IMG/VR virus record: IMGVR_UViG_3300043640_000027
Location: 1 to 63,050 of that record
Origin: a virus
Reading direction: 5' to 3' (one strand)
DNA: 63,050 bases
How positions within the stretch are numbered: the first letter of the stretch is position 1; the number at the start of each line of letters is the position of its first letter. Both the position numbers and the translations under genes were made by a program. Below, one piece after another: positions 1-63,050 of the stretch. The notes beneath the pieces are model-generated. The model did not search any database and was not told the DNA's origin. It worked only from the letters and a program-made list of their open reading frames with translations.

Positions 1-292
1 TCATCTTAATTGAGAACGTCTTGGCGTAATCAATCGTCATCGTCACGGGTTCACCATCAATGGTGTCGTGGATGATCTTACCATTCTTATCGTAGTCCCG
101 CACAACTACCTTCGGTTCACGCATGAAGGTAATTTGGTCGCCACCCTTCTGCAAGTCGCCAGTATATTCCGTGGTGGAGATATCACTGTAAACTGTCGTG
201 GTGTAGAACCGTTCCAGCAAGTCCATGCGGAATAGCGGTGTGATAAGACTGTTGCTGTACTGCGGGTAGCCACTTGCGGCAGGAACGGCCAT
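1..292 (-). CDS. major capsid protein, 5' part (gene split by the linearisation point; continues at 62923)
   Basis: ATG at 292 with GGAGA about 6 nt upstream. The frame runs off base 1. Bases 1-127 equal 62924-63050, and the frame is continuous with ORF 62280..63047 (joined product 311 aa). Capsid call rests on size and position right after the scaffold-like gene. Confidence 0.75.
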   Translation of the reverse strand, partial: MAVPAASGYPQYSNSLITPLFRMDLLERFYTTTVYSDISTTEYTGDLQKGGDQITFMREPKVVVRDYDKNGKIIHDTIDGEPVTMTIDYAKTFSIKM

Positions 293-307
293 TATTATTC
301 TCCGGTC

Positions 308-1270
308 TTACTTTTGGTAATCCACACGGCCTTCACGGTCGGCGGCATCATACTCGGACTTGATCTTCTCGTAGTCTTCGTAACTAATTTCCTTGTTAAT
401 GTACTGCTTATGCGCTTCCTTTCGCTTGCTAAATGGTAACATCTTAGGGCTGGTGTCGATCTCTTCATCCGAACCACTGCCGCCACCCGGTAAAGCACCT
501 TCATAACCTGACGCTGTTGGTGCCTTACCTACTCCGTACTTCTCCTTAAACTTATTGAACACACGTACCATTCCAGCTACTTTCTCTTTCGCGAAGTTAT
601 TCTGGATTAGCTCTGCCCATGTGTCGCCTGTATCTGGGTCGGTAGCTTCGGTAAAGTCGCGCCAGTTCTTGTGGCTTGTGCATTCATCGAATTCTGGTAC
701 TTTGTCGCGAACCTGATCGGTGTAGGTCTTAGCTCTTACACCACTAGCTGTCTTAGACGCGCCTTCTGCAAGAGACTTTACTCCGCCTAGGGCTTCTTCG
801 ATAGCATCAATGCGTGCTACGAGCTTAGGGAAGTTCTTATTCAGGGCTTCCTGAACTACCTTCTCTACGAAACTCTTACTCTCTCCGTAGTCCTTAGTCT
901 CGTCGTCTGTGTATTGGACTTGTGCCGGTTCCCACGAATCGACTGCTGCCGCTGCGGGCTTTGCTGCGGGCTTGGGACTACCCTTAGAGCCATCCTCTAG
1001 CTCTGTCAAGCGCCGCGTGAGGGCTTCCACGTCCATTTGAAGGGCTTCGGTGCGCCCTTCGGCAGCACGGGCCTTTCCAGCCGCCGCCTGTAGATCGTTG
1101 AATTCTTCGCGGCTAATAGTAACTTTAGCTTCGGTGGGTTCTGCCGGAGCAGGTGCAGGTGCGGCGGCTGGTGCCGGGACAGGTGCAGGTGCGAGGTCTT
1201 GACCTTGGGACTCTAGTGCAGCCCGACGCGCTTGCATAGAAGCAGGCAGCGCAGATACGTTATCAACCAT
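308..1270 (-). CDS. scaffolding protein (putative)
   Basis: 320-aa acidic, Ala/Pro-rich protein (APAPVPAPAAAPAPAPAEP) with charged helical stretches. AAGGAG lies 7 nt before ATG 1270. Sits directly upstream of the capsid gene. Confidence 0.6.
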   Translation of the reverse strand: MVDNVSALPASMQARRAALESQGQDLAPAPVPAPAAAPAPAPAEPTEAKVTISREEFNDLQAAAGKARAAEGRTEALQMDVEALTRRLTELEDGSKGSPKPAAKPAAAAVDSWEPAQVQYTDDETKDYGESKSFVEKVVQEALNKNFPKLVARIDAIEEALGGVKSLAEGASKTASGVRAKTYTDQVRDKVPEFDECTSHKNWRDFTEATDPDTGDTWAELIQNNFAKEKVAGMVRVFNKFKEKYGVGKAPTASGYEGALPGGGSGSDEEIDTSPKMLPFSKRKEAHKQYINKEISYEDYEKIKSEYDAADREGRVDYQK

Positions 1271-1274
1271 TACA

Positions 1275-1475
1275 TTACTCCTTTACACTTTCGAGGATTT
1301 TGATGAATTCTTCTGCTTCCAATGCCCGCCCACGTAATTCTCTATACATCTCTGGGCTACCGTGAATCAGATTACCTTTCAGTTCTTCTAGTCTCGCCTT
1401 CCAATATACTAACAGGGGTCGATTGACCCCTGTAGCGGTTGCTCTACGTACATCGTCTATCAGACTCTTATCCAT
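1275..1475 (-). CDS. hypothetical protein (head module)
   Basis: 66-aa ORF on the operon strand. ATG 1475 lies 2 nt after the stop of the upstream gene (1478). Confidence 0.6.
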   Translation of the reverse strand: MDKSLIDDVRRATATGVNRPLLVYWKARLEELKGNLIHGSPEMYRELRGRALEAEEFIKILESVKE

Positions 1476-1477
1476 AA

Positions 1478-1720
1478 TTAATCCGACGTGGTAAACCCTG
1501 CACGATTCTTAGCAGGTTTCGGAACTTTTGCCGGGCCAAACTTAACCATAGCTGGGCCTTTACCACCGCTGCTTGGGTTTGCTGGGCCTTTACCCGGATT
1601 CGCAATAGTCTGCGATATGGGTAGACTCTTGGTGGTTATGTTGCTTGTCTCTTCCCTAAAACTGGTGCCGAAACCGCAACTACCTTGCGCACCGGGGTTA
1701 CCTTTAATACTGGTATTCAT
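1478..1720 (-). CDS. hypothetical Gly/Pro/Lys-rich small protein (head module)
   Basis: AGGTGA RBS just upstream of ATG 1720. Low-complexity 80 aa. Preferred over antisense ORF 1488..1739 because all neighbours are on the minus strand. Confidence 0.5.
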   Translation of the reverse strand: MNTSIKGNPGAQGSCGFGTSFREETSNITTKSLPISQTIANPGKGPANPSSGGKGPAMVKFGPAKVPKPAKNRAGFTTSD

Positions 1721-1735
1721 ATATCACCTATGCGT

Positions 1736-3730
1736 TTAACGCGCCATTGAACCTGCTTGTGGGATCGGAGCCAATTGCCCGCCTGTAGGGGGCTGGCTTT
1801 GCGGTGGTAGCGGCACCGGCGTACTTGTTCCACGGTTGAACGCCTGTGTCTGACTTCCTTGCCCTTGACTACCTAAAAGGCTAGCCAAATCCTGTACGTT
1901 TGCCGCCGCGTCCGGGTCAGGTACGATCTTATCGACTGGTAAGCCAGTACCTTGCAGGATGGCCCGCAAGATATAATCCAGCGCGCTTTTATCTATTAAA
2001 CCCTGAGCCGCATACGGAGTCAATAGCTGCAACACTTCGACAGTGCGAGTCTGCGCAAGCTCTCGCTGTAGTAGCCCTGTTGCGCCGCGTGCTACTACCT
2101 TAGCATCTGCTTTAATACCCGGATCACTAGACGTTGACATGTTATAGTAGTAGTACGCACTTACTACCCGAGATATTACATCCCGATCTATATTAAGCTG
2201 TACGTTCTTAATACCCTTTGCTGCATTGCCCATTAGCATAGACAGCCCGCCTAGGGTTCTGCCCGCGCCTGCGACTTGTGGATTACCTAGTACATAAGCT
2301 GGCACACCTGAAAGATCATCAGCAATCTTACTGAACTGCTGGAACACATCCATTAGGTCTTTAGAGATTGACGTAACGTTATGGAATCGGAATGCTGGCG
2401 CACCTGTACCCGTAATGTCTGGGCCTACACGATAAATCTTATAGGGTGCAATAGATAACTCGTCTTCTGTTTCAGCTAGACGATCATTAATTACTTCACC
2501 TATCGGCCCGCTCGCATACCCCATGTTTCGCACAAGCGAACGCACAGACGCATTGCACACGCGCTGTGTATCGTATACTAGGTCAACTACACTCTGGCCC
2601 CATATGCTACCATTGACCTTGGTATACGACGTGCAGTAGACGGGACGTGCCCCTACGGGACTTGGGTTAAGTACCGCACGTATGGTGTAGTTACCGACAC
2701 ACCACACTTCCGCTTCGTAGAATTTCTGTGGGTCGTCAACTACGGCGCCAAACTTAACTAGGTGCTTGCCTAGAATTTTACCGTTGTAGATAACTACTTC
2801 TAATCCTTTCTTATGTCGTAAGATTTTATCCCGATCTTCTAGATCAGCCCGGACATTGTCTTCCATCTTGGTCGGCATGTAGCCGTCTTCATATTCTTTT
2901 AGAACTTGCCGTATAGTAGACTCTACGAATGTGGGTACGCCGATAAGGTTATGAACCTCGGCGTGTCTCCACTCCCGCGCTTCTATAAAGTATTCGCTTT
3001 GTTGGATGCTGGTGGCGTTAGGGGCAGGATAAGCATCGAAAGGACTAATGACCCGCATGTGCGGTACTGCCTTCTGCTTAACCACAAATTTGTCGCCTTT
3101 CCACTCTGGGTCGAGTACATTAACTTCGATAGGCCCACGCATAAAGGCCGTTGGAAATACTGTTAGGTCTTCTATATATCCCGCGTATATATTCAACCAG
3201 TCCGCTTCTGTCATCTGGTCATTGATACGCGTTTCCATACGCTGTGTAGCATCTGTAGCCTGCTTCAAACTAAATTCTTGTAGAGCAGACTTAACTTGCG
3301 TCGCTCGATCTTTCAACGCATCAAACGAATTAAAATTAGGGAGTTCTTGGAGAAGCATTTGTATTGCTTGTTCCATTAACTTCTCAGGTAGTTCTGGTTC
3401 TGGGGTAGGTGTAAGCGTCCAAGGCTTATCCAGATTACTTGAGATAATATCTATTAACCACGAAGACGCGGCTCGCGCTTTAAGCGAACACAGACCCACA
3501 TACACATCGTTGTATGGGCCTAATAGCGTTTCTTCGTCTGGCTGATACTTACATTTCTTCGCCCGTAAGTTTCTTAGCAGACGTTCTGTAATACCGGCGT
3601 TCTGCTTATGCATGCGCGCGTCTACGTAATTGCGCTGCACGAGTGCCGACAATTCATCTTCTAACTTAGTATTAGCAACTTCGCCTAGACCGAACTGACC
3701 TAGTTCCGCTGCGGTTGCTTCAATTGCCAT
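1736..3730 (-). CDS. portal protein (putative)
   Basis: 664 aa, the largest ORF of the head module. Lies between terminase/lysis genes and scaffold/capsid genes. Call by size and synteny only. Confidence 0.6.
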   Translation of the reverse strand: MAIEATAAELGQFGLGEVANTKLEDELSALVQRNYVDARMHKQNAGITERLLRNLRAKKCKYQPDEETLLGPYNDVYVGLCSLKARAASSWLIDIISSNLDKPWTLTPTPEPELPEKLMEQAIQMLLQELPNFNSFDALKDRATQVKSALQEFSLKQATDATQRMETRINDQMTEADWLNIYAGYIEDLTVFPTAFMRGPIEVNVLDPEWKGDKFVVKQKAVPHMRVISPFDAYPAPNATSIQQSEYFIEAREWRHAEVHNLIGVPTFVESTIRQVLKEYEDGYMPTKMEDNVRADLEDRDKILRHKKGLEVVIYNGKILGKHLVKFGAVVDDPQKFYEAEVWCVGNYTIRAVLNPSPVGARPVYCTSYTKVNGSIWGQSVVDLVYDTQRVCNASVRSLVRNMGYASGPIGEVINDRLAETEDELSIAPYKIYRVGPDITGTGAPAFRFHNVTSISKDLMDVFQQFSKIADDLSGVPAYVLGNPQVAGAGRTLGGLSMLMGNAAKGIKNVQLNIDRDVISRVVSAYYYYNMSTSSDPGIKADAKVVARGATGLLQRELAQTRTVEVLQLLTPYAAQGLIDKSALDYILRAILQGTGLPVDKIVPDPDAAANVQDLASLLGSQGQGSQTQAFNRGTSTPVPLPPQSQPPTGGQLAPIPQAGSMAR

Positions 3731-3998
3731 CGGTTTCAGTTCCTTGAATAGTGCCTATGGAATCTAGCTGTCCATAGCACAGCTCTAATTTCGTTCTACG
3801 CTTTTTAGCGACGATGGTAGCTTCTTTAACTGTGTCATTAGTCGGCGTGTCTATAGCGTACTTCTGTAGATACTTTGCCGGAACTGCGATATACTTATAG
3901 ACAGTTACCTTTGTCTCTTTTACCTGTGTCGGCCTCGTCTCTCCGCAACCGCCGAGTACCAAGGCCGCAAGGATTAATAGTCCATAGCGGCGGGACAT
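3720..3998 (-). CDS. o-spanin-like outer-membrane lipoprotein (putative)
   Basis: Start chosen at ATG 3998 (AAGGAG 6 nt upstream). N-terminus MSRRYGLLILAALVLGGC is a signal peptide plus lipobox Cys. Overlaps the 3' end of the upstream TM/coiled-coil gene by 25 nt. Confidence 0.6.
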   Translation of the reverse strand: MSRRYGLLILAALVLGGCGETRPTQVKETKVTVYKYIAVPAKYLQKYAIDTPTNDTVKEATIVAKKRRTKLELCYGQLDSIGTIQGTETDGN

Positions 3999-4354
3999 AT
4001 ATGCTCCTTTAGAACAGCGCACTCAGGCTGCTGCTCAAGTTTATCTTGTTTATCTACGAATACTTTGACCACTTTAGGGCCGGCTTCCTGTAATGCTGTT
4101 AGCTTTTTATTCGCCTCTACTTCCCGTAACTTAGCCGCTGTTTCCTGTTTCTGCGCTTCTACCGTCGCATCATTACAGTCTTTCAACACAGCGTCCTTCT
4201 GCTTATTTGTATCTAGCGCATTGTCTAGTTTGGCCTGCACTATAGCTACATCTTTATGTGCGTAACTATATCCGCCCATAACGCAGCAAAGCGCCAGTAT
4301 CGCTACTAGCGCCAGTTCTGCGATCCATAGGTAGGGTTTAATGCTTTGCAGCAT
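3974..4354 (-). CDS. i-spanin-like type II membrane protein (putative)
   Basis: N-terminal TM helix (LWIAELALVAILALCCV) followed by a charged, coiled-coil-like domain. Immediately upstream of, and overlapping, the lipoprotein gene. Confidence 0.55.
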   Translation of the reverse strand: MLQSIKPYLWIAELALVAILALCCVMGGYSYAHKDVAIVQAKLDNALDTNKQKDAVLKDCNDATVEAQKQETAAKLREVEANKKLTALQEAGPKVVKVFVDKQDKLEQQPECAVLKEHICPAAMDY

Positions 4355-4670
4355 CTCTATTATCCTCTTGGGCTGCCTCTACTGCTGCGCCAGATGCTTT
4401 CACTGCCGCGCCAGATGCTTTGGCCGCTGCGTCAGATGCGGTTGCCGTACTCGTAGACAGTCTACTTATAACTACGTCTTTCTGAGATATGACTTGATCT
4501 TTCTGACCTAATAGGATATTAAACCCGGTGGTCAGTGAATTAGTCTGCTTAGTGCATGCTTCTCTATCTAGGAACGTGGCAGTAAGTAGCCCAATGGAAA
4601 AGGCGCCGATAAACAGCATCAGCGCACCTAACCATCCTTCATGGTTACTATACCACTGCTTAGTGCTCAT
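4338..4670 (-). CDS. membrane protein, holin/antiholin candidate
   Basis: Single TM (WLGALMLFIGAFSIGLLTATFL). ATGA-coupled to the upstream gene. C-terminal AAKASGA-type heptads are encoded by a 3 x 21-nt imperfect tandem repeat (4382-4444). Confidence 0.5.
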   Translation of the reverse strand: MSTKQWYSNHEGWLGALMLFIGAFSIGLLTATFLDREACTKQTNSLTTGFNILLGQKDQVISQKDVVISRLSTSTATASDAAAKASGAAVKASGAAVEAAQEDNRDAAKH

Positions 4671-4987
4671 GCAACACTCGACGTACTCGGAGGTATCCGC
4701 ATCTGTAAATCTTTGACCTGTAGAGATAGCATTGCTACTTGGGTACGTAACTGGCTAATCTGTTCTATAGCCTGATCCCTAGCAGCCGATGCAGCATCAG
4801 CTCTCGCACGTTCCTGCGCGACCTGATCCTGTAGCATTTTGATTATCTGTAGCTGGGCATCATTACCCGCGCGCTCTACAGAGTCACCTGAAAGATATTT
4901 ACGTAGTAGTAAAAATCCTGCTGCTATGCCTGCTACACCTGTGCCAAGAATGCTTAAGATTCCGGTACTGTCCGGCAAATCAGCCAT
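4667..4987 (-). CDS. membrane protein, holin candidate
   Basis: Start chosen at ATG 4987 (MADLPDSTG...). TM ILSILGTGVAGIAAGFLLL, then a coiled-coil-like tail. Overlaps the endolysin stop by 8 nt. The longer track ORF (to 5113) would overlap the endolysin by 134 nt. Confidence 0.5.
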   Translation of the reverse strand: MADLPDSTGILSILGTGVAGIAAGFLLLRKYLSGDSVERAGNDAQLQIIKMLQDQVAQERARADAASAARDQAIEQISQLRTQVAMLSLQVKDLQMRIPPSTSSVA

Positions 4988-5489
4988 TGGCGTAGTCCTG
5001 TGCAACCGCGTAATTCTTGCGCCATTTGGTCTGTATAGCGTCTTTCTGCGTCTGCGTACCACGAGCGTATGCTCCGGGGCGCCAATTACGTACATAGCAT
5101 TTGAATGCACCATCGCTATCTCCTACTTGCGGAAGAGGGTTTGAGTCTGCGTACAGAATCAATCTAGCAACGACGCATGCGAGTTCGTCATTATTAATGA
5201 CTTCTCTGTAAACGGTTTCCCAGTCCGAGATTACTCCTAACTTATTGCACGCGTCTATTAGTATTGGGCCTACAACCTTATGGTTACGTACTGCTTTAAC
5301 GCCATTAGGTTCTTCCTGCCAAAAGCTATGTGCTGGTCCGCCACCTAGCTGTATTCTATCCATGAACCTAGATTCTTGTAGTCCTGTGGTTAGTAGCTGA
5401 ACCCTCGCACTAGGACTATCGAATTTTGGGGCTAGTATTTCTGTCAGTGTTTTATTAACTACCCAAACACCTTGCTCGATACCATTCAT
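4980..5489 (-). CDS. endolysin candidate, SLT-like lytic transglycosylase fold
   Basis: Start chosen at ATG 5489. Motif LQESRF...GGGPAHSFWQ resembles the E-S...GxxGLMQ signature of SLT domains. Heads the membrane-protein/spanin cluster. Confidence 0.55.
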   Translation of the reverse strand: MNGIEQGVWVVNKTLTEILAPKFDSPSARVQLLTTGLQESRFMDRIQLGGGPAHSFWQEEPNGVKAVRNHKVVGPILIDACNKLGVISDWETVYREVINNDELACVVARLILYADSNPLPQVGDSDGAFKCYVRNWRPGAYARGTQTQKDAIQTKWRKNYAVAQDYANG

Positions 5490-5543
5490 TACTTTCACCC
5501 GTGAACCCCGATGACCCCACCCTAGAGACACAGGCGGCAAACG

Positions 5544-7028
5544 TCAAGCCCACAAGACCGGCCCAGCCTTCGCCTTGACCGTGTTATCCCCTAGCGCCCG
5601 CATGCCGCTACCGGCCCCATATCGTGCGTACAGGGCTAGGTACTGTATCGCATCGGCCATATGTGAATACTCATTCTTATCTGCGGTATCTAACACTTTA
5701 CCCTGACTGTTACGTGTTTCCTTCCATACGTAGCCTGCCCCCATCACTTCGCGTGTATGAGTTAGATGCGGACTAATCACGAACCCTTCGTCACGACCTA
5801 GAAAAAAGTCCACGGCTTCTTTGCGCGTACTGAATTTATTAGTCATGGCAGGGTACGTTTTAATACCCCGCATAGTCATCATCTGTATAGCGGTCATCTT
5901 AGTTAAGCCTGACCGCTGACCACCTGCCGGGTCACCGCTAGCCACGATACTATACCCATTATACTTACTTCGTAGTAGTGGTAGTATATATCCATCTAGG
6001 AAATCTTCGAGACTTTCGTCTGTCGCCGGTAACTCATCCAGTAACACCAGTCCTTTGAAATTAAGTTGAGCAATAATACAGGCAGGAGTAAGACCGAAGT
6101 CGATACCAAGAATAATGCTAGTACCGCGTCTCGGCAGTATGATCTCTTTCGATACATGCTTATTCTCTGAGAACTTAGAAAAGATCGGCTTACCCCGCCG
6201 CGTCATCCCATACTCGCCCGCCAGATTAACCCGGATGGCCTCTTCACTCTTAGCCATCTGGCGTATATAGTAGTTGTCAGATAGGTGACTTAAGTTCTCT
6301 GCATCAGGATTAAGCTCCCACCTCTCACCGTTCCAAAACACGGCGGGCGGCTGCTTATACTTCTTCCACCCTTTAGGCGTCTCCCCACCCTCAAACTTTG
6401 TATAGCACCAGTGCGTATTCCTCGGAGGGTTAGAGTCGCATATGATCCCCGGTTCTGTAGCACCGAACGTCCGTACCCCATCCGCATCTTTCTTCGTCTC
6501 TGGGTATCGGTCAATACGCTCTAACAGACCATCGACTATCTCGATCGGTATCTCTCGGGCCTCGTTTATGTACGCACCCGTAAGCTCCAAGGACAATAGC
6601 TTGGATACGTCTTCTGGGGTATCGAGCGCCATGAAGTACACTTCAAGGTGTACGCTTGTCCCATCTGCCATCTTCTGTTTGAACGTACACAGTATGGGCA
6701 TGGAATAGACTACCGGCGCTAGCGCGTTGGGCACCCACTGCTGCCACGTCTTTATAGTTGTCGTTTTTAGCTCTGGATACGTGTTACGCACGAACACCCA
6801 TCGTGAGCGTCTTACATGCTGGTCATCAGGCTGTTGACGCATAGCCCGCATCAGCACTTCCATCATGCACCCAGTAGATTTACCCGACCCTACCGGCCCC
6901 TCGATATACTGTACATCAAGGTTTCGATCATTATGTAGTCGCGTCAGTGTAGGCTCTGCCTTATAGACAAACGCCTGCGCCGCTTTAGCTAACTCTGTTT
7001 TCTTAAACTCTTCGACTGGCACACTCAT
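5544..7028 (-). CDS. terL: terminase large subunit
   Basis: Walker A GPVGSGKST and Walker B-like LTGAYINEA. Nuclease-domain-like motifs ILGIDFG, SGDPAG and HMADAIQY. 494 aa. ATGA-coupled to the upstream small-subunit candidate. Confidence 0.85.
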   Translation of the reverse strand: MSVPVEEFKKTELAKAAQAFVYKAEPTLTRLHNDRNLDVQYIEGPVGSGKSTGCMMEVLMRAMRQQPDDQHVRRSRWVFVRNTYPELKTTTIKTWQQWVPNALAPVVYSMPILCTFKQKMADGTSVHLEVYFMALDTPEDVSKLLSLELTGAYINEAREIPIEIVDGLLERIDRYPETKKDADGVRTFGATEPGIICDSNPPRNTHWCYTKFEGGETPKGWKKYKQPPAVFWNGERWELNPDAENLSHLSDNYYIRQMAKSEEAIRVNLAGEYGMTRRGKPIFSKFSENKHVSKEIILPRRGTSIILGIDFGLTPACIIAQLNFKGLVLLDELPATDESLEDFLDGYILPLLRSKYNGYSIVASGDPAGGQRSGLTKMTAIQMMTMRGIKTYPAMTNKFSTRKEAVDFFLGRDEGFVISPHLTHTREVMGAGYVWKETRNSQGKVLDTADKNEYSHMADAIQYLALYARYGAGSGMRALGDNTVKAKAGPVLWA

Positions 7029-7690
7029 ACGTCATCCTGCTCTGGTACGCGCACGGGGGCAATCACTGGATAGTCTGAGTGGGTCTTCTGTAGATAGTCT
7101 GGCGCACGCTCAAGCACAAATGGATTAGTCTGGTCTAAACTAAAGGTCACTGGCATGTCCTGTACGTTCGCATTAAGCGCCTTCGGATCAGGAGCGGGAT
7201 TATTCGCATTCACCTGCACCGCCGCATTATCCCCTACGATAAACGTATAAGACACGGCGGCTTGTTGTCCAAGTTCTGCGGCACTCTGCCCGTAAGTTTT
7301 CTTATCCTTCTTGCTCGCCATCCAACGCCCATGCTCGATCATAGCCTTAGCCTTGTCCAGATCGAACTTGGTAATAGCGGCTTTCAGCATTACCTCGCCA
7401 TTGCGTATGTAGCCTTCTGCGCTTAGTACGCTGGCCTCTTCCACTTCCCCTTGGTAGCCATTCTCATCTATCCAAGTACGCAACGTGGTGACCGGCAAGT
7501 TAAGTTCGTCCGCCAAGTCGATAATCGTTGCGCCACGGTATAGGAATTCTTTGATCGGTACTAGACCTATCTCCATCAGAAAGGCGTATGGATTGCCTAC
7601 ACCACGGAAGCGTATATTGCGCGCTCTTAAGGCTATCGAGTCCCTGAATGTACTCGGGGTCGGCGGTGGTTGGGTAGCTATAGCTGGCAT
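7025..7690 (-). CDS. terS: terminase small subunit (putative)
   Basis: ATGA-coupled upstream of TerL. HTH-like segment IIDLADELNLPVTTLRTWI. Start uncertain: ATG 7690 chosen, the track start 7762 is a TTG. Confidence 0.55.
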   Translation of the reverse strand: MPAIATQPPPTPSTFRDSIALRARNIRFRGVGNPYAFLMEIGLVPIKEFLYRGATIIDLADELNLPVTTLRTWIDENGYQGEVEEASVLSAEGYIRNGEVMLKAAITKFDLDKAKAMIEHGRWMASKKDKKTYGQSAAELGQQAAVSYTFIVGDNAAVQVNANNPAPDPKALNANVQDMPVTFSLDQTNPFVLERAPDYLQKTHSDYPVIAPVRVPEQDDV

Positions 7691-8004
7691 AGGCACAGTA
7701 TAAAATTCTACAAGGTGTGGGCGATGTACGCGTAGTATGCGGGGTTTGTTGGGCCAGTGCAAGAGTTATAGGGCTGATCGTCGGAGCCGAGAAAAATTTT
7801 TGGGGGAGTAAGATTATATGGGTGATAAATCTCCGCAGTATCCTCGACACATAATTTCTAAAAAGGGTTCAGATATGAGTGTCGGATGGTGGTTTGGCGA
7901 TCCGGCGTGGGGTGCGGTCGGCCCGTGGTCCGCATGGGGGTGGGTCTAGCCCGATTAATCATATGCGCAGCGGGCCTATTAACTAAGCGATTATCTCGAC
8001 CGAG

Positions 8005-8032
8005 TAGACAGGGTTAATAAGGGTGGTATAAT
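8005..8032 (+). promoter_or_regulatory. sigma70-like promoter with extended -10
   Basis: TAGACA (8005-8010), 16-nt spacer, TGgTATAAT (8024-8032). Lies in the non-coding hub, facing ORF 8165..8416 and the plus-strand arm. Confidence 0.5.
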
Positions 8033-8164
8033 TAAATCAGGGAAAGGGCGGGGTATGGTTTGGCCCGCTCCCGATAGGGTATTAGTTATGTGATTAATAC
8101 CCCGCAGTAAAGTCTGCCCCGCAGTTAATCGGGGCTAATCAATTAAACAACTAGGACAAATCTA

Positions 8165-8416
8165 ATGGATCGCATTAATAATGAAGTGTTGTATGGTCTG
8201 GCTCGCCGTATGTCTGGTGTAATGGGCTGCGCAATTGAGCTTGAACGTGGTAGTAAGTTTAATGGCATCGCTTGGAAGTTTGTTTCCCGTAATGGTTCGC
8301 GTACTGAGATAACCGGACAATCGGCCCGTGAGTTATATGAGAAAGCGCACTCGTTTACGTCTGGCTGGTTCGCGCACGAAGATAAGATGGAAGCCGACAA
8401 GCTAAACAAAGGCTAG
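8165..8416 (+). CDS. hypothetical protein (first plus-strand ORF)
   Basis: 83-aa ORF with balanced, charged composition. Weak RBS (AGGAC). Preferred over the Ser-rich antisense ORF 8143..8409. Confidence 0.45.
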   Translation: MDRINNEVLYGLARRMSGVMGCAIELERGSKFNGIAWKFVSRNGSRTEITGQSARELYEKAHSFTSGWFAHEDKMEADKLNKG

Positions 8417-8423
8417 ACACAAG

Positions 8424-9123
8424 CAAGAAACGCGGAAACGCTAAGCGGGGTTATATAGGTAATGGCATATCTAATAATCCCGTGTTTCTTTAATGGAATA
8501 TAGCCGCATAAAAAAGGGTGTTCAAAAATGGGGCTGTGTTTATGTCGATACGGTTTTGTGATTAAGCTAGCTATATACGGCTCTTTTGTATCTTCTGTGT
8601 CTGTGGATAGAAACAAAATGGGTCGGCCATGGGTTAATAAGATCAACAACTTATGACCTACACCGGCCAGTACAGCATGTGCATAACTCCGATGAAACAG
8701 GTGAGATACACCAACGGCTATCCCATTTTCTACGGTTTGTGTTTCTGTTTCTTTTCTAAAAACAGAGGTTCATAGGCAACCCTTGTTTTGGCCACCACAA
8801 CTCACTCGCCTATGAGATTCAGCCCTGTTTCTTTGGTACACCAGACAGCTACAAGAAACGTTCCAGTGGTGTACCAAACACCCTGTATTTTTATACTGCT
8901 ATGTTTGGAAAGCTACAGCGAAACACGAGAGGCTAACCCATTGATTAAACTAAACTCTTTTTGTTTCTTGCACCTTAACGAAACATTAAGAAACTAAGTA
9001 GAATTCCATACTAAACGCGTTTCTTTCGTTTCTCCCTTGTGCAACTGGTACACCACCACGAAACGCTCCATGCCAGCCGTCACCACTGGTACACCTCAAC
9101 GAAACAAGCTACCGCCTAGAAAC
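8424..9123. repeat. iteron array: 18 GAAAC/GTTTC cores, including 8 copies of the 7-mer AAGAAAC/GTTTCTT, plus 4 copies of TGGTACACC
   Basis: GAAAC at 8427, 8435, 8610, 8694, 8855, 8920, 8980, 8990, 9060, 9101, 9119. GTTTC at 8484, 8741, 8747, 8827, 8963, 9019, 9028. TGGTACACC at 8834, 9046, 9087 and inverted at 8868. An AT-rich stretch at 8461-8620 is adjacent. Confidence 0.8.
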
Positions 9124-9150
9124 ACTAGCAGAATCAGTCACATACACCGC

Positions 9151-9179
9151 TTGCCGACCCTAGCCCGATAAGCTACACT
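9151..9179 (+). promoter_or_regulatory. sigma70-like promoter for the early operon (putative)
   Basis: TTGCCG (9151-9156), 17 nt, TACACT (9174-9179), about 50 nt upstream of ATG 9228. The -10 context CTACACTAG recurs at 13706. Confidence 0.4.
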
Positions 9180-9227
9180 AGAACGCGAGCGCACCCGTTC
9201 CACTAACCCACGAAAAGGACACTAGTC

Positions 9228-9560
9228 ATGGCGAAGATCACGAAAGCCAATACCTCACCGCTGGCCCTGTACCGTATTAAAGACTTGCCGCGTGGTGAAT
9301 ACATCCGCCGCGTTGACTTGTGTCCCGACTGTAGAGGGTCAGGCAAGTTTGCTATCTACACCAAAACCGCACACGGCCCAGATTGCGAGTTTTGTAAGGG
9401 AAGCGGTTACGTCAAGGAGTATCCAACGGTATGGGTCAAAGGCGACTACATGCGGTCATGCCTTGTTGCGGGGAAGTATGAGTTAATCCGCTTTGACGAC
9501 ATAAGCCGTTGCATATACAAGCCGGGCAATACGCTGGTGCTGGCAGGCTTCACGTTTTAG
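9228..9560 (+). CDS. DnaJ-type zinc-finger protein (two CxxCxGxG motifs)
   Basis: CPDCRGSG and CEFCKGSG motifs. First gene after the hub; RBS AAAGGA. Confidence 0.6.
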   Translation: MAKITKANTSPLALYRIKDLPRGEYIRRVDLCPDCRGSGKFAIYTKTAHGPDCEFCKGSGYVKEYPTVWVKGDYMRSCLVAGKYELIRFDDISRCIYKPGNTLVLAGFTF

Positions 9561-9662
9561 ATAAGTGGCGATAGGCAAGCCCAGACTAATCAGTAATACC
9601 GCAACACTGGCAATTCAATCGCACTAGGGCGAGTCCTAGTAATACAATCGGAGTCTAATCAA

Positions 9663-11075
9663 ATGGCTGTTATCTCTTTCCCGTTTAAGTCCGCACTGGC
9701 ACTGCGCATTGCCAACCTGATTACTAATGACATTGAGAAGCTGGAACGTGAAGCGTTCGGCACCGTGACTAACTGGCAATCTAAGTATGAGCGCCCATTC
9801 AAAGCACACTATGCCAATGATTTGGTTGCACGCGCCTTGAATATCGACCGTGCCGCGTTCGCGTTAGCGAATGGTATTGGCAAGTATGAAAAGCGCGCCG
9901 AAGCCTACGCGAATAACCCCAACAAAAAGGGTAGGCCATTAACTAGCTTTATCAACGTGGACGATCCGACCGCAGATAATGCCGTAGAGGAACAGATGGA
10001 GTCGGAAGATAACGGACTGGCCGATGAAATCGCCGCGATCCTTTCCGATAATATCCCCGTGCCACAAAGCCGCCAGTCATCCCCGCGTGCGAGTGCTACC
10101 GCAGCACAACCGCAGAACCTACCAAAGCAGCCCACTACGCAAGCCGCGCCCGTTAAGCTACCCGATGGTATTCCCGCCGATGCGCAGAACGCACTGGCCG
10201 CGTTAATGGCGGCGCTTACGCCACAAGCCGCACCGATAGATGAAACCATGATTCGCGAGATTGCACGCGACGAAGCCAAGAAAACAATCAGCCCGACCAT
10301 CGTCATAGTTAATCATGTAGACCCAGACGGCGAGATAACCGTGGTAGATATGGGCGTGCAACATAAAGCGTTTCCGATGTTACTTAAACTGTGCCAGTTG
10401 AAAGACCACGCCGGTTATGCGTTTCCGATATGGTTACCCGGCCCCGCTGGCAGTGGCAAGACGACAGCCGCAATGAACGTTGCAAAGGCGCTTGATATTT
10501 CGTTTCATCATACCGGCGCGGTAGATACCGACTATAAACTAACCGGATATCAGGACGGCGGTGGCTTGTACCATTCTACAGAGTTTCGTGCGGCATACGA
10601 AAATGGCGGGGTGTTTCTGTTTGACGAAGTGGACGCGAGTAATCCTAATGCAATGGTGGCGCTTAATGCCGCGATTGAGAATGGGCGCTGTGCGTTTCCC
10701 GATGCCACCATTGCACGGCACAAGGACTGTGTAGTTATTGCCGCAGCTAATACGTATGGTGGGGGTGCCACGCATGAATATGTCGGACGTAATAAACTGG
10801 ACGCGGCGACAGTTGACAGGTTTATTATGCTGGACTGGCCGTATGATGAAATACTTGAGCGCGCCATCGCGGGAGATAATGAATGGACGACGTATGTCCA
10901 GAGTATCCGGCGAGCGGTTAATAGCGCGGGGATTAAGCATGTAGTCTCGCCGCGTGCCAGTATCAGGGGTAACGCCATGCTAGCCGCAGGGTTTGACAGG
11001 CCGACAGTTATTAAGGCGACAGTACAGAAAGGACTGAGCGCGGAACAGTGGGCTAGCGTGAGCATGAGGGCTTAA
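9663..11075 (+). CDS. AAA+ ATPase, MoxR/CobS-like (AAA_5-type)
   Basis: Walker A LPGPAGSGKTT, Walker B VFLFDEVD, and sensor/Arg-finger region AAANTYGGG...GRNKLDAATVDRF. Pro/Gln-rich low-complexity N-terminal half. Confidence 0.75.
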   Translation: MAVISFPFKSALALRIANLITNDIEKLEREAFGTVTNWQSKYERPFKAHYANDLVARALNIDRAAFALANGIGKYEKRAEAYANNPNKKGRPLTSFINVDDPTADNAVEEQMESEDNGLADEIAAILSDNIPVPQSRQSSPRASATAAQPQNLPKQPTTQAAPVKLPDGIPADAQNALAALMAALTPQAAPIDETMIREIARDEAKKTISPTIVIVNHVDPDGEITVVDMGVQHKAFPMLLKLCQLKDHAGYAFPIWLPGPAGSGKTTAAMNVAKALDISFHHTGAVDTDYKLTGYQDGGGLYHSTEFRAAYENGGVFLFDEVDASNPNAMVALNAAIENGRCAFPDATIARHKDCVVIAAANTYGGGATHEYVGRNKLDAATVDRFIMLDWPYDEILERAIAGDNEWTTYVQSIRRAVNSAGIKHVVSPRASIRGNAMLAAGFDRPTVIKATVQKGLSAEQWASVSMRA

Positions 11076-11077
11076 CC

Positions 11078-11896
11078 ATGAAACTATACACATATAACAG
11101 TCTTGCGGCGTTTACAGTAGACGCAAAGAAAGGCGGGCTAGGCAGCATGTTTATTACCCGTGGAATAGACGCAGAACACTACGGCGGAAGCACGCCAGCG
11201 GAAGCTGCAGCATATGTATTGCGCGGCGCATCGGATAAACAAATGCGCCGCGCTCGCGAGATAATGGACAAGGTGGACGTTAGTTTCCACGACAGAGCAG
11301 AACCGCAATGGGTGCCGAGTATGTGCGGGGCTTATCCGATAGTCGGGGAGTATCTAATGGGGGTGCCGGAACACATGCGGGCGCGTATACCCGTAGAGTC
11401 CGATACTAGCCCGGTCAAACTGGTGTTTGAGGTAGGCGTTAGTCAAGGCATTAGCGTGGAGCAGATAGCCATTACAGGGGCGGCAGTGGCCGCGTTAGCC
11501 ATGCGTATGAGCGAGACAAGGCCAGTGGAGCTATGGGCTATGTCGGCCAATAAAAGCGCACGGACGAACACCGATGTAGTAGCCATGACAAAGTTAGACG
11601 TTAGCCCGGTGTCGTTATCGCAATGTGTAGCGGTGTTCGGTACTCCACAAATGGGGCGCATGCTTTCATTCTCCCATCTGAAATTCGCGGACGGCGATTA
11701 TGGTTCGGGTGTAGGTTGGGCGTTAGGCCGACCGAGTGAGCAGCGTGTTTCCGACATACGCAAAGCGTGCCAGTTAGCGCCGCAAGATATTATATTGCAG
11801 GGGGCGTATTTACCCGACAGGAAATTAATACAGCACGACCCGGTTAAGTGGGTGCATAAGCAAATCGAAAAGCAGCGGAGTATGGACAATGAATAG
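11078..11896 (+). CDS. hypothetical protein, coupled partner of the AAA+ ATPase
   Basis: 272-aa ORF starting 2 nt after the ATPase stop. I could not find a MIDAS (DxSxS) motif, so no vWA/CobT call is made. Confidence 0.65.
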   Translation: MKLYTYNSLAAFTVDAKKGGLGSMFITRGIDAEHYGGSTPAEAAAYVLRGASDKQMRRAREIMDKVDVSFHDRAEPQWVPSMCGAYPIVGEYLMGVPEHMRARIPVESDTSPVKLVFEVGVSQGISVEQIAITGAAVAALAMRMSETRPVELWAMSANKSARTNTDVVAMTKLDVSPVSLSQCVAVFGTPQMGRMLSFSHLKFADGDYGSGVGWALGRPSEQRVSDIRKACQLAPQDIILQGAYLPDRKLIQHDPVKWVHKQIEKQRSMDNE

Positions 11897-12161
11897 GCAG
11901 GACTTGCGCAACGATTACCCATTCCACTTTGCGAGGATCGAACCCATGCACGTCACGTCGATTAATCCGGGCCGAGTTTACCCGCCCATTCAGGGCCGAG
12001 ATAATCAGTGGGCCTATTCCATTGAGTACAACTTCCATCCAACACTAACGCAGATGGTTAGCAGTGGGATTAACTACCCTACTGCCAGCGAAGCTAAACA
12101 TAAGATGCGCGAAGAGGTAACACGGCTGCGCATTAAACACGAACTTCAGGAGATAGGCTAA
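11889..12161 (+). CDS. hypothetical protein
   Basis: 90-aa ORF overlapping the upstream gene by 8 nt, with its stop overlapping the next ATG. Confidence 0.6.
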   Translation: MNRQDLRNDYPFHFARIEPMHVTSINPGRVYPPIQGRDNQWAYSIEYNFHPTLTQMVSSGINYPTASEAKHKMREEVTRLRIKHELQEIG

Positions 12162-12412
12162 TGCGCGGGGCTATCACGTTTCAACCGCTGATTACCGCAG
12201 CAACTAACCATTGCCTGATGGCTGGCATAGTTGAATGTCACGATTGCGGAGATACCAAAACCATGCAGTACGCACTAATGCACGGCTGGAAACAGGTTGA
12301 GCGCGAGCTAGGATCGGACGTGTACATTACCGATTACGTTTGCGATCATTGCTGCGAAGCACGCGTACATGACTATAACCTGATGCTTGAAGAACAGGGG
12401 AATGACCTATGA
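12161..12412 (+). CDS. small Cys-rich (zinc-ribbon-like) protein
   Basis: CHDCGD ... CDHCC motif pairs. TAATG-type coupling on both sides. Confidence 0.6.
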   Translation: MRGAITFQPLITAATNHCLMAGIVECHDCGDTKTMQYALMHGWKQVERELGSDVYITDYVCDHCCEARVHDYNLMLEEQGNDL

Positions 12413-13686
12413 GCCTGACAACTACAATGGGAATCGAACTGACCTATATACCGCTGGCGATTCAGACGGCCATAGACCGTGGCGCGGTGATTAATCCGCA
12501 GCAAAGTTTACCGGGCGAAGAGCATCTGTGTAGCGCATTCGCCCGACTAATGGCGAAGCTGGTAGAGGCGAAGAAAATCCCGACCTACAAAGGCGTGCAT
12601 ACCGATCCGGGTTGCGTGGAGGTGCAGACCCGGCCATATAGGAAACTCACCACGCTGATTAATATAGCGCGCAGGCTGCGCCGTGAGGCCGAAGCATTAG
12701 GCATGGTTACCGAAGCGGCATATACGAATGGTGGCGGCGCGCATATTCATACCGGCATTATCGGTGACAGTGAACAAGAGCGGAATATGTACGCCAAGCG
12801 TATGATGTTGTTTGCCGCTATGAACCCATGGCTATGCTGGGCGACACTTAATGTTAACGACGACATTAACGCCATGCCGATTTGCGAACACCACTTGAAA
12901 AACTGCTACGGCGAGAGCGAAGGAGCATCAGAAGAAACCTATAGCGAACGCGTGACGTACTGCGTTAATGAGCTTGTCAACGAAGAGACCGCACTACACG
13001 CAAGAGGTGCGTGGATGAGCGCGTATACCCGTGAGCGGAATATGCGCGACGTGCGATACGCCCAGCGCGAAGTAATGGGTTTTCGCAAACAGCTATTCTA
13101 TTATCGCCGCGCCAATAGCAAGCAAAGTAATGGCGTAGTAAGCCGTAACGTGAAAGATATTCAGTACATCGGTAACAAAGATCACATGGTAAGGCTCACC
13201 ACCTACGGCAAGTTCGGCACCGCAGAGTTTCGTTGTTTTGAAATGGGCGGCGAAGATAAACTAAAGAGTAATATCATTCTAGCTAATGCGATATGCAAAT
13301 ATGTAGAGCGCTGGGACGTTACACAGTACGACAGCACACAAGTTATGTCCGGCAGTGCCATGCGAAAGATTAAATGGAGTGAGGCGCGCAAAGGTTGGCT
13401 TGATATGCTCACCATGCTAGGACTGGACGCCGCAGACTACCGCAACGAAACGGCACAGATAGCCGCACGCTGGCGCTATGCACGCAGCGAGGGCGAGAAC
13501 CCGACCGCCGCAGAGGTGCCCGCAGCACAGGCGCTGCACGAGCGCAGGGAAGACACTACAGCAAGGGACGCAGCACGCGCCCAACGCCGCTGGATGCGCA
13601 GGCTGACCCGTAGCGGAAGGCATCCGATGTGCCGCGCCGTCGCTCCTACCGCCCCGGTCGACGACATAGCGTCATTGGCCGCTTGA
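12409..13686 (+). CDS. glutamine-synthetase-like amidoligase family protein (putative)
   Basis: GIELTY near the N-terminus, GGGAHIHTG, and GTAEFRCFE. This pattern matches my recollection of the Amidoligase_2 (COOH-NH2 ligase) family. Arg-rich C-terminal tail. Confidence 0.55.
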   Translation: MSLTTTMGIELTYIPLAIQTAIDRGAVINPQQSLPGEEHLCSAFARLMAKLVEAKKIPTYKGVHTDPGCVEVQTRPYRKLTTLINIARRLRREAEALGMVTEAAYTNGGGAHIHTGIIGDSEQERNMYAKRMMLFAAMNPWLCWATLNVNDDINAMPICEHHLKNCYGESEGASEETYSERVTYCVNELVNEETALHARGAWMSAYTRERNMRDVRYAQREVMGFRKQLFYYRRANSKQSNGVVSRNVKDIQYIGNKDHMVRLTTYGKFGTAEFRCFEMGGEDKLKSNIILANAICKYVERWDVTQYDSTQVMSGSAMRKIKWSEARKGWLDMLTMLGLDAADYRNETAQIAARWRYARSEGENPTAAEVPAAQALHERREDTTARDAARAQRRWMRRLTRSGRHPMCRAVAPTAPVDDIASLAA

Positions 13687-13712
13687 CAGGCGTTTGTAGA
13701 ATGTTCTACACT
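13675..13712 (+). promoter_or_regulatory. promoter region (two overlapping sigma70-like candidates)
   Basis: TTGACA (13683-13688), 18 nt, TACACT (13707-13712). Alternatively TTGGCC (13675), 16 nt, TAGAAT (13697-13702). The -35 contains the TGA stop of the amidoligase gene. An 8-bp hairpin at 13712-13738 follows. Confidence 0.4.
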
Positions 13713-13789
13713 AGCCCCGGCCTGATGGTTCGGGGCTAATCACGCGGCACATAAAACCGCACACTTAACGCAGCACGGAGGTTACACCC

Positions 13790-14236
13790 ATGGCACGAGT
13801 ACATCCGATCGAAGAATTGTTGCGCGTACTTAGCGAGCGCGAAGGCCGCCAGAACAAAGAACAGGAGATTGAAAACAAGATCAAGGCCGCAGGCTACACG
13901 GAAGCGGACTGGTACAGGATCGTCATGTTCCACGAGACGTTCAACGATCAGGCCGGGGCGCTTGCCTATTACCTGACCGTGGCGAGCAAGACCGGGGACA
14001 AAGACGCCGCACGTCTAGGCCTGCAAGTCACCGAGTATGTCGCGAAGCGGGCAACGTGGATCGAGTCCGTGTTTAATGCGTCTGGTGTCTCGCTGGCCGA
14101 CATGAACATGCGTACCGACATGGCACAGTTCCGCAACCGTATGCAGCACGCCGCAGGCGTCTTTACCCGCGTCCTGAACGGTGAAGACCTGTCCGGTTGC
14201 ACTGCCGACGACCTGACGAACATGGCCGACGCGTAA
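13790..14236 (+). CDS. hypothetical protein (paralogue A of tandem pair)
   Basis: 148 aa. Shares a K..GY(T/S)EAD(W/Y)R segment and overall layout with 14304..14732. Locally GC-rich. Confidence 0.65.
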   Translation: MARVHPIEELLRVLSEREGRQNKEQEIENKIKAAGYTEADWYRIVMFHETFNDQAGALAYYLTVASKTGDKDAARLGLQVTEYVAKRATWIESVFNASGVSLADMNMRTDMAQFRNRMQHAAGVFTRVLNGEDLSGCTADDLTNMADA

Positions 14237-14303
14237 CAACATCTAGACCGTAGGGATTAATTCTCTGCGGTCTTTTAATTCACCCAGACAAAGGCATAAT
14301 CAC

Positions 14304-14732
14304 ATGGTACAGGCAAAAGGCGGCATTCTTAGCGGTATGCTGGACGCGCTGATGGAAGCCAAGATGAAGGAACGCGAAGCGAAGGACAAATTCAAGGCAT
14401 GCATGCAGAGCCACGGCTACAGCGAAGCCGATTACAGGACGTTCAACACGCTGAAAACGCACTTGTCTGCACTGGTGGAGTGCGGTGGCTGCGCCGCTGC
14501 TATCGCCGTCAACACCGACCATCTGCCTAGCGCGGTCTACGCCGTGGCTACCGCGTCCTATCTGGTCAAGGCGGCGCAGTTCATGTACAGCGTGCTGGAT
14601 ACGTGCGGGCTTGACCCTCACGATTTCGAGTTGCAGAAAGACCCGACCGAGTTTTACCGGGTTCTGGCGGAAAAGAAAGCCGAAGCACAGAGCGTGATCG
14701 ACAAGCACGCGTTTGCCGCGTCCATCGCGTAA
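14304..14732 (+). CDS. hypothetical protein (paralogue B of tandem pair)
   Basis: 142 aa. Motif HGYSEADYR matches AGYTEADWYR of the upstream gene. The equal-length antisense ORF 14280..14708 is treated as a GC-driven shadow. Confidence 0.6.
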   Translation: MVQAKGGILSGMLDALMEAKMKEREAKDKFKACMQSHGYSEADYRTFNTLKTHLSALVECGGCAAAIAVNTDHLPSAVYAVATASYLVKAAQFMYSVLDTCGLDPHDFELQKDPTEFYRVLAEKKAEAQSVIDKHAFAASIA

Positions 14733-15058
14733 TGGACTACTTCACCAGTACCGGCGCTAGGTTTAGTTTTAGCGGGTTCGGTACTGGTGAAGACCCGTTG
14801 ACTTATTTCGACAACAAAGATTATCTAAACTGCTTACACGACTGCATGGTGTTAGTAGACTTATTCGTACCGCGTGAGATTAAACACCTATACCTAGAAG
14901 ATGACGGCTTGTTACATGAGCTTGTGCATTTAAGTTTGGGTATAGATATTTGCACTCACGGAGATTTAATCTCCCTTCGCCAGCATATACAGGACTTAAT
15001 TCATGCCTGCCGTAATCGTCAAGAAAGCCAGCAAGCCCAAGAAAACCAACCCGTTTAA
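14732..15058 (+). CDS. hypothetical protein
   Basis: 108-aa ORF; TAATG coupling with the upstream gene. Confidence 0.6.
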   Translation: MDYFTSTGARFSFSGFGTGEDPLTYFDNKDYLNCLHDCMVLVDLFVPREIKHLYLEDDGLLHELVHLSLGIDICTHGDLISLRQHIQDLIHACRNRQESQQAQENQPV

Positions 15059-15145
15059 CCGACTTCCAATTAATCCGCCGAAGGATTGGATTAAGCCCGC
15101 CCCGGCGCTCCCGAATCAGCATTTCAGGATGCTAGTCCACTAGCC

Positions 15146-15418
15146 ATGCCCGCCGTCTACGACAACCCGGACACAGGATGCCGTGAGATATTCGTTCACG
15201 GCCATCTGGTTACTTATTTCACCGAAAAAGAATTAACCTTTCCTGATTACTATTTCAGGCGCACACCAGTACAAGAGCAGTTCATGGCCTACGCTCAGAG
15301 CTTCGGGGATTACTGTGAAGGCGTAGTGCACGACGATGGCGGTCAGGTTAAGCATATGCCAGCCGATCCGCTGGCGACCACGTTGCACCCACATGACACT
15401 GACTACACGATAGGCTAA
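15146..15418 (+). CDS. hypothetical protein
   Basis: 90-aa ORF on the operon strand. Confidence 0.55.
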   Translation: MPAVYDNPDTGCREIFVHGHLVTYFTEKELTFPDYYFRRTPVQEQFMAYAQSFGDYCEGVVHDDGGQVKHMPADPLATTLHPHDTDYTIG

Positions 15419-15582
15419 GACTATGTGGACTTCTATTGAAGTAAAGATTGACGAAGAGTTTCCGAGTACCACGTTGTTCCGATGTTTGGGCGCGGGCATA
15501 CCCGCGATATGCAATGCTGGTGCAAGCCACACCGCGACACAGTTTCACCTGTGATAATCATACACGAGACGGAGAATTAATC

Positions 15583-15741
15583 ATGGGGATTAAGTACAGG
15601 CTAGAAGCATACGACCCCGCGCTACAGCGCCGCGTACATGTTTGCTCAGAACGGAAACTGTGGTATACTGTCAAGTACGGGCTAGCTGCAAAGCGCCGGG
15701 GACTTAAGTATTTCACTCTGACCATATGGCTAGGCCGATGA
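15583..15741 (+). CDS. hypothetical small basic protein (52 aa)
   Basis: GGAGA 8 nt before ATG 15583. ATGA-coupled to the next ORF. The track ORF 15448..15741 uses an upstream TTG with no RBS. Confidence 0.5.
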   Translation: MGIKYRLEAYDPALQRRVHVCSERKLWYTVKYGLAAKRRGLKYFTLTIWLGR

Positions 15742-15875
15742 AATCAGGCGTACTAATTCGCTGGTACAGTTTATGGATCGGAGTGCATTACTCCCCATAC
15801 AACAAGCGGTTCTGTATTAACCTAATTCCATGCGTGACGATATGGGTCACGCTAGCTGGAGGGACACCGCCATGA
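15738..15875 (+). CDS. hypothetical small hydrophobic protein (45 aa, below track cutoff)
   Basis: Found by manual translation: MKSGVLIRWYSLWIGVHYSPYNKRFCINLIPCVTIWVTLAGGTPP. ATGA overlaps at both ends link it into the chain 15583-16198. Confidence 0.45.
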   Translation: MKSGVLIRWYSLWIGVHYSPYNKRFCINLIPCVTIWVTLAGGTPP

Positions 15876-16198
15876 TTACGATTGACGAGCATGTGCCATA
15901 TGTACCGCCGCAGACCACGACGGAGATAATTAATAACGCTCTTGAGCGGCGCAAGATGCGAGACGCAGGCGTACAGATCGACAGTGTACCCCTGCCAGCG
16001 GAACAGACTAAGCACAAGATGGATCGTGGGTTAAAGGCTATCGTGTCCCGATTCACCGAAGCGTACAAACGCGTGTATGGGGTGCCGCCTACCGTGCGTT
16101 ACGATAAGCCATGGCTACAAATCAGCGGCACAGAACACAGAGTCAGCAGGCAACGCTTGCTGGAAATGGCAAAACAACTGGAATATAGGGCAGGCTAA
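15872..16198 (+). CDS. hypothetical protein
   Basis: Start chosen at ATG 15872 (MITIDEH...), which overlaps the upstream stop (ATGA). Confidence 0.55.
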   Translation: MITIDEHVPYVPPQTTTEIINNALERRKMRDAGVQIDSVPLPAEQTKHKMDRGLKAIVSRFTEAYKRVYGVPPTVRYDKPWLQISGTEHRVSRQRLLEMAKQLEYRAG

Positions 16199-16202
16199 GA
16201 TT

Positions 16203-16673
16203 ATGTCAGACTTTAATCGCGAAGACCGTTACTTTGTATTCAAGCGTAGCGACGTGCCAGCATCCGCGATACCTGTACTTGAATCGCTGCGCGAAACCGC
16301 AGACCATCTGCGCGGTATGAAAGGCAAACCGCCGCTTGTGTGCGTGGTAGTCGAGTCCGACTGGCCGGAATACGAAAAGACGTGGCAGATGATCGAAGAC
16401 AGGGTTAATCCTACCGCTAACTTCCATAGCAGCGATCCAGTGTGGAAGACCGAAGCCGAACACTACAAGGCCGCAGGGTTTATTGTGGACACCACCTGTT
16501 ATCCGTGGATAGCCTACAAAGGGCCGCGCTTTGCCCCCACCGAATATAAGTGTATTAAGACAGACCTTGAATCGCAGTTGAACGCTCAGGTTCAGCGCCA
16601 TAGTTATATCAATCCGAGTCTACACGCGCAGATGGCGGCAGGTATGGGACGCACGCACAGCGGAGACGATTAA
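16203..16673 (+). CDS. hypothetical protein
   Basis: Start chosen at ATG 16203 (MSDFNRED...), 4 nt after the upstream stop. 156 aa. Confidence 0.6.
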   Translation: MSDFNREDRYFVFKRSDVPASAIPVLESLRETADHLRGMKGKPPLVCVVVESDWPEYEKTWQMIEDRVNPTANFHSSDPVWKTEAEHYKAAGFIVDTTCYPWIAYKGPRFAPTEYKCIKTDLESQLNAQVQRHSYINPSLHAQMAAGMGRTHSGDD

Positions 16674-17104
16674 TGTTTAATCCCGCCGTAACCATAGACA
16701 AAGAATCTGCCGAGTCGCGAGTGATGCGCCGGGTTAAGTCTGTCTGGACGGAAGCCAAAAACACCTATCAGATTCACGAGCCGCACGATTTTAAGCTTGC
16801 GTTTATGAACCATTCGACACTGGCACGGGTATCTAATCATCCGTCCGCAGCGGCTTGCGCCGTGGTGTTGCGTGGCGAGCGTGAGAGGCCGATGATACTG
16901 GTCAGGATTAATAAGTCTGCGATAGAGCAGAATTTGCAAGCCGTGCTTGACGATGTAATCCCGCATGAACTGGCACATATCGTCTGCGACTTCCGGCCAC
17001 AACACGGGCATAGCCACAACCACGATGAAGGCTGGACGAAAGTCTGCAAGCGGCTGGGCGGGACAGGCGCAGCGCAGTACCCGGCAGGAGTATTTAATCT
17101 GTGA
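16673..17104 (+). CDS. SprT-like zinc metallopeptidase domain protein
   Basis: HELAHIV (HExxH) followed by GHSHNHDEGW...CKRLGG, as in SprT-family proteins. TAATG coupling. Confidence 0.6.
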   Translation: MFNPAVTIDKESAESRVMRRVKSVWTEAKNTYQIHEPHDFKLAFMNHSTLARVSNHPSAAACAVVLRGERERPMILVRINKSAIEQNLQAVLDDVIPHELAHIVCDFRPQHGHSHNHDEGWTKVCKRLGGTGAAQYPAGVFNL

Positions 17105-17388
17105 ACGCCTACCAGAAACGCCACCTAGCCGCCATGGACGCAAGGCAGCGGGCAAAGGCCGACCGCACGGCAGCGAGTGACCTAAAGCGCATGGAAGCCC
17201 ACGCCGTAGCCAAGCGCTACGAAGCCGCGCACCTAGCAGCTACAGGCGAAACAACGGACGTGCGATACACGAACGGATGGTTTAGGTTCAAGGGGTCGAT
17301 GCACCGCAAGGCCGATCTAGAGCGCATGACCGCAGTGCTGGAAGCCCGCGCCGCCGACCTGATAAACCCAGACGACGAAAGTAGTTGA
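17101..17388 (+). CDS. hypothetical protein
   Basis: 95-aa ORF with a GTG start overlapping the upstream stop (GTGA). Arg/Ala-rich and helical. Confidence 0.5.
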   Translation: MNAYQKRHLAAMDARQRAKADRTAASDLKRMEAHAVAKRYEAAHLAATGETTDVRYTNGWFRFKGSMHRKADLERMTAVLEARAADLINPDDESS

Positions 17389-17413
17389 CAACCTGAAATC
17401 AGCATGGTCTACT
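17385..17413 (+). promoter_or_regulatory. sigma70-like promoter (putative)
   Basis: Perfect TTGACA (17385-17390) containing the TGA stop of the upstream gene. 17 nt later comes TGgTCTACT. The downstream context TCTACTAGC resembles 13706 TCTACACTAGC. Confidence 0.35.
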
Positions 17414-17489
17414 AGCTCCACACCGGCAAGAGCTAGACCGCAACACCGAGCCGGATTTGCGACACTAACCCAGAGTGAGGATTAATCCC

Positions 17490-17966
17490 ATGAGTTTTGA
17501 ATTCGTTATCGAAGATGGCGTCAGCATCCCCAAGCGTGAAATCGAGTTTGCGCCGCGTGGCAGTCAGTACCCGCTGGAACAGATGAAGCCGGGCCAGTCT
17601 TTCCGCCTTGATGTTGTGGGCGAAGAGAACGCCACCAAGCAGGACGGCACCCCGCTTACTGTCGAGGAAGACGCGAAGCGTAAGGCCGCACAGAAGCAGA
17701 GCTACTTTAGCTCGCTGGGCAAGAAGTTGGGTATCAATGTTGTGACCCGCTATTTCCCGAACGGTGAGCCGGATGCAGACGGCAACGAGTCGGGTAACCC
17801 GGAACTGCGCGTGTGGCACAACGGCGAGCGTACCGCCGAACAGAAGGCGAAGGACGCAGAGAAAGCCGCACAGGCTGGCAGTGCTGATGCGGGCGCAGAA
17901 GTCGCAGAAGGCGAGTATGCCGAACAGGGCGAAGGCGAAGACGACCTGAACCTCGGCGACGAGTAA
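17490..17966 (+). CDS. hypothetical protein with strongly acidic C-terminus
   Basis: Start chosen at ATG 17490 (GAGTGAGG RBS). C-terminal AEGEYAEQGEGEDDLNLGDE. Followed by a 13-bp hairpin. Confidence 0.6.
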   Translation: MSFEFVIEDGVSIPKREIEFAPRGSQYPLEQMKPGQSFRLDVVGEENATKQDGTPLTVEEDAKRKAAQKQSYFSSLGKKLGINVVTRYFPNGEPDADGNESGNPELRVWHNGERTAEQKAKDAEKAAQAGSADAGAEVAEGEYAEQGEGEDDLNLGDE

Positions 17967-17977
17967 TAAGCATACTT

Positions 17978-18008
17978 GTACCCCGGCGAATCAACTTCGC
18001 CGGGGTAC
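17978..18008 (+). terminator. hairpin terminator candidate
   Basis: Perfect 13-bp stem GTACCCCGGCGAA / TTCGCCGGGGTAC with a 5-nt loop, 12 nt after stop 17966. The trailing T-tract is weak (TTGCGTT). Confidence 0.45.
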
Positions 18009-18077
18009 TTGCGTTCCCGCTTCAAAGCCTGTAGCATATTCAACAAGTCGCCCTGTACGCGGCGCGGAGCCTCACCC

Positions 18078-18242
18078 ATGCCATCCCCTGACCCGATCAT
18101 TGCGCAGCGCGTGGCAGACCTGTTAGGCAGGCTCACCATCATGGACAGCCTGTTACCGCAGATTACAGACCGGACACTACGCAACACGTTTGCCCTAGAG
18201 ATTATCCAGCTACGGCAAGGACTACAGCAGTTACAAGATTAA
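18078..18242 (+). CDS. hypothetical small protein (54 aa)
   Basis: ATG 18078 with GGAG 8 nt upstream. The longer track ORF (from 17976) would start inside the terminator hairpin. Confidence 0.35.
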   Translation: MPSPDPIIAQRVADLLGRLTIMDSLLPQITDRTLRNTFALEIIQLRQGLQQLQD

Positions 18243-18352
18243 TTAGAGGTACGCTAGAACCCGGTAGGCAAGCCGCCTATCAGACCCAACCTACTTACAG
18301 GTAGGTAAAGGTCGCCGCTGTAACGGTAGGAGCGTCTAGCGGACCTCTAATT
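18241..18352 (+). other. 112-nt multi-branched stem-loop element (possible structured RNA or complex terminator)
   Basis: 18241-18258 pairs with 18335-18352 (17 bp plus 1 mismatch). This stem encloses hairpins 18263-18281 (7 bp, one G-U) and 18289-18306 (6 bp), plus a weak third. TTTT follows at 18355-18358. Confidence 0.4.
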
Positions 18353-18374
18353 AATTTTAATCGGGGCTATCACG

Positions 18375-18617
18375 ATGCCACGCAAAGAACCACGGGACTA
18401 CAAGGCCGAGTACACAGATTACCACGGCAAGCAGTCTCAGATTAATAATCGCAGCCAACGGAATAAGGCTGTGCGCAAGCTGGATAGGGAAGGTTCAGCA
18501 AGCAAAGACGGTAAAGAGGTTGACCATAAGAGCGGATCAACCAAAGGAAGTAAGTTAAGTAATGCAGGAAGCAATTTACGCGTAGTAAAGAAACTGACTA
18601 ACCGCCGCAAAGGCTAA
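18375..18617 (+). CDS. small basic protein (possible degenerate HNH-like motif)
   Basis: 80 aa, Lys/Arg-rich. Segment EVDHK...SNLRVV...NRR loosely resembles an H-N-N/H motif. Confidence 0.55.
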   Translation: MPRKEPRDYKAEYTDYHGKQSQINNRSQRNKAVRKLDREGSASKDGKEVDHKSGSTKGSKLSNAGSNLRVVKKLTNRRKG

Positions 18618-18628
18618 GGGGTCATCCC

Positions 18629-18823
18629 GTGAACGGATTTAAGGGTAGAGTTAAAGCACTGGCGATAGCCGCACTGCACCTACTATTAAGCGGGTGCTTT
18701 CTTGCGGCTGCTACTTTCTTTTTCCGCGATGAAGCCTACTCTATCGCTGGCATACTTACGCTAGCCGGGGTAGTGTGTTTCGCAATTGGTGTCGATATTG
18801 TTAAGGAGAACTACGGTGAGTGA
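18629..18823 (+). CDS. small membrane protein
   Basis: GTG start with AAGGGG upstream. Two hydrophobic helices (ALAIAALHLLLSGCFLAAATFFF and IAGILTLAGVVCFAIGV). Confidence 0.5.
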   Translation: MNGFKGRVKALAIAALHLLLSGCFLAAATFFFRDEAYSIAGILTLAGVVCFAIGVDIVKENYGE

Positions 18824-18977
18824 AGTTAATATAAGGCTGTACCCGAAAAAGATGCGCCGTGAACTGCATGAGCTTAACAAGCATCCGAAGCAAAGGGTTA
18901 TGCAGTTGAGTGAAGTCAAGCGCCCGCAATACGTGACCCAGACTAATGGGCTGCGTGTTAAATATGAAGGACCGTAA
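18816..18977 (+). CDS. hypothetical small protein (53 aa)
   Basis: GTG 18816 preceded by AAGGAGA 6 nt upstream. Overlaps the upstream stop by 8 nt. Confidence 0.45.
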   Translation: MSEVNIRLYPKKMRRELHELNKHPKQRVMQLSEVKRPQYVTQTNGLRVKYEGP

Positions 18978-18979
18978 CC

Positions 18980-19159
18980 ATGGACTTCTCTCCGAGATTA
19001 ACTCAGGTAAAACCGCCGCATAGTTGCAGGCTGGTACAATCGGGGAGGCACGTAGAGAACCGTGAGATTTACATGGCGCAGTCCAAACTCACAAAGAACG
19101 GCCAGCGTGCGGAACTGCCCACACTGGAACAGGCCAGAAAAATTAACAGGGGTAACTAA
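18980..19159 (+). CDS. hypothetical small protein (59 aa, below track cutoff)
   Basis: Manual translation MDFSPRLTQVKPPHSCRLVQSGRHVENREIYMAQSKLTKNGQRAELPTLEQARKINRGN. Fills the gap exactly, and its stop overlaps the next ATG (TAATG). Confidence 0.5.
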   Translation: MDFSPRLTQVKPPHSCRLVQSGRHVENREIYMAQSKLTKNGQRAELPTLEQARKINRGN

Positions 19160-19383
19160 TGAAACCTAACGGTACTGCCCATCCGACGCTTGCCAAGTTC
19201 TTTGCGAGCCGGGGCCACTACACGCATATCAGCGCACCCATCATAGAGAACCCGCTAGCGATTATCGCACGGGCCAAGAACGAGATTTTCCACGGGCCCC
19301 AGATGGTTGTAGGCCACCGCAAGACCCTGAATGCTGGCCGCAATCAAGCCAAGCGTACACAGGCCACGCGGAGATACGGCTAA
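19159..19383 (+). CDS. hypothetical basic protein
   Basis: 74-aa ORF; TAATG coupling at both ends. Confidence 0.55.
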   Translation: MKPNGTAHPTLAKFFASRGHYTHISAPIIENPLAIIARAKNEIFHGPQMVVGHRKTLNAGRNQAKRTQATRRYG

Positions 19384-19736
19384 TGAACGGGACGTACTAT
19401 CGACTGCTGGTAATAATGACGATTAAGCATCCACAGGAAGCCCAAGACGTTGTTATGAAGATCAGTAGAACCCTCCCGTTTCAGCCCGTAGAAGGTATGA
19501 CGTTAGTAATAACTAACGACGAAAGCGAAGAGTACGAATTAACTCTAGGCCCACCGCGCTACGAGTTCGCAGAATCAGCCTTTGTGGAGTATCAGGAAGA
19601 TGAAACGCTGTTGGAATACATGCGTGCTGGCGACTACTGCCCTGCTAATCGAGATTCACTATACAGTTATTACGCTAGCTTCGGGTTTGAGGCTGTACTT
19701 CCGAGAGTGGTTATAGAGCAGAGGGCGATAGCATGA
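19383..19736 (+). CDS. hypothetical acidic protein
   Basis: 117-aa ORF coupled to its neighbours. Confidence 0.6.
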   Translation: MNGTYYRLLVIMTIKHPQEAQDVVMKISRTLPFQPVEGMTLVITNDESEEYELTLGPPRYEFAESAFVEYQEDETLLEYMRAGDYCPANRDSLYSYYASFGFEAVLPRVVIEQRAIA

Positions 19737-19990
19737 CTACTCAAGCAAGGGTATCCACGACGCGAAGGTTTGGGGTGGTACACGCGCACGGCGATTTGGT
19801 GCAGTTTAGCGCGCCAGAGAATATGTCTTACGTGGTCATGGTTACAAGGGACGTAATGGACGGCGACCAACAGTTTAACGGTGTGACTCTCACCACAAAT
19901 GGACTTAATCTGATAGGCGAGTACGGTAATAACTACGTTACAGACCAGTTCGTTAAGTTCACGGGTACGGTAGAGCTTACATCGGAGTGA
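19733..19990 (+). CDS. hypothetical protein
   Basis: 85-aa ORF, ATGA-coupled. An 8-bp hairpin (19998-20021) follows. Confidence 0.6.
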   Translation: MTTQARVSTTRRFGVVHAHGDLVQFSAPENMSYVVMVTRDVMDGDQQFNGVTLTTNGLNLIGEYGNNYVTDQFVKFTGTVELTSE

Positions 19991-20042
19991 AGGGTTAAGG
20001 GTATGCCCTTACACATACCCTATTAGTTGGAGTTAAAACCCA

Positions 20043-20180
20043 ATGAATGAGATTGACGCGGCCATTAAGAAATTAGCGGAACGAGCCGCAAAAGAGGACG
20101 TTAAACCGCATGAAGCCATGCAGCTAGCGCAAGCCGCACTTAATTTTGCGCAGACTAAGGCCATCTTGAAGAATTCGTAA
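20043..20180 (+). CDS. hypothetical small helical protein (45 aa, below track cutoff)
   Basis: Manual translation MNEIDAAIKKLAERAAKEDVKPHEAMQLAQAALNFAQTKAILKNS. GGAG about 13 nt upstream. Confidence 0.4.
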   Translation: MNEIDAAIKKLAERAAKEDVKPHEAMQLAQAALNFAQTKAILKNS

Positions 20181-20463
20181 GCATGCTGGTGGCAGGCATG
20201 TCAGCCCCTTGACTCCGGTCGAGGCACAAGGAAACCGTGTGTTAACGGGACCAGTCTGCACGGCGTTTGCCTCCCACCGGGAACAGACCGCTACTCAAGC
20301 GAGAGTGTTTAGACTTCAGACCCATCTAGACATAGAGCGTTAGCGACACGATAAGAGCAGTTAGCCACGCACCATCCACAGGTATATCCTAGTTAGCGCT
20401 AGGACGTAGCAGTATTAACCTATTGGACACCCAAGGTTGTAAAGGGTGCGTGCATAATTTCTG

Positions 20464-20559
20464 ATGTAGGTGGCGAAATGGTAGACGCGGCGCAAGCTGC
20501 CCTTATATAGAGCGGCCGATCTTGAGGGCGTACAGGTTCGATTCCTGTCCTACATCCCA
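20464..20559 (+). tRNA. tRNA-like element with aberrant anticodon region (type-II/Leu-like D arm; possible pseudo-tRNA or processing signal)
   Basis: 7-bp acceptor ATGTAGG/CCTACAT. Leu-like D arm GCGAAATGGTAGACGC. Canonical T arm ACAGG-TTCGATT-CCTGT, discriminator C and encoded CCA. The 43 nt between the D and T arms (20489-20531) does not fold into a 5-bp/7-nt anticodon arm; it forms a long hairpin at 20498-20530 instead. Confidence 0.45.
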
Positions 20560-20572
20560 TTCGGAGATAATC

Positions 20573-20818
20573 ATGTTCGGTATTATGCACCATCTAAAGG
20601 TGACCATCTGCGAGAACGCAATGGACGCCATCGCTAAGGGCTATTCCAAAGAAGCAACCTACAAAGACTATAAGCCTGTCAACATAGAGGAAGTAGTCGT
20701 GGTGCGTGACGGTACAGAAGGCGGAAACTCTACCGCCGATCTTGTTCTTGTAGACCAAGAAGGCAATAAATACGTCGTCATGGTCACAGGTAATTTACTT
20801 AAGGCTTTGCCGGTATAG
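20573..20818 (+). CDS. hypothetical protein
   Basis: Start chosen at ATG 20573 (GGAGA 5 nt upstream, 14 nt after the tRNA-like CCA). The stop TAG lies 10 nt inside tRNA-Thr. Confidence 0.55.
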   Translation: MFGIMHHLKVTICENAMDAIAKGYSKEATYKDYKPVNIEEVVVVRDGTEGGNSTADLVLVDQEGNKYVVMVTGNLLKALPV

Positions 20819-20884
20819 CTCAGTTGGTAGAGCAATTCACTTGTAATGAATAGGTCGTGAGTTCGATTCTTACTATCGGCACCA
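20809..20884 (+). tRNA. tRNA-Thr(UGU): tRNA-Thr (anticodon UGU)
   Basis: Manual cloverleaf: GCCGGTA TA GCTC AGTTGGTA GAGC A ATTCA CTTGTAA TGAAT AGGTC GTGAG TTCGATT CTTAC TATCGGC A CCA (76 nt). Confidence 0.9.
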
Positions 20885-20897
20885 CTAAGGATTAAAT

Positions 20898-21140
20898 ATG
20901 GAACGCTGGGACGATACTGTACCGCCGTTAATGTTGTTTACCCCCGAAGAGTTCGCCCGTGTACCAGATGGTACAAAGTTAGAGGCTATTGACGGAGAGA
21001 TAGTAACCAAAGGCGAAGATCACATAGACGACGATGTTAGATTCGGTTGTCTAGCTTTCGGAAGTAGGGACGAAGAAGTGCAAAAGTTAGCGAGTGTGGC
21101 GGAATTGGTAGACGCGCTAGATTTAGGTTCTAGTAGTTAA
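20898..21140 (+). CDS. hypothetical protein whose last 16-17 codons and stop lie inside tRNA-Leu
   Basis: AAGGA 7 nt before ATG 20898, 14 nt after the tRNA-Thr CCA. The ORF runs 51 nt into tRNA-Leu(UAG). Confidence 0.5.
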   Translation: MERWDDTVPPLMLFTPEEFARVPDGTKLEAIDGEIVTKGEDHIDDDVRFGCLAFGSRDEEVQKLASVAELVDALDLGSSS

Positions 21141-21174
21141 CACTGTGCGGGTTCAATTCCCGCCATTCGCACCA
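21090..21174 (+). tRNA. tRNA-Leu(UAG): tRNA-Leu (anticodon UAG)
   Basis: Manual fold: GCGAGTG TG GCG GAATTGGTAGA CGC G CTAGA TTTAGGT TCTAG, 13-nt variable arm, GCGGG TTCAATT CCCGC CATTCGC A CCA (85 nt). Confidence 0.9.
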
Positions 21175-21191
21175 AATACAGAGGCATCATA

Positions 21192-21491
21192 ATGGAAATC
21201 AAAGTAGCGCCGGAAGATATTAATACCATGCTGGCGGACGCGGTACTCAAATCCGCCATAGGTAAAGAACTACATCAGGTCATTCTGTCTAAGCTTAATG
21301 ATTATACGTTCAAGCGCGCCATCGAGGAGACGGTTATTTCAGTTGTAAGGAATATCGCGATAGACATGGTTCATGAGAACGAAGAAGTCAAAACTAGAAT
21401 CAAGGAAGAAGTGGCTAAGTACATGGAAGGCGGCGCAATGAAAGATATTATCGCTAAGATAGGCGATAAAATAACTGTGGCTAACTACTAA
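21192..21491 (+). CDS. hypothetical protein
   Basis: 99-aa ORF. AGAGG RBS; the start lies 18 nt after the tRNA-Leu CCA and the stop 5 nt before the next tRNA. Confidence 0.6.
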   Translation: MEIKVAPEDINTMLADAVLKSAIGKELHQVILSKLNDYTFKRAIEETVISVVRNIAIDMVHENEEVKTRIKEEVAKYMEGGAMKDIIAKIGDKITVANY

Positions 21492-21496
21492 ACTAT

Positions 21497-21573
21497 AGGC
21501 GGTTAGCTCAGTTGGTCAGAGCAGGCGACTCATAATCGCTTGGTCGTGGGTTCAAGTCCCACACCGCCTACCA
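21497..21573 (+). tRNA. tRNA-Ile2/Met(CAU): tRNA with anticodon CAU (probably lysidine-type tRNA-Ile2; elongator Met not excluded)
   Basis: AGGCGGT TA GCTC AGTTGGTCA GAGC A GGCGA CTCATAA TCGCT TGGTC GTGGG TTCAAGT CCCAC ACCGCCT A CCA (77 nt). The A1-U72 pair and the anticodon arm match my recollection of E. coli ileX. Confidence 0.85.
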
Positions 21574-21600
21574 TAAATGCAACATAACCAAGGCACGGAT

Positions 21601-21885
21601 ATGTCTAAGGCAGTAGCAGTAACTCAGATGGTTCTGCACAACGCGAATATACCGCGAGTGCTTTGCGACCACATGCTAGGCGAACACCATACAACGCGAC
21701 ACCGCATGCTTGTGGGTACAGTAGTTATGCTTTGCGGGGTATTAATCGCAAAGACCACAGGGCATATTCACTCCGAAGTAGTCGAAGTGATGGGCGATCT
21801 GACAGGTTATCTTGTGCATGGCGTAGGAGCCGTACCTTACGTGGATGCGTTAGTTATAGCGGTACGGCGTAGCAGCGGAGATTAG
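21601..21885 (+). CDS. small membrane protein
   Basis: Start chosen at ATG 21601 (AAGG upstream). Two hydrophobic helices (MLVGTVVMLCGVLIA and LVHGVGAVPYVDALVIAV). The track start 21577 lies 4 nt after the tRNA. Confidence 0.5.
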   Translation: MSKAVAVTQMVLHNANIPRVLCDHMLGEHHTTRHRMLVGTVVMLCGVLIAKTTGHIHSEVVEVMGDLTGYLVHGVGAVPYVDALVIAVRRSSGD

Positions 21886-21886
21886 A

Positions 21887-22057
21887 ATGGCTAAGTCCAT
21901 GAAGGGTGCAGGCTTCAAAGCTGTGCAAAGTAATATCGCTAAGAAAGAAGGTATCCCGATGAAGAGCGCGGGCGCTATCTTGGCGAAGTCCAGCCGCAAT
22001 GCCAGCGCCAAAGCGAAGAAAGCTAACCCAGCACTCAAGAAAGTTAAGGGTTACTGA
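21887..22057 (+). CDS. small Lys-rich basic protein (56 aa, below track cutoff)
   Basis: Manual translation MAKSMKGAGFKAVQSNIAKKEGIPMKSAGAILAKSSRNASAKAKKANPALKKVKGY. Fills the gap and its stop overlaps the next ATG (TGATG). Preferred over antisense ORF 21850..22038. Confidence 0.5.
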   Translation: MAKSMKGAGFKAVQSNIAKKEGIPMKSAGAILAKSSRNASAKAKKANPALKKVKGY

Positions 22058-22497
22058 TGGCTAAGGTCAAGTGGTTAGAGAGGGAGCTATTCCGCTCCCC
22101 CGTGTATTATTGTCTCTGCACTACCGAAAAAGAATACACAGAAGAGTTTGTTCGATTAGACGTTAAGTATCCGGGTGAGTGGTTGAAGAATGACCGATCC
22201 GGCGCTTGCACGCATTTCGCCACACATAAGGACTATGGTACAGTCGCTATCGTCTGTATGCCAATAGAGCCTAAGCGTACATTAGTAGAACTTAATGCGA
22301 TGCTTGTGCATGAAGGGACGCATGTTGTCCAAGAGGTAATGGACAACATAGGTGAGAAGCACCCTAGTGGAGAGTTTCAAGCGTACCTAATGCAGAAAGT
22401 ATGTTTGGAACTAATGGGGGAGATGATGCGCAAGCTATACACTAAACCCAAACTGCTAGCTAAGATTATGGCTAACCAAGCGAAGATATATAAATGA
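22057..22497 (+). CDS. hypothetical protein with HExxH motif (possible small zinc metallopeptidase)
   Basis: MLVHEGTHVVQEV contains HEGTH. 146 aa. Confidence 0.5.
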   Translation: MAKVKWLERELFRSPVYYCLCTTEKEYTEEFVRLDVKYPGEWLKNDRSGACTHFATHKDYGTVAIVCMPIEPKRTLVELNAMLVHEGTHVVQEVMDNIGEKHPSGEFQAYLMQKVCLELMGEMMRKLYTKPKLLAKIMANQAKIYK

Positions 22498-23063
22498 GCG
22501 AATTAATTACCACTACAGCGAATAGAGTCAAAGCTGGTGGTTACTGGTGCGAGGATGCCACAGCGATTACGCAGGCAGCCTTAGATAAGACTGGACTAAG
22601 TTGGGACGATGAAATTCCCGTTACTTGGGGGTTCAATAACCTAGGGCTGGCAAATACTATTCTGGCCCTAGGTTCTGTTCGTCCGAAGTTTCAGAAGCGA
22701 GCAGATGTAATTACTATTAAGTTACTGAAAGAACTACATAGCATAGCTTTGAAGCTATGCGAGAAAGTAGGATTTACGGTAACTGATGTGGGGCATTGGC
22801 TGGGTAACCCGGATCGTGTAGGTAGCCGGAAGACGCAGTATAGTATGTGGCAACAGCTAGGACAGTCTGCCAGTATGCCGGTCGATAAAGCCCTGATAGA
22901 AGCCATGGCAGTCCTATTTAGCGAACAGCCAGACCACCTTAAGTGCGTCCATGCAAGTAAGCAGATACTATTTGTAGCGCGAGCCTTGAGCGGTGATGCA
23001 GGAGCCGTACAACTACGGTACGAGATAATCAACTTTCTACACACGGAGCTAGACAATGGATAA
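22494..23063 (+). CDS. hypothetical protein
   Basis: 189-aa ORF, ATGA-coupled. Confidence 0.65.
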   Translation: MSELITTTANRVKAGGYWCEDATAITQAALDKTGLSWDDEIPVTWGFNNLGLANTILALGSVRPKFQKRADVITIKLLKELHSIALKLCEKVGFTVTDVGHWLGNPDRVGSRKTQYSMWQQLGQSASMPVDKALIEAMAVLFSEQPDHLKCVHASKQILFVARALSGDAGAVQLRYEIINFLHTELDNG

Positions 23064-23463
23064 GATCGAAACGCGGTACTGGAAGCGCGCGCGCCATGAC
23101 TTAGACAGGGACACGAGAGAAGTTATTTACTTCGCTACCGATACAAACGCAGCGCATGCCCGCGCAGAGAGCGACCCACACGCACAGGAATGCGGCTTCC
23201 GCGAGTACAGCGACAACGTACCGGAGCAGGTACACAACGGCGCAGATCGCAGCCCAGCCCCCGTGGAACTGGTAGACCCGCTAGTAGGTAAACAGCAGGC
23301 ATGGGAAGCGTTGCAGGCATGGACTCATTCGCACGGTGACAGCGTAGCGATTCAAGACCAGATCGCCATGCTTGAGCTTTGGAAGCACCAGTTATGCATG
23401 TGGGCAACAAGCACCATGGCTGCGCAGCTTAAGCCCGATGGAGCTAAACCTAATGTCAACTGA
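23056..23463 (+). CDS. hypothetical protein
   Basis: 135-aa ORF overlapping its neighbours by 8 and 11 nt. Confidence 0.6.
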   Translation: MDKIETRYWKRARHDLDRDTREVIYFATDTNAAHARAESDPHAQECGFREYSDNVPEQVHNGADRSPAPVELVDPLVGKQQAWEALQAWTHSHGDSVAIQDQIAMLELWKHQLCMWATSTMAAQLKPDGAKPNVN

Positions 23464-23989
23464 TCTAATGATCGACATTGAAACACTCGGCACAGCAAAT
23501 AATGCCCATGTGTTGTCGGTCGGCATGGTGTGGTTCGATATTAGGCATCCCGATGAATCGCTAGTAGAACTTCCGATCTTACACCCCGATATGGCGCAGC
23601 CGCTTAGTATGATCGACGGCGACACGGTAGCGTGGTGGATGAAGCAAGGTACGGAAGCCAAGCAAGTATTTGCGGACACAGTAGAGCGCGAAGCTCTTTC
23701 CGTGGTCGCCGAAAAAGTATATCAGAATGCCAATAACGCCCAACGTATATGGGCAAAAGACCCGGACTTCGATTGCATTATTCTGGCTAACTTCGTTCAG
23801 AACTATCTGAGCAAGAGTATTAAATGGCCGTACTGGAAAGGCCGCAGCGTCCGCACCATGTTGGATGTACTGCCAGCCACCAAGGAAATGCGGTTTGAGG
23901 GCGTCCAACATAATGCTTTGGCCGACGCGGTTCATCAAGCCAAGCAGATGCAGGCGGTGTTTAGTCACCTACAATTGAGGAACTACTAA
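23453..23989 (+). CDS. DEDDh-type 3'-5' exonuclease
   Basis: Start chosen at ATG 23453 (MSTDLMIDIETLG). ExoI motif DIETLG and ExoIII motif HNALADAVH. Confidence 0.7.
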   Translation: MSTDLMIDIETLGTANNAHVLSVGMVWFDIRHPDESLVELPILHPDMAQPLSMIDGDTVAWWMKQGTEAKQVFADTVEREALSVVAEKVYQNANNAQRIWAKDPDFDCIILANFVQNYLSKSIKWPYWKGRSVRTMLDVLPATKEMRFEGVQHNALADAVHQAKQMQAVFSHLQLRNY

Positions 23990-24156
23990 TGACTGTATGC
24001 AGAGAGTGCGACGGCGTAGGTGAGATTATGTGCGACGAGTGTGGTGGTTCGGGTCTAGGCGATAGCGACAAAGGCACTTGTGAAGTATGCGACGGCAACG
24101 GCGTATTGATGTGCCAGGACTGCGGCGGTATGGGCGAATTAGAAGACGAAGATTAA
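23989..24156 (+). CDS. DnaJ-type zinc-finger mini-protein (55 aa, below track cutoff)
   Basis: Manual translation MTVCRECDGVGEIMCDECGGSGLGDSDKGTCEVCDGNGVLMCQDCGGMGELEDED gives four CxxCxGxG repeats. TAATG coupling. Ends 7 nt before tRNA-Leu(UAA). Confidence 0.6.
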   Translation: MTVCRECDGVGEIMCDECGGSGLGDSDKGTCEVCDGNGVLMCQDCGGMGELEDED

Positions 24157-24163
24157 TAGTATT

Positions 24164-24247
24164 GCGCGGGTGGTGGAACGGTATACACATGAGACTTAAA
24201 ATCTCACGGCGAAAGCCTTGCGGGTTCGAGTCCCGCTCCGCGCACCA
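24164..24247 (+). tRNA. tRNA-Leu(UAA): tRNA-Leu (anticodon UAA)
   Basis: GCGCGGG TG GTG GAACGGTATA CAC A TGAGA CTTAAAA TCTCA, 13-nt variable arm, GCGGG TTCGAGT CCCGC TCCGCGC A CCA (84 nt). Confidence 0.9.
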
Positions 24248-24259
24248 TAGGAGAGCAGC

Positions 24260-24469
24260 ATGGATCGTGTATACTTCGATAGTCCTATATCTCCCGCAGG
24301 TCAGGACTGGATGCACTGCGAAGTGCGTAGTACCGTAAATAATGTTTTGCGGGTGACAGTACAGAGCGGCGGATACGGTCATGGGACCATCATGGGACCA
24401 CCATGGAGTTTCCGATGGCTAGGGTGCACCGAATTGAATACGGCGATAGCAGGCGGTAGTTATGGATAA
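24260..24469 (+). CDS. hypothetical protein
   Basis: AGGAGA RBS immediately after the tRNA CCA. 69 aa. Confidence 0.55.
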   Translation: MDRVYFDSPISPAGQDWMHCEVRSTVNNVLRVTVQSGGYGHGTIMGPPWSFRWLGCTELNTAIAGGSYG

Positions 24470-24863
24470 CCATAGATACGACGCCATGCGGTACATGCTA
24501 GAAGCCGCTGCCTGTGAACCGTATTTTAATTTTACTGAGCAGATGCAGAACCCGTTTAAGCACGAACTAGGCGAACAGATTCCGCTGCCTATGGAGAGGA
24601 AAATCCTCGGGCGGGAAGTAATAGATCATACCAGATTAATGGCTATGGATATTACGCAGAGAGGAAGTTATGTTAGAGCAGCTACAGCTAGAGGGATAGC
24701 CTTAGTGCTAGAATCGCCGGGTATTATGGACATAACGGAAGAAGTAGACATGGACAGATTCGGAACTATATGCACGGGTTCGGTATACGTGTTTAACGAA
24801 GAACAGATGCGAAGTTTTATACGCGACATAGAAGATGCAGTCAAGGAGAGTTTGTCAACATAA
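24462..24863 (+). CDS. hypothetical protein
   Basis: 133-aa ORF overlapping the upstream gene by 8 nt. Confidence 0.6.
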   Translation: MDNHRYDAMRYMLEAAACEPYFNFTEQMQNPFKHELGEQIPLPMERKILGREVIDHTRLMAMDITQRGSYVRAATARGIALVLESPGIMDITEEVDMDRFGTICTGSVYVFNEEQMRSFIRDIEDAVKESLST

Positions 24864-24864
24864 T

Positions 24865-25053
24865 ATGTTAGTCATGTCCCATACCACAGGCGACGTTATC
24901 CATATTGGCGACGACATTAAAGTTGAAGTCGTACAGTGTGGGGGTGGCCGAGTGAAGCTAGGATTTACAGCGCCGAAAGAGACACGCATTTTGCGTGATA
25001 AAGTTAAGCGCAGAATAGAGGAAGAAGGCCGTGACCGTATTCAAAACGATTGA
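24865..25053 (+). CDS. csrA: CsrA/RsmA-family RNA-binding protein homologue
   Basis: Start chosen at ATG 24865. MLVMSHTTGDVIHIGDDIKVEVVQCGGGRVKLGFTAPKETRILRDKV aligns without gaps to E. coli CsrA [47 protein letters not shown] (from memory). 62 aa. Confidence 0.75.
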   Translation: MLVMSHTTGDVIHIGDDIKVEVVQCGGGRVKLGFTAPKETRILRDKVKRRIEEEGRDRIQND

Positions 25054-25717
25054 AGACTGCGGCGTAGAACTAATCGCAAGCACGACTATGCCTGATGGTG
25101 AGAGCGGAGATAACTTTCCAGCTACAGCAGCGCGAGTTAGTTTTGCCAATGATCGCCTAGTATACGACGAGAACAAAGACCTCAAGCTGATTAAGTACCT
25201 AGCGGATCACCAACACCTTACGCCGTTTGAGTATCAGCATGCTACTCTTATGATTGAATGCCCGCTGTTTATACGCAGCCAGATTCATCGGCACAGGACA
25301 TTTAGTTTTAATGAAATCTCGCGACGCTACACCAGTGAACAGCTTGAGTTCTGGATGCCTACTACATGGCGCAAACAAGCTGAGAGTAATAGGCAGGCTA
25401 GCGATGGAGAGATACAGCACGTTATTCACTGCGACGACGTATATAGAGGCCAGTGCTACAACGCCTTAGCGTCGTATGAAGAACTGCTAGAATGCGGTGT
25501 GGGTAGAGAACAGGCCCGCGCCGTACTGCCGCAGAGTTTACTGACTCGATTCTATATGGGCGGTAATCTACGGAACTGGGCGCATTTCCTAGAACTACGG
25601 TTAGACAGTCACGCGCAGTACGAAGTACAAGTAATAGCAAGCAAGGCGAAGGGCATCCTTGATAACCTATGGCCCAACTCATTAGAAGCATTAATGAATG
25701 AAACCCCTACTATATAA
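25031..25717 (+). CDS. thyX: flavin-dependent thymidylate synthase ThyX
   Basis: ThyX signature RHRTFSFNEISRRY (RHRxxSxxxxSxR). GTG start overlaps csrA by 23 nt. Confidence 0.85.
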   Translation: MTVFKTIEDCGVELIASTTMPDGESGDNFPATAARVSFANDRLVYDENKDLKLIKYLADHQHLTPFEYQHATLMIECPLFIRSQIHRHRTFSFNEISRRYTSEQLEFWMPTTWRKQAESNRQASDGEIQHVIHCDDVYRGQCYNALASYEELLECGVGREQARAVLPQSLLTRFYMGGNLRNWAHFLELRLDSHAQYEVQVIASKAKGILDNLWPNSLEALMNETPTI

Positions 25718-25763
25718 CCCACAACTGTTTGCGTACACCGCGCAACGCATAATGGAGACCCAA

Positions 25764-26561
25764 ATGAGCAATGTCGAATCGCCGCAGCACTACACTTCTG
25801 GCTACATCGAAGTGATCTACGCTATCCATGACGTACTTGGCCGCGAAGGTTTCAAGGCGTTCTGCATGGGCAACTATATCAAGTACAACGCTCGCGCCAA
25901 CCACAAGGGTCTGAAAGCAGAAGACCTCGCCAAAGCCGACCAGTACCTAGAGTGGGCTACCAATGGACTACCCGCGCCGGTCGATGGCCGTGTACCGCGC
26001 CAGCCCGAGCGCTTCGGTTATCTGTCTCCGTCGATGGGGTGGAATGCCCTAGACACCGGGGAAGCGATTCACGAGGCCGTAGAGCGTGCTGTGCAGGCTT
26101 CGCCCGCGCTAGGCGCAGGGTATGGCGATGCGGGGCAAACTTTCCCGAATGACGGTAGCCAAATGGGTGAGGCATACAAACGACTAGACAGCGCACTAGA
26201 AGCATACGAAGCCCGACACGCGGAAGCCGCTATAGGTGACGGCTCCGAAGGGCGCGGCGAGGCTCCTAAGCTCGATGTGCGTAGTGGCCCGACAGCGAAG
26301 ACCGTAGCCAATGCCATCGGCCCCGCTATTACCGCAGCGCTAGGTTCGGAGATAATGAAGAGTGTACGCTTGCGCGTTACTAAGAACTTGAACCAGTGCC
26401 CGGAACACGGCGACTCAATCTACTTTGTGGCCGAAGTGTACGACCGCGAAGACAATGACCAGATCAGTAGCGCCATGATCTTGTCAGATGAACCTGACGA
26501 AGTGGTATGCGGTATGGTGGGTAGCGTTCTGGCTGGCGACATTCAGCACTACTTTAGCTAA
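25764..26561 (+). CDS. DUF3310-like domain protein with long C-terminal extension
   Basis: Start chosen at ATG 25764 (GGAGA 5 nt upstream). N-terminal PQHY..G.IEVI....VLG...F..GNYIKY..R...KG...EDLAKA.QYL matches my recollection of the DUF3310 pattern. Confidence 0.55.
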   Translation: MSNVESPQHYTSGYIEVIYAIHDVLGREGFKAFCMGNYIKYNARANHKGLKAEDLAKADQYLEWATNGLPAPVDGRVPRQPERFGYLSPSMGWNALDTGEAIHEAVERAVQASPALGAGYGDAGQTFPNDGSQMGEAYKRLDSALEAYEARHAEAAIGDGSEGRGEAPKLDVRSGPTAKTVANAIGPAITAALGSEIMKSVRLRVTKNLNQCPEHGDSIYFVAEVYDREDNDQISSAMILSDEPDEVVCGMVGSVLAGDIQHYFS

Positions 26562-26600
26562 TTAAACACAGGCCAAGGACGGCCTAACTAACGGTGTATT

Positions 26601-28586
26601 ATGAAAGCTATTGTACTAGACTTCGAAACATTCTATGGCGATGGCTATAGTCTTAGTCTCAGAGACATAACCACAGAAAGCTATGTCCGTGATGCACGAT
26701 TTAAGTGCCACGGTGTAGGTATTAAAATTGACGGTGGCCCGAGTAAGTGGGTCACGGCTCGTCTGGTTAAGCCGGTACTGGACAAGCTAGAACTACATAA
26801 ACATATGGTCATCGGACATAATCTACAGTTCGATGGTAGCATTCTAGGGTGGAAGTACGGTATCTATCCTAAGCTTTACGTCGATACATTGGCGCTATCA
26901 CGCGCGCTTGTCGGCCCACATTCAGTACGTCATGGTCTTAAGTACGTAGCAGAACTGCTATGCGGCATGACCAAGATGGACGAACTATCCAAGTCGTATA
27001 ATGTTCGCGACCTAAGCCCCGCGTTAGAAGCACGTATCGCAGATTATTGCGTAGGCGCTCCGCGATGGGTAGAAAGCAAGTTCGATGCTAAGATCGACAC
27101 GGTAATACCAAGCCACATGGAGGCGGGAGACACAGAACTAACGTGGGCAGTGTTTAAGAAATTAATGCCATACTTCCCACGTTCTGAAATATCGTCTATG
27201 GACTGGACAATTCGGGCGTTCACCGATCCAAAGCTATTGCTAGACACAGACATGCTAGCGCAGTACCAAGAAGAGTTAAAGATACAGAAGCAACAAGCAT
27301 TAGAAGACGCAGGATTACAGACCCGCGAAATACTAATGTCGAATCCAAAGTTTGCAGAAGCATTGGAGAAGTTCGGTGTCCGACCACCTACCAAGATCAC
27401 CAAGACGGGACGGGTTACATTCGCCTTCGCTAAGACAGATGAAGGGCTTAAAGATTTACTTGAACACGACAACCCCGCAGTACAAGCTTTGGTTGCAGCG
27501 CGACTTGAACACAAGTCTACGATTGAAGAAACACGCACCACGCTATACCACGCCGCTAGTTTACGTGGCCTATGGCCGGTTGGGTACAACTACGCAGGCG
27601 CGCAAGTCACGCAGCGCTATTCTGGTAACAAAGGCGGTGGTGGTAATCCGCAGAATCTTAAGCGGGGCGGGACACTAAGGCGCTGCATATACGCACCAGA
27701 AGAATTCGTACTAGGCGTAGCTGACCTTAGCCAGATCGAAGCCCGCATTACCCTATGGCTGGGTATGCAGATTTCAGGCCCAGATGGCGAAGAAGCCAAA
27801 GCACTAAAGGTTATGGAAGAGGGCGGCGATATATACGGCTGGTTCGGTACACGTATTTACGGCAAGCCGATTAATAAAAAGGACACGCCAGCAGAACGCC
27901 AAATAAGTAAGTCCGCTGTGTTGGGTCTAGGTTTCGGCATGGGGGCGGAACGATTCATTGACTACTGCAAGCAGTCCAACATCTATGGCATTACACCAGA
28001 ATTCGCAGAGTTTATTGTACAGCTATACCGAGGTACGTTTACAGGTGTAAGAGCTTTCTGGAAACAATGCAATAGGGCCATCGACGGATTAATGCAAGGT
28101 GTCGTAGATACGCCACTACCGATGCAAGGTGTAGAACTAGTACGCACCTGCCTTGATCCACTATTCCAGCAACCCGCTATTATGTTGCCTAATGGACTGT
28201 GTGTTAAGTATCCGGGGCTAAATAAGAATGGCGATGGCGAAGTAACCTATCTAGACGGTAAGAAGCTAGTTAAGTTATTCGGTGGTAAGACTACAGAGAA
28301 CATTGTCCAAGCCGTCGCAGCATTAGTTATGCGCGAGCAGAAGGCGGAAGTTAACAAGTATTATCCTGTACAGATGACGACGCACGATGAATTAGTTTCG
28401 TTAGTGCCGGAAGCTGATGACGACATTAGAGAGTGGAACGAAGACAAACAGGAGTTAGTAGTTACCAAGGTAGGACCGTACACAGAGCTAGTGAATAGAG
28501 TTATGACTAGGCCCATTTCTTATCTACCGGGACTACCTTTAGGTATCGAGTCAGATACCGCAATCAGATATGGAGACGCTAAATAA
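26601..28586 (+). CDS. family A DNA polymerase with N-terminal 3'-5' exonuclease domain
   Basis: ExoI VLDFET. Motif A DLSQIEARI, motif B RQISKSAVLGLGFGMG and motif C TTHDELV. Confidence 0.9.
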   Translation: MKAIVLDFETFYGDGYSLSLRDITTESYVRDARFKCHGVGIKIDGGPSKWVTARLVKPVLDKLELHKHMVIGHNLQFDGSILGWKYGIYPKLYVDTLALSRALVGPHSVRHGLKYVAELLCGMTKMDELSKSYNVRDLSPALEARIADYCVGAPRWVESKFDAKIDTVIPSHMEAGDTELTWAVFKKLMPYFPRSEISSMDWTIRAFTDPKLLLDTDMLAQYQEELKIQKQQALEDAGLQTREILMSNPKFAEALEKFGVRPPTKITKTGRVTFAFAKTDEGLKDLLEHDNPAVQALVAARLEHKSTIEETRTTLYHAASLRGLWPVGYNYAGAQVTQRYSGNKGGGGNPQNLKRGGTLRRCIYAPEEFVLGVADLSQIEARITLWLGMQISGPDGEEAKALKVMEEGGDIYGWFGTRIYGKPINKKDTPAERQISKSAVLGLGFGMGAERFIDYCKQSNIYGITPEFAEFIVQLYRGTFTGVRAFWKQCNRAIDGLMQGVVDTPLPMQGVELVRTCLDPLFQQPAIMLPNGLCVKYPGLNKNGDGEVTYLDGKKLVKLFGGKTTENIVQAVAALVMREQKAEVNKYYPVQMTTHDELVSLVPEADDDIREWNEDKQELVVTKVGPYTELVNRVMTRPISYLPGLPLGIESDTAIRYGDAK

Positions 28587-28759
28587 TGAAACGCTTACTT
28601 ATACTACTGTACGGAATAATTTCTTTCCTAGCTGGCGTGCCGTTTTTGGTAGCCGGGTCTATGTGGTACGAAATAAACTCCGCGTTTTGGGCAGGTAGTG
28701 GCATGGCGCGGGAGTTGAATAGGAAGTTCGAGCGCGAAGCGAATGAGAGGAAATACTAA
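28586..28759 (+). CDS. small membrane protein (57 aa, below track cutoff)
   Basis: Manual translation MKRLLILLYGIISFLAGVPFLVAGSMWYEINSAFWAGSGMARELNRKFEREANERKY. TAATG coupling at both ends. Confidence 0.5.
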   Translation: MKRLLILLYGIISFLAGVPFLVAGSMWYEINSAFWAGSGMARELNRKFEREANERKY

Positions 28760-29034
28760 TGGCAGACGTAGAGAGGGCGCTAAAGGTAGCGCAGAAGATC
28801 GGAGAAGCCATAGTTAAGAAGTTCCCTAAGCATACCTTGTTCGTGCGACGTACAGACTTAGGTGACGCAGGGTTCGTGGAAATCGCTTTGCGCCCCGAGG
28901 GTGGTTCGTATAACCAAGAAATTAGCACGGCATATAGTGATGAATACTTCGCCAGTGCTACTACGCCAGAAGTGCTGCAAGAGAAAGCCAAGCGCATACT
29001 TAAGGACTTTCGTACCCACTTCGGCCAAGTTTAA
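28759..29034 (+). CDS. hypothetical protein
   Basis: 91-aa ORF. Weak similarity to the next ORF (AYSDEYF vs AYSEAFL). Confidence 0.6.
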   Translation: MADVERALKVAQKIGEAIVKKFPKHTLFVRRTDLGDAGFVEIALRPEGGSYNQEISTAYSDEYFASATTPEVLQEKAKRILKDFRTHFGQV

Positions 29035-29291
29035 TGGGTGATGAACGTACCCACAAAGCGCACAAGGTAGCGTGCGCTTTGAACAGGAAGCTGGGGATTG
29101 ATCTTAGCGTAAGACGTATGCCGCTAGTTAATAACCACATAGCGTTCGAGTTCGTGAGTGGTAATAAATCAGCAGCATACAGCGAAGCTTTTCTTGAGAC
29201 CAACCTAGCTCAGTTCGCTACCCGACTAATGGCAGTATTCGCGGAGACAACGCATGGACATAAAAAAGGTGATGCTAGCCGTAAAGGCTAA
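29034..29291 (+). CDS. hypothetical protein
   Basis: 85-aa ORF with TAATG coupling. Overlaps the ligase start by 38 nt. Confidence 0.5.
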   Translation: MGDERTHKAHKVACALNRKLGIDLSVRRMPLVNNHIAFEFVSGNKSAAYSEAFLETNLAQFATRLMAVFAETTHGHKKGDASRKG

Positions 29292-30153
29292 AGAGTTTGA
29301 GACTCTAAACTACCCTTTACTTGCTTCGCCTAAGATCGACGGAGTACGTGCGACTAATAAGTCCGGCGCGCTAGTATCTCGCACCATGACATTAATCCCA
29401 AATGGGTTTACGCAGCAAGCATTTAATAGTCCGATATGGGCTGGGTTCGATGGCGAGTTAGTAGTAGGCGACCCGAACCATCCGAACTGCATGCAGAATA
29501 CCATGTCTGGTGTTATGTCTCGCGAGGGCACTCCCGATGTAACGTGGTACGTATTCGACCGTTGGGATATAGACAAGCCATACATGCACAGGGCCAGAGC
29601 CGCTAAGGAAGCCATAGAGCAGGCAGGACTAGAGAATATAGTCTGGCTACCTCAGACGCGTATCCGTACCGTGGAAGAATTATATGCCTACGAAGATGCG
29701 CGGGTAGAAGAGGGCTACGAAGGTGTTATCTTGCGCGCCCCTGATGGCAGATACAAGCAAAACCGTAGCACGATTAAAGAAGGTTTGATGTTGAAGGTTA
29801 AAAGGTTCCACGATAGCGAAGCGGAAATCGTCGGCGCCTACGAGTTAATGCATAATAATAATGAGGCCACGACAGATGCCCGAGGATTCACTAAACGATC
29901 TACCCACGCTGCAAACAAAGAAGCTTCCGGCGTACTTGGTGGTTTTAATGTACGCGATGTATATGATGGAAGAGAGTTTGATTTGGGTACGGGATTCACC
30001 CTTGAACAGCGTAAGAATCTTTGGCAGGCGTGGTTAAAGAACCAGAATCACTTACTAGGGATTATATGTAAATACAAACACTTCCCTATTGGCGTAGTAG
30101 ATAAACCTAGGCACCCTATCTTTCTAGGGTTTCGCGACAGGCGTGATATGTGA
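29254..30153 (+). CDS. ATP-dependent DNA ligase
   Basis: Motif I SPKIDGVRA (KxDG), motif IV EGVILR and motif V MLKVKRF. 299 aa. The start could instead be ATG 29272. Confidence 0.85.
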   Translation: MDIKKVMLAVKAKEFETLNYPLLASPKIDGVRATNKSGALVSRTMTLIPNGFTQQAFNSPIWAGFDGELVVGDPNHPNCMQNTMSGVMSREGTPDVTWYVFDRWDIDKPYMHRARAAKEAIEQAGLENIVWLPQTRIRTVEELYAYEDARVEEGYEGVILRAPDGRYKQNRSTIKEGLMLKVKRFHDSEAEIVGAYELMHNNNEATTDARGFTKRSTHAANKEASGVLGGFNVRDVYDGREFDLGTGFTLEQRKNLWQAWLKNQNHLLGIICKYKHFPIGVVDKPRHPIFLGFRDRRDM

Positions 30154-30503
30154 TGGGGCTACCTGAGTTTGTATCCAGTGTAAAGCAGTTACTAGAGGCC
30201 GAGTACGCCAGACTAGGATTTATACTTGTTTCTATCCGCACTGTAACTGATCCGTGCGACTACGAGACATACATGCAGGGGGAAATAATCTGTCCTTGCG
30301 GCGGTATGGAGCATTTCACGTTTCGATTTTCTGTAGCCCGACTAGATCGAAACCGGGTAACAGGGATAGCGCATTTAGTATTAAAGAATACGGCGAGTCG
30401 CGCACATCTAGAACTAGATGTACTAAACGGCTTACTGCCCGCATCAGCGTTGGACGGCAGTACCTACAAAGGTGAACTAATGGAGACATACAATGCAGAT
30501 TAA
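30153..30503 (+). CDS. hypothetical protein
   Basis: ATG 30153 overlaps the ligase stop (TGATG); the track start 30150 is a GTG one codon upstream. Confidence 0.6.
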   Translation: MGLPEFVSSVKQLLEAEYARLGFILVSIRTVTDPCDYETYMQGEIICPCGGMEHFTFRFSVARLDRNRVTGIAHLVLKNTASRAHLELDVLNGLLPASALDGSTYKGELMETYNAD

Positions 30504-30654
30504 CTTTAGCGTAGTCGCCGATGACAGCGACGACATGAAACAGAAACTAGATGTAGCCCTGTTCAAGCTAGCAAAGAACCTTGACCAGATTACGCGACTC
30601 AAAATAGGCGAGCAGATTGAGATTGACCACGTTGCAGTGCTCAGGAGCGAATAA
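30493..30654 (+). CDS. hypothetical small acidic protein (53 aa, below track cutoff)
   Basis: Manual translation MQINFSVVADDSDDMKQKLDVALFKLAKNLDQITRLKIGEQIEIDHVAVLRSE. Fills the gap, and its stop overlaps the next ATG. Confidence 0.45.
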   Translation: MQINFSVVADDSDDMKQKLDVALFKLAKNLDQITRLKIGEQIEIDHVAVLRSE

Positions 30655-31079
30655 TGGATCAGAGAACAGCAGTTGCCGCAGACGAATTAGTTTCGCACTT
30701 GTTCTCTGGCGCTTCGGTTAACCGGGCTTATCATGGCCTTAGTGATTTGCAGAACATCTGTTACACGCTATCTAAGAATGCCGGATGGCACAAGTTGCCA
30801 GCTAGCAACCCGGAAACCTTCGCCACGAAGATAGCACTTATCCATTCTGAGGCTAGTGAGGCGCTAGAAGGTTTTCGTAAGAATAAGCAGGACGATCATC
30901 TGCCGCACAGAAAAGCAGTTGAGGTAGAGTTAGCTGACTTAATTATCCGCGTTCTGGATTTAAGTGGCGCATTAAATCTCGATCTTTCTGGTGCGATCCT
31001 AGAGAAGTTAGTGTATAATCAGAGTCGAGTTGATCACAAACCCGAAGCCCGCGCAGCAGAAGGCGGCAAGAAGTTCTAG
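30654..31079 (+). CDS. MazG-like nucleoside triphosphate pyrophosphohydrolase
   Basis: EASEALEGFRK ... EVELADLIIRVLDL pattern (EExxE/D-type metal-binding helices) typical of small MazG proteins. Confidence 0.65.
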   Translation: MDQRTAVAADELVSHLFSGASVNRAYHGLSDLQNICYTLSKNAGWHKLPASNPETFATKIALIHSEASEALEGFRKNKQDDHLPHRKAVEVELADLIIRVLDLSGALNLDLSGAILEKLVYNQSRVDHKPEARAAEGGKKF

Positions 31080-31087
31080 GAGTTCTA

Positions 31088-31777
31088 ATGGCGCGGATTA
31101 TACCTTGGTCATTCAGTAGTTGGAGCGCGTACCAAACTTGTCCGCGTCAGTTCTATGAACTTAGGATAGCTAAGACTGTAGTAGAACCGCCGTCCACGCA
31201 AATCATCTGGGGTAACGAAGTACATAAAGCTCTAGAAAACAAAGTTAAGTTAGGTGCGCCAGTACCCAAGACGATGGCCCACATGGAACCGATGGTGCAG
31301 CGTATTTTAGACGCGCCCGGTGAGAACCATGCAGAAATGGAGCTAGCCTGTACGGAAGACTTAAAGCCTACGGGGTTCTGGGACGACAATGCGTGGATGC
31401 GCGGTAAGGGCGACTTGATTAAACTTAATGGAGCTAAAGGCGCGGTCTTCGACTACAAGACCGGAAAGCGCAAGCCGAATAGTTTGCAGCTAGACATGAT
31501 GGCTATACTAGCCTTTGCTAAGTTCCCCGATCTAGAATACTTGCGTACATGTTTTCTATGGTTCCAAGAACCGTCTAAGCCCACGATTGCAGAGTACCAC
31601 CGCGACAGAGCGCCAGCGCTACTTGACCAGTTCATGCCGGGTGTAGAGGATATGGTGTGGAGTATGTCGGAAGATGTGTGGCCCGCTAAACCGTCAGGTC
31701 TATGTCGTCCTAATCCCCGTACAGGCTTTGCAGGTTGTCCGGTTACGTCTTGTCCGCATAATGGCCGAAAGAAATGA
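31088..31777 (+). CDS. PD-(D/E)XK exonuclease, Cas4-like with four-Cys cluster
   Basis: N-terminal CPRQFY. Catalytic-like GKGDLI...FDYKTGK. C-terminal CRPNPRTGFAGCPVTSCPH, giving a 1+3 Cys arrangement as in Cas4/AddB Fe-S nucleases. Confidence 0.7.
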   Translation: MARIIPWSFSSWSAYQTCPRQFYELRIAKTVVEPPSTQIIWGNEVHKALENKVKLGAPVPKTMAHMEPMVQRILDAPGENHAEMELACTEDLKPTGFWDDNAWMRGKGDLIKLNGAKGAVFDYKTGKRKPNSLQLDMMAILAFAKFPDLEYLRTCFLWFQEPSKPTIAEYHRDRAPALLDQFMPGVEDMVWSMSEDVWPAKPSGLCRPNPRTGFAGCPVTSCPHNGRKK

Positions 31778-31968
31778 AACAGCCGATGTTCAAAGTAACA
31801 GGGTTTGAATTTCGAGATACCATCACTGTATACGAAGGCGACACCATAGAGTACGACTGGAAGCGCAAGAAGGCTATGGTAGTTAGCAGTGTCGGCAAGG
31901 TGCGCACGTCTACAGATTTTAAGGTAGTGGAGCTAGATAATGGGGAGAGCGCTACAGCCGGGGCGTGA
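31774..31968 (+). CDS. hypothetical protein
   Basis: 64-aa ORF, ATGA-coupled. Confidence 0.5.
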   Translation: MKQPMFKVTGFEFRDTITVYEGDTIEYDWKRKKAMVVSSVGKVRTSTDFKVVELDNGESATAGA

Positions 31969-32338
31969 TAAGATCAAGGAAGAGTGGGTTAAAGACAAGG
32001 TTAAGGACATACTAAAGACGTACAAACGTATCAAGGTTGATATGCCCCCAGCAGCCATGTACGGCAGTGCTGGCCGACACGACTTTATTGTGTGCCAGCG
32101 TGGGCTATTCTGGACAGTGGAAACCAAGGCTGGTAAGAATAAGCTGAGTGATCTACAGATTAGCTACGCAGAAGACATACAATCCGCAGGCGGTATATGC
32201 TTAGTGATTAATGAATTTAATTTCTTAGAAGTTGGCGCAGTAGCTTGCTACATAGAATCCATGGGTGAGCTACCTTACCATCTTAATCACAACTTCCGCG
32301 AATACAAACCACCGAAGCGGCCAAAACATGCTAGTTAA
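31940..32338 (+). CDS. VRR-NUC domain nuclease
   Basis: GRHDFIV...WTVETKAGKNKLSDLQ (D...ExK core). GGAG 7 nt upstream of the ATG. Confidence 0.7.
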   Translation: MGRALQPGRDKIKEEWVKDKVKDILKTYKRIKVDMPPAAMYGSAGRHDFIVCQRGLFWTVETKAGKNKLSDLQISYAEDIQSAGGICLVINEFNFLEVGAVACYIESMGELPYHLNHNFREYKPPKRPKHAS

Positions 32339-33872
32339 GAACGGCGCACTACTAATGTCGGTGGACCAACCATCCTCGATAACAGTACATATACCTACTG
32401 CGAAGGCCATTAGGTACAAGAACCGTAATATAGTCGCAGTTAAGCACACGCTGGATAGTGTAAAGGTACTGCGTAACTTAGGACTTAATGCCCCAAGCCC
32501 GATGTTGTACGATGGGTTTATATTCGGCGGACGATACAAGCCGATGGCGCACCAGACCAAGACGGCCGAGTTTCTTACGTTGCATCGTAGAGCGTTCGTG
32601 TTTAACACCATGGGTACAGGCAAGACCGCCGCAGCGCTATGGACGATGGACTACCTAAAGCAGCGCGGCCATATAAAGAGAGTGCTGATTATATCGCCGC
32701 TGTCAGTCATGGATGTGTGGGCTAACGAGGCGTTTAGCGTAGTACCTCAGTGGTCAGTCGAACAGTTAGTAGGCAAGAAAGACCGACGTGTAAGCCTACT
32801 TAACGCCGGTGCAGACATATGCGTTATTAACTACGACGGTTTGGTGTCCATACAAAAAGATATACTTGCGTGGAAACCAGACTTAATTATCGTAGACGAA
32901 GCTGATGCGTATTGCAACGCCCAGACCAAACGATATAAAGCTTTAAAGGATACACTAGGCCCAGACACACGGTTATGGCTGCTTACGGGAACACCTATCG
33001 CCAATGCGCCTACCGACGCCTACGGCCTCATTAAACTGGTAAATCCTTCCGCGATTGCTGCTAGTTTTAAACTGTTCCAAGAAACATTAATGCGTAAGCA
33101 TGGCCCGTATAAGTGGATAGCCAAGCCGGGTGCCGAAGAACGCGTCTACGAATTAATGCAGCCCGCGATTAGATTTTCCAAGAAGGATTGTCTAGACTTA
33201 CCGCCCGTTACATTTAGTTCTAGAAAGTGTGTTATGTCAGATGCACAGCAGGAAGTATTCGATAACGTAAAATCTGCCATGAAGCACGAGGATCAGGAAG
33301 CCGGTTACGAGATTAAAGCTGTCAACGCCGCAGTAAAATTAATCAAGCTACAGCAGATTATGTGCGGTGTGGTGAAAGATTCGAATGGCGACCCGGTAAT
33401 GCTAGACCCGAAGAACCGATTGGAAGTAGTAGATGAACTAGTAGCAGGTTCCGAAGCCAAGGTTATTATCTTCGTGCCATTCGTTAATGTGATGCACTTA
33501 GTTAAGAACCATCTGAGTAAAAAGTACGAAGTGGTATTAGTGAACGGGGATGTAAAGAAAAATGAGCGGGACGAAATCTTTAAGCGGTTTCAGTCTGACC
33601 AAAAAACTAAAGTGCTGGTGGCTCATCCAAAAGTGGCGGCGCATGGACTTACATTAACAGCCGCTAACACGATTATATGGTACGCGCCTATGTTCAGTGT
33701 TCTGCAATACAGTCAGGCAAATGCTCGTATTGACCGTACTGGACAGACCCTAGCAATGAGCATATATAATCTGTGGTGTCATCCAGTTGAACTAGCGATC
33801 TATACATTACTACAAGCTAAAGAGAACATGCAGTCTCGCGTTATGGAACTATATGGGGAAGCGCTTGCATAG
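32325..33872 (+). CDS. SNF2-family (DEAD/H-like) helicase
   Basis: Motif I TMGTGKT, II IIVDEAD, III LTGTPIAN and VI QANARIDRTGQ. Start uncertain (32325 or 32355; the track start 32265 overlaps VRR-NUC by 74 nt). Confidence 0.85.
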   Translation, partial: NMLVKNGALLMSVDQPSSITVHIPTAKAIRYKNRNIVAVKHTLDSVKVLRNLGLNAPSPMLYDGFIFGGRYKPMAHQTKTAEFLTLHRRAFVFNTMGTGKTAAALWTMDYLKQRGHIKRVLIISPLSVMDVWANEAFSVVPQWSVEQLVGKKDRRVSLLNAGADICVINYDGLVSIQKDILAWKPDLIIVDEADAYCNAQTKRYKALKDTLGPDTRLWLLTGTPIANAPTDAYGLIKLVNPSAIAASFKLFQETLMRKHGPYKWIAKPGAEERVYELMQPAIRFSKKDCLDLPPVTFSSRKCVMSDAQQEVFDNVKSAMKHEDQEAGYEIKAVNAAVKLIKLQQIMCGVVKDSNGDPVMLDPKNRLEVVDELVAGSEAKVIIFVPFVNVMHLVKNHLSKKYEVVLVNGDVKKNERDEIFKRFQSDQKTKVLVAHPKVAAHGLTLTAANTIIWYAPMFSVLQYSQANARIDRTGQTLAMSIYNLWCHPVELAIYTLLQAKENMQSRVMELYGEALA

Positions 33873-33893
33873 TCGAGAGAAACCCTGTAGAAT
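33865..33893 (+). promoter_or_regulatory. sigma70-like promoter (putative)
   Basis: TTGCAT (33865-33870), 17 nt, TAGAAT (33888-33893). The -35 overlaps the helicase TAG stop. Precedes RBS AAGGAGG and GTG 33932. Confidence 0.45.
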
Positions 33894-33931
33894 CTTCAAC
33901 CCCAAACCCAGAAAATGCAAGGAGGTGTATC

Positions 33932-34321
33932 GTGGCACAGGTTAATGTCGATACCGTTGTCCAAGCCTATGTTAAGCTCCGCGATCAGCGTGGCACATTA
34001 AAGAAGGCATACGACGACGAAGACAGTCTACTCAAGCAGAAGATGGAACGCCTTGAGACTTGGCTGATGACACAGATGCAGCAGACGGGAGCCACGCAGC
34101 TTGGTTCACCGCACGGTACTGCATATCAGCAGACCGTATTCAAGGGTAACTGTTCTGACTGGCCGAGCTTCTGGAACTGGCTGGCAGAGAATGGCCGCTT
34201 CGATATGATGGAGAAGCGTGTGTCAGTGAAGACCATTCAGGAATACTACCAAGAGTCCGGCGAAATGCCGCCCGGCATTAATGTCAACCCAGAGCTTCGC
34301 GTCATTATCAGGAAAGCGTAA
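33932..34321 (+). CDS. hypothetical protein (replication/recombination module)
   Basis: GTG start with a strong AAGGAGG RBS. 129 aa. Confidence 0.65.
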   Translation: MAQVNVDTVVQAYVKLRDQRGTLKKAYDDEDSLLKQKMERLETWLMTQMQQTGATQLGSPHGTAYQQTVFKGNCSDWPSFWNWLAENGRFDMMEKRVSVKTIQEYYQESGEMPPGINVNPELRVIIRKA

Positions 34322-34584
34322 TGGCTGAAATCTCAATACCCCTACTAGATGCGATACATCGGGACATAGACGCGAAAGCAGAGCGTGCGGCTAATACTTT
34401 GCTTGTCAGCTTCACCCACGTACTGCACTATGAACTACGTAAACTAGGTGTTTCAGGAGACGACGCGAAGGACGAATGCAACGCACTAAGCGCTAAGTAT
34501 CTACCTAGCGTGCTACAGAGACAGAAGAACTACATGTTTAACCAGTGCGTCGCCAATATAACCCGCACCGAACAAGAATTCTAA
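34321..34584 (+). CDS. hypothetical protein
   Basis: 87-aa ORF with TAATG coupling. Confidence 0.6.
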   Translation: MAEISIPLLDAIHRDIDAKAERAANTLLVSFTHVLHYELRKLGVSGDDAKDECNALSAKYLPSVLQRQKNYMFNQCVANITRTEQEF

Positions 34585-34598
34585 CGGAGATAATTTCA

Positions 34599-35720
34599 AT
34601 GTCAAATGATCTACTCATTCAAGGTAACGGCCCAATGAACCTGCCAGCCCATTTGGCTGGTACGAACTTCGGCGTTACTACAAACCTGATGGAAGGCATG
34701 TTTACGGCAGGCAACCGTATCGGCCTGAAAGGTTCACGCTTTCGACTTGTGGTAGGTGGTATCGAAGAGTGCGTGATCCAAGAACCGTACCTAGACGTTA
34801 TCTTCCTAGGTGCAGCCCCAGCAGTGAGTCGCGTGTACTATGAAGGCGCATACAAGCAGGGTGAGAACGCTGCACCTACCTGTTACAGTGCCGATGGTAT
34901 CGTGCCTAACGACGACGTGAAAGCAAAGCAAGCCGATAAGTGCATGACCTGCCCGCAGAATGCCAAGGGCAGCAAGATCGTAGACGGCCAGCAGTTCAAG
35001 GCTTGTGCCTACTTCCGCCGTGTCGTGGTTATGCTGGCGGGTGACATAGATCAGCAAACCGTGTTCAAGCTTGACGTGAAGGCTCAGGGCTTGTTCGGCG
35101 AAAGCACCGCGAATGAAAAGAACCTTAACGAATACATCAAGATGATCGCAACTCGTGGCGTCGATGCTGGTGCAGTAGTTACCCGCATTAGTTTTGACAC
35201 CGATGCCAGTGTGCCGAAGCTTCTGTTTAAGGCTGTGCGGTTTATCTCGGTGGAAGAGATGGGTGTCGTGTCTAACTTGGTGCAGAGTGAAGAAGTAATT
35301 AATCTCAAGACTGTTTCCATGTCTACGCTTGACTCGTCGCATGAAGAGCCGACAGGCGGCGATGAACCCGCAGCAGAGCAGGAAGCGCCCCCAGCGCAGA
35401 CCCAGCGGCCAGCGGCCACGCAGCGGCCCCAGCAAGCGGCCCAGACGGCGAAGCCTGCAACGCAAGCGGCCCCAGCAGCTGCCCAGCGGCCAGCCGCGAC
35501 CCAGCGTCCCGTACAGGCGGCGGCAACCACGCAGCGAGCGGCCCCGGCCACGCAGCGGCCCGCGACAACTACCCAGCGTCCGGCAACACAGACCGCTAAA
35601 CCCGTTGTAGAAAGCAGCGTACCGGCACCACAGCGTACAGCAACTAAGGCGCCGGAACCCGTAGTGACCGAAGTAGGAACCGATGACGAACTGGCTGACC
35701 TGCTAGCGAGCCTTGAGTAA
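34599..35720 (+). CDS. single-stranded DNA-binding protein-like (putative; Cys4 cluster, disordered Q/P/A/T linker, acidic C-terminal tip)
   Basis: Start chosen at ATG 34599 (GGAGA upstream). Cys cluster C-x22-CxxC-x18-C. About 110-aa ATQRP-type repeat linker. C-terminus DDELADLLASLE. Architecture is analogous to SSB/gp32/gp2.5-type proteins. Confidence 0.45.
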   Translation: MSNDLLIQGNGPMNLPAHLAGTNFGVTTNLMEGMFTAGNRIGLKGSRFRLVVGGIEECVIQEPYLDVIFLGAAPAVSRVYYEGAYKQGENAAPTCYSADGIVPNDDVKAKQADKCMTCPQNAKGSKIVDGQQFKACAYFRRVVVMLAGDIDQQTVFKLDVKAQGLFGESTANEKNLNEYIKMIATRGVDAGAVVTRISFDTDASVPKLLFKAVRFISVEEMGVVSNLVQSEEVINLKTVSMSTLDSSHEEPTGGDEPAAEQEAPPAQTQRPAATQRPQQAAQTAKPATQAAPAAAQRPAATQRPVQAAATTQRAAPATQRPATTTQRPATQTAKPVVESSVPAPQRTATKAPEPVVTEVGTDDELADLLASLE

Positions 35721-36001
35721 TGGAACACATAGCCACTAGGATTACAAATACGCTCAAGCGTTCCGGGTTAACCGCCCGGAACCTAGCGGCTATCGCGAAT
35801 GTTCATTACACAACGATCTATTTAATCACAAAGAAAGGGGAGCGGGCTAAACCGCTTCCCGCGATTAGTGAGTCTCTAGACCGCGCGCTAGCCGTGATTA
35901 ACCAACTCGTAGCCGAGAATAAACTGCCGATGCCTACTAGTCTTTCGCAAGAGACGAAACAGGAAAAGCTATCTCAGCTTGTCGTCGAACATACTACGTA
36001 A
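35720..36001 (+). CDS. helix-turn-helix DNA-binding protein (XRE-like)
   Basis: LTARNLAAIANVHYTTIYLITKKG resembles an XRE-type HTH. 93 aa. Immediately upstream of the primase/helicase. Confidence 0.55.
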   Translation: MEHIATRITNTLKRSGLTARNLAAIANVHYTTIYLITKKGERAKPLPAISESLDRALAVINQLVAENKLPMPTSLSQETKQEKLSQLVVEHTT

Positions 36002-36010
36002 GGGGCACTC

Positions 36011-38902
36011 GTGCAATCACAACGGGAGTTCTTCGGCTCGATATTAGCGAGCCAAGGTAAGCCTTGCCTTGCGTGGCTAGTTAATCGCGCAGGTGACAAG
36101 CCCTACTTCAAACACAAAGTCTTTGAGTCCGTAGACCAATTCTGCATATTTCTCGATAAGGTAGATTTTACTAAGTCCAATTACTACTTCTGCATTTCGA
36201 CATTAAAGCAAGGCAGCATCGAAGTGAAGGGGAAAGACCGCATACGCGTACAGCAGAATATGCAGTACACACGATGCTTTGTACTGGACGTAGATATTCG
36301 ACCCGAGAAAGAAGGTTTCTATGCAGATGTAGACAGCGCCCTACAAGGTGTAGCAGATGCGTGCGAGGCGTTAAGTCTCCCGCAACCGACCATAGTTAAT
36401 AGTGGGTTCGGACTGCATGTTTACTGGCCTATGGCGGACGGCGTAGACTCAGAAGTATGGACAAAGGCAGCACGCAAACTTAAGAAAGCGATCGAATTAA
36501 TCGTACCCATGTTGGTGGCCGATGGTTCCCGCGTGTCCGACTGTGCAGGCGTGTTGCGTATACCGAACAGCTTTAATCTTAAGAGCGACCCGCCCACACC
36601 AGTAGAGGTTATACAGACCTTCTCTGACTTTGTGGACTTCGGCTCTTTGCGTCTTATGCTTGACCGGATCGCACCCAGCGAAGGCGAGAATAAGAACACG
36701 GTAGAACTAGGTACTACGTTCGTAGACTACGGCGCTACCGATCTGACCCAAGTAATTAAAAAGTGCAATTGGGTTAAAGATTATATGGTTCACCAATCCA
36801 CGGCAGCCGAACCAGAATGGTACGCGATGCTAGGACTGGCGCAGTTTATGGAATACAAGACTAAGGGCGGTGCGGTTCTCGAACGCGAAAAGATCGCGCA
36901 CATACTATCTAAAGGTCACCCAGACTACGATGGCGAGCGCACTTATCTAAAATACATGCAGGTCACGGGTGCCCAGAGTGGCCCGACTACTTGCGCTAAG
37001 TTTCAATCCGTGGATGCCAAACGCTGCAAAGGGTGTCCATTCCTAGGTATCATTAAAACGCCGCTGCAAGTAGCGCGTATCGAAGCCCCAGCAACTGAAG
37101 CCAAGACTGTAGAGACTACCGTAGTAGATGAAGGTGGTAACCAGACAGTAGAAACAGTAGTTATCCCGCTGCCACCCAAGCCGTATTTTCGTGGCGAAGA
37201 CGGTGGAGTGTTTATCCGTAAGAAGATTAAAACGGAAGAAGGGTTTGACGACATTATTGATCGTGTCTACGATTATGATATGTACCCGACTAAACGTCTT
37301 CGCACAGAGACTACAGAATCAGAGGCCATGGAAATTCATCTATGGCTACCTAAAGATGGGCTTAAGAAGTTTCGGTTACCGACACAGTACCTAGCCGATG
37401 GTAAGAAGCTTACGCAGTTCCTATCAGATAAGGGCGTAGTACCAGAGTTCAACAAAGCACCTGCGGTAACCAAGTACCTGATTGACTACATAAGGCAGTT
37501 ACAGATGGATAAGGCAGCAGAAGTCGAGTTCTCACGGTTTGGTTGGCGTGATATTTACAGTGCCGATCCCAAGTTTGTACTCAGTGATGGTTACATGTCT
37601 AATACCGGGGCTATCACGAACAGCGGCATTTCACCGCATCTACGGGACGCTGCGCCTAATGCGACCGTGGCAGGATCGTTAGCCAAATGGAAGCAAGGGT
37701 TTGACGTATACCGGACGATAGATGACTCTGACCCGTACATACTAGCCATCATGCTAGGGTTCGCAGCTCCATTAATGCCGCTAACAGGATATAGTGGCGT
37801 GATGTACAATATCGTAGGAGACAGTGCGGCAGGTAAGTCTACAGCTTTGCAGGTGATGACTAGCGTATGGGGCAAGCCCAATCCTAATCAGCTACGTACA
37901 GAGGATACAGACAATGCCATATTTAATTTTATTGGTTACCTTAGCAATGTACCTATTGCTTTTGACGAAGTTACTAAAATGGATGGTGACAGACTTAGTA
38001 CGTTTGTACTGGCGTTCACAGGGGGTCGAGGTAAGATGCGCGCAACGCGTGACGGCCAGAACAGGGCTAATGATATTTATTGGGACACTATTATTTGCAG
38101 TACCAGTAATGTAAGCCTGTACGATAAGCTCGCCAATGCACGACGCGGATACACAGCGGAAGCCATGCGAGTATTTGAGCTTCATGTGGATAAGTCCCAC
38201 GACGAGAACAAGGCTAAGATAGACGCGGCAATGAAGCTACTCAAAGAGAACTACGGGCAGGCGGGCCGGGACTTTGTAGCCTACGTGATGCCTAGGATTA
38301 ACCAGATTAAACCGCTAATCGAGAAGGCTACCGCAGCACTGGTACAGAAAGGCGGACTGCGTAATGAAGAACGATTCTGGGGCGCGCTGTTAGCTTGTGC
38401 CTTAGTTGGCGGCAAGATAGCCCGTGACATACTTAAACTTCACAGTTACGATATAGAAGGCGTCGTGAACAGGGTGCTTGGGTTTGCGCCAAAGGTACGG
38501 CAGGCGGTAGCCACTACGGTTTCTGACCCTACTTCTACGCTGGCCGAGTTTATTAATGCTAACCTTAACTCATTAATCCGTATCAGCGATGGCAATGTAG
38601 ACCTTACGGCCATGAACGGAAACATGAACATGGTGAAGGGTAGACTCGAATACAGAGACGGTAAAGCAGACGTGGCGTTTATATCTGTCCAGTCCATACG
38701 GGAATACTGCGATCAGCGTCGAATCGACAACGCGTGGCTTCGCAGAGAATTGGTGGAGCTAGGCGTTATCAAGGACGGCGCATTCCAGAAGCGGCTGACG
38801 GCAGGAACCAAACTACCGCAAGTCAATGTGAAGGTTTGGGAAGTAGCGTTGCAACATGAGAAGCTAACTAAATCACTTGAAGAACTACAGACCACGGAAT
38901 AA
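36011..38902 (+). CDS. primase-polymerase (AEP-like) fused to SF3/D5-like helicase
   Basis: N-terminal FVLDVDI ... GFGLHVYWP (prim-pol-like DxD and sxH motifs). Central Walker A GDSAAGKST and Walker B IAFDEV. 963 aa, GTG start. Confidence 0.75.
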   Translation: MQSQREFFGSILASQGKPCLAWLVNRAGDKPYFKHKVFESVDQFCIFLDKVDFTKSNYYFCISTLKQGSIEVKGKDRIRVQQNMQYTRCFVLDVDIRPEKEGFYADVDSALQGVADACEALSLPQPTIVNSGFGLHVYWPMADGVDSEVWTKAARKLKKAIELIVPMLVADGSRVSDCAGVLRIPNSFNLKSDPPTPVEVIQTFSDFVDFGSLRLMLDRIAPSEGENKNTVELGTTFVDYGATDLTQVIKKCNWVKDYMVHQSTAAEPEWYAMLGLAQFMEYKTKGGAVLEREKIAHILSKGHPDYDGERTYLKYMQVTGAQSGPTTCAKFQSVDAKRCKGCPFLGIIKTPLQVARIEAPATEAKTVETTVVDEGGNQTVETVVIPLPPKPYFRGEDGGVFIRKKIKTEEGFDDIIDRVYDYDMYPTKRLRTETTESEAMEIHLWLPKDGLKKFRLPTQYLADGKKLTQFLSDKGVVPEFNKAPAVTKYLIDYIRQLQMDKAAEVEFSRFGWRDIYSADPKFVLSDGYMSNTGAITNSGISPHLRDAAPNATVAGSLAKWKQGFDVYRTIDDSDPYILAIMLGFAAPLMPLTGYSGVMYNIVGDSAAGKSTALQVMTSVWGKPNPNQLRTEDTDNAIFNFIGYLSNVPIAFDEVTKMDGDRLSTFVLAFTGGRGKMRATRDGQNRANDIYWDTIICSTSNVSLYDKLANARRGYTAEAMRVFELHVDKSHDENKAKIDAAMKLLKENYGQAGRDFVAYVMPRINQIKPLIEKATAALVQKGGLRNEERFWGALLACALVGGKIARDILKLHSYDIEGVVNRVLGFAPKVRQAVATTVSDPTSTLAEFINANLNSLIRISDGNVDLTAMNGNMNMVKGRLEYRDGKADVAFISVQSIREYCDQRRIDNAWLRRELVELGVIKDGAFQKRLTAGTKLPQVNVKVWEVALQHEKLTKSLEELQTTE

Positions 38903-39030
38903 GGCGCGCTGTACGGCGCTTCGTCGGCCACCGATGCCCAGCCGGGAACGCAGAATGCCCCTGTCGCGGGCATCGGAATCGACCAGACTATCGAATACGT
39001 CTTGCGGCAGGTATCAGTTTACCTGCATTT

Positions 39031-39063
39031 AGGCCCGGTACATTACGTACCGGGCCTCTTTTT
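39031..39063 (+). terminator. intrinsic terminator hairpin at the convergence point of both arms
   Basis: AGGCCCGGTAC / GTACCGGGCCT 11-bp stem with a 5-nt loop, followed by CTTTTTG. Lies 3-9 nt beyond the minus-strand stop (39066) and about 130 nt beyond the plus-strand stop (38902). Confidence 0.7.
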
Positions 39064-39065
39064 GT

Positions 39066-42000
39066 TCAATCTTTGGGGAAGTCCGCCTGCGCCTTCTCTA
39101 TCGCTGCGCGCATCTGGGTATCCAACTGTTTGCGGACTAACTGTTTTCTAGTATCTGACATTAACTTATTATTCCGCAGTTCGTTTATTTTCTGTTGGTA
39201 CGCCTTGCGGGCATTATCCAGTGCGCGGTACGAAAGCAGTTCTTTCTTAAACTGCGGATCGCGAGATACGATCTGATCGGCCTGTGCTTTGGCTTGTGCA
39301 TCAGACGATCCATTATCCTTAGCTCGTGATACAATGGAGCTATACCGACGTCGGGAGTCTTGTAGCTGGTCAAGGGTATCATACATCTCATTCTGCATAT
39401 AATGACTTGTGTCTACATATACCTTGCTACCGCCCATACGGCTGGAGTCCGCCACGCCCGCATCGGTCTCCCTGCTACCTGCTACCTGCCGTATTAAATC
39501 ACTGGCCCACTGACCGCCGTAGTTCTGCGCGAAGTAGCGTATGTCTTCGGGAGCGTAGTCTACTTTATGGTCGGTACTATCCGCTAACCACTGCGCAATG
39601 TCCTTAAACACCCGCGGTGTGTTAGCCCGACCGGCATCACTGGGATACTGTCCACTACGTGTTTCCGTGTGTATAGACGAATCGAACGCCGTGGTGTTCC
39701 TACTAACGTCCACGACAGGCCGGACTATGGTAGGAGTAAACCCTAGGATATAGGACGCTAAGAAATTAGTAGGCGTATTGTCTTTGTTACCTGCGGGGGA
39801 TATAGGCCCGTTGCGCGCCAGAGTGTTCATGTAAATCTTAGCGGCTTCTTCTGGTTTAATGTGGCCGTTATTAACCGCCGCCATAAGTATGCCGGGGGCC
39901 ATCATTACTTGCGGCATACCTAGACCGATATTAATACCTATAATCTTACCATCTGGCCCCGGTATCATCATCTTCTGGGTTAGCAAGTTCCCATCTACTT
40001 TCTTAAGTTCGTCGTCACCTAGCATGGCCGCAGCAGCCATATATAGCCCCGCGCCTGCGGCACCTAAAAACCCCTGCCACGCAGCCATCTTTTTATAGTC
40101 TAGTCCGCCAGTCTTCTTAGTGAACGCACGGCGCATAGCATCTGCACTGGTCATACCCACACGGAAGAAGGCAAGCCAACTATTAATGCGACGCCCCTTG
40201 GTGCCAGAGTTGGAGTAGTCCAGCGTTCTGCGTACATCTACAGCGGCTTCTCGTTCGGGCACCCCCATTTCGACCTTAGTCTTAAATAAGGCCACACGAC
40301 CTACGCCTTCCAAGAAGTTAGCGTAGTTACCCGTGTACTCTAGGGCTTCTTGCCACGTCCACTTAGCTGCGTCCAGTACCCCGCCTACGTCCTGTAAGCG
40401 CCTCTGCATCAAGCGCTCTATACCCGCCACGTCGAACCCCTGCGTGAAGTAGTTAGCCCCGCCTGCGGCCTCAAAACGGCGTGTCCAACCCGCCCAGCTA
40501 TCCGGGGAGGCTTCGCCCATTTCGCGGGGCGTCTTGAGTCCTAGCGCCTTAAGTGCTTTGGGGTTATGCGCCAGTAGGTGCGGTAGCAGTGTGGGCAGGG
40601 CTTTATACGCCTGCAAGACATTGCCGTAATACTTACCCAGAGTCGGTAGAGAATTAAATGGGTTGTCGTGCTTAGTTACCGCGTCTGTAAGTGGTATGGT
40701 GGTTAAGTCACGCACAAAACCGCTGAACGTCTGCCAACCGGGGTGCAGCGTTGTATAGAGTCGTGCTAGCCCATTGGTGGGATGCGATAGCCATGATTCC
40801 ACGACATTAGGCTTTTCTACTTCGTTCAGCTTTAGAAGTCCCCGCATTAATTGGGAATCTTTCGGTGCAGTAATGACGTAGTGCGTATCCCCATCGTTAA
40901 CTATAAAGCCGTTCATGGGAGCCTTTAATCTGTCTACCTGCTCGCCTGTCTTGGTATTCGTGAATCCGTCTTTATAGCCGCCCTCAAACGCGTGGACTTG
41001 ATAGCCGGACTTAGAATCCGCATCCATTATGTCTGTAGTCAGTTCATAGGCGGTGTTCTTAAGATGCGCATCAGCTTGTGCTGATCCAGCACGGGTCATA
41101 TCGGCGAATAGCCGAGCAAAGGGACGCTCCGCAAAACTAGTGCGTCCTTCCATGGCCTTCATCTGCTTATTTAATCTGGCAAGGGCTATGTTCTTGGTGG
41201 GTATCATGTCGAAGTTTGCGGCATCCGCTCCGTAGGCCGACCCCTTAAGCGGGACTTGCCATTTCCAGCCGTAGTAGTCAGAATACGGATCGTCCGCAGT
41301 GAACTTACCTGCGGCTATTAAACGTTCTGTCGTTCTAGCCCTAGCTAAATCCATCAGTTTATTTAGGTCGCCCATAGACTTCTGATCCATGCCGCTTTCA
41401 TCGGCTAGCTTCTTAAGCTCGGCCTTGAGCGTGTCTACTGGCATACCCTCGTGCGTCATCCACTCTTCGGGGGTATATTCTGCGTGCTTGTTAGCTAAAG
41501 CCACAATCTGTTTTCGTGCCTCAGTTCCGGAAATCTCCCCGCTACGCATGCTATCTAGCACATCTGCACGGTCTAGCGTGCCCTCAAGTCCTAGCGGCGA
41601 TTCGTTATACCAACTTGTGTACCCACGCTCTAGCCAGTTAGTATTATGGAAGAACTTATTAACTTTCGTCAGCATTTCCGGCATGTTCTTCGCGAACTTA
41701 TGCTGGTTATCGTACATCCAATTCTCGGAAGGGGCATACGCTTCGGCTAAATCTTTATTATTATACTCACTCTGTAAGCCATTCTTCGCCGACGCCGCGC
41801 GGTCTACATCATTACTTTCAGTTATCTTTACCCCTAACTTGCGGGCGTTCTGTACGGCCTTCTCTAGCCCATGCCCCGCCGAAGCGTAGCTTTCAATAAA
41901 GTGCTGCCCTGTGGTTATTGCCCCAAGATTCTTGTTAGAGTTCTTAGCGCGTACTACTGGGGCCTCTTTCTGTAGTGTGGCGTCTACGTCGGAATTTTCC

Positions 42001-45000
42001 GCAGTCTCGTAACCTAGGGCTTCGTCGGAAGGGTCTTCCCCTTCCTGTTCTGGGTCTATCTTCTTTTCGTCATTAAAAGACTTACGCTTACTAGCCAGCA
42101 TCTTAGGATTATAGTCTTCCCCTCTAGTTTTAAGGGTATCATTAATAGCCTTAATCACAGCGCTATTACTATCTAATCCTAGCAGAGATTTTACATGCTG
42201 GACAAACTCTTTCATCCACGTCTGTAGTCTAGCACGGACTGATCCTGCCTCATAGCGCCCTTCCAGTATACGTGTACCTTCTACAGCAAAATACTCACTA
42301 GGGTTGCTGTATTTATAGTATTCGTCGTAGGGAATATCTTTCTGCTGGGTACGCATAAGCAGCGACATTTCCCGCTGCCCTTCGGCAGATGGATGCGCGT
42401 AACCTTCTATGGCTAGCTGTATATATCGCTGCGCAGTCTTATTGCCGGACTTCACCACCTGTTTGTATTTATTCTGTAGGCGCCCTAAGTATTCTCCACG
42501 TATATTATCCTGTAGCTCAGACGGCATTAACTGTTCTGCGCTATGCAGAATTTCGTGTACCGCCGTGCCGGTATTAGTATTCTTGGAGTTAATAGACACT
42601 AGACGTTCAGACGGAATAAACTGACCCACTGCACCTTCCCCATCTTTACCTATACTACGAATACGCAGCGCGAGATAGTTAGCTAGATTCGGGTTCTTCT
42701 CTAGCAGCCATAGACCGAACTTACCCGCTTCGTAATGGTCACTACCCTCTGCATTATCCGAAATCATTTTCTGTAGGCGGGAACGTACATACTCCACACC
42801 GCGACGTTCGGGACGTACCGCATCACGTAGTCTGCGTTCCATCGTTGACTTTTCCATGTCATCGCGTAGACGCTGTAGCTTCTTGCCTGTCTCGTGTATA
42901 TCCGCACCTTCGCGAACTTCGTCCACGATCTTGCCCACGCGGCGCTTAACCTGTACGGGCGCTACACGATCTGGGGCTAGATCGGACTTAGCCGCACTCT
43001 TACGACTGGTATCATTTAGCGCTTCGGCCTCTTCAAAGCTAGGCTTCTGGACTTCGTCATGTACGCCATTTAATTCTTCGCGGGCACGATTAATCTTACC
43101 GCTAGCAACTTCGCGGCTTATATCATCGCCGTGTGAAAGTACAGTCCACTCATCTTTACCCACTCCGCGCTGCACTACGACTTCACCTGCACGGGCATGG
43201 GTATCTACGGCATCTACGCCATGCATGGGTTCGACTGATCCATCACGTCGAATTATAGCGCGCGTCTGCCCACTAGTCTTTTCATCGGCTAAGCGGTGTT
43301 GGGCTTCTAGGGACGCGCTGGACTCGCCGCTGGCGTTGTTCTGAATATCCTCTAAGGGATTTTCTTTGCCTAGCGTCTTGAGCCATTTAATGTCGGCTTC
43401 GCTTACTTCACCATCATTAGCACGTAGCCCTGCGATTTCGTCTAGCAATTTATTACTATCGCCCATCCTAGCTTCGGACACGGCATCATGTATTGAGTCT
43501 AGACGTTTTAGCGGGAGCCTACTTCCGAATCGTTTACGTAACTGCGATTCTAGCGGAGTGGCCCCGGCTTCATCAGTCGGGGCTTCGGCTTTTGGGCTTT
43601 TGGGTTGCCTCTTTAGTGTTTTCTTAGGCTCCGCTACCGGCTCTATATTAGTCTTCTTAAGCTTGCTACCTTTCGGTTTAGTAGGCGGAGTTTCATCAGG
43701 ATTAGCGACAGGTTCTATATTAGCTTTGCCTTTACCTAATCCTTTCTTAGCCGGTGCGGGTGTTTCTGCACCGTTAAATGTGTTGGCTAGCTTCTGCAAG
43801 TGAGTCATAGCCTGCGCTACAGTCATCTGCTTAACTGCGGCTGGGTCTTCGCCTAACTTAGTTAGCGGGTCTACCAGATTGTCGCGCACAGCTTTGCGAG
43901 CCTGCACTATCTCAGACTTTGTACTCTTGCTACCTAGTAGCGCGCCTATCTGTTTATTCTCGTGTCCAGCTAAGGCGTCCCCAACTGTATTAGTTCCCTT
44001 CTGCTCTTTCAGGAACCGGCCCACGTCTTCGGCAGATGTTATCTTGCCTTGGCGCATGGCTTCGGACGCAGCATTAAATGCCGGGTCTTGGCGAAGCGCG
44101 GTTTCGGATGCATCTGCGGGGGCACTATCTCTATTAGCTAGAGCTTTAAGATACGCTTGATTGTACTGCTTCTCAGTCTGCTGCTTAACAGTAGCCTTAA
44201 GCTTATTCTTCTGCGTCTCGGGTGTAGATGTATCGGCTAATACTTCCGTAACTGTATCTGCTACAGCTTTCTTAGTCGTTTCAGCACTAGGCGCGATCGG
44301 TTCGGCCACAACTTTAGCTGCGGTCTTAGCCTTTAACTTATTGCCTTTTGCTGAATTAGATGCGGCCGTGTCTATTAGACCGTCGAACTGTTCGCGACTG
44401 GTTATCTTACCTGCTGTTACTGCATCGCGTAACATTTTCAGCGAAGGCGATAATGGCCCCTGTTCTGTAGGCTCAGTAGCGCGTGCCCACAAAGCATCAT
44501 ACTTCGTATTCGGAGTATATTCAGAAATCGGCGCGGTAGCTTGCGGTACGGTATCTGGTACTTGCTGTCCTTGAATGTCGGAAGGTAACGGCTGCTCCGT
44601 AATAGGTGGCGCGGTATTTGTAGGTTCTGCGGGATTACGTAGAGTCTGTAGATGGGCATCTATGGACTCCATATCTACTTTGGCTTTCTTACCCAACCAC
44701 GCGGCCATTGTATCTACAGTCTGGGCGCGTTGATCGCCACTTAGAGCGTCCCATTGCTTGCCCGTAAAACGCTGCGCGAGCGTCCACGCGTTCTGCGCTA
44801 TCTTTTCTGGGGTATTGGACGCTTTAATGGACGCCGCGACCGCAGCTTTCTTAGCCGCTGTATTAGCTTTCTCTAGCGCCGCAGCCTGCAACTTAATAAA
44901 TGCTGGTGTCTCAATACCCTCTGCCGGAGCGGTGTTAAGCATGATTTGGTAGAAGTCAATCGGCGTGCTTGTCGGCTTCGCGCCGTCCCCGGTCGGGGGC

Positions 45001-46376
45001 GTACCCTCTGGGGCTGCGCCTGCGTTCGCTGGCGGGGTTTCGCCGCCTGTCTGTGTGGGTTCGGGTGCGCTACCCTCTTTGCCGCCCTTGAGGACGTTCC
45101 CACCCTTGCCGCCGAGCAACACCGCCATAGCGGCCTGCAAGCCGATCTGCGTTATACCTAGCGGGCTAGTAAGTGGGTTTTCCACTTTGTTGTTCGGGTT
45201 AACGGCAGCGTCTAAATTCTGCTGCGCTAATGTCTGCGCAGTACCTATGCCCGCGCCTGCTACAGCACGAAGGATCTTACTACCACTGCTTATGCTACCC
45301 GGCATGCCCATAAACGCTAGGTTAGCAGGTAGGTCTACCCCAAACTGCTTTAGTACGTCTGCTTGACTATCGCCGCGATTCTGATTAGCTGTAGCTTGCT
45401 GGTCGGTTATCTTCAATGCCAGCGGGGATTGCTCCGCTACATTAAGTCCGAACTTCGCAAGTTTACTAGCGCCCGCTGCGGCTCCCGGTAGGTTACCTAC
45501 TTTCTTTGTAAGTATCGCCTGCGCCAATAGACCTGCTACATCGCCTGTGACGGCGCCATACGGGTTTGTTTTATACGCATAGTCGGACAGTTGCTTTTGC
45601 ACCCCACCTACACCCGGTACATTACTATTCTTACCCGCCCCTTGTGCTTCTAGTTTAGTCTGTAGGTCTTTATATGCAGGATCGCCATAGTTATGGCCCA
45701 TGATTAGCTTGGCAAAGTCTTGGCCGGCTTGTTGATCTGTCTTGCCAGACGAAATCGTATTTGGGTCTACGCCATACTTAAACAGTGCATCTGATACTGC
45801 GTTAGGAGCATTACCACCTAACGAGGTTAAGCCGCCTAATGCTTTGGCGGCGAATGCTGCGGTTCCCGGCACTACTTGGTTAAATGCTTCTGTACCTGCG
45901 GCACCTAGAAAATTTCCGACGCCATTAGAATGCGCAGCCGCAGCGGCCTGCGCCGCATAACGCTGCTCACGTAGATGCTGCACTTGATTATCGAATGAAG
46001 CCACCTCTGCTTCCACATTGGCTTTCTTGCCCTTGAACTGAGCATTAAGCGCTGGGACGGCATAGTTAGTCTTATAGTCATTCGTAAACTTATCGAATTC
46101 TTCCGGTGTGAGCGGACGACCTAGACCTGTTTCAGCATTCTTTAGTACTGCCAGAAACGGCGGCGGATGTGAACCGGGCGGTAGTGCATCAGGCGCGGTT
46201 GAGGTCTGCGCAGCCGGTTGAGGTGCGTAGTTAACGGGAGCCGGTAAAGTTGGCCCTGTAAACTGTTGCGGCGCGACCTCTTGGTATCCGGCTGGCGCTG
46301 CGAATTGCGTGGGCTGCAACCCCGGCGGCGGTAAACCTGCGGGCGGTACATTAAAACTCTGTAGTCCATCGGCCAT
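39066..46376 (-). CDS. giant virion-associated multidomain protein (2436 aa) with zincin-like HExxH domain and C-terminal TM segments; putative ejected/internal protein
   Basis: Last gene of the structural operon. Pro-rich N-terminus and Gly/Ala-rich region. Internal repeats (KxNIEPVAxP twice; GKITS(R/A)E modules). HEILH at residues 1274-1278 with SNPSEYFAVEG about 85 aa downstream. Hydrophobic segments AAWQGFLGAAGAGLYMAAAAMLG and GLGMPQVMMAPGILMAAV. Confidence 0.6.
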   Translation of the reverse strand: MADGLQSFNVPPAGLPPPGLQPTQFAAPAGYQEVAPQQFTGPTLPAPVNYAPQPAAQTSTAPDALPPGSHPPPFLAVLKNAETGLGRPLTPEEFDKFTNDYKTNYAVPALNAQFKGKKANVEAEVASFDNQVQHLREQRYAAQAAAAAHSNGVGNFLGAAGTEAFNQVVPGTAAFAAKALGGLTSLGGNAPNAVSDALFKYGVDPNTISSGKTDQQAGQDFAKLIMGHNYGDPAYKDLQTKLEAQGAGKNSNVPGVGGVQKQLSDYAYKTNPYGAVTGDVAGLLAQAILTKKVGNLPGAAAGASKLAKFGLNVAEQSPLALKITDQQATANQNRGDSQADVLKQFGVDLPANLAFMGMPGSISSGSKILRAVAGAGIGTAQTLAQQNLDAAVNPNNKVENPLTSPLGITQIGLQAAMAVLLGGKGGNVLKGGKEGSAPEPTQTGGETPPANAGAAPEGTPPTGDGAKPTSTPIDFYQIMLNTAPAEGIETPAFIKLQAAALEKANTAAKKAAVAASIKASNTPEKIAQNAWTLAQRFTGKQWDALSGDQRAQTVDTMAAWLGKKAKVDMESIDAHLQTLRNPAEPTNTAPPITEQPLPSDIQGQQVPDTVPQATAPISEYTPNTKYDALWARATEPTEQGPLSPSLKMLRDAVTAGKITSREQFDGLIDTAASNSAKGNKLKAKTAAKVVAEPIAPSAETTKKAVADTVTEVLADTSTPETQKNKLKATVKQQTEKQYNQAYLKALANRDSAPADASETALRQDPAFNAASEAMRQGKITSAEDVGRFLKEQKGTNTVGDALAGHENKQIGALLGSKSTKSEIVQARKAVRDNLVDPLTKLGEDPAAVKQMTVAQAMTHLQKLANTFNGAETPAPAKKGLGKGKANIEPVANPDETPPTKPKGSKLKKTNIEPVAEPKKTLKRQPKSPKAEAPTDEAGATPLESQLRKRFGSRLPLKRLDSIHDAVSEARMGDSNKLLDEIAGLRANDGEVSEADIKWLKTLGKENPLEDIQNNASGESSASLEAQHRLADEKTSGQTRAIIRRDGSVEPMHGVDAVDTHARAGEVVVQRGVGKDEWTVLSHGDDISREVASGKINRAREELNGVHDEVQKPSFEEAEALNDTSRKSAAKSDLAPDRVAPVQVKRRVGKIVDEVREGADIHETGKKLQRLRDDMEKSTMERRLRDAVRPERRGVEYVRSRLQKMISDNAEGSDHYEAGKFGLWLLEKNPNLANYLALRIRSIGKDGEGAVGQFIPSERLVSINSKNTNTGTAVHEILHSAEQLMPSELQDNIRGEYLGRLQNKYKQVVKSGNKTAQRYIQLAIEGYAHPSAEGQREMSLLMRTQQKDIPYDEYYKYSNPSEYFAVEGTRILEGRYEAGSVRARLQTWMKEFVQHVKSLLGLDSNSAVIKAINDTLKTRGEDYNPKMLASKRKSFNDEKKIDPEQEGEDPSDEALGYETAENSDVDATLQKEAPVVRAKNSNKNLGAITTGQHFIESYASAGHGLEKAVQNARKLGVKITESNDVDRAASAKNGLQSEYNNKDLAEAYAPSENWMYDNQHKFAKNMPEMLTKVNKFFHNTNWLERGYTSWYNESPLGLEGTLDRADVLDSMRSGEISGTEARKQIVALANKHAEYTPEEWMTHEGMPVDTLKAELKKLADESGMDQKSMGDLNKLMDLARARTTERLIAAGKFTADDPYSDYYGWKWQVPLKGSAYGADAANFDMIPTKNIALARLNKQMKAMEGRTSFAERPFARLFADMTRAGSAQADAHLKNTAYELTTDIMDADSKSGYQVHAFEGGYKDGFTNTKTGEQVDRLKAPMNGFIVNDGDTHYVITAPKDSQLMRGLLKLNEVEKPNVVESWLSHPTNGLARLYTTLHPGWQTFSGFVRDLTTIPLTDAVTKHDNPFNSLPTLGKYYGNVLQAYKALPTLLPHLLAHNPKALKALGLKTPREMGEASPDSWAGWTRRFEAAGGANYFTQGFDVAGIERLMQRRLQDVGGVLDAAKWTWQEALEYTGNYANFLEGVGRVALFKTKVEMGVPEREAAVDVRRTLDYSNSGTKGRRINSWLAFFRVGMTSADAMRRAFTKKTGGLDYKKMAAWQGFLGAAGAGLYMAAAAMLGDDELKKVDGNLLTQKMMIPGPDGKIIGINIGLGMPQVMMAPGILMAAVNNGHIKPEEAAKIYMNTLARNGPISPAGNKDNTPTNFLASYILGFTPTIVRPVVDVSRNTTAFDSSIHTETRSGQYPSDAGRANTPRVFKDIAQWLADSTDHKVDYAPEDIRYFAQNYGGQWASDLIRQVAGSRETDAGVADSSRMGGSKVYVDTSHYMQNEMYDTLDQLQDSRRRYSSIVSRAKDNGSSDAQAKAQADQIVSRDPQFKKELLSYRALDNARKAYQQKINELRNNKLMSDTRKQLVRKQLDTQMRAAIEKAQADFPKD

Positions 46377-46696
46377 TAGACTGATTCCAGCAATTTACGC
46401 AGATAGTTACGGATGGTCTTTGGTTCTTTAGTATTCAATCGTGCGCCAAAACTAGGTTTAAGTAGGTCGAACGGTTCTGTTCCGTCCGGCACTACCACTG
46501 CTAAGTCCATGCCGTACTGGTTGTCTAACTCTGTGATATTATCCTTCGGGAAGAACATATCTACATCGTCTCTATTATTGTGCCGCCCCATACCAAAGTA
46601 TTTAGGGTTTTGACCCTTCATATCTTTAGTACCTTCGATCGCTTTATCTCGCATTATATTAAATGCACCTAGCCCTTCTTGCAGGCTAGTAGACAT
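46376..46696 (-). CDS. hypothetical virion-module protein
   Basis: ATG 46696 (1 nt after the upstream stop) chosen; an alternative ATG 46723 is possible. The stop overlaps the start of the giant gene. Confidence 0.55.
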   Translation of the reverse strand: MSTSLQEGLGAFNIMRDKAIEGTKDMKGQNPKYFGMGRHNNRDDVDMFFPKDNITELDNQYGMDLAVVVPDGTEPFDLLKPSFGARLNTKEPKTIRNYLRKLLESV

Positions 46697-46697
46697 T

Positions 46698-47327
46698 TTA
46701 TTCCCTGTTCGCAAGATATTCATCTAGTCCAGCCTCTAATGGTGTGCCTTTTGTTACGTATCGAACATACGATAGTACGGGTTTAACTGCTTTGCCATGT
46801 ACGCTAAATGGTTTATCCCACTTAGTAGGATCGTTGGCTAGTGCAGGTAGGTAGTGCGCTGCTATAGCTTTATATGGATCACCGTCATATGTAGCTAGTC
46901 TATGTACTATATCTTCGCGAAATCTTTGGTCTTGTACAGCTGGTGGAGCTAGAGCCGCTTTAGGGTATCCACCATAATTATTCCACGTAGAGTCGGTATA
47001 TTGGTACGCGCCGCTAGCAGAACTCTTAGGATTAACCGCTTGGTAGTTATCCGTAGATTCTCTAGCCTTAATAATCTTGGTAAGCGTTTTAGCCATTCCC
47101 GCAGAACTATCGTCTGGCCGAGTCGGGCCTAAAGACGCGTCATAGGGAGTAATCCCCCGGTTTCCGTACTGCGGTAAACTTACCACGTTATTATTCGGTA
47201 CAGGAGGCATATAGTCATCCATGCCTATACTCGCATCCGTAGCTGTTTGCTGTGGTTGCGGTCGTTGCCCTTCTGCGAGATTAAACAGGTTCTGCTGCGA
47301 CACAAAATCCTGCACCGGATCAGCCAT
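46698..47327 (-). CDS. virion-associated lysozyme-like/transglycosylase-like protein (putative)
   Basis: SASGAYQYTDSTWNNYGGY resembles the G-x-Y-Q-F...(S/T)-W signature of transglycosylase-like domains. Located among internal-protein-like genes. Confidence 0.45.
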   Translation of the reverse strand: MADPVQDFVSQQNLFNLAEGQRPQPQQTATDASIGMDDYMPPVPNNNVVSLPQYGNRGITPYDASLGPTRPDDSSAGMAKTLTKIIKARESTDNYQAVNPKSSASGAYQYTDSTWNNYGGYPKAALAPPAVQDQRFREDIVHRLATYDGDPYKAIAAHYLPALANDPTKWDKPFSVHGKAVKPVLSYVRYVTKGTPLEAGLDEYLANRE

Positions 47328-48094
47328 TACAGTCCGCCCCCTAAATTGTAGTCCCCTAGATTATCCGCCGCTGGCTGTTGCTGCGGCTGGGGCTGGGCTT
47401 GAGGCGGTGCATAGTAACTAGGGTCAGATAGATCGTTAGGCATGCCGCTACCAAATAGCGATCCACCATTAATGCCCCCTGCGTTCTGGTAGTACCGGCC
47501 CATTGCCCCGTACATACGCGCATCTTGCCCTGTAGCATAGGCGTCATTACGTGTGGCGGTATTCTGTAGCATTCCAGACTGATACATCTGCTGATTCTGT
47601 AACTGGCGAGCTTGTATATCTCGATTCCAGTTTAAGTAGTCTAGCACATGCTGGCTTAGATTAGGCTGCTCCGATACCGGGACGGGATTGCCATTTGCGC
47701 CATTCATAAATAGCGTTGTGGTCGGAGGCCCATTACCCGTAGACACATTAGCAGGCTGCACACCGAAATACTGGTACGCTAAATGTTCTAATGGTGCTGG
47801 AGTATTAAACATCTGCGCAAAATCGCCTGCCTGCCTGTGCAGTGTATCGTATCTGTTTGCCCGCGCTGTGTCTAACGCATAGGGCGCTAACGCCTGCTGA
47901 TACGGTAGTGTCGTTTTACCTAGTTGGTCTTCGCGCTGAATGGCCGCAAGTCGATACGGCGCTATGGTATTAAAATCATAGTCCTGCGCACGGGCTTGAC
48001 GTACCGCACCCTCTTGCTGAATCTGTCGGCCTGCGCCTTGGTCGAAACCTTGCGTGTAAGAGCCGAACGGATCGAACATAACTTGACGTGCCAT
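47327..48094 (-). CDS. hypothetical virion protein (Gln/Asn/Tyr-rich)
   Basis: 255-aa ORF with stop/start overlaps on both sides. Confidence 0.65.
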   Translation of the reverse strand: MARQVMFDPFGSYTQGFDQGAGRQIQQEGAVRQARAQDYDFNTIAPYRLAAIQREDQLGKTTLPYQQALAPYALDTARANRYDTLHRQAGDFAQMFNTPAPLEHLAYQYFGVQPANVSTGNGPPTTTLFMNGANGNPVPVSEQPNLSQHVLDYLNWNRDIQARQLQNQQMYQSGMLQNTATRNDAYATGQDARMYGAMGRYYQNAGGINGGSLFGSGMPNDLSDPSYYAPPQAQPQPQQQPAADNLGDYNLGGGL

Positions 48095-48849
48095 TATCTA
48101 TTTACTCCGTTCGTAGCTTTCTTGACTTGGTTTCTAGCGTCATTACTACCGCTATACGCAGCATATCCATTACCTATGGTAGCCACTGCGTCACCTAGAG
48201 AATCGTAACTGCTAGCTAGTGACGATACAGACGCGGCTAGCCCGTCTCTAACTATATTACCCATACCGATACCCACATTAACTACAGCCACTTTGCGATT
48301 AAATGCGCGGTTATTATGGTCATCAGCCCAATTAAGTTCGTAGCGTATGCCTGCGTTCCAGCCTGCGGTTACCGCGTGCGCTCGCGCTATACCCATATCG
48401 TAGTCAAGACGGCGCTGTTGGCCGATATTATACTTAGGGATTAGTCGTCTGGCTTGATACCATTGCCTATCTACTGAGTTAACCTTAGCAATAGCCGCTG
48501 GTACAGATGCATAATAATCATAATTGTAAGTAGGATTAAGCGCACCGAAAGCTTCATTTGCTGTGCTACCGATAGCGGGCTGGTGGACGTTCTGGAAGAA
48601 CTGGTAGTCTTTCTTATTAACGTCGTAGTAGTCGTTAGCAAGGTCTGTGGCTTTGCGCTTTAGTGCGACTTCTGCGATGGACACTGCAAGTAGCGCAAGG
48701 CCGCGCATACCACCTTTATTAATCGACTGCGTAAGGCTAGCCACGGATGGACCGTCAGCCATGAACTGATTTTGTGTTGTGCCCGTATAGCCATTCTGCC
48801 CCGTATTTGGAGCCGTCGCTTGCGTAGTATTAGGAGTAGTAGTAGCCAT
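48094..48849 (-). CDS. hypothetical virion protein
   Basis: 251-aa ORF, coupled. Confidence 0.65.
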   Translation of the reverse strand: MATTTPNTTQATAPNTGQNGYTGTTQNQFMADGPSVASLTQSINKGGMRGLALLAVSIAEVALKRKATDLANDYYDVNKKDYQFFQNVHQPAIGSTANEAFGALNPTYNYDYYASVPAAIAKVNSVDRQWYQARRLIPKYNIGQQRRLDYDMGIARAHAVTAGWNAGIRYELNWADDHNNRAFNRKVAVVNVGIGMGNIVRDGLAASVSSLASSYDSLGDAVATIGNGYAAYSGSNDARNQVKKATNGVNR

Positions 48850-49586
48850 TACGCTGTATTCCTAGCACGATCGTAGTCCATGCTTATATCTCGGTCGGGA
48901 ACCTTCATAGAGACTGGCCGAGAGAATGATGTTCCCCGCGAAAACTCATCTGCGGTATCTGCTAGTCCGCGACGATAGCCAGCGTACTTCGCTATTCCGT
49001 TAGCGTATGTAGCTAGCTGCGAAGACAGGTCATGCATATTATCTTGGTAGCCTGCGACCGCACCAGACAGCGCCGCAGATATAGCCGTGGCTTGTTTAAT
49101 ACCTACGTTGTGCAGAGTTAATCGGTGACTCCACCGCGTATCGTTGCGCACATCCGCCCATAGTTCCTCAAACCGAAATAAGTAGTTCGCCCAATCGGCA
49201 CGAATTCTGGCGTTATCTACTTCTAATTCTGTGATGTCCGGGTCTAGGGTTTGCGCGTACATTCCAGCATGCCGATTAACCCACCCCGGTACATCGGTTA
49301 TTGCTGTGCTTAGTGGCCCCGTAGCTGGATTAAACGCAGTAGCTATGCGACTTACGTAATCTATTACGTAGGCGGGTTCTCCATAGGCTTGCGCAGCTAG
49401 AGTACGCTCCGCGCCATTCTGGAAAACATTGTAGTAGAACTGTCGCTGTTGATTATATAGATTATAGTATTTACGGGCTAACTGGATGGCTTGCAGTTCA
49501 GAGACAAGCGAACCTATACCGCCTAATGCTTCGGCGGCTTGGGTAAGTATTTCTGTTTCATCAAAAATGAAGCTCTGCGTAACCAT
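48849..49586 (-). CDS. hypothetical virion protein
   Basis: 245-aa ORF, coupled. Confidence 0.65.
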   Translation of the reverse strand: MVTQSFIFDETEILTQAAEALGGIGSLVSELQAIQLARKYYNLYNQQRQFYYNVFQNGAERTLAAQAYGEPAYVIDYVSRIATAFNPATGPLSTAITDVPGWVNRHAGMYAQTLDPDITELEVDNARIRADWANYLFRFEELWADVRNDTRWSHRLTLHNVGIKQATAISAALSGAVAGYQDNMHDLSSQLATYANGIAKYAGYRRGLADTADEFSRGTSFSRPVSMKVPDRDISMDYDRARNTA

Positions 49587-49590
49587 TATA

Positions 49591-50109
49591 TTAGCCTAGA
49601 AAGTACGGGGCTAGATCGTTCTTTAGTGGTAGGGACTCAATACCCATTAACTGTGGGCCGCCGACTAAATAAAGTACCATGGAGAATATCTCTAGCGCCA
49701 CGATACGTGCTGATCCCATGAGTTTATCGTAGATAGCGTATTCATTCATTTCTTGCCGCTGCACTGCCATATCCACGTAATCTTTATGGGAGTTAAGTAT
49801 AATGGTCAGAACTGGAACTAGTACCGGCGCATTCTTCAACCAAAACTCATTAGCATTTAACGCGTAGGTTAAATCTGTCATAGCCCGAAAGGCTCTACCA
49901 GACTCGGGGTGATTAGCGGCCAGAATGATATTGGCTAGCGATACCCCCACCTCTACCGCGTATAACGCGTAAGCTTTATATCCGGGATTGCCTTCTGAAT
50001 TATCCCCGTCGATATGAAAATGAGCCTTGAAGATATTACGTAGAGCTTCATCAACTACTAGTTGCTGTTTTACTGTTTGTTCGAGTTTAGCCTTCGATTC
50101 TGCGTTCAT
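49591..50109 (-). CDS. hypothetical virion protein
   Basis: 172-aa ORF, ATGA-coupled to the upstream gene. Confidence 0.65.
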   Translation of the reverse strand: MNAESKAKLEQTVKQQLVVDEALRNIFKAHFHIDGDNSEGNPGYKAYALYAVEVGVSLANIILAANHPESGRAFRAMTDLTYALNANEFWLKNAPVLVPVLTIILNSHKDYVDMAVQRQEMNEYAIYDKLMGSARIVALEIFSMVLYLVGGPQLMGIESLPLKNDLAPYFLG

Positions 50110-51914
50110 TGTTCCGTTAATTCCTCAATAGAAGTAGCCATGTGGATTTCATGGACTGTAGCGGTTCCATGCACTTCCACTTCCCATGTTACGCCTACTA
50201 CGGACGGCGGTAAAGCAAAAGGTTTGCTACCCGGCGCATTCGTATCATACACACAGATGCCATCGCAATAGATTTTGAGCCGCACAAACCCATCACAGTC
50301 ATGTACTACTTTAGCAAACGCGAATGTAATCTCACCCGGAAATACATACTTCTTGGATTTCCATACATAACATTGTTTCGGTGAATTGTGGTAACTATCC
50401 TTGCTCACCATGTTAGGGAGCGCCATCGTCCATACAGCATTATTAACCAATACCGCTAACCCATCATTGGTCATGCAATGGCTAGTCACCTTACCGGGCG
50501 GATAATCGAAGGTAGCTAATCTTTGCTCTGGATGACTTCCGTCTAGCGTGCTTCCGGTATCGAACAGATACCCTACGGATAAGTAAACACCATTATCTAC
50601 GGTGGCTGGCGAACAGAACCCGAAATAGGTGCCTCGAAAGTAAGCTGCATAATTGGTGTCTTGGAAACTAAGATCAGTACACTGCTGCGTAGTATCTGCC
50701 GCTGTGTACTTTACATGGTATAGGGGGCGAATGCCATTGGCTACTGACGCCGTTACGACGCGCATGCCTTCCTGCGATAGGGCCACAAGCCCCGCTGCGG
50801 ACGCGTACAGCGCGCCGCCGCCTGTCCGGGTCATAGACCCCGGCAAGCACGCGTAGTCTTCGTGGAACGGCTTAACGCTGATCTGGGCCGATAATGCATC
50901 GCCGGGGGCGACCGCCAGAATGTAGGGGAAATGGTCTGTGCCTACGTAGACGTTATCGTACTGCGCCACTAACCCAGTTATGGTGCCGGGTATAGAGATA
51001 TTATTCTCGGTCGGCCATGCATGCGTCATGTACCGTTCGGACAAACTAATATGCCCATCAGTAGTAGCTACTGCTAGCCAACCGCCTTCTGTAGCCGTTA
51101 GATACTTGTATGTGTACCCATGCGGCGGGTAGAAGTGTCCCGCGAGATAGTTATCCAGTGGTTGTGTTACAGGCGAACCGCCATCTATGTAGACATACTC
51201 ACGGAATACGCCCGCAGAATATGCGACATAATTCTTTAGTTCGGCCAGTAGATACCAATCTGTGTCTAGTGTATTGGCTATTTCTTGCCCTGTCTCTAGC
51301 GCCGAAATACTACGATACAATCTTACATAGCATCGCTCTCGTACAGGAGCATCAGCTATGCGTAAGGTCACATTTGTAGCATCTCCTTCGTAAAGTACCG
51401 CCGAAGGGTCTTGTTCTGGGATTAGCGCTAATGCAGATTCTTCTAATTTACCGTAGTTTTCTCGAACTAATGACGCCGCATACATTCGGCTCACAGGTTT
51501 TATAGAGAAATGTTCTGGGGTATGGGTTATATTAGAGAACGCCGATATTACTGGCGGCGGTACTCCGACCTCTAGAACAGCATCTATCTGAGTATGAGAA
51601 TTCTGGTAGCAGAGATTAGACCTATCGCTATCTACGATAGATGGATTAAGCCCTACAAATGTGCCGGGTACGTACACCGGGGCATCTAGTGCTGTAGCTT
51701 GCTGTAAATTCTTCGATACTATATTAGTACCGTCAAAAATAATAGTGTACCTATTACTAAGCCCACCTTGATTGCTTATCCATTTAGCTAGCGGGCGTAA
51801 GGTGCCGTCCCATAATAGACAGTTATGAGCTACTTGGGCGACGTCTTCTCGACTCAAGCGAGCCGAGACTTCTGTGTTTATTCCGCCGAACTGCTGAATG
51901 CGTACACTTGGCAT
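50106..51914 (-). CDS. large tail/virion structural protein (putative)
   Basis: 602-aa ORF directly after the fibre-like gene. Call by size and position only. Confidence 0.6.
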   Translation of the reverse strand: MPSVRIQQFGGINTEVSARLSREDVAQVAHNCLLWDGTLRPLAKWISNQGGLSNRYTIIFDGTNIVSKNLQQATALDAPVYVPGTFVGLNPSIVDSDRSNLCYQNSHTQIDAVLEVGVPPPVISAFSNITHTPEHFSIKPVSRMYAASLVRENYGKLEESALALIPEQDPSAVLYEGDATNVTLRIADAPVRERCYVRLYRSISALETGQEIANTLDTDWYLLAELKNYVAYSAGVFREYVYIDGGSPVTQPLDNYLAGHFYPPHGYTYKYLTATEGGWLAVATTDGHISLSERYMTHAWPTENNISIPGTITGLVAQYDNVYVGTDHFPYILAVAPGDALSAQISVKPFHEDYACLPGSMTRTGGGALYASAAGLVALSQEGMRVVTASVANGIRPLYHVKYTAADTTQQCTDLSFQDTNYAAYFRGTYFGFCSPATVDNGVYLSVGYLFDTGSTLDGSHPEQRLATFDYPPGKVTSHCMTNDGLAVLVNNAVWTMALPNMVSKDSYHNSPKQCYVWKSKKYVFPGEITFAFAKVVHDCDGFVRLKIYCDGICVYDTNAPGSKPFALPPSVVGVTWEVEVHGTATVHEIHMATSIEELTEQ

Positions 51915-53335
51915 TAGAATATAATCGCGGCTAGATTAGCTGATGTAATCGACGCACCAGATGGGAGCGCTGTAGTAGTGACTGCTATATTTGTAGAGTA
52001 CGCGCCAGAAAGTACAAATACCATAACTTGCTTATTCTGCGTAACAATCTTGGAGCCGTACAATTTAACACCGCTAGACGCAAATACGGCCACACCGAAC
52101 GCTACCGGAGTAAGAGGAGTGGAAGCATCCACCGCTTCCACTTCTGCTACTATCAGAATCTTCTGACTTGCTGTGGTATTAAGTGTTACCGCTGTAGTAG
52201 ACACGGCGTTATTATACAAAGCATCCGCTTCACCATTAGACGACCCCGCTCCTAGCAGCGTAGAACCCGCTCCTGCTAAGGCTTGTACTAACATCTTAGG
52301 TGTTACAGCGGTACTATCATCGGCTGGATTAGGTGCAGCAGAACTGTCTGCGAGCGCTACGATACCTTCAACACCTACGTCTGCATTATTAAGTGTTATT
52401 GTATACGCGGTGCCGGATAGTGTAGCCGAGCCACCATTAGTCAGAGTTAGTGAACCTACCGGCGCATACCCGCCCGTGACTCCTGTTAGCTGACCTTGGG
52501 CATTAAACGTGAATCCACCGTAAGCCCCTGCGGCCACACCTGTATTAGATATAGAGAGCGTTGGGTTAGTATTCGGTGAACCTGTTAGAGATAGACCCGT
52601 GCCAGCATTAACTGTAGTGACTGTGCCCGTACCGCCACCGCCACCACCTGTGATTGTGTAGCCATCTGCCCATGAGCCAGATACGGTTACGCCACCTGTG
52701 CCTTGAAAGGACGGCGATGGTAGTGTTAATGTTAGAGTCTCTGCGGATATGCTAGCTTGCAGAATGGAACTTACGACAACTACCTGATTAACTCCACTTC
52801 CGCTAGTACCACCGCCTCCACCGCAGCACCCACTATCCCCCGCCCCTTCGTAGGCGAAGTTTAGGTTAGGCCATACTCCTTGTATACTTATACCATCGGA
52901 GCCGGTAAAATTGGGTGGTGTTACGGTTGCGATATATGTAGTAACGCCCCCTGACGTAGAAGCTTGCGTAGTAACCAGTCCTTGTCCGACCACGTTCACG
53001 TCTACGGTAGCAGGGGTAGCGGCTATTAAATCCTGTATGGCTTGTGCGCCGAAATGATCGTATAGTACTGTATCAACGGCGCTAAATGTCTTAGCTGTCG
53101 AGCCAGACTGCGCGCGAGTTACTACCAAATACGTAGTTTGGGTATTAATTACTTTAACTTCTTCCGAATATATATCATTCGTAATAGTTAGATACGTCCA
53201 GTCTCCCGCGCCGAAGTTTAGATTAGCGGTTACATTGGATAGCGTATCCGCATCTACGGGTATAAGAGTAGTGGCCGCCGAAATATCAGCAGTCAATAAA
53301 CCATTAATTTTGGTATACAGAATCTTAAGAGCCAT
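51914..53335 (-). CDS. tail fibre-like protein carrying the shared N-terminal module
   Basis: The N-terminal ~170 aa are paralogous to 56080..56634, 58252..59205 and 59189..59677, and end in SGCCGGGGG. Gly/Thr/Ser-rich repetitive C-terminal part with poly-Gly runs. Confidence 0.65.
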   Translation of the reverse strand: MALKILYTKINGLLTADISAATTLIPVDADTLSNVTANLNFGAGDWTYLTITNDIYSEEVKVINTQTTYLVVTRAQSGSTAKTFSAVDTVLYDHFGAQAIQDLIAATPATVDVNVVGQGLVTTQASTSGGVTTYIATVTPPNFTGSDGISIQGVWPNLNFAYEGAGDSGCCGGGGGTSGSGVNQVVVVSSILQASISAETLTLTLPSPSFQGTGGVTVSGSWADGYTITGGGGGGTGTVTTVNAGTGLSLTGSPNTNPTLSISNTGVAAGAYGGFTFNAQGQLTGVTGGYAPVGSLTLTNGGSATLSGTAYTITLNNADVGVEGIVALADSSAAPNPADDSTAVTPKMLVQALAGAGSTLLGAGSSNGEADALYNNAVSTTAVTLNTTASQKILIVAEVEAVDASTPLTPVAFGVAVFASSGVKLYGSKIVTQNKQVMVFVLSGAYSTNIAVTTTALPSGASITSANLAAIIF

Positions 53336-53351
53336 GGCTATTCCTAACTAC

Positions 53352-53558
53352 TCAGTTAAATGATATTTGACCCTGCGATCCACCGCCGCCCCCGCCGCTA
53401 GCAGGCATGATACCTATACCTATAGCTTTTGCAGCCAAATCACTAAATAGTGAAGTTACAGCCGCAGTCTTCATAAGAGTAGACGCATTTTTAGGTGCGA
53501 ACCCAGAATTAGCGAAGTCTACTAATAGCTTAGGAACTGGTATGACTATGACTGCCAT
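53352..53558 (-). CDS. hypothetical small protein
   Basis: 68-aa ORF with a GGGGGGS run; stop/start coupling. Confidence 0.5.
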   Translation of the reverse strand: MAVIVIPVPKLLVDFANSGFAPKNASTLMKTAAVTSLFSDLAAKAIGIGIMPASGGGGGGSQGQISFN

Positions 53559-54472
53559 TACTGAAACTTCATAAGTAGAGAATATAGGGTGTTATTGGGT
53601 AGTGCTGCCCCCATCGCCCCGCTGCCGATCATTATATAGTCCTGCGCCGCTCCCACTACTGCGGTGTGCGCTGTCGCTCCCTGCGCTGTTTCCGCTATCA
53701 AACCCTGTATAGCCCAATTAACTGGGGTTATTAGCGGTAGACACGCAAAACACGGGAATACTTGAATATCCCCACTAGGTATTGCGGTAGCGGTTAATGC
53801 ATATGGCGCTAACGAGAAATAAGAAGTGGTACTGTAAGCCACTCCTGTATCTGTGTTCATGCAATACATGACCCACGGATTATTCTGCGGTGTACCGAAC
53901 GCCGCAGTGTTCTTTAGGAAACAGTACCCACCACCTATATAATTTCCGCTGCTATCCGAAGGCCGTCCGATCATAAATGCTGCGTTCGGCCATGAGCCGC
54001 CATTGTACGCACTAACGCCTTCCAGTTTATGTACTACCCCCAAATAACTCCCGTCGAAACAGAAGTAGGATTGATAGGGCGTACTTGTTGAGCGTATGCC
54101 GCCAGCGGCTCTATCGTAAGGATTCATCGGGGTACGTGCAGATAGATTGCCGCCTAAAACCCCCGCTCCACTTGTGGTTGTTCCTACAGTTATCCATATA
54201 TTAGGTTGTGCGACAACCGGACCTGAACCGTACTCTATCTTTATAAATATAGGGTACGTGGATTGTAAGGCATCAGTAAACTTATAAATCTCATACCCCG
54301 CAGCGGTGTTAACTACTGTGGGACGTAAAACTGTAGTCCAATTAATCTGACCTGTATCTGTTGTTTGAGAAAGCCCACACGCCTGTAGCGCAGTAGAGAA
54401 CTCAAGTCCCCACGTCCTAAAATCTGCGTCTGTAGTATTGGCGAACACGGTAGAGAAGTTTTGAGTAGCCAT
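53558..54472 (-). CDS. hypothetical tail/receptor-binding-like protein (tandem paralogue 2)
   Basis: The N-terminal ~90 aa closely match 54474..55415 (e.g. TDTGQINWTTVLRP, AAGYEIYKFTDALQ). Confidence 0.65.
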   Translation of the reverse strand: MATQNFSTVFANTTDADFRTWGLEFSTALQACGLSQTTDTGQINWTTVLRPTVVNTAAGYEIYKFTDALQSTYPIFIKIEYGSGPVVAQPNIWITVGTTTSGAGVLGGNLSARTPMNPYDRAAGGIRSTSTPYQSYFCFDGSYLGVVHKLEGVSAYNGGSWPNAAFMIGRPSDSSGNYIGGGYCFLKNTAAFGTPQNNPWVMYCMNTDTGVAYSTTSYFSLAPYALTATAIPSGDIQVFPCFACLPLITPVNWAIQGLIAETAQGATAHTAVVGAAQDYIMIGSGAMGAALPNNTLYSLLMKFQ

Positions 54473-54473
54473 A

Positions 54474-55415
54474 TTATTCCCACAACATTAGCATGGAGTA
54501 GTTATTATTGGACGGTAGTCCCCATCCAGCCGATGCCGAACCTGTCATTAAATACGTATGCGAAGCCGACCCTACAGGAGTGGCTTTTATAGTTACACCT
54601 AAAGGTAATTCTGCGTTTAACCCATACAGTAACCACTGATTAGGGGATACTTCTGGGTATACTCCGTAAGTAGGGAACACCTGAAACTGTGCCCCACCTA
54701 CTGCGGAAGTAGTCATTTGGTATGGCACCCAACTAAAATATCCGCCTGCTTGAGAGTACATTATACCAGTTACTGTATTTATACAGAAAGTCTGCGCTAC
54801 ATCGAAGAATGTGGATGCTGGGTTAGTAGCGTCTTGCATACACGCCATTATCTTGCCGCCTATATACGCCCCAGTATTATCTACTGCGCGTCCTATAGTA
54901 AACATGGTGCTCCCGCCTACTTGACTAGAGTACGTATTATACAGCCCACCTACCTTTAATGCGACGCCCAAAAAACTTCCATTGAAACTTACGAATGTGG
55001 GGTACGACACGGTGTTATATCCTATGACCCGCGCGTTCTGTCCTCCCGCATTGCACATTATCTGTATCCGTGTAGTAAGCACGCCTGTTAATGTGCCTGC
55101 TCCATTCGAGCCTTGCCCTATAGTTAGCCATAGCGCTGGGCTATCGAAATTTGTATGCGTACTACCTGTACCGTACTCTAGTTTTACGAATATGGGGAAG
55201 GTAGCTTGTAGTGCATCGGTAAACTTGTAAATCTCGTATCCCGCAGCAACGTTATTTCCGGCAGGACGTAATACCGTAGTCCAATTAATCTGTCCTGTAT
55301 CTGCGGTCTGTAAAAGCCCGCAAGTCTGCATAGATGCAGAAAGCGCTGAACCCCACGCTCTAAATTCTGCGTCTGTTGTATGTGACCATGCGGTAGAATA
55401 GATAGCTGTGGTCAT
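54474..55415 (-). CDS. hypothetical tail/receptor-binding-like protein (tandem paralogue 1)
   Basis: 313 aa, collinear paralogue of 53558..54472. Confidence 0.65.
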   Translation of the reverse strand: MTTAIYSTAWSHTTDAEFRAWGSALSASMQTCGLLQTADTGQINWTTVLRPAGNNVAAGYEIYKFTDALQATFPIFVKLEYGTGSTHTNFDSPALWLTIGQGSNGAGTLTGVLTTRIQIMCNAGGQNARVIGYNTVSYPTFVSFNGSFLGVALKVGGLYNTYSSQVGGSTMFTIGRAVDNTGAYIGGKIMACMQDATNPASTFFDVAQTFCINTVTGIMYSQAGGYFSWVPYQMTTSAVGGAQFQVFPTYGVYPEVSPNQWLLYGLNAELPLGVTIKATPVGSASHTYLMTGSASAGWGLPSNNNYSMLMLWE

Positions 55416-56080
55416 ACCCTTTTCCCAAAAAGCGCTAAGTTAAACCATGTAGCCGTACTAGCAGATTTAATCACAATTTCTACGAGTGCGCCTCTCGGAA
55501 TGTTTACACTGTCCCAAGTAGACAAATTTATCGAAGAGTTGTAGGTTGACCCAGCTATAGTGGGAAAGTTTCCGGCACCTACTATAGTCGATGTAGCGCT
55601 ACCTAGTGTTCCTACTTTCACGTCTACAACTACTGACCCAGATGGATCGCACTGTATACTCCATCCTGTCAATTGGTACGCTGCGGTGGATATTCCCGTT
55701 ATACCGTCGCCGGACTTTAATTCCGCGCCGCCTACTGATCCATACGAAGCATTTATTCCCCCTGCTACTGGTGTAGTGGAAGTGTAGATAGGAGCTTCTG
55801 GATTGGTATTATCTATGGTTAAATTATTACCCGCTACAGGGACTGGTACAGATACTTTAGGGTTATTAACATCGGAGGCATCTACGACTACCCCACCTGT
55901 TCCAGCTACTATAGTTTGCACCGATTGGCGTAAAGCTATGTCGGCTACTTTGGCCGCTGTACTTTGTTGGCTAGCACCTGCGCCCGTACCGGCTTGTATC
56001 TCAACCAGTTCTGTGCCCACTAACTCACTAGGGCCGGGAGGCAAGTCCGATATTAATTTTACTGTTGTGGGGTCGGCCAT
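55412..56080 (-). CDS. tail fibre-like protein (putative)
   Basis: 222 aa, Gly/Thr/Ser/Val-rich and beta-rich in composition; coupled within the tail gene block. Confidence 0.55.
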   Translation of the reverse strand: MADPTTVKLISDLPPGPSELVGTELVEIQAGTGAGASQQSTAAKVADIALRQSVQTIVAGTGGVVVDASDVNNPKVSVPVPVAGNNLTIDNTNPEAPIYTSTTPVAGGINASYGSVGGAELKSGDGITGISTAAYQLTGWSIQCDPSGSVVVDVKVGTLGSATSTIVGAGNFPTIAGSTYNSSINLSTWDSVNIPRGALVEIVIKSASTATWFNLALFGKRV

Positions 56081-56634
56081 TAAATATATCCCCTATAACT
56101 TCCATCGGTAGTTACTCGATAGTAGCCTTCGGTTACGATTCTTAGATCAAAGTATGAAAGTGGTATAGGTGGAGGTTCAGAAGACGCGGCGCATCCAGCA
56201 TTATCAGGTATATCCTGTATTAGCCACTTGCTGCCGTTCCCTTCTACGCTTATGCCACCTATACCAGCTAACCGGAAATTTGCGTACCCTAGAACACCGT
56301 CGCTATTTACTATGGGGTATTGGGCATCTATGATTACTTCCGTGTAAACTACAGCGTCTTCTATTTCTGCACTTGTCAACCTGTATCCTATGCGGGTTCC
56401 ACTAGGCCATGTTTTGCGTTCTGTGCCGTCTACTCCGCGTACTACCAGCGCAAGATTAGGCGCTTGCACGGATTGTACTCTAACCACTTCCCGCTTGTCT
56501 ATTACTAGATAACAGTAATCGCTGTCTAGCAGATTAGATATATAGGCCCATGTAGCAGGATCGAGCGCTAAAGTATTATCCTTAGCACTCACTAGACTAA
56601 CTACGGTTCCGGCTGCTAAGTATGCGCGTTTCAC
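56080..56634 (-). CDS. protein carrying the shared fibre-anchor-like module
   Basis: 184 aa. Motifs DYCYLVI, EVVRV, RGVDGT and WPSGTRIGYRLT are shared with three other ORFs. GCA replaces GCC at the module end. Confidence 0.6.
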   Translation of the reverse strand: MKRAYLAAGTVVSLVSAKDNTLALDPATWAYISNLLDSDYCYLVIDKREVVRVQSVQAPNLALVVRGVDGTERKTWPSGTRIGYRLTSAEIEDAVVYTEVIIDAQYPIVNSDGVLGYANFRLAGIGGISVEGNGSKWLIQDIPDNAGCAASSEPPPIPLSYFDLRIVTEGYYRVTTDGSYRGYI

Positions 56635-57221
56635 AATTGATCTGTCTGTAGTTTTATTTGGAGCCTATTTATCCCATTCATATCTACGCGTACCAATGTG
56701 CCTCCTACACTCTCCCTAAGTAGAAGTTCCGCTGTATACCTGTCTCGCTGTCTACGGTGGTACAGACTACCGTTACGCGTGTATAGTAGCAGAATATCCG
56801 AATTAACAATCTCCCAAGCTCTGCGGTCATCTAGGCACACTCTACAGGATGTAACCGCCGTGGGCAAGTCACTTATAACCATACGGCCCACTAATGGGTC
56901 GAACCACCAGTAGTGCCATTGGTTTGCATAACTATACGCCAAGAATGGATTCATATTCTGGTCGAATGTGCCGACTATTTCCTGTACTACTCCGCCTACT
57001 TGAAGTAATTGTATTCGTCCAGAAGTATTTGGCGCCGAGACATATATAGTATCCTCTATAGCTTCGAATACCCACAATTGGTACTCTAATCCTTTAGTAG
57101 TATTGTTAAGTGCTATCCCACCTATCTCGTAGTCCATTAGGGCAGTAGGGTCTGGTTGGGCTACCCCCTTCCACATATAGTAGACTACTACTTGTGAAAG
57201 GGAGTTATTAGGCATAGCCAT
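56631..57221 (-). CDS. hypothetical virion protein
   Basis: Start chosen at ATG 57221, overlapping the upstream stop (TAATG). The track start 57320 would overlap the upstream gene by 100 nt. Confidence 0.55.
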   Translation of the reverse strand: MAMPNNSLSQVVVYYMWKGVAQPDPTALMDYEIGGIALNNTTKGLEYQLWVFEAIEDTIYVSAPNTSGRIQLLQVGGVVQEIVGTFDQNMNPFLAYSYANQWHYWWFDPLVGRMVISDLPTAVTSCRVCLDDRRAWEIVNSDILLLYTRNGSLYHRRQRDRYTAELLLRESVGGTLVRVDMNGINRLQIKLQTDQL

Positions 57222-58252
57222 TATGGGTATCGCCCCCACGAACACCGGAAGTTGCATTGCAGTTGTTGCCCCAGTGTTTTTATGATCGGGGCGCTTAGCA
57301 ACCCGAACTGATACGCCCACATATGGTACGAAAAAGTAAACGACGCTATCGTCCCTGTCCCATTATTAGTGGGGAACGTACCTTTTATATCTATGTAGCA
57401 TGTACCAGAATTAGATAGGTCATTTACAAACTGTATTATAGGTATTGAATATATGTTGCTATTTATACTACCTAGTTGCCCCGTAGGACTTCCACTCAGC
57501 GCGGGTACTATGGCGCCGGAATATAGGGTGATAAGTTTGTATCCTGCTTTAGTATTTCCTGTATTCGCTAATTGTTGGGTCGCCTGCCATAGACGGTATG
57601 TGCCCGTTATCGGACTGCCGTTCAAGTTAAAGCTAAACGCGTGATCTGTAACGTCTAAATACCAACGTAGTTCCCACGTGACTGTTAGAATCTCGTCACT
57701 AAGTACGGTAATAGCTGTGGGGTTCCCTGCATCGTCTAGTATTAATGCGCGGCTAAACAAGTCAGAACTAGCCGATGCGCCGCCCGGATAGGTGCCGACT
57801 TCGGTTAGGTTGCCCGCTGCCGCGCCTGTACCGAACTGGTAGTTGTATCGGGCATACCAGTAAGCTGGATCGCCTCCCGCCGCTGCCACGTAGCCCGCTG
57901 ACGACTTGCCGGGGTATCCGCCAGTGCCACCGCCCGTAGAACTAGAAACGGCGGCTCTAAAAGCCGCTAATTGCACGTCTGTAGTTAGCGGGGTTGTATT
58001 GCCTGTACCTACACAGCAATTAGACGCTATGTCACCAGTGTCGTCGAAAGACCCCGCGTGTGGTAAACTATACCATTCTACTAGACCCCTATCCGTGATG
58101 ATATTCTTAAACCACCCGGTATCTTTAGTTACTTCCATAGTTTCCGCTTTGCGTACTTTCGCACGGTAGTACCCTGCTGCACCAGCATGCATGTGCAAGG
58201 TGTTTTCCGGTATCCGCAGAGACTTCCTTTGGGGTAGTATGATTCTTCCCAT
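57221..58252 (-). CDS. hypothetical tail protein
   Basis: 343-aa ORF with TAATG coupling to the upstream gene. Confidence 0.6.
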   Translation of the reverse strand: MGRIILPQRKSLRIPENTLHMHAGAAGYYRAKVRKAETMEVTKDTGWFKNIITDRGLVEWYSLPHAGSFDDTGDIASNCCVGTGNTTPLTTDVQLAAFRAAVSSSTGGGTGGYPGKSSAGYVAAAGGDPAYWYARYNYQFGTGAAAGNLTEVGTYPGGASASSDLFSRALILDDAGNPTAITVLSDEILTVTWELRWYLDVTDHAFSFNLNGSPITGTYRLWQATQQLANTGNTKAGYKLITLYSGAIVPALSGSPTGQLGSINSNIYSIPIIQFVNDLSNSGTCYIDIKGTFPTNNGTGTIASFTFSYHMWAYQFGLLSAPIIKTLGQQLQCNFRCSWGRYP

Positions 58253-59205
58253 TATGATAACGTCCAGTCTAGTAATTTTATTGTGGGGAGTACGTACTTA
58301 TCTAGTGCGCGTGGGTAATCTACTTGCCCACCGAACATTAGCATTTCCAGTGGATACGCCCCTCTCGCTATGTACTTCTCTGGAGGAGCTGTAAAATCTG
58401 CTTCCCCGCCAAACTTATACCAATCGTCGAATACCCCGACCCCTATATCCTGCGATATGTACTTTTCCGTAGGGGCTGTAAAAGATGTTTCACTACCGTA
58501 GTTCTCCCAATCCAGCAACCCTACTCCGTGACTGACATACTTATCTAGTATAGATGGTTGTACTAGAAGCCACCAATCAGAATTAAAGTATATCGGCGGT
58601 ATCGGATTTCCTAATCTATCTTTTGGGTTAGGAGTTACTAACTCTATTACTTCTTGGGGGTACAGCATACTAGTTAAGTAGAAGAACGGGCCGGGTATAA
58701 AAGGTGCGCCAGTTACTCCCCCATCGCAGCACCCAAACATACCTATTTTATCGAATATAACTAATTCGTTCCCTTCTGTTCTAGCCTCTATTCCACCTAC
58801 GGTATCCGCGTGTATAGCGTCTGCGCCGATAGTCCAATTACCATTACCCCCGGATACGTTCGCGAATCCATACCCACTAGCGTATATATTATAGTTGGCT
58901 GCTGTAGTAGCGTCTTGGATTTCTACGCCAGTTAATCTGTAGACTATCCTAGTGCCTGTAGGAAAACCCTGCGTACAAGTGCCATCTTGTCCTCTGTCTA
59001 CTCTAAATCCCGAGTAGTCCTTGCGTATTTTGATTACTTCTAGAACGCATTCGTTAACTAGAGTAAGGTAGCAATGGTCGCCCAACCCTAGAGTGTCTAG
59101 TAAGTCAGCAATATCTCCATCTACTGCCACGTCTTCGGACGCCTTGCTTAGAGGCGCTAATAGTATTCCATTAGCTAGATATAGTCTCTTAATCACAACA
59201 GCCAC
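58252..59205 (-). CDS. tail fibre-like protein carrying the shared N-terminal module
   Basis: 317 aa. Motifs DHCYLTL, LEVIKI, RGQDGT and FPTGTRIVYRLT, with the module ending in FGCCDGG. Confidence 0.65.
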   Translation of the reverse strand: MAVVIKRLYLANGILLAPLSKASEDVAVDGDIADLLDTLGLGDHCYLTLVNECVLEVIKIRKDYSGFRVDRGQDGTCTQGFPTGTRIVYRLTGVEIQDATTAANYNIYASGYGFANVSGGNGNWTIGADAIHADTVGGIEARTEGNELVIFDKIGMFGCCDGGVTGAPFIPGPFFYLTSMLYPQEVIELVTPNPKDRLGNPIPPIYFNSDWWLLVQPSILDKYVSHGVGLLDWENYGSETSFTAPTEKYISQDIGVGVFDDWYKFGGEADFTAPPEKYIARGAYPLEMLMFGGQVDYPRALDKYVLPTIKLLDWTLS

Positions 59206-59677
59206 TTACCAATGGTGCGGATAGCACAAAGTTAGGGAACCCCCCACCCACTAAAACTTTATCCGACTCAGACACTATGGTTACCGGGGGCGCGTAGATA
59301 CTGTAACTAGTATCGGAAGTCTTGGTAACTTCTATTATACCTGTGCCGGTTAATGTTATCTGGCCTAGCATGCGGTCATTAATCATATCTGCGATGGCTT
59401 GATCCCCCATCACAAATTCTACAGTAGTACCTGATGGAAACGCCTGTTCTACAGTACCATCTTGCTCACGTATGATTGCTACATTGTTACCGATAAACCC
59501 ATTGGTGCGCACAATCTCATAAGCTGTAGCGGTCTTGATTATTAGATATGTGTAATCTGAACCTTTCAGGCCCAAGCGTAGTTTCCCTAGCAGTTCGTCG
59601 TCTACAGTAATTGCCGTAGCAAAGTCTGTTAGTGACGTCGCTAACTCCCCGCAAAGTCCGTATAAACTCTTAAACAT
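59189..59677 (-). CDS. stand-alone copy of the shared fibre-anchor-like module
   Basis: 162 aa. Motifs DYTYLII, YEIVRT, REQDGT and FPSGTTVEF. The protein ends exactly at SGCCD. Confidence 0.6.
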   Translation of the reverse strand: MFKSLYGLCGELATSLTDFATAITVDDELLGKLRLGLKGSDYTYLIIKTATAYEIVRTNGFIGNNVAIIREQDGTVEQAFPSGTTVEFVMGDQAIADMINDRMLGQITLTGTGIIEVTKTSDTSYSIYAPPVTIVSESDKVLVGGGFPNFVLSAPLVSGCCD

Positions 59678-60107
59678 TTGCGCTACCTGCTATACTTGGA
59701 TCATTCTTATTGTACACTAGGTACGAACAAGATATGTACGTACCTTTGTAGTAGAAGTCTGCCCTATACCATCCACCGTGCATATTAAACAGTGTATCAT
59801 CGAATACGAAAGTGAATCGGTTTTTCTTTTGGTCTACTGGTGTGAAATCTACGGGATTAATCGGTGCGCTCGCTCCACCATTGCCCCCCGAATAGTATGG
59901 CGGTATGTTATACTGCGACGTATAATCTGGCGGCATATTTAGCGAAGTAGGGTCAGGCGGTATATCTGTACCATTAGTATTCTTCCATACGCGGTATATC
60001 TGCAACTTGGTGTCTCCGGTCGTAGTGATCGAAGACAAGTCAGCATTAGATACTGCAATATAGAAAAATGGACTCTTCTTACACACGATGGGGTATGGGT
60101 TCTTCAC
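59670..60107 (-). CDS. hypothetical virion protein
   Basis: 145-aa ORF, coupled. Confidence 0.6.
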   Translation of the reverse strand: MKNPYPIVCKKSPFFYIAVSNADLSSITTTGDTKLQIYRVWKNTNGTDIPPDPTSLNMPPDYTSQYNIPPYYSGGNGGASAPINPVDFTPVDQKKNRFTFVFDDTLFNMHGGWYRADFYYKGTYISCSYLVYNKNDPSIAGSANV

Positions 60108-60742
60108 AGTATTCGCACCGGCTTCATAGAGTTACTATCTACCTTACGATTAGACACTGATAACGCACGCGCAGATAGCAGCATGCGTTCGTAGTCTAGT
60201 TCATACTTCCTAGCCAGATTTGGGTTAGTCCATTCTTTGTTAGGTAGGCACAATAAGTCCGCTACTACTCCGCGCCCTATTTTCTGCCCGAACGGGGTTG
60301 ATATGCTGCGAGGCATGTAGCTTATGCAGTCTTTAGGTATCAGGGTTACATAAACCTTTAGCCCGTCCTTCTGGTCTACGCTTGGTATCTGGCGCAGCCG
60401 AATGCAGTTATTGTCTACTACATCGAACTGGGTTTTCCACCCAACACGTTCATAGCCGTACCAGTAGTACCCATATCGACCCCCCTCTATGCCTACTATA
60501 GAGTATATCTCGTGGTCATCTGGTGCAGTTAGATAGTAGTCTGGTACGCCCGACTGGTAATCCTGAGTTATCTCACAGCACAAGATTCGAGTACGCCGCG
60601 CAAAGTCTATATACTTCTGGCGTAGTAAATCCAGCGCCATAGCCTGCGGTATTTTAGGTACGAACGGAAGTACGTGCCTAAGCATATTATGCAATGGCAC
60701 GCTATCTTGGTAATCTACCGATGTAACATTAGGCGTACTCAC
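60104..60742 (-). CDS. hypothetical virion protein
   Basis: 212-aa ORF, ATGA-coupled. Confidence 0.65.
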   Translation of the reverse strand: MSTPNVTSVDYQDSVPLHNMLRHVLPFVPKIPQAMALDLLRQKYIDFARRTRILCCEITQDYQSGVPDYYLTAPDDHEIYSIVGIEGGRYGYYWYGYERVGWKTQFDVVDNNCIRLRQIPSVDQKDGLKVYVTLIPKDCISYMPRSISTPFGQKIGRGVVADLLCLPNKEWTNPNLARKYELDYERMLLSARALSVSNRKVDSNSMKPVRIL

Positions 60743-61446
60743 GGGCCTGCTCTCCGGTCACCATCGCCTATCTTGCCTTGGTAGTAACCCGATCCATAGC
60801 GAGAAGACTGCTTATAATTAATACCTAGCACGGAATAGAACAATCGTAGGTGTTCGCGACTCTCTGTTTGCGAACTTACCGATTCCATATTAAGTGACTT
60901 AGCCTTACCTAATATAAAGTCCATCAAAGCATTTATATATTTGGGCGGTATGTTGTGGGCTGTATCCCAATCTGATAACGTGAACTGTAGTGCCGCACCA
61001 TCTGTGGTCGCCCACACTGTCGGAGCCATACCCATCGGAACGGGCGGCTCTACGATAAAAGCTCTGGGGTTTTCTTTGCGTATCGCATAGGATACTGCCC
61101 GATATACTGGCGATCCATTTACGAACGAAATATCTGCCGGACAAATATCATAGACAGCAAAACTCTCTGACAATTCTTGATCCATCACTGTCAGAGGCGA
61201 ACCGTCTTTATTATTAGTGACGGAGATTATATTATTAATGGTATCTACACTTTGCTCACGCCCCGGCTTTAGCGTTACTTCTGTACTTTTGGTAAAGTCG
61301 TCTGGGAAATATGTGCATATCTCCGACAGTCCAAGATTCATGTAATCCAAAAGCAAGCCGCGCCCCCAACGAGTGAAGGCGCGGCCATAACGCTGGTCAT
61401 TAAGCTGGGTAGATGCGTGAGTAAGATACTGACCAACTGTATTCAT
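60739..61446 (-). CDS. hypothetical virion protein (head-tail joining region)
   Basis: 235-aa ORF, ATGA-coupled downstream. Confidence 0.65.
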   Translation of the reverse strand: MNTVGQYLTHASTQLNDQRYGRAFTRWGRGLLLDYMNLGLSEICTYFPDDFTKSTEVTLKPGREQSVDTINNIISVTNNKDGSPLTVMDQELSESFAVYDICPADISFVNGSPVYRAVSYAIRKENPRAFIVEPPVPMGMAPTVWATTDGAALQFTLSDWDTAHNIPPKYINALMDFILGKAKSLNMESVSSQTESREHLRLFYSVLGINYKQSSRYGSGYYQGKIGDGDRRAGP

Positions 61447-61473
61447 TACCCACTCCTAGTTAACTGCACCTAC

Positions 61474-61653
61474 TTAAGCATCCTCGCCGGTTTCTTTCTC
61501 TTCTTCGGAATCTTGTTCTGTTTCAGATTCTTCGACCGGATTCGGGATACAAGCCTCAAAATTACGATTGCTTTCGAGGTTCCTTTCGTACAGATAAATC
61601 TGCCCTGTACGTGTATCCCGAAGGTACACTTTACCCTCTTCGTACTCAACCAT
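61474..61653 (-). CDS. hypothetical small acidic protein (59 aa, below track cutoff)
   Basis: Manual translation MVEYEEGKVYLRDTRTGQIYLYERNLESNRNFEACIPNPVEESETEQDSEEEKETGEDA. AAGGTG RBS 5 nt upstream. Preferred over the plus-strand ORF 61417..61665. Confidence 0.5.
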   Translation of the reverse strand: MVEYEEGKVYLRDTRTGQIYLYERNLESNRNFEACIPNPVEESETEQDSEEEKETGEDA

Positions 61654-61661
61654 AAGTCACC

Positions 61662-62261
61662 TTAGAAGTTAGTGGCGGTGTTTTCTCGGGCCTGAACAAT
61701 CAGTAACGAATAGTTCAAACGGAGATTACCGAAACCTGCAAGACCGGCAGTAGCCTTTGTAGCCAGCACTAACTGTGCCATATCAGGCGTTAATACCGCC
61801 TGTGCGGTAGCTAACGACATGGGGCCACTAGCCGCAACCCATGCACCATTAGGGGCGGCGAATCGTCCCGCAGCTACGGCCAGATCGACCGCTACACCCG
61901 CGCCTGCTGCTCCGCCGAACGCCGCGCCCGAAGCCGTAGCTAGTGAAGCTGTAATAGCCCCACCGTCCGCTGCACGCTCTACTTCAAAGTACGCCCCAAG
62001 TACCAAGCAACCCTTTGGGATGAATACTAGGTTGAGTGTATCTGTGGCTGCGATAGCGTTGTTATTCACGTAGTTCCGTAGACCCACGTCATTCTTGAAG
62101 TCCAGCACTCGGCGCAAAACCGCATACGGCGTACCGTAATGCTGCGCCACGTCGATGTTCTGTAGCTTCGCGTCGCCAGAAGCGAACGTATACGAAGGGA
62201 ATTGAGCGCGGGTGTAATTAGCTACGCTCGGGCCACCTTCCCATAACTGATGAGTTGCCAT
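61662..62261 (-). CDS. hypothetical head protein (decoration/accessory candidate)
   Basis: 199-aa Ala/Gly-rich ORF directly downstream of the capsid gene. Confidence 0.6.
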   Translation of the reverse strand: MATHQLWEGGPSVANYTRAQFPSYTFASGDAKLQNIDVAQHYGTPYAVLRRVLDFKNDVGLRNYVNNNAIAATDTLNLVFIPKGCLVLGAYFEVERAADGGAITASLATASGAAFGGAAGAGVAVDLAVAAGRFAAPNGAWVAASGPMSLATAQAVLTPDMAQLVLATKATAGLAGFGNLRLNYSLLIVQARENTATNF

Positions 62262-62279
62262 TTCTTATTACTCCTGCTA

Positions 62280-63050
62280 TTAGGCTGTGGCGAAGGTAGC
62301 GTACAAGTGAACCAGTGCGTCCGGGTACAGAACCTTGAAGCCGTACACCGAAAGACCCTGATAGTAGTTCGCCCAATCGTCTTTATCGGTAACGACGCGG
62401 CTATCTTCGATCTGTGCCGCGAAGGCCGTAGCCATCTTGACACCGGCGACGATATGGTACGCACGAACTGCCCCGTCCATTACGCTAGGTACGTTCTGCG
62501 ATTCCAAGATGATAAAGCCGGCAACATCGCCCTGTAGCTTACCATTAATCATCGGGGTGCTATTTAGCCCGGTCGCGTAGGCTAGACGTAGTTCGCTATT
62601 CTTTAGCACTGTAAGTGCCGCCGACGGAAGTACGATGAATCGACCTTCACGCGGGGCCAGTGCTTCGTCTAGCACCTGCCAAATCTGCGACAGTACCAGT
62701 ACGGCGTTAGCCGAAGTAACCGCAACCGGGGTGCCAGTGACGCCCAAGTTGATATTCTTCGATACTAGACCTGCGGTTGCGCCCTGATTATACGCAGCGA
62801 CATTTGTCCACATTTCTGTGAGTAACTGCGGATCAATGGCGCGCGTCAGTTCATAGCCCGCAGACTTAAGGAAGGCAGCCTTCCAACGGTCGAAGTTCTG
62901 AATCTGGCGTTCGTCGATATGGTTCATCTTAATTGAGAACGTCTTGGCGTAATCAATCGTCATCGTCACGGGTTCACCATCAATGGTGTCGTGGATGATC
63001 TTACCATTCTTATCGTAGTCCCGCACAACTACCTTCGGTTCACGCATGAA
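62280..63050 (-). CDS. major capsid protein, 3' part (upstream part is at 1..292 through the circular junction)
   Basis: The frame stays open to the window end. 62924-63050 duplicates 1-127. The track ORF start (M at 63047) is an internal Met of the joined 311-aa product. Confidence 0.75.
   Translation of the reverse strand, partial: FMREPKVVVRDYDKNGKIIHDTIDGEPVTMTIDYAKTFSIKMNHIDERQIQNFDRWKAAFLKSAGYELTRAIDPQLLTEMWTNVAAYNQGATAGLVSKNINLGVTGTPVAVTSANAVLVLSQIWQVLDEALAPREGRFIVLPSAALTVLKNSELRLAYATGLNSTPMINGKLQGDVAGFIILESQNVPSVMDGAVRAYHIVAGVKMATAFAAQIEDSRVVTDKDDWANYYQGLSVYGFKVLYPDALVHLYATFATA
62924..63050. repeat. 127-bp exact duplicate of bases 1-127 (circular-contig overlap)
   Basis: Base-by-base identical (TCATCTTAATTGAGAACG...CGGTTCACGCATGAA). 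Lies inside the capsid coding sequence. Confidence 0.95.

Follow-up and report, generated by a model that had tools for sequence, protein, structure and literature searches.

Theta origins of iteron plasmids (pSC101, P1 oriR, F, R6K) combine DnaA boxes, an AT-rich stretch, IHF sites and binding sites of the initiator. Their iterons are 17-22 bp long, and autoregulation involves inverted initiator sites at the promoter. In P4, the alpha protein is a primase fused to a helicase; its C-terminal winged-helix domain binds the short repeats TGTTCACC, which occur in either orientation in ori and crr. These repeats are not adjacent to the 3' end of the alpha gene, and P4 requires two separate clusters of sites several kb apart. 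The pac site of P1 contains hexamer repeats; the known pac and cosB regions do not exceed 300 bp and contain three to seven sites.

The iterons bound by the C-terminal winged-helix domain of SaPI-type Rep proteins are penta- or hexanucleotides; 6-12 copies of them flank an AT-rich centre and are oppositely oriented (PMC9371898; PMC7581432). The cosB site of phage lambda contains three R sequences bound by TerS, each with CGTTTCC; R2 has the inverse orientation and is separated from R3 by an IHF site (PMC4669245).

Hardly any uncultured phage has a known origin of replication. The locus considered here comes from an uncultured lytic-type phage with a genome of 62.9 kb. The window, that is, the whole stretch of DNA analysed, has 63,050 nucleotides; the contig was assembled as a circle, with a terminal overlap of 127 nt. 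The sequence alone yields a testable pair, a site grammar and a candidate binder (the C-terminal domain of the helicase), in a phage family abundant in metagenomes.

The array of this phage is similar to those recognised by SaPI Rep and SCCmec Cch in having many repeats of 5-6 nt in both orientations, apparently around AT-rich DNA, and the phage encodes a helicase of the same DUF927/Cch type as these initiators. However, in SaPI origins the 6-12 iterons are located directly downstream of rep, whereas here 18 sites within 700 bp lie 27 kb from the helicase gene. Also unlike SaPI, many sites have a second half-site (CAC-N6), and the array is interspersed with promoters, an IHF site and DnaA-box-like sites. 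The host elements differ as well, a lytic-type phage of 63 kb as opposed to a satellite or a cassette. The fused primase-helicase and the non-adjacent repeats are analogous to P4, whereas the primase type and the motif are different, and there is a single cluster of sites instead of two. Iteron plasmids offer a parallel in combining an AT-rich stretch, an IHF site and DnaA-box-like and putative initiator sites, some of the latter inverted at a promoter; the evidence for DnaA boxes in the window is weak. In lambda, cosB (R3-I1-R2-R1, bound by gpNu1) also features a GTTTC core and inverted sites around an IHF site upstream of terS. However, its three sites fall within about 120 bp and adjoin cosN and the Nu1 gene, whereas the sites in the window are numerous and dispersed, and genes and a promoter lie between them and terS; the TerS protein is not a homologue of Nu1.

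The divergent hub and the GAAAC array

The locus and the genes relevant to it are as follows.

7691-9227: hub, bounded by the ATG of TerS at 7690 and the start of the first early gene at 9228
7025-7690, minus strand: small terminase gene (TerS), the first gene of the leftward structural arm, with an HTH near 'IIDLADELNLPVTTLRTWI'
8165-8416, plus strand: lineage-specific accessory gene slot with an ORF of 83 aa that has no homologue in relatives
9228-9560, plus strand: first early gene, an ORF for a protein of 110 aa with two CxxC pairs
36011-38902, plus strand: primase-polymerase/DUF927 helicase, the candidate binder and the last gene of the rightward arm

The region between the two arms had been described in an earlier note as about 1.5 kb of largely non-coding DNA, and this is indeed so: the only sizeable ORF is 8165-8416, which is not conserved in relatives. 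The equivalent slot is occupied by a PF23790 (Kyano_Gp96) gene in L064, three small genes in L065, and an ORF with a RadC-like HPSG motif (by eye) in L007. A hidden coding sequence in 8420-9227 was rejected, as tblastn matches are short and mirror the conservation of DNA, and alignment gaps break any frame. Neither Rfam families (E up to 5) nor tRNAs were found in the hub. The start of TerS at 7690 agrees with the starts of its homologues (MSAIATQ; 55-95% identity to relatives). In profile searches TerS produced only a weak HTH match; it matched no terminase family model and does not belong to the Nu1 family. The 110-aa gene has a homologue in L007, and in L008 it is situated upstream of the array. 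The minimum of the GC skew falls at the switch of gene strands and thus is not independent evidence for an origin. The nearest cultured phages are Pseudomonas phage Rollin and Rhizobium RHph phages; a synteny check against them revealed no comparable hub in Rollin.

The following elements were identified in the array.

8418-9123, both strands: array of GAAAC(A/G) sites, 18 cores (11 on plus, 7 on minus), including five CAC-N6-GAAAC sites and four doublets
8418-8488: module M1, CAC-N6-GAAAC-N3-GAAAC against an inverted GTTTC, with an AT-rich spacer between them
8970-9042: dyad module M3 of 73 bp, GCAC-N6-GAAAC-N5-GAAAC-N24-GTTTC-N4-GTTTC-N6-GTGC
9051-9123, plus strand: two direct composite sites TGGTACACC-N5-GAAAC at 9046-9064 and 9087-9105, and a single site at 9119
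8585-8614, plus strand: longest invariant block, TTTGTATCTTCT-N-TGTGGATAGAAAC, within the AT-rich tract 8461-8620
8602-8610: DnaA-box-like site TGTGGATAG, inside this block
8678-8686, minus strand: second DnaA-box-like site TTATGCACA
8934-8946, minus strand: IHF consensus WATCAANNNNTTR, with convergent sites on either side (8920, plus; 8963, minus)

The repeat counts of the earlier note were reproduced exactly. There are 18 GAAAC/GTTTC cores between 8427 and 9123, compared with 1.30 expected per 731 bp from the rest of the genome (Poisson P = 5e-15), and no other 5-mer in the hub is enriched as strongly as GAAAC. The 7-mer AAGAAAC/GTTTCTT occurs eight times (8425, 8484, 8747, 8827, 8853, 8963, 8988, 9019; 0.09 expected), and the 9-mer CAAGAAACG, found at 8424 and 8852, has no further copy in the genome. 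The array of 5-mers and 7-mers is thus real; however, neither is the whole repeat unit. The actual unit is larger and comprises GAAAC(A/G), the bipartite CAC-N6-GAAAC, the doublets and the 73-bp dyad. Among 72 sites from five phages, the base at position +5 is A in 54 cases, G in 17, T in one and C in none, and the CAC-N6 extension is present in 21 sites, compared with about 0.8 by chance. The bipartite site spans one turn of the helix, and all five such sites of the genome fall within 8418-9104. The spacing of the cores is irregular (6-126 bp).

A genome-wide count with an enrichment test, which the earlier note had proposed as a check, confined the GAAAC motif to this single locus. Neither composite sites nor intergenic GAAAC doublets occur elsewhere in the whole genome. 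Two doublets at 4140 (inside the ORF 3974-4354, minus strand) and 30537 (within an apparent small coding ORF with the ATG at 30494, by eye) were treated as chance occurrences. The sole other k-mer cluster of the genome, eight copies of AGCGGCC at 35404-35560, lies inside a coding linker. It was considered as a rival origin; as a GC-rich repeat with all copies on one strand, in a low-complexity TQRPA linker of an acidic-tailed ORF, it is probably a by-product of coding.

In modules M1 and M3, groups of opposed sites flank AT-rich spacers; there are several modules and no single clear centre. The arrangement of M1 is retained in L064, L065, L007 and L003 with spacers of variable length (44 nt in the window, 10 nt in L007). 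M3 is retained in L064, L065 and L007, with a degenerate version in L008, and its centre holds the promoter-like GTAGAATTCCATACT at 8998-9012. A hairpin or cruciform reading of the dyads was considered and rejected: the cores are complementary, but the inter-core spacers are not (ATTAA against GAAA in M3), and thus M3 is not a hairpin. The composite sites of 9051-9123 are located just upstream of the early promoter.

The AT-rich tract reported previously at 8461-8620 does exist, but it is modest, with 36% GC against about 50% in the genome. A second tract, 8872-9030, has 35% GC, and the 300-bp window with the lowest GC content in the genome is 8725-9025; it is no dramatic outlier. A part of the invariant block, TTGTATCTT, recurs in L309, again within AT-rich DNA of the hub. 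The two DnaA-box-like sites match the consensus in eight of nine positions, have the same orientation and lie 76 bp apart. Both are conserved in L064, L065 and L007, with a perfect TTATCCACA at the second site in L007 and L065; one is present in L003, and the hubs of L004 and L008 have neither. In the genome as a whole such sites occur at chance level (14 against 13.5 expected). The IHF consensus has its sole match in the 62.9-kb genome here (1.9 expected); the site is exact in L064 and has one mismatch in L065, L007 and L003.

Promoters and other conserved elements

Besides the array, the hub contains the following candidate signals.

8005-8032, plus strand: P_B, strong rightward sigma-70 promoter TAGACA-16-TG-n-TATAAT, identified by a promoter scan and conserved in six relatives
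9151-9179, plus strand: P_E, early-operon promoter TTGCCG-17-TACACT, conserved in four phages
7697-7711, minus strand: promoter-like element of 15 bp, GTAGAATTTTATACT, adjoining the start of TerS on its upstream side, with the -10 box TATACT
7865-7945: Block A, a cis element with the core CCGTGGTCCGCATGGGGGT at 7923-7941, about 230 bp upstream of TerS
7940-8190: cluster of TTAAT/ATTAA around P_B, a second motif class distinct from GAAAC, with 11 copies where 1.2 are expected
8039-8140, plus strand: conserved leader past P_B, predicted to be transcribed, with the invariant GCAGTAAAGTCTGCCCCG at 8104-8121 (alignment A3)

At least three promoters of sigma-70 type are predicted in the hub. P_B, already proposed in the earlier note, has TG upstream of the -10 box and matches the consensus hexamers in 11 of 12 positions. 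The early promoter suggested at 9151-9179 is supported by its conservation, but its hexamers are weak compared with the consensus; its -10 region CTACACTAG recurs at the intergenic promoter 13683-13712. The sequence GTWGAATNNNNTACT has only two exact matches in the genome, one of them the element at 7697-7711. This element pairs as an inverted repeat with 8998-9012, and the block hardly varies in alignment A1.

Block A is conserved throughout the family: it is invariant in A1 and is present in the distant contigs L061 and L062 and in the GAAAC-less L310-L312. A stop codon in the frame of L310 argues against a peptide encoded by Block A. The TTAAT/ATTAA cluster possibly is a set of operators; L008 carries 17 copies at the corresponding place. 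The leader 8039-8140 has a folding z-score of -2.6 with weak, almost absent covariation, and it has no match in Rfam.

One could suppose that the GAAAC cores function at the level of RNA, in a structured leader or non-coding RNA produced by read-through from P_B, or by intrinsic bending of DNA at A/T tracts in phase, without a dedicated binding protein. Indeed, the region is downstream of the strong P_B with no clear terminator before the array, GAAAC and GTTTC are complementary and could pair, and there is a perfect 12-bp inverted repeat (8832-8843 and 8867-8878). However, this repeat is retained only in the closest relative, Rfam was searched up to E of 5 with no match, the spacers of paired cores are non-complementary as noted for M3, the spacer of M1 changes its length among relatives, and the cores are invariant with no covariation. 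Curvature, in turn, leaves the fixed G...C frame and the CAC-N6 partner unexplained. This explanation is thus very improbable.

The earlier note offered an origin, an operator array and the physical genome ends as alternatives. As the promoters are interleaved with the GAAAC sites, a regulatory role is likely as well. In its strict form the operator option would mean purely transcriptional control, GAAAC being an operator or activator site for a phage or host factor with no role in replication. Such a factor would time the rightward early operon, perhaps the switch from early to late transcription, at this hub, the sole one in the genome with divergent promoters. The sites flank promoter elements: M3 surrounds 8998-9012, a promoter-like 15-mer found elsewhere only directly upstream of TerS, and others lie 30-125 bp upstream of P_E. 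The combination of weak P_E hexamers with sites at about -66, -84 and -125 is reminiscent of activator-dependent promoters, whereas the layout of M3 (two sites, 24 bp, two sites) recalls repressor operators. Despite gene insertions, the position of the array is invariably either shortly before the rightward early arm or inside the leader of this arm. Finally, the phage lacks its own RNA polymerase and hence must steer that of the host. Promoters for a phage polymerase were rejected on the same grounds, as no polymerase gene was found and the protein of 2436 aa contains an LPD38 domain only.

On the other hand, 18 sites in 700 bp, or at least six in tandem in L309, far exceed known phage operators. 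The motif is missing from all other intergenic regions, including 13683-13712 with the -10 region of P_E, and the strongest promoter is already surrounded by the separate TTAAT cluster. A candidate regulator gene linked to the array was not found: among the relatives that retain the array are ones lacking the 110-aa gene or carrying it at another position. Control of transcription alone therefore seems somewhat unlikely to us.

Conservation in relatives and change of the motif

Comparison with related phages, another check named in the earlier note, demonstrated that the array is conserved. In four aligned phages 13 of the 18 cores are invariant, as opposed to 21 of 548 background 5-mers (3.8%; Fisher P = 8e-14), and the fraction of invariant columns is 86% inside the cores and 32% outside. 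By this sequence comparison, selection targets the cores rather than the flanks, and the array is functional DNA. Arrays at the same place were found in L064, L065, L007, L003, L004, L008 and L309, down to helicase identity of about 49%. In L309 six composite sites are arranged in tandem with a period of 24-25 bp and an adjoining AT-rich stretch, which resembles the iterons of plasmids, whereas the spacing in the window is irregular. In L004 and L309 most composite sites point the opposite way to the majority in the window, which counts against an origin.

Relatives with 44-48% identical helicases have a gene-free gap of 650-1065 bp at the same place, carrying other repeats, CGACAC in L312 and GCGATAC in L310. 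Such a replacement of repeats at a conserved gap is what would be expected if the binder is encoded by the phage and co-evolves with its sites. Two proteins were compared as possible partners, the helicase and TerS, and the co-variation test was ambiguous, being confounded by phylogeny. Across the family, whether a phage has the motif tracks the fall of TerS identity (from 55% to 36-37%) more sharply than that of helicase identity (from 49% to 44-48%). The C-terminal region of the helicase is 43% identical to that of the window phage both in the GAAAC-less L312 and in the GAAAC-bearing L309, which again counts against an origin. At the same time, the GAAAC-bearing phages have in common the helicase residues of a WLR(R/K/Q)xL stretch and QxRLT, which differ where the motif differs.

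GAAAC arrays were also observed in replication modules of unrelated phages: directly downstream of a VapE-type helicase in L072, just upstream of a DnaB-type helicase in L071, and in the L070 group inside a DUF6291 gene (a weak Pfam match, below the curated cut-off) with SSB adjoining. Among more distant contigs sharing the ATPase, some k-mer clusters proved to be coding (L013, L014) and were discarded.

Another alternative is a packaging array similar to pac or cosB: the HTH of TerS would bind the sites, IHF would bend the DNA, TerL would cut nearby, and packaging would proceed leftward through terS and terL. The array is upstream of terS in the window clade, and in the unrelated L066 and L072 a GAAAC array is upstream of a Terminase_3 operon and directly upstream of a weak Terminase_2 ORF, respectively. 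TerS does bear an HTH, GAAAC-bearing phages have at least 55% TerS identity, and the pattern GAAAC-IHF-GTTTC at 8920-8967 has inverted sites around the IHF consensus, although as a sequence pattern only. However, the array is 730-1430 bp away from terS, with accessory genes and a strong outward promoter between them; the distance is 0.9-2.1 kb in L004 and L309, and the array tracks the early arm rather than terS. The element tightly linked to terS in the entire family is Block A. The array is outside the size and site number given above for known pac and cosB regions, TerS lacks a terminase family match, and two other GAAAC arrays within replication genes are remote from any terminase. No homology was detected between TerS of the window and the terminase-side ORFs beside the arrays of L066 and L072. 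Recognition for packaging is thus quite unlikely.

The candidate binder and a possible mechanism

The helicase encoded at 36011-38902 matches DUF927 (Pfam, 4e-28) and Cch1 (NCBIfam, 1e-15), and among PDB sequences Cch (5dgk, 4e-10) and SaPIbov1 Rep (8tch, 2e-8). Its C-terminal 274 residues, encoded by 38078-38899, were modelled with AF2 (pLDDT 80). Foldseek matched this model to 8tch (E 3e-5) and 5dgk (2e-4), followed by weak winged-helix DNA binders (E>0.1); the wing-like C-terminal end comprises residues ~875-950. The protein is related to the self-loading initiators SaPIbov1 Rep and SCCmec Cch, and its modelled C-terminal fold matches theirs. Iterons directly 3' of the gene were not found: 38903-39065 contains only terminator-like hairpins and no GAAAC. 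No initiator of the RepA type was detected in the phage, which is a difference from iteron plasmids. Nothing connects the 93-aa HTH protein at 35720, named previously as a possible binder, to the array.

It is possible, though somewhat short of probable, that the array is an iteron origin for the primase-helicase of the phage and doubles as an operator of the early promoter. Among the options listed in the earlier note an origin is the leading candidate, given a conserved motif at a single locus, a helicase of the SaPI-Rep/Cch type and the tandem composite sites of L309. All sites of the array would be bound by one sequence-specific protein encoded by the phage, most likely the helicase through its C-terminal domain; in that case the region would be a replication origin. 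The initiator would recognise GAAAC(A/G) cores, alone, doubled or as CAC-N6-GAAAC, and assemble on groups of sites of opposite orientation. Adjoining AT-rich DNA (8461-8620 and/or 8872-9030) would then be melted, perhaps with the aid of host IHF (8934-8946) and DnaA (8602, 8678), and the initiator would load itself as the replicative helicase, similar to SaPI Rep. The forks would be co-directional with both transcription arms. The same protein could also feed back on early transcription, as do initiators of iteron plasmids at their own promoters. Such feedback is conceivable since the dyad 8970-9042 and the sites of 9051-9123 bracket promoter-like elements and the helicase gene ends the same operon. 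The sites, their conservation and single-locus distribution, the promoters, and the family and fold of the initiator are established, whereas binding, melting, initiation and regulation at the array are inferred.

Several observations count against an origin in addition to those above: the distance of 27 kb to the helicase gene; the irregular spacing over 700 bp, wider than known origins of the SaPI type; the GC content of the AT-rich tracts, 35-36%, which is not unique in the genome; the DnaA-box-like sites, with their one mismatch to the consensus, chance frequency in the genome and absence from the hubs of L004 and L008; and the bracketing of promoter-like elements by sites, for which a pure operator model accounts just as well.

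A broader version would cover the entire uncultured family of phages of about 60-66 kb: one protein reads a 700-bp array that is both an origin and an operator of the early operon, and the motif (GAAAC with CAC, CGACAC, GCGATAC) has been swapped repeatedly while the architecture was kept. In this full form the proposal is unlikely. If true, it would mean that large phages, and not only satellites, use self-loading Rep helicases with pentanucleotide iterons, that an origin can be fused with the control region of early promoters, and that turnover of the motif in the family is a natural series for studying the evolution of initiator specificity. Should the array instead serve TerS or act as an operator alone, its site grammar would remain the first cis-regulatory map of the family.

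A scan of bacterial genomes with the dyad pattern produced at least 120 heterogeneous matches, many of them multi-copy palindromes, and was uninformative. The search for homologues of the helicase identified 694 proteins, many of them encoded on contigs of 60-66 kb.

The GAAAC array of the divergent junction

The window is a metagenomic JGI/IMG contig whose ends (1-127 and 62924-63050) share an exact 127-nt direct repeat, and thus it is a circular assembly, with a true genome length of about 62,923 bp (~62.9 kb). Leftward genes extend from about 7.7 kb and wrap round to 39 kb (TerS, TerL, SU10-type portal, tail genes, a 2436-aa LPD38 protein). Rightward genes occupy 9.2 to 38.9 kb (AAA ATPase, DUF7192, tRNAs, ThyX, family-A DNA polymerase, ligase, SNF2 helicase, PD-(D/E)XK nuclease, primase-polymerase/DUF927 helicase). 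Between 20464 and 24247, small early genes are interspersed with five tRNA genes (Ala, Thr, Leu, Met, Leu). The genome yielded no gene for a phage RNA polymerase. None of the phage records searched at the DNA level is close to the window, and even the closest cultured phages are only remotely related. The genome has a single divergent junction, the hub at 7691-9227.

The earlier note had described a dense repeat array here, and all its counts and coordinates were reproduced. The top enriched 5-mer of the hub is GAAAC: 8427-9123 holds 18 GAAAC/GTTTC cores, where the frequency in the remaining genome predicts 1.30 (Poisson 5e-15). AAGAAAC/GTTTCTT occurs eight times (0.09 expected); the 9-mer CAAGAAACG has two copies, at 8424 and 8852, and no others. 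The note's AT-rich tract, 8461-8620, is real but modest (36% GC); a second tract, 8872-9030, has 35% GC.

Among 72 aligned sites from five phages, GAAAC is followed by A in 54, G in 17, T in one and C in none, and 21 have CAC exactly 6 nt upstream (about 0.8 by chance). The span of CAC-N6-GAAAC is one helical turn. All five such composite sites of the genome lie within 8418-9104, and core doublets GAAAC-N1-5-GAAAC are also present. Higher-order site modules are recurrent and conserved:

8418-8488, M1: composite site and doublet, opposite an inverted core
8920 and 8963: cores flanking an IHF consensus (8934-8946, its single match in the whole genome)
8970-9042, M3: 73-bp dyad GCAC-N6-GAAAC-N5-GAAAC-N24-GTTTC-N4-GTTTC-N6-GTGC
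9051 and 9092: two direct composites

Conservation in GAAAC-bearing relatives

Relatives were drawn from IMG/VR, Logan and JGI assemblies. In the comparison with relatives, which the earlier note had proposed, seven contigs have a GAAAC cluster of 9-21 cores in the same place. Their TerS identities to the window are 95% (L064), 85% (L065), 75% (L007), 72% (L003), 59% (L004), 56% (L008) and 55% (L309, helicase 49%). In a four-phage alignment 13 of the 18 window cores are invariant, versus 3.8% of other 5-mers (Fisher 8e-14), and column invariance is 86% within cores and 32% outside. L309 contains six tandem composite sites with a 24-25 bp period adjoining an AT-rich stretch, which shares TTGTATCTT with the longest invariant block of the window, 8585-8614.

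Short fixed islands with drifting flanks and variable spacers are the pattern of protein-binding DNA sites; neither a coding sequence nor a structured RNA would look like this. The array is a genuine set of predicted protein-binding sites, under selection and confined to one locus. A hairpin reading of the dyads was rejected: complementarity is confined to the cores, and thus hairpins are not the point. An explanation of the array at the RNA level, or by curvature only, is hardly credible.

Other elements of the hub

7697-7711 (-) and 8998-9012 (+): the only two genomic copies of the promoter-like 15-mer GTAGAATTnnATACT
7865-7945: Block A, core (C)CGTGGTCCGCATGGGGG(T) at 7923-7941, about 230 bp upstream of terS here and about 200-250 bp in the family
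7940-8190: TTAAT/ATTAA cluster, 11 copies (1.2 expected)
8005-8032, rightward: promoter P_B
8104-8121: GCAGTAAAGTCTGCCCCG, invariant, in the P_B leader
8602 and 8678: DnaA-box-like sites
9151-9179: early promoter candidate, TTGCCG-17-TACACT

Left of the array lie P_B and its leader, which is conserved, and then a variable slot whose accessory genes differ from relative to relative. P_B is strong, as the earlier note had it, and near consensus (11/12 match plus upstream TG); the early promoter candidate is conserved but weak against the consensus. An intergenic promoter at 13683-13712 (TTGACA-18-TACACT) has the -10 region CTACACTAG in common with the early promoter at 9174, and its spacer contains GTAGAAT. 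The P_B leader (about 100 nt, within 8005-8140) has a fold z-score of -2.6, weak covariation and no Rfam match. The TTAAT/ATTAA cluster around P_B, with 17 copies in the matching region of L008 (4700-5300), could represent the operators of another regulator.

One copy of the 15-mer immediately precedes the TerS start and the other occupies the centre of M3; in L007 each copy has GTTGAAT instead. The 15-mer resembles a promoter element that is shared by both sides and points outward in both directions. The DnaA-box-like sites are kept in nearer relatives and absent in L004 and L008; their genome-wide frequency is at chance level.

Block A is kept across the whole phage family (L309 2467), also in members that have lost GAAAC (L310 4061, L312 3554), and in two more distant contigs (L061 4673-4701, L062 9083-9111). 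A small ORF here (MSVGWWFG...GPWSAWG) is made doubtful by a stop codon in L310. Possible roles of Block A are those of a late promoter, a leader or a packaging signal.

The candidate binder and motif turnover

The helicase (36011-38902, +; 963 aa) has a DUF927 domain (4e-28) and, by sequence, matches SCCmec Cch (5dgk, 4e-10), SaPIbov1 Rep (8tch, 2e-8) and NCBIfam Cch1 (1e-15). The best structural matches of its last 274 residues (AlphaFold model, pLDDT 80) are 8tch and 5dgk, with winged-helix DNA binders as weak further matches (E>0.1). SaPI Rep/Cch-type Reps are self-loading initiators; at their C-terminus a winged-helix domain recognises iterons of five or six nucleotides, 6-12 in number, which flank an AT-rich centre and are oppositely oriented on its two sides (PMC9371898, PMC7581432). 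The array fits this description in kind. In SaPIs the origin immediately follows rep. The array fails this defining feature; the corresponding spot of the window holds only terminator-like hairpins.

Tentatively, and at somewhat less than an even chance, the array may be an iteron origin for this helicase, probably serving also as operator of the early promoters that it brackets. A purely transcriptional operator array is less likely, and recognition of the array by TerS, as a pac site, is rather improbable.

Three relatives without GAAAC (L310-L312; helicase 44-48% identical, gene order as in the window) retain, upstream of the ATPase, 650-1065 bp that are free of genes but hold other repeats; in more distant phages that share the ATPase, the arrays consist of CCAGC or GCCCCCC units:

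L312, 4632-5697: CGACAC x8
L310, 4756-5656: GCGATAC x7 and a 28-bp inverted repeat
L029, 4578-4972, and L049, 4350-4730: gene-free stretches in the same position, likewise filled with short repeats in place of GAAAC

Judging from these sequences, the architecture has stayed stable through replacement of the motif, which points to a phage-encoded, co-evolving binder. Either protein may be the one that co-varies with the motif. At the loss of GAAAC, TerS identity falls more sharply (55% to 36-37%) than that of the helicase (49% to 44-48%); against this, specific helicase C-terminal residues (WLR..L, QxRLT) set GAAAC-bearing phages apart from others. Both signals are confounded by phylogeny.

A dyad-pattern search of IMG/VR found dense GAAAC/GTTTC arrays in unrelated phages:

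L072, 8677-8823: immediately after a VapE-type helicase and ahead of a weak TerS-like ORF
L071, 6265-6365: just upstream of a DnaB-type helicase
L070, 4819-4920, and about 10 similar contigs, resembling Collinsella prophages: within a DUF6291 gene (Pfam match weak, under the curated cut-off) that neighbours SSB
L066, 9434-9805: upstream of a terminase operon

The lambda cosB R sequences, bound by TerS, contain CGTTTCC (PMC4669245). Thus the motif serves in replication settings as well as in packaging ones. In bacterial genomes the dyad pattern has at least 120 heterogeneous matches, which include many multi-copy palindromes.

A further cluster, AGCGGCC x8 on one strand (35404-35560, P about 3e-15), lies in the TQRPA-repeat linker of ORF 34545-35720 (391 aa, acidic C-terminal tail), an ORF that shortly precedes the end of the helicase operon. 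The copies of AGCGGCC fall in two reading frames, and the cluster is probably a coding low-complexity repeat.

Follow-up and report, generated by a model that had tools for sequence, protein, structure and literature searches.

A phage gene cassette with an AAA+ ATPase-DUF7192 pair and a putative glutamine-synthetase-like ligase is probably a mosaic of independently evolving modules

Introduction

LUZ24-like, tf, and phiEco32-like (Kuravirus) podoviruses encode proteins of the Amidoligase_2 (PF12224) and COOH-NH2_lig (PF14395) families, which have a glutamine-synthetase (GS)-like ligase fold with H-x-H and E-F-R motifs and whose genes lie in the non-structural arm of podovirus-type genomes. 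In LUZ24, tf, SGF2, 3H10_20, and Slicky01, genes for a glutamine amidotransferase and an ATP-grasp protein adjoin the ligase gene. Amidoligase/amidotransferase genes of viral contigs also co-occur with thymidine-hypermodification genes (PMC8989533). AAA_5-class ATPases encoded beside a dedicated partner of about 270-300 aa (CobS-CobT, RavA-ViaA, NorQ-NorD) are widespread in phages. Such MoxR-vWA pairs have been noted in jumbo phages and in the archaeal virus ATV, and viral cobST clusters were proposed to act as an auxiliary metabolic module that raises cobalamin supply (PMC8651126). Precedent for ssrA-like tags in phage is mentioned in PMC9635641.

Here, we analyzed a cassette of six genes (gp1-gp6) in a window of 63,050 nt (positions 1 to 63,050 of the IMG/VR record IMGVR_UViG_3300043640_000027). 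The original prediction had read it as one co-functioning ATPase and amidoligase system.

Results

Cassette layout

All six predicted ORFs were recovered on the + strand at the predicted positions, i.e. gp1 (9228..9560, 110 aa), a conserved small protein; gp2 (9663..11075, 470 aa), an AAA_5 (MoxR/CobS-class) AAA+ ATPase; gp3 (11078..11896, 272 aa), a DUF7192 protein; gp4 (11889..12161, 90 aa), a small protein; gp5 (12161..12412, 83 aa), a Cys-rich protein; and gp6 (12409..13686, 425 aa), a putative glutamine-synthetase-like carboxylate-amine ligase. Because independent metagenomic phage contigs carry protein homologues of gp1-gp6 arranged in this order, these are genuine genes and not chance ORFs. 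The distance from gp1 to gp2 downstream is 102 nt, and the junctions of 1-8 nt proposed across gp2-gp6 were borne out by the ORF coordinates (a 2-nt gap for gp2/gp3, followed by overlaps of 8 nt for gp3/gp4, 1 nt for gp4/gp5, and 4 nt for gp5/gp6). A Shine-Dalgarno-like purine run precedes each of gp3, gp4, gp5, and gp6. Since close gene packing and individual ribosome-binding sites are ordinary in phage early operons, the packing alone does not imply a complex.

The six genes had also been placed as the first operon after the hub, but a conserved 83-aa ORF (8165-8416) comes before them. This ORF has a strong sigma70-like promoter (8005-8032, 11/12 consensus match), and a conserved non-coding stretch of 810 nt lies 3′ of it. 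Upstream of gp1, scans returned a terminator-like hairpin (8868-8892) and, by consensus match, a candidate sigma70-like promoter (8975..9004, + strand, TTAACG-18-TAGAAT, 9/12). A further candidate (13683..13712, + strand, TTGACA-18-TACACT, 10/12) overlies the gp6 stop codon and probably starts the next unit (gp7). Inside gp2-gp6, the scan gave four weak promoter-like matches (9/12) and two terminator-like hairpins, with no other support. The cassette is a co-directional stretch of the non-structural arm of the phage and is probably co-transcribed; its position suggests early timing. The genome also encodes ThyX, 12 kb from gp6.

The gp2-gp3 pair

Assignment of gp2 to the AAA+ (MoxR/CobS-like) class was confirmed by Pfam AAA_5 (38.2 bits, cut-off 22, E = 1.7e-9), by PHROG 249 (residues 196-467, E = 1.3e-51), and by intact catalytic motifs. 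The ATPase core (residues 196-470, 10248-11072) contains Walker A GPAGSGKT (10440-10463) and Walker B DE (10623-10628), and residues G260, P261, G263, G265, K266, D321, E322, N363, R376, R386, and R431 are invariant in the alignment. The N-terminal half, described earlier as disordered, deserves this label only in part: about residues 96-170 form a variable low-complexity linker, but residues 1-95 (9663-9947) are a conserved N-domain and about residues 171-232 a conserved motif.

The gp3 protein matched Pfam DUF7192 (50.4 bits, cut-off 27) and PHROG 1909 (E = 5e-18). A signature loop, G84-x4-V-x3-L-x-G-x-P-x2-M-R (11327-11380), is invariant in the alignments and predicted to be disordered; in the AF2 model (pLDDT 76), residues 72-109 fall below 50. 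Fold searches with gp3 gave nothing significant (best E = 0.25, with vWA/MIDAS domains among the weak matches), so that a vWA-like nature is not established by the predicted fold, and the DxSxS MIDAS motif is absent from the gp3 alignments.

That gp3 is the partner of gp2, as had been proposed, holds well: many phages conserve the pair, and the two genes move together in recombination. ATPase and DUF7192 genes are adjacent in phiM5, where they are the first genes beside the right terminal repeat, in Gordonia phage Kudefre, in Rhizobium phage P106B, and in two contigs (L022 and L023). A DUF7192-like match was found in mycobacteriophages Silverleaf and Tourach, and other mycobacteriophages match the ATPase. 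We conclude that gp2 and gp3 are a cognate pair that is widespread in phages.

A segment of distinct ancestry

The ATPase core (from about residue 233) and the body of gp3 make up a recombinant segment (10359..11835, + strand), whose ancestry is unlike that of the flanking genes. Comparison of protein segments placed gp2 residues 1-232 nearest to contig L008 (82/62/85%) and residues 233-470 nearest to L022 (74/86/76%), and gp3 is 68% identical to its L022 counterpart and 36% to that of L008. DNA similarity to L008 is lost over 11052-11835 and returns at 11836; similarity to L022 is continuous over 9614-11878. Judged by these comparisons, the ATPase core and gp3 share an L022-like ancestry, different from the L008-like ancestry of the flanking DNA and gp4-gp6.

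The ligase gp6 and its tail

For gp6, the start at 12409 is favored over the database-called Met7 because MSLTTTMG is kept in all homologues. The motifs on which the original prediction relied (GIELTY, residues 8-13; GGGAHIHTG, 108-116; EFRCFE, 273-278) are present and fall on invariant columns of the family alignment. Searching the PDB by Foldseek with the AF2 model (pLDDT 83, pTM 0.74) gave a top 50 made up entirely of glutamine synthetases, GmaS, or YbdK-family proteins (1r8g, 1tt4), with E-values of 3e-5 to 5e-3 and low TM scores (0.3-0.4). In BFVD, matches with E of about 1e-2 or better were phage 'Amidoligase' and 'COOH.NH2 ligase' proteins, along with unnamed and a few differently named ones; most of the named matches are PF12224/PF14395 podovirus proteins. 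By sequence, gp6 stayed under threshold in every Pfam, PHROG, and NCBIfam model. Members of its family (498 representative clusters at E ≤ 1e-3) matched DUF2126 (15/23, best 9e-7) and Amidoligase_2 (6/53, best 1e-6) weakly, all with bit scores below the cut-offs, and hhalign against Amidoligase_2 was marginal (probability 27%, EFR region only). The proposed amidoligase is therefore retained, by fold and motifs, as a member of the GS-like carboxylate-amine ligase superfamily, but by score it does not belong to Pfam Amidoligase_2.

In 53 sequences with 15-54% identity to gp6, residues E10, D66, E71, E273, and R275 never vary, and G110, H112, and H114 are near-invariant. They lie in G8-x-E10-x-T12 (12430-12444), D66...E71 (12604-12621), GGGAHIHT with H112 and H114 (12730-12753), and T271-x-E273-F-R275 (13219-13233), an acidic/His/Arg order that we take to match the metal/ATP site of gamma-glutamylcysteine ligases (GshA). 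The second Glu of the canonical N-terminal ExE motif is Thr12 in gp6 and Thr across the family, so that activity is not assured. A long helical insert occupies about residues 160-240. By predicted fold and conserved residues, gp6 belongs to an uncatalogued phage branch of the GS-like carboxylate-amine ligases, and it is probably a stand-alone enzyme.

The C-terminal tail (13522..13683, + strand) consists of an Arg-rich helix (residues 372-402, 13522-13614), which gp6 shares with its closest relatives, and a terminal DDIASLAA (13660-13683) that resembles a bacterial degradation tag of the ssrA type. An [LM]AA end, typically ...D-[DE]-x-[YF]-x-LAA, occurs in 15 of 80 full-length family members (gp6 and 14 others) and in 0 of 82 short ones; among 27 ORFs checked in the window, the LAA end is unique to gp6.

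The small proteins

The DnaJ-type zinc finger claimed for gp1 is there, as two CxxCxGxG repeats (residues 32-39 and 53-60, 9321-9407), although Pfam DnaJ_CXXCXGXG scored 20.7 bits, under its cut-off of 32.7. The repeats are, however, an insert in a conserved small protein: of the homologues in L008-L011 and L013 (35-57% identity), that of L011 is without the zinc-finger segment, and the N- and C-terminal parts of the protein are invariant. Neither gp4 nor gp5 matched the profile libraries searched. gp4 has the motif PGxVY...W.YSIEY...AK.AMREEV.RLR.KH, and its homologues lie directly 5′ of gp6 in eight loci, including one (L012) without the ATPase pair; gp4 tracks gp6, not the ATPase. Homologues of gp5 are limited to the nearest relatives (L008, L009, L010, L013, and L014); its cysteines (CxxC ... 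CxxCC) probably form a zinc ribbon, and its C-terminus is acidic and conserved. gp1, gp4, and gp5 are probably small lineage-specific zinc-binding or accessory proteins.

Distribution of the modules

The strongest rival to a mosaic is a single early system of gp2-gp6, in which the amidoligase would tag or amidate a target after its presentation or remodeling by gp2 and gp3. Its support comes from the tight junctions, from the weakness of the promoter and terminator matches inside gp2-gp6, and from the order ATPase - DUF7192 - small genes - gp6, which recurs in eight distinct loci with 35-78% identity of gp6. This synteny does exist, but it runs past gp6 to gp7-gp9 and an SprT-like gene and is confined to one phage subclade, and for these reasons it resembles an early-region block passed on vertically. 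Two to five small genes, varying by locus, separate gp3 from gp6, and the recombination breakpoints split the ATPase core and gp3 from gp4-gp6.

Each module is also found without the other. In phiM5, searched over its complete genome, the pair is present and no gp6-family ORF was detected at E ≤ 1, and at the loci examined in Gordonia, Rhizobium, and mycobacterial phages the pair is likewise without gp6. Of the GenBank phage records, 722 match the ATPase and 0 match gp6, in a search of limited sensitivity (tblastn missed a known weak gp3 relative). Conversely, the pair is absent within 6-10 kb on each side of gp6 relatives at five distinct loci (L005/L006, L007/L018, L012, L019, and L021, of which L021 comes from a T4-like contig of 177 kb), and it could lie elsewhere in those genomes. 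In the sister contigs L005 and L012, surrounding synteny is shared and an ArdC-N/MPTase (ArdC-like) gene occupies the slot of the pair. Short gp6-family members in L024 and L025 are solitary genes in early regions of other phages.

With modules distributed independently and with different recombination histories, the single system is unlikely, and we read the region as a mosaic of at least three independently evolving modules (probability about 0.6). Given the eight-locus order, some cooperation between gp6 and the ATPase is possible.

Discussion

For the gp2-gp3 module, the pairing is established, and CobS-CobT, NorQ-NorD, RavA-ViaA, and Rea1-MIDAS offer a model for its mechanism: gp3 would recruit a target, which the ATPase ring would probably remodel or load at the expense of ATP. 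The flexible invariant loop of gp3 (G84...M100-R101) would be the likeliest contact with the ring.

In gp6, E10, E71, H112/H114, and E273 may serve as metal/ATP ligands, with R275 at the phosphate. The enzyme would most likely activate a carboxylate as acyl-phosphate and then join it to an amine, forming an amide or isopeptide bond, presumably on a host molecule. The Arg-rich helix hints at a partner that is acidic or a nucleic acid, and the ...LAA ending, with its likeness to ssrA, points to host ClpXP as a limit on the lifetime of gp6. The tail, conserved in part of the family, and the Thr in place of the second ExE Glu would also suit a catalytically dead ligase fold that acts by binding, e.g. 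as a ClpXP/SspB decoy or by sequestering a protein. We consider this improbable, since the invariant and near-invariant active-site residues are hard to explain without catalysis and short family members keep the motifs without the tail.

Less probable still is a role of gp6 in DNA or RNA base hypermodification, placing an amide-linked group on phage nucleic acid against restriction. The co-occurrence of amidoligase/amidotransferase and thymidine-hypermodification genes noted above, an Arg-rich helix with the potential to bind nucleic acid, and the presence of ThyX would fit. However, neither the neighborhood of gp6 nor a scan of the larger replication-arm proteins yielded a 5-hmdU kinase, aGPT-Pplase, dUMP hydroxymethylase, radical-SAM, or PLP enzyme, ThyX is distant, and gp6 relatives are solitary among small early ORFs. 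Weakest of all is the reading of gp2-gp3 as a viral CobS-CobT cobaltochelatase pair that would boost the supply of cobalamin by taking over host CobN: it draws on the PHROG 249 label 'porphyrin biosynthesis' and a weak PDB sequence match of gp2 to CobS (E = 5e-4), but the best such match is midasin, gp2 scores 15.8 bits on the CobS equivalog model TIGR01650 (cut-off 558), gp3 has neither a significant vWA fold nor the MIDAS motif, and the pair opens the early region here and in phiM5, an odd spot for a cofactor-supply gene.

Under the mosaic reading, the gp2-gp3 module and gp6 would most plausibly act separately in host takeover or counter-defense, a role suggested by the adjacent divergent promoter region and by sister phages, which have an ArdC-like anti-restriction gene where this phage has the pair.

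Among known systems, the PF12224/PF14395 podovirus proteins resemble gp6 in fold, in their H-x-H and E-F-R motifs, and in genomic location, and the portal of this phage is of the SU10 type, as in kuraviruses. They differ in that gp6 falls below threshold for both models, has N-terminal GxExT where they have GxExExE, adds the helical insert, the Arg-rich helix, and the ssrA-like tail, and has neither glutamine-amidotransferase nor ATP-grasp genes in its surroundings. YbdK/GCS2 and GS share the catalytic-domain fold, and the VE, GGGxH, and TxEFR segments of YbdK align with the gp6-family profile; in contrast, identity to gp6 is about 10% (TM 0.3-0.4), one metal-ligand position is Thr in gp6, and gp6 is without the N-terminal beta-grasp domain of GS. 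Family members such as P0023 (DDNYALAA) and P0020 (EDNYELAA) end much like the ssrA tag (AANDENYALAA), whereas the DDIASLAA of gp6 itself lacks the aromatic residue; unlike genome-encoded ssrA-like degrons, e.g. of mycobacteriophage integrases and repressors, it is carried by a putative enzyme, and the phage is of lytic type. The gp2-gp3 pair shares with the viral cobST/MoxR-vWA pairs an AAA_5-class ATPase beside a dedicated partner of similar size, but this partner is a DUF7192 protein, gp2 is far from the CobS equivalog and carries a clade-specific N-terminal domain, and the genes occupy an early-region position rather than one among virion-assembly genes.

Organization of the cassette and its surroundings

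The six ORFs of the cassette at 9228-13686 were all found on the plus strand with the predicted boundaries, namely gp1 (9228-9560), gp2 (9663-11075), gp3 (11078-11896), gp4 (11889-12161), gp5 (12161-12412), and gp6 (12409-13686). The tight junctions predicted for gp2-gp6 were likewise confirmed (a gap of 2 nt, then overlaps of 8, 1, and 4 nt), and gp1 lies upstream at a spacing of 102 nt. Each of gp3, gp4, gp5, and gp6 is preceded by a Shine-Dalgarno-like run of its own. In independent metagenomic contigs, 61-64 kb in length, all six ORFs have protein-level homologues arranged as in the window; gp1-gp6 are therefore genes and not chance ORFs.

The best sigma70-like site of the region in a consensus scan was a strong one (11/12, with an extended -10) at 8005-8032. 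It precedes a conserved 83-aa ORF (8165-8416; 77% identical in contig L009 and 49% in L010), which is the first unit past the divergent region and stands before the cassette. Weaker candidates were located before gp1 (8975-9004, +) and across the stop codon of gp6 (13683-13712, +), and the scan within gp2-gp6 gave weak consensus matches only. It is plausible that gp1-gp6 are transcribed together.

The 810 nt upstream of gp1 (8417-9227) contain no conserved ORF, yet their DNA is 79% identical to that of the sister contig L008. This stretch holds 18 GAAAC/GTTTC pentamers where 1.7 are expected (P ~4e-13), making it the densest such window genome-wide, as well as direct repeats (TGGTACACC...ACGAAAC at 8834, 9044, and 9085). 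Within it, a terminator-like hairpin lies at 8868-8892. The stretch may serve as an array of regulator-binding sites or as an origin, or it may encode a non-coding RNA.

The first gene, gp1, had been taken for a DnaJ-type zinc-finger protein. Two exact CxxCxGxG repeats are present, but the Pfam score was 20.7 bits vs a cut-off of 32.7; DnaJ itself has four repeats. The CxxCxGxG segment of gp1 is an insert missing from the L011 homologue. Neither gp4 nor gp5 had a match at threshold in Pfam, PHROG, NCBIfam, or PADLOC. The Cys-rich gp5, which is confined to the closest relatives, is probably a zinc ribbon.

The window comprises the whole contig of 63,050 nt, from a phage that, judged by sequence comparison, is without a close GenBank relative: megablast of the window against GenBank phages gave no match, and known phages match its terminase at 39% identity or less. 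GenBank phage searches with the cassette and gp6 at the nucleotide and protein level also gave no match, with limited sensitivity, since the same search missed a weak relative of gp3 in phage phiM5. A divergent intergenic region separates a first, minus-strand structural arm, which includes the terminase (5544-7028) and an SU10-type portal, from a plus-strand non-structural arm reaching to 38.9 kb and encoding ThyX, PolA, a ligase, a PD-(D/E)XK nuclease, and an SNF2 helicase. The second structural arm, again on the minus strand, includes a 2,436-aa ORF (39066-46376) whose product carries, close to its C-terminus, an LPD38 'large polyvalent protein associated' domain and may be an injected polyvalent protein. 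Five tRNA genes are clustered at 20464-24247 (Ala-TGC, Thr-TGT, Leu-TAG, Met-CAT, and Leu-TAA). The tRNA-Ala (96 nt) was called by ARAGORN and not by Rfam, and may be spurious or interrupted.

gp6 and the superfamily of GS-like ligases

No match to gp6 was obtained in PHROG, NCBIfam, or PADLOC, and its sole Pfam match was DUF2126, a 'putative amidoligase' (E = 0.024). DUF2126 was matched by 15 of 23 close homologues (best E = 9e-7), and one of the 23 matched Amidoligase_2 weakly; among 53 broader relatives, six matched Amidoligase_2 weakly (best E = 1.3e-6) and six matched DUF2126. For a confident AlphaFold model of gp6 based on a 23-sequence alignment (pLDDT 83, pTM 0.74), the top 50 PDB matches were glutamine synthetases, gamma-glutamylmethylamide synthetases (GmaS), or members of the YbdK family (1r8g, 1tt4), with E-values of 3e-5 to 5e-3 and low TM-scores (0.3-0.4). 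Predicted viral structures matched at E ~1e-2 or better were, where named, mostly phage 'Amidoligase' or 'COOH.NH2 ligase' proteins, including those of phages tf, Vp_R1, and CW02; several others were unnamed and a few bore different names. Finally, the VE, GGGxH, and TxEFR segments of the 53-sequence profile aligned with the equivalent segments of YbdK, which direct searches of the PDB with gp6 and with family profiles matched only marginally. Because these four lines (Pfam matches, model, viral structures, and profile) converge, we assign gp6 to the superfamily of GS-like ligases at a confidence of about 85%.

Of the original prediction of a GS-like amidoligase, the GS-type catalytic-domain fold stood, and membership in Pfam Amidoligase_2 (PF12224) did not: gp6 gave no match to this model (gathering threshold 22 bits). 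When the gp6 family was compared by hhalign with six phage proteins that are bona fide members of Amidoligase_2, the EFR region alone was aligned (probability 27%), and comparison with LUZ24 gp18 alone aligned only the EFR motif.

Across the 53 relatives (15-54% identical to gp6), G8, E10, D66, E71, E273, and R275 are invariant and T12, G110, H112, H114, W144, D151, and R354 nearly so, which argues for a conserved active site and offers clear candidate catalytic residues for mutation. Set against the order of metal/ATP residues expected of the superfamily (ExE ... E ... H ... ExR), E10, E71, H112, H114, E273, and R275 align with YbdK motifs, and the second Glu of ExE is Thr12 family-wide. An exhaustive profile search extended the family to 498 representative clusters (E<=1e-3), many of them short versions of ~300 aa without the helical insert; a homologue search with the short-family profile found six proteins only. 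To the GS-like ligases, the window adds a third branch that is uncatalogued and comprises ~500 sequence clusters. All gp6-family loci examined were phage-like. The gene is typically solitary and located in a non-structural or early region, suggesting that its product works on its own.

The C-terminus of gp6, DDIASLAA, had gone unremarked in the original prediction. An ssrA-like end, typically of the form ...D-[DE]-x-[YF]-x-LAA, is shared by gp6 and 14 full-length homologues, and such tails often resemble the ssrA tag closely (e.g. DDNYALAA, EDNYELAA, DATYALAA, and DDDFALAA). An [LM]AA ending was found in 15 of 80 full-length homologues and in none of 82 short members, and among 27 ORFs of the window that were checked, LAA is unique to gp6. 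In gp6 and its closest relatives, the tail is preceded by an Arg-rich helix (RAQRRWMRRLTRSGR); helix and tail together occupy 13522-13683 (+; residues 372-425). The tail suggests turnover of gp6 by host ClpXP, hence an early activity limited in time, and yields a simple prediction on ClpXP-dependent timing. The helix suggests an acidic or nucleic-acid partner.

The ATPase and its DUF7192 partner

The assignment of gp2 to the AAA+ ATPases of the MoxR/CobS class was borne out (Pfam AAA_5, 38.2 bits vs a cut-off of 22). PHROG 249 covers residues 196-467 (E = 1.3e-51), and the top PDB sequence matches were midasin and CobS; against the CobS equivalog TIGR01650, gp2 scored 15.8 bits, far under the cut-off of 558.55. 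Invariant in an alignment of 11 sequences are Walker A (GPAGSGKT), Walker B (DE), and the sensor and Arg residues (N363, R376/R386, and R431). The N-terminal half, described as disordered in the original prediction, is more than that: residues 1-95 and 171-232 are conserved, and only ~96-170 form a variable linker.

The neighbouring gp3 is a DUF7192 protein (PF23822; 50.4 bits vs a cut-off of 27) and matches PHROG 1909 (E = 5e-18). Its most conserved feature, in a set of 18 sequences that takes in phiM5, P106B, and Kudefre, is a loop of the form G84-x4-V-x3-L-x-G-x-P-x2-M, which comes out unstructured in an AF2 model (pLDDT 76). A vWA fold, as in CobT, was considered for gp3. Weak Foldseek matches to the model include Rea1-MIDAS, NorD, VWF-A1, Ku80, and integrin beta-I domains, but nothing was significant (best E = 0.25), and a search of the PDB with the gp3 profile found no sequence link. 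The MIDAS motif DxSxS is missing in gp3, where the corresponding strand reads E-V-G-V-S-Q-G-I-S, and DxSxS is not conserved across the family. Fold and profile searches thus failed to establish a vWA fold, and the CobT/vWA analogy is a lead, not a result.

That gp3 is the partner of gp2 found support in the history of the two genes. The window is itself recombinant: residues 1-232 of gp2 are closest to L008 (82, 62, and 85% by segment) and residues 233-470 to L022 (74, 86, and 76%). gp3 is 68% identical to L022 vs 36% to L008, its last 19 residues being nearly identical to L008 again, and gp4, gp5, and gp6 are 92, 95, and 78% identical to L008. DNA similarity to L008 is lost over 11052-11835 and is back at 11836. 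The two recombination junctions lie at ~10359 (in gp2) and 11836 (3′ end of gp3), with an L022-like ATPase core and gp3 between L008-like flanks. Thus, the ATPase core and gp3 move together as cognate partners and separately from gp4-gp6, and ATPase and DUF7192 protein are exchanged as one unit.

Separate occurrence of the modules

Eight distinct loci (L004/L015, L008, L009, L010, L011/L016/L017, L013, L014, and L020) have the ATPase followed by DUF7192, small genes, and gp6, and the small genes between gp3 and gp6 number two to five depending on the locus. Synteny does not stop at gp6 but takes in the gp7/gp8 paralogues, gp9, and an SprT-like gene, so that the six-gene boundary is arbitrary. 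The tandem paralogues gp7 (13790-14236) and gp8 (14304-14732) are conserved 3′ of gp6 across the subclade of the window, and one ORF of L004, 275 aa long, clusters with them.

The findings argue against gp2-gp6 as a single, obligate system: the modules occur apart in both directions and their recombination history is discordant. The ATPase/DUF7192 pair is found without gp6 in phiM5, P106B, Kudefre, and contig L023, and a search of all of the phiM5 genome for gp6-family ORFs gave none at E<=1. GenBank phage records matching the ATPase number 722, those matching gp6 zero. Conversely, gp6 relatives without the pair within 6-10 kb were found in L005/L006, L007/L018, L012, L019, and the T4-like 177-kb contig L021. 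Short members of the family stand alone in other phages, and the one in L025 is the third gene past the divergent region. The surrounding gene order is kept in L005 and L012, with the SprT-like gene in both and the gp4 family in L012, and in these sister phages the early-region slot of the pair is taken by an ArdC-N/MPTase protein, encoded by an anti-restriction-type ArdC-N + MPTase-PolyVal gene (L005/L006, 3946-4818; L012, 6589-7461).

In phiM5 (L026), a LUZ24-like phage of Sinorhizobium, the genes that come first inside the right terminal repeat are those of the pair (40934-43121). They have a DUF3846 gene close by, as does the pair in L004, L009, L010, L011, and L023.

Possible functions

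gp2 and gp3 would form an ATP-driven remodelling pair, like MoxR/CobS ATPases with their adaptors, in which gp3 would probably engage the ring through its invariant flexible loop. For this pair, a role in host takeover or counter-defence fits better than cobalamin supply, the hypothesis put forward for viral cobST (PMC8651126), because the pair opens the early region in this phage and likewise in phiM5, where it adjoins the terminal repeat, and because an ArdC-like gene replaces it in sister phages. Exchange of the pair and the ArdC-like slot point experiments to counter-defence, not cofactor metabolism.

gp6 would catalyze ATP-dependent carboxylate-amine ligation via an acyl-phosphate on a putative host target. 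A tentative and, in our estimate, rather unlikely extension is that the gp6 family represents a class of phage early effectors not recognised before: an ATP-dependent ligase, self-limiting and timed by ClpXP, that would disable host functions by covalently amidating or tagging either a host macromolecule or a metabolite of defence signalling. In a bolder version, gp6 would cap the C-terminal carboxylates of LAA-type degrons, rewiring host proteolysis. In the subclade of the window, the neighbouring ATPase/DUF7192 pair might, in addition, make the target ready for gp6. A DNA-hypermodification context for gp6 was looked for and not found, and gp4 and gp5 were rejected as Pup-like tags for gp6, the C-terminus of gp4 being unconserved and gp5 occurring in the closest relatives only. 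The practical value of the analysis lies in leaving fewer hypotheses to try; interest would be greater if gp6 modifies a host macromolecule or if its tail is a functional ClpXP timer.

Comparison with known phage systems

Phages commonly encode amidoligases, and commonly also MoxR/CobS-like ATPase pairs; our literature search found no functional study of either. The ATPase/DUF7192 pair is an already known, uncharacterised phage module; literature searches on phage DUF7192, CobS-like, and MoxR-vWA proteins turned up no study of its function. Among phage amidoligases, LUZ24 gp18 is matched by 284 GenBank phage records. Among the records inspected, a glutamine amidotransferase adjoins the amidoligase in LUZ24, tf, SGF2, and 3H10_20, and an ATP-grasp gene lies near it in LUZ24, SGF2, and Slicky01, whereas gp6 is without such neighbours: no glutamine-amidotransferase-like, Aig2, or ATP-grasp domain, of the kind encoded beside the amidoligases of LUZ24, tf, and kuraviruses, was detected by Pfam in gp1-gp9. 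The N-terminal motif of Amidoligase_2 is GxExExE, while gp6 has Thr in place of one canonical Glu of ExE. Compared with the catalogued amidoligases, gp6 lies beyond the reach of all existing models and is set apart by its helical insert, Arg-rich helix, and degron-like tail.

Follow-up and report, generated by a model that had tools for sequence, protein, structure and literature searches.

The DNA analysed here (the window) is a stretch of 63,050 nt from an uncultured phage (IMGVR_UViG_3300043640_000027), whose nearest cultured phages show only ~31–33% DNA-polymerase identity. At 20464–24469, four canonical tRNAs and one tRNA-like element alternate with small ORFs on the same strand, and all features described below lie on the + strand. 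The canonical tRNAs were called by ARAGORN and score between 56 and 74 bits in Rfam. Additional structured RNAs in this region are the tRNA-like element and a covarying leader.

The leader (20184..20460) is conserved, structured, and non-coding, and is located directly upstream of the tRNA region. It can be aligned across 6 relatives, for which RNAalifold gives 64 pairs, 14 of them with compensatory changes. No Rfam match was found for it at E ≤ 1. Its 3′ neighbour is the tRNA-like element in the window, tRNA-Thr in G001, and the Shine–Dalgarno (SD) sequence of ORF81 in L002, L013, and L014. In its fold, the tRNA-like element (20464..20559) has an acceptor stem of 7 bp, a D arm, a T arm, a discriminator, and CCA, and the normal anticodon arm is missing. 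ARAGORN reports it as a 96-nt “tRNA-Ala.” We rejected it as a true tRNA and classed it as tRNA-like because its Rfam score is only 23 bits (tRNA-Sec). The element is missing from this slot in all relatives, and an exact copy of its 3′ part was not found in IMG/VR.

tRNA-Thr(UGU) (20809..20884; 73.5 bits) shows compensatory stem changes among relatives, while its first 26 nt are invariant. Seven relatives cover the slot of tRNA-Leu(UAG) (21090..21174; 58.8 bits); six of them have this tRNA (G001, L013, L014, L019, L024, and L025), and L002 lacks it. The tRNA with a CAU anticodon (21497..21573; 71.7 bits; Met according to ARAGORN) is 95–100% identical among relatives, with compensatory changes in the T stem. 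Its anticodon arm resembles that of E. coli Ile2, and the tRNA is probably Ile2 rather than Met. tRNA-Leu(UAA) (24164..24247; 56.4 bits) is conserved and also shows compensatory changes.

ORF81 (20573..20818) encodes a small protein with 19 homologues of 74–88 aa and dN/dS values of 0.11–0.27. Its AF2 model (pLDDT 73.6) gave no fold match in the PDB. The first 64 codons of ORF80 (20898..21140) make up a conserved small protein; the match to PHROG 34791 ends near residue 56, and pN is 0.18 compared with a pS of 0.83–0.90. The small protein ORF99 (21192..21491) shares 84% identity with its L013 homologue (dN/dS 0.07). ORF94 (21601..21885), a small hydrophobic protein, shows dN/dS values of 0.19–0.51, and ORF69 (24260..24469) has a homologue in L013 with dN/dS of 0.31. 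An Rv2179c-like 3′–5′ exoribonuclease-type (DEDD) protein (23453..23989; PF16473, E = 5e-33) is also encoded inside the tRNA region, at a position conserved in relatives. One may speculate that it acts in tRNA 3′ trimming. A 55-aa zinc-finger mini-protein (23989..24156; PF25436, E = 3.6e-7) follows. In the tRNA-adjacent ORFs, neither Pfam nor PHROGs revealed a nuclease domain, and homing endonucleases (GIY-YIG/HNH) are thus absent there. As the small ORFs have homologues, low dN/dS (~0.07–0.51, mostly ≤ 0.3), and synonymous sites near saturation, sequence comparison argues that they are real genes under purifying selection.

Every tRNA or tRNA-like 3′ end is followed by an SD and a start codon. 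As extracted by script, the spacers from CCA to ATG are, in 5′ to 3′ order, 13, 13, 17, 27, and 12 nt (ORF81, ORF80, ORF99, ORF94, and ORF69), and the purine-rich SDs in the same order are GGAGA, AAGGA, AGAGG, AAGG, and AGGAGA. For the fourth gene, ATG 21577 was rejected as the start, and ATG 21601 was chosen because the CCAAGGCACGGAYATG motif is conserved in relatives. This start motif is kept in L002, L013, and G001; a tRNA in front of it is not always present there. In the window, L002, G001, L013, L014, L019, and L024–26, the distance from CCA to the start is 11–27 nt unless a further structured element lies between, and past tRNA-Leu(UAA), it is 11–15 nt in all relatives. Identical translation-start sequences drive different ORFs in different genomes; one shared sequence is 15 nt long and occurs a single time in the window. 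The SD and ATG are each gene's own translation start, which moves with the gene with or without an upstream tRNA.

On the other side, the stops in the window lie at +10, +51, −5, and −7 relative to the tRNA start. The last 2 codons and the TAG of ORF81 are tRNA-Thr positions 2–10, with the TAG at positions 8–10. This 10-nt overlap is found in 8 of 8 related contigs carrying both genes, at an ORF81 pS of 0.52–0.75. In ORF80, tRNA-Leu(UAG) sequence supplies the final 16 codons and the TAA. This 51-nt read-in occurs only in the window; the relatives of ORF80 stop on their own codon at 66–69 aa, and homology to them ends precisely where tRNA-Leu begins. Between the stop of ORF99 and the CAU tRNA there are 5 nt, and 7 nt separate the mini-protein's stop from tRNA-Leu(UAA), a spacing that is −6/−7 in all five genomes with the latter tRNA. 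In the genomes used for the CCA-to-start distances, ORFs upstream of tRNAs end between 14 nt before and 51 nt inside the tRNA. An earlier note on this DNA had claimed an SD and a start codon after each CCA, a stop of ORF 20573..20818 placed 10 nt inside tRNA-Thr, ORF 20898..21140 reading 51 nt into tRNA-Leu(UAG), and stops of the remaining ORFs 5–7 nt before a tRNA. All of this was borne out at every coordinate, with CCA-to-ATG spacers of 12–27 nt. The conservation on which its reading depends was found for the small ORFs; among the overlaps, it holds for the 10-nt overlap and fails for the 51-nt read-in.

A crude gene call gives a coding fraction of ~94% across the window, and the median spacing at the 78 tRNA-free same-strand junctions is 0 nt (quartiles −4 to 47). 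Hence, the tightness at the tRNA edges is not above what the genome's own packing yields. The layout is real and conserved, yet ordinary for compact phage tRNA regions, as the coliphages T5 and T4 have the same arrangement.

We consider it probable that the locus is a hyperplastic early region of a compact phage, in which spacers are at their functional minimum and overlaps are tolerated, with no dedicated device. The tRNAs, the tRNA-like element, and other structured RNAs are interleaved on one strand with real single small genes. At the 3′ side of a tRNA, only the SD and spacing of the next gene are left, and at the 5′ side, the upstream gene ends ≤ 7 nt away or uses a stop inside the tRNA. 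Most reading frames of tRNAs contain stops, and therefore a gene losing its own stop would end within ~50 nt. The overlaps are probably side effects of deletions and of modules being exchanged where tRNAs begin and end.

Judging from this anatomy and from what is known of T4 and T5, the whole region is most likely one polycistronic RNA that would be cleaved at the tRNA edges. The spacers between tRNAs and ORFs are too short to hold promoters. Sigma-70-type promoter and terminator signals were not above shuffled controls, although sigma-70 may not be the promoter type of this phage. Host RNase P would free the tRNA 5′ ends, and endo- plus exonucleases the 3′ ends, as in T4 and T5 clusters. These enzymes are assumed from Gram-negative models. 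In bacteria, CCA-encoding tRNAs mature at the 3′ end by a pathway other than RNase Z processing. Should RNase P cleave at the tRNA 5′ ends, ORF 20573 and ORF 20898 would be left with messages that lack stops, and for these two the logic of the earlier note, that tRNA excision strips upstream stop codons, holds. Part of the molecules would be translated before cutting, and others would become non-stop or SD-proximal fragments, which may go to host rescue and decay. No tmRNA, SmpB, or RF-1/ArfB domain is encoded by the phage.

Compact packing has to be weighed against other readings. That the small ORFs are not genes and the overlaps just reflect how ORFs were listed would fit the absence of a significant Pfam match for five of them. 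However, their homologues are of conserved length and under strong purifying selection, an SD precedes each ORF, and ORF80 matches a PHROG family, so this reading is hardly credible. Tentatively, the tRNA genes may serve as conserved recombination linkers. Co-infecting relatives would exchange single-gene cassettes by recombination within near-identical tRNAs, and the ORFs would therefore lie flush with the tRNA edges. The tRNA order is fixed among ~9 genomes, while the intervening ORFs are swapped, which gives at least 7 module orders. The most conserved blocks are the tRNAs (76–100% identity); between the window and G001, tRNA blocks are 96–99% identical compared with 67–82% for the flanks, and homology breaks coincide with tRNA ends. 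The 15-nt translation-start sequence shared before different ORFs points in the same direction, as does the precedent of PeSL cassettes in T4-type phages (PMC2839356). Nevertheless, such exchange would explain the swapping but not the initial flushness, for which deletion under packing pressure is still required, and the comparison comprises only ~9 genomes. Recombination at tRNAs complements compact packing and does not replace it.

It is unlikely, in our view, that selection has made the overlaps a regulatory device coupling tRNA supply to protein dose. In one direction, ribosomes finishing ORF81 or ORF80 would unfold the tRNA 5′ half and slow maturation; in the other, the RNase P cut would strip the stop, so that tmRNA would tag the protein and its dose would stay low. 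Such selection is suggested by the ORF81/tRNA-Thr overlap, which persists in all eight contigs despite near-saturated synonymous divergence, and is compatible with the length of ORF81, which is the same with and without the overlap. Furthermore, a DUF1353 gene of G001 and another gene of L019 end 10 nt into the CAU tRNA, and the same idea has been put forward for T4 segB and T5 endonucleases (PMC2330249). On the other hand, tRNA-Thr is retained in G001 without ORF81, distant ORF81 homologues use their own stop with no tRNA at that place, and the 51-nt overlap is a one-off. Conservation of the 10-nt overlap may also be a frozen accident because undoing it is hard without harming the tRNA. In addition, genes for rescue or tagging are absent from the phage, and the ORFs are not nucleases needing tight repression. 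Quite improbable is the combination in which the tRNAs and structured RNAs are the fixed joints of cassette exchange and the 10-nt overlap of ORF81 with tRNA-Thr has been selected as a switch. If this were true, RNase P processing and translation termination would be mutually exclusive on one molecule, and the dose of ORF81, via non-stop rescue, would be set against tRNA-Thr supply. In the more distant phages L016 and L021, ORF81 relatives adjoin tRNA-Thr(UGU) in a different arrangement, which would fit a functional tie of both.

Phage genes ending inside a tRNA can be real and under purifying selection, and such genes would be shortened or lost under annotation rules that bar CDS/tRNA overlaps. 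The ~9 genomes form a natural series with the same tRNAs and different neighbours, which is suited to studying the origin of overlaps and tRNA edges as module borders. This series holds one clade-fixed overlap and one apparently new overlap. If processing and translation truly compete, the locus would offer a simple model for the bacterial handling of tRNA–mRNA co-transcripts and non-stop products.

The earlier note had likened the layout to mitochondrial tRNA punctuation, a model reportedly due to Ojala, Montoya and Attardi in 1981. The likeness is that genes abut tRNAs in a polycistronic unit, so that excision would set mRNA ends and affect stops. However, punctuation of this type is not genome-wide here, as only 5 of ~100 gene junctions carry a tRNA. 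In mitochondria, most or all genes for mRNAs and rRNAs are bordered by tRNAs, whereas the window has five elements compared with 78 tRNA-free same-strand junctions. Mitochondrial mRNAs are leaderless or nearly so, whereas the downstream genes in the window have SD leaders of 12–27 nt. Mitochondrial stops are T or TA stubs completed by polyadenylation; in the window, they are complete TAG or TAA codons that excision would remove.

PeSL (promoter-early stem-loop) cassettes of the T4-type phages RB49 and phi1 are promoter-plus-terminator units, many per genome (Arbiol et al. 2010, PMC2839356). There, too, short conserved elements border gene gain, loss, or replacement among close relatives in hyperplastic regions with small non-essential genes. 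A PeSL, however, consists of a sigma-70 promoter and a terminator stem-loop and is repeated, whereas the elements in the window are tRNAs or structured RNAs that occur once each.

Homing endonuclease genes are common, but not obligatory, in T4- and T5-type tRNA regions. In T5 (NC_005859, ~28.0–40.9 kb), one strand likewise carries tRNAs alternating with small ORFs, and stable RNAs of non-tRNA and tRNA-like type are present. Its annotation contains ORF/tRNA overlaps of 6, 14, 23, and 24 nt (pairs T5.057/tRNA-Met, hegD/tRNA-Gln2, hegC/tRNA-Ser2, and T5.069/tRNA-Asn); ten ORFs start 16–25 nt past tRNA 3′ ends, and non-overlapping stops lie 0–20 nt before the next tRNA. T5 differs in having 24 tRNAs, several HNH homing endonucleases, and mapped promoters between some units, whereas the window has 4 tRNAs and one mimic, interleaved ORFs without a nuclease domain, and one much longer overlap, of 51 nt.

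For T4 segB/tRNA-Arg, a 2008 proposal was that the stop is severed from the last codon during tRNA maturation, which would lower expression, with a parallel suggestion for the T5 endonucleases (Brok-Volchanskaya et al., PMC2330249). Competition between processing and translation is therefore not a new idea, and the statement of the earlier note that such a layout had not been analysed in phages was wrong, given this proposal and the T5 annotation. T4 resembles the window in having an ORF within a tRNA cluster, which in T4 is co-transcribed, and in further RNAs in the same unit, which in T4 are the stable species 1 and 2. In T4, however, the ORF encodes a GIY-YIG homing endonuclease and ends 5 nt before tRNA-Arg by annotation, and the tRNAs are mostly contiguous, whereas in the window, single small genes alternate with tRNAs and stops lie within mature tRNA sequence.

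ARAGORN placed five tRNA or tRNA-like elements on the plus strand, at the exact coordinates proposed in the earlier note. The Rfam scores were 73.5 bits for tRNA-Thr(UGU) (20809-20884, +), 71.7 bits for the CAU tRNA (21497-21573, +), 58.8 bits for tRNA-Leu(UAG) (21090-21174, +) and 56.4 bits for tRNA-Leu(UAA) (24164-24247, +). The remaining element (20464-20559, +; 96 nt) matched tRNA-Sec only, with 23 bits. The tRNA stems carry compensatory changes among relatives. Hence, these tRNAs are functional by comparative criteria. The anticodon stem of tRNA-Thr is perfect in the window and in the related contigs G001, L013, and L014, with compensatory differences, and has two mismatches (hand count) in L002 (9817-9892), L019 (443-518), and L024.

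The sequence and a junction script agreed that every CCA is followed by a purine-rich SD and a start codon. The ATG spacers are 13, 13, 17, 27, and 12 nt and lead to ORF81 (20573-20818), ORF80 (20898-21140), ORF99 (21192-21491), ORF94 (21601-21885), and ORF69 (24260-24469), respectively. On the upstream side, the stop codon of ORF81 lies inside tRNA-Thr, where TAG forms tRNA positions 8-10. ORF80 reads 51 nt into tRNA-Leu(UAG), and its last 16 residues are translated tRNA. The remaining stops fall 5-7 nt before a tRNA: ORF99 ends 5 nt from the CAU tRNA, and a 55-aa zinc-finger ORF (23989-24156) ends 7 nt from tRNA-Leu(UAA).

The record is a complete IMG/VR virus genome of 63,050 bp with direct terminal repeats. 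No close cultured relative was found, as a megablast search against 50,697 phage records matched tRNA sequences only. The DNA polymerase is nearest, at 31-33% identity, to those of Rhizobium RHph_TM3-type and Pseudomonas KPP25/phiR18-type phages. The phages with the most similar polymerases infect Pseudomonadota hosts. Related contigs were gathered mostly by protein look-ups, plus one DNA motif scan. They comprise L002 (63.8 kb), G001 (IMG/VR, 62.9 kb), L013 (61 kb), L014, L019, L020, and L024-L026, and the more distant L015-L018 and L021. The motif scan, which used the non-coding leader upstream of the tRNA region, returned one IMG/VR relative and no match among metagenome contigs. Searching IMG/VR for loci with a single protein, either ORF189 or ORF99, gave no matches.

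The small ORFs between the tRNAs are real and conserved genes. For ORF81, 19 homologues (74-88 aa) share the conserved C-terminus LLK(S/A)(L/I)P(V/C/F)-stop. ORF80 matches PHROG 34791, and its homologues have 66 and 69 aa at 71-72% identity, with another of 66 aa in L024/L025. Codon-level comparison with the relatives gave dN/dS values of 0.11-0.27 for ORF81, 0.07 for ORF99, 0.19-0.51 for ORF94, and 0.31 for ORF69, and a pN of 0.18 versus a pS of 0.83-0.90 for ORF80; synonymous sites are near saturation in these comparisons. The stable lengths of the homologues and these purifying values rule out that the ORFs are spurious. None of the five has a significant Pfam domain. ORF81 has no significant PHROG match, and its AlphaFold (AF2) model (pLDDT 73.6) matched no PDB fold at E<=0.001.

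The overlaps with tRNAs are only partly shared with the relatives. The 10-nt overlap of ORF81 with tRNA-Thr is present in all eight contigs that have both (the window, L002, L013, L014, L019, and L024-L026). The 51-nt read-in of ORF80 occurs in the window alone. Its relatives terminate on stop codons of their own after 66-69 aa; the CAU tRNA begins 5-14 nt later or, in the contig L003, no tRNA is near. The homology of the window ORF80 to them breaks off at precisely the first tRNA-Leu(UAG) base. This overlap is a local accident. The natural 3' end of the family, GTCGAG in L002, resembles the tRNA 5' end GCGAG, and this short similarity would fit an origin by microhomology-mediated deletion. 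Two unrelated genes stop 10 nt inside the CAU tRNA, one in G001 (a DUF1353 gene) and the other in L019 (a 71-aa ORF), and a primase-like gene in L015 ends flush with a tRNA. In the five genomes having tRNA-Leu(UAA), the zinc-finger ORF always stops 6-7 nt before it, and a start codon always follows 11-15 nt after it.

The tRNAs themselves offer early stops. Counted from the first base of the tRNA, the first in-frame stop of the three frames ends at position 10, 38, or 45 in tRNA-Thr, at 1, 44, or 51 in tRNA-Leu(UAG), and at 2, 10, or 39 in the CAU tRNA. A gene losing its own stop is thus terminated quickly in 11 of the 12 frame/tRNA combinations in the window. Only in one of the tRNA-Leu(UAA) frames does the first stop come late, ending 175 nt from the first base of that tRNA. 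For ORF81, we also considered that the P-(V/C)-stop end descended from the tRNA-Thr 5' end even where there is no overlap. This was not adopted because codon constraints explain the similarity equally well. Members of the family share the same length and P-(V/C/F)-stop end with or without tRNA overlap. In the more distant L016 (108-511) and L021 (650-986), a different tRNA-Thr(UGU) immediately precedes the ORF81 homologue, with 84 and 17 nt between them and no overlap. Hence, the gene family and tRNA-Thr are neighbours in two arrangements.

Upstream of the tRNA region, the ORF-free gap at 20184-20460 is a candidate conserved structured RNA. This leader is alignable in six relatives and parts of it are nearly unchanged, whereas the neighbouring genes are saturated at synonymous sites. 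RNAalifold predicted 64 pairs, 14 of them with compensatory changes, and a search against Rfam gave no match at E<=1. Depending on the genome, the leader is followed directly by the ORF81 SD, a tRNA mimic, a hairpin element, or tRNA-Thr. In G001, tRNA-Thr begins right behind the leader, so that RNase P could generate the leader's 3' end. The tRNA mimic is the element at 20464-20559, which folds into an acceptor stem, D arm, T arm, discriminator, and CCA and has no normal anticodon arm. It is an insertion seen in the window alone, where it sits at the precise junction of the conserved leader with the ORF81 SD, and its 3' part has no exact copy in IMG/VR. The hairpin element (~80 nt, irregular, seven compensatory pairs) is absent from the window. 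It lies after tRNA-Thr in L002 (9893-9990) and after the leader in L019 (96-190), L020 (1964-2058), and L024 (~828-915), in each case just before an SD, a slot held by tRNAs elsewhere.

All genomes keep the order Thr, Leu(UAG), CAU for those of these tRNAs that they carry, but the intervening content is different in almost every one. The interval from Thr to Leu(UAG) holds ORF80 or nothing; after Leu(UAG), there is ORF99, DUF1353, the 71-aa ORF, an ORF80 relative, or nothing. In L002, which lacks Leu(UAG), the hairpin element and an ORF80 relative separate Thr from the CAU tRNA. The window and G001 are 96-99% identical in the CAU and Thr tRNA blocks, 83% in tRNA-Leu(UAG), and 67-82% in the flanks. 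Start regions are shared across different genes. An identical 15-nt sequence, TAAGGATTAAWTATG (window 20886-20900; L024 1072-1086), stands before ORF80 in the window and before ORF81 in L024-L026, which suggests that start regions themselves are exchanged. Downstream of tRNA-Leu(UAG), the SD stretch TACAGAGG is used by ORF99 in two genomes, the window and L013, and by an ORF80 relative in L024. CCAAGGCACGGAYATG leads into ORF94 directly behind the tRNA in both the window and L013; in G001, it follows another ORF.

This last case illustrates that the SD and ATG after each CCA are a property of the downstream gene. The window is ~94% coding by a crude gene call, and the 78 same-strand junctions free of tRNAs have a median spacing of 0 nt (quartiles -4 and 47). 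Spacers of 12-17 nt after CCA are about the minimum able to hold an SD and its gap. Taken together, the layout is what general compaction predicts. The earlier note had read it as a mitochondria-like punctuation, in which tRNA excision sets mRNA ends and strips upstream stop codons, and this is reasonable as a consequence of the anatomy. Because spacers of 12-27 nt and overlaps leave promoters no room, and no signal rose above shuffles, we infer from the anatomy that the tRNA region is co-transcribed. The underlying scan was for sigma-70-type promoters and terminators and gave no signal above shuffled controls; the phage's own promoter type may differ.

In bacterial tRNA maturation, RNase P cuts at tRNA 5' ends, and the 3' end of CCA-encoding precursors is formed by endonucleolytic cleavage farther downstream and trimming by exonucleases. 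A cut at 20808/20809 would remove the last three codons and the stop from the ORF81 message. A cut at 21089/21090 would leave an ORF80 message ending after codon 64, so that 2-5 residues of the family's natural length would be missing. A given molecule would be either translated first or cut first, and cut molecules would be left to host tmRNA or Arf rescue. Rescue encoded by the phage was rejected, as the window has no tmRNA, SmpB, or RF-1/ArfB domain. On the downstream side, we conjecture that mRNAs with minimal leaders may arise, depending on the position of the 3' cut with respect to the SD. A gene for an Rv2179c-like (RNase T-type DEDD) 3'-5' exoribonuclease lies within the tRNA region (23453-23989) and at the same place in relatives; it is conceivable that this protein trims tRNA 3' trailers.

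The suggestion that such an arrangement had not been analysed in phages does not hold. A full-text literature search for "tRNA punctuation" and "phage" returned organelle papers only, and the phage transcriptome papers that were consulted contain no analysis of ORF/tRNA overlaps. In T4, however, the tRNA cluster and segB form one ~1.75-kb primary transcript (Brok-Volchanskaya et al., PMC2330249). It was proposed that tRNA-Arg maturation severs the segB stop codon from the last codon, lowering segB expression, and the same cleavage idea was raised for T5 endonucleases (PMC2330249). The label is therefore new for phages, and the phenomenon is not. Of local interest are the clade-fixed overlap, the fresh 51-nt read-in, and the clear cassette exchange at tRNA edges. 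This exchange resembles the modular shuffling described for the promoter-early stem-loop (PeSL) cassettes of T4-type phages (PMC2839356), but the conserved joints here are tRNAs. A PeSL-type linker repeated across the genome was rejected, as TAAGGATTAAWTATG occurs only once in the window. In the T5 record, four annotated CDSs end inside tRNAs, as ORF81 and ORF80 do: T5.057 in tRNA-Met (6 nt), hegC in tRNA-Ser2 (14 nt), hegD in tRNA-Gln2 (23 nt), and T5.069 in tRNA-Asn (24 nt). T5.065 ends flush with tRNA-Lys, ten CDSs begin 16-25 nt past the 3' end of a tRNA, and the T5 region also holds stable and tRNA-like RNAs. The region studied here is a T4/T5-type tRNA region with interspersed ORFs, and its layout is not specific to this phage.
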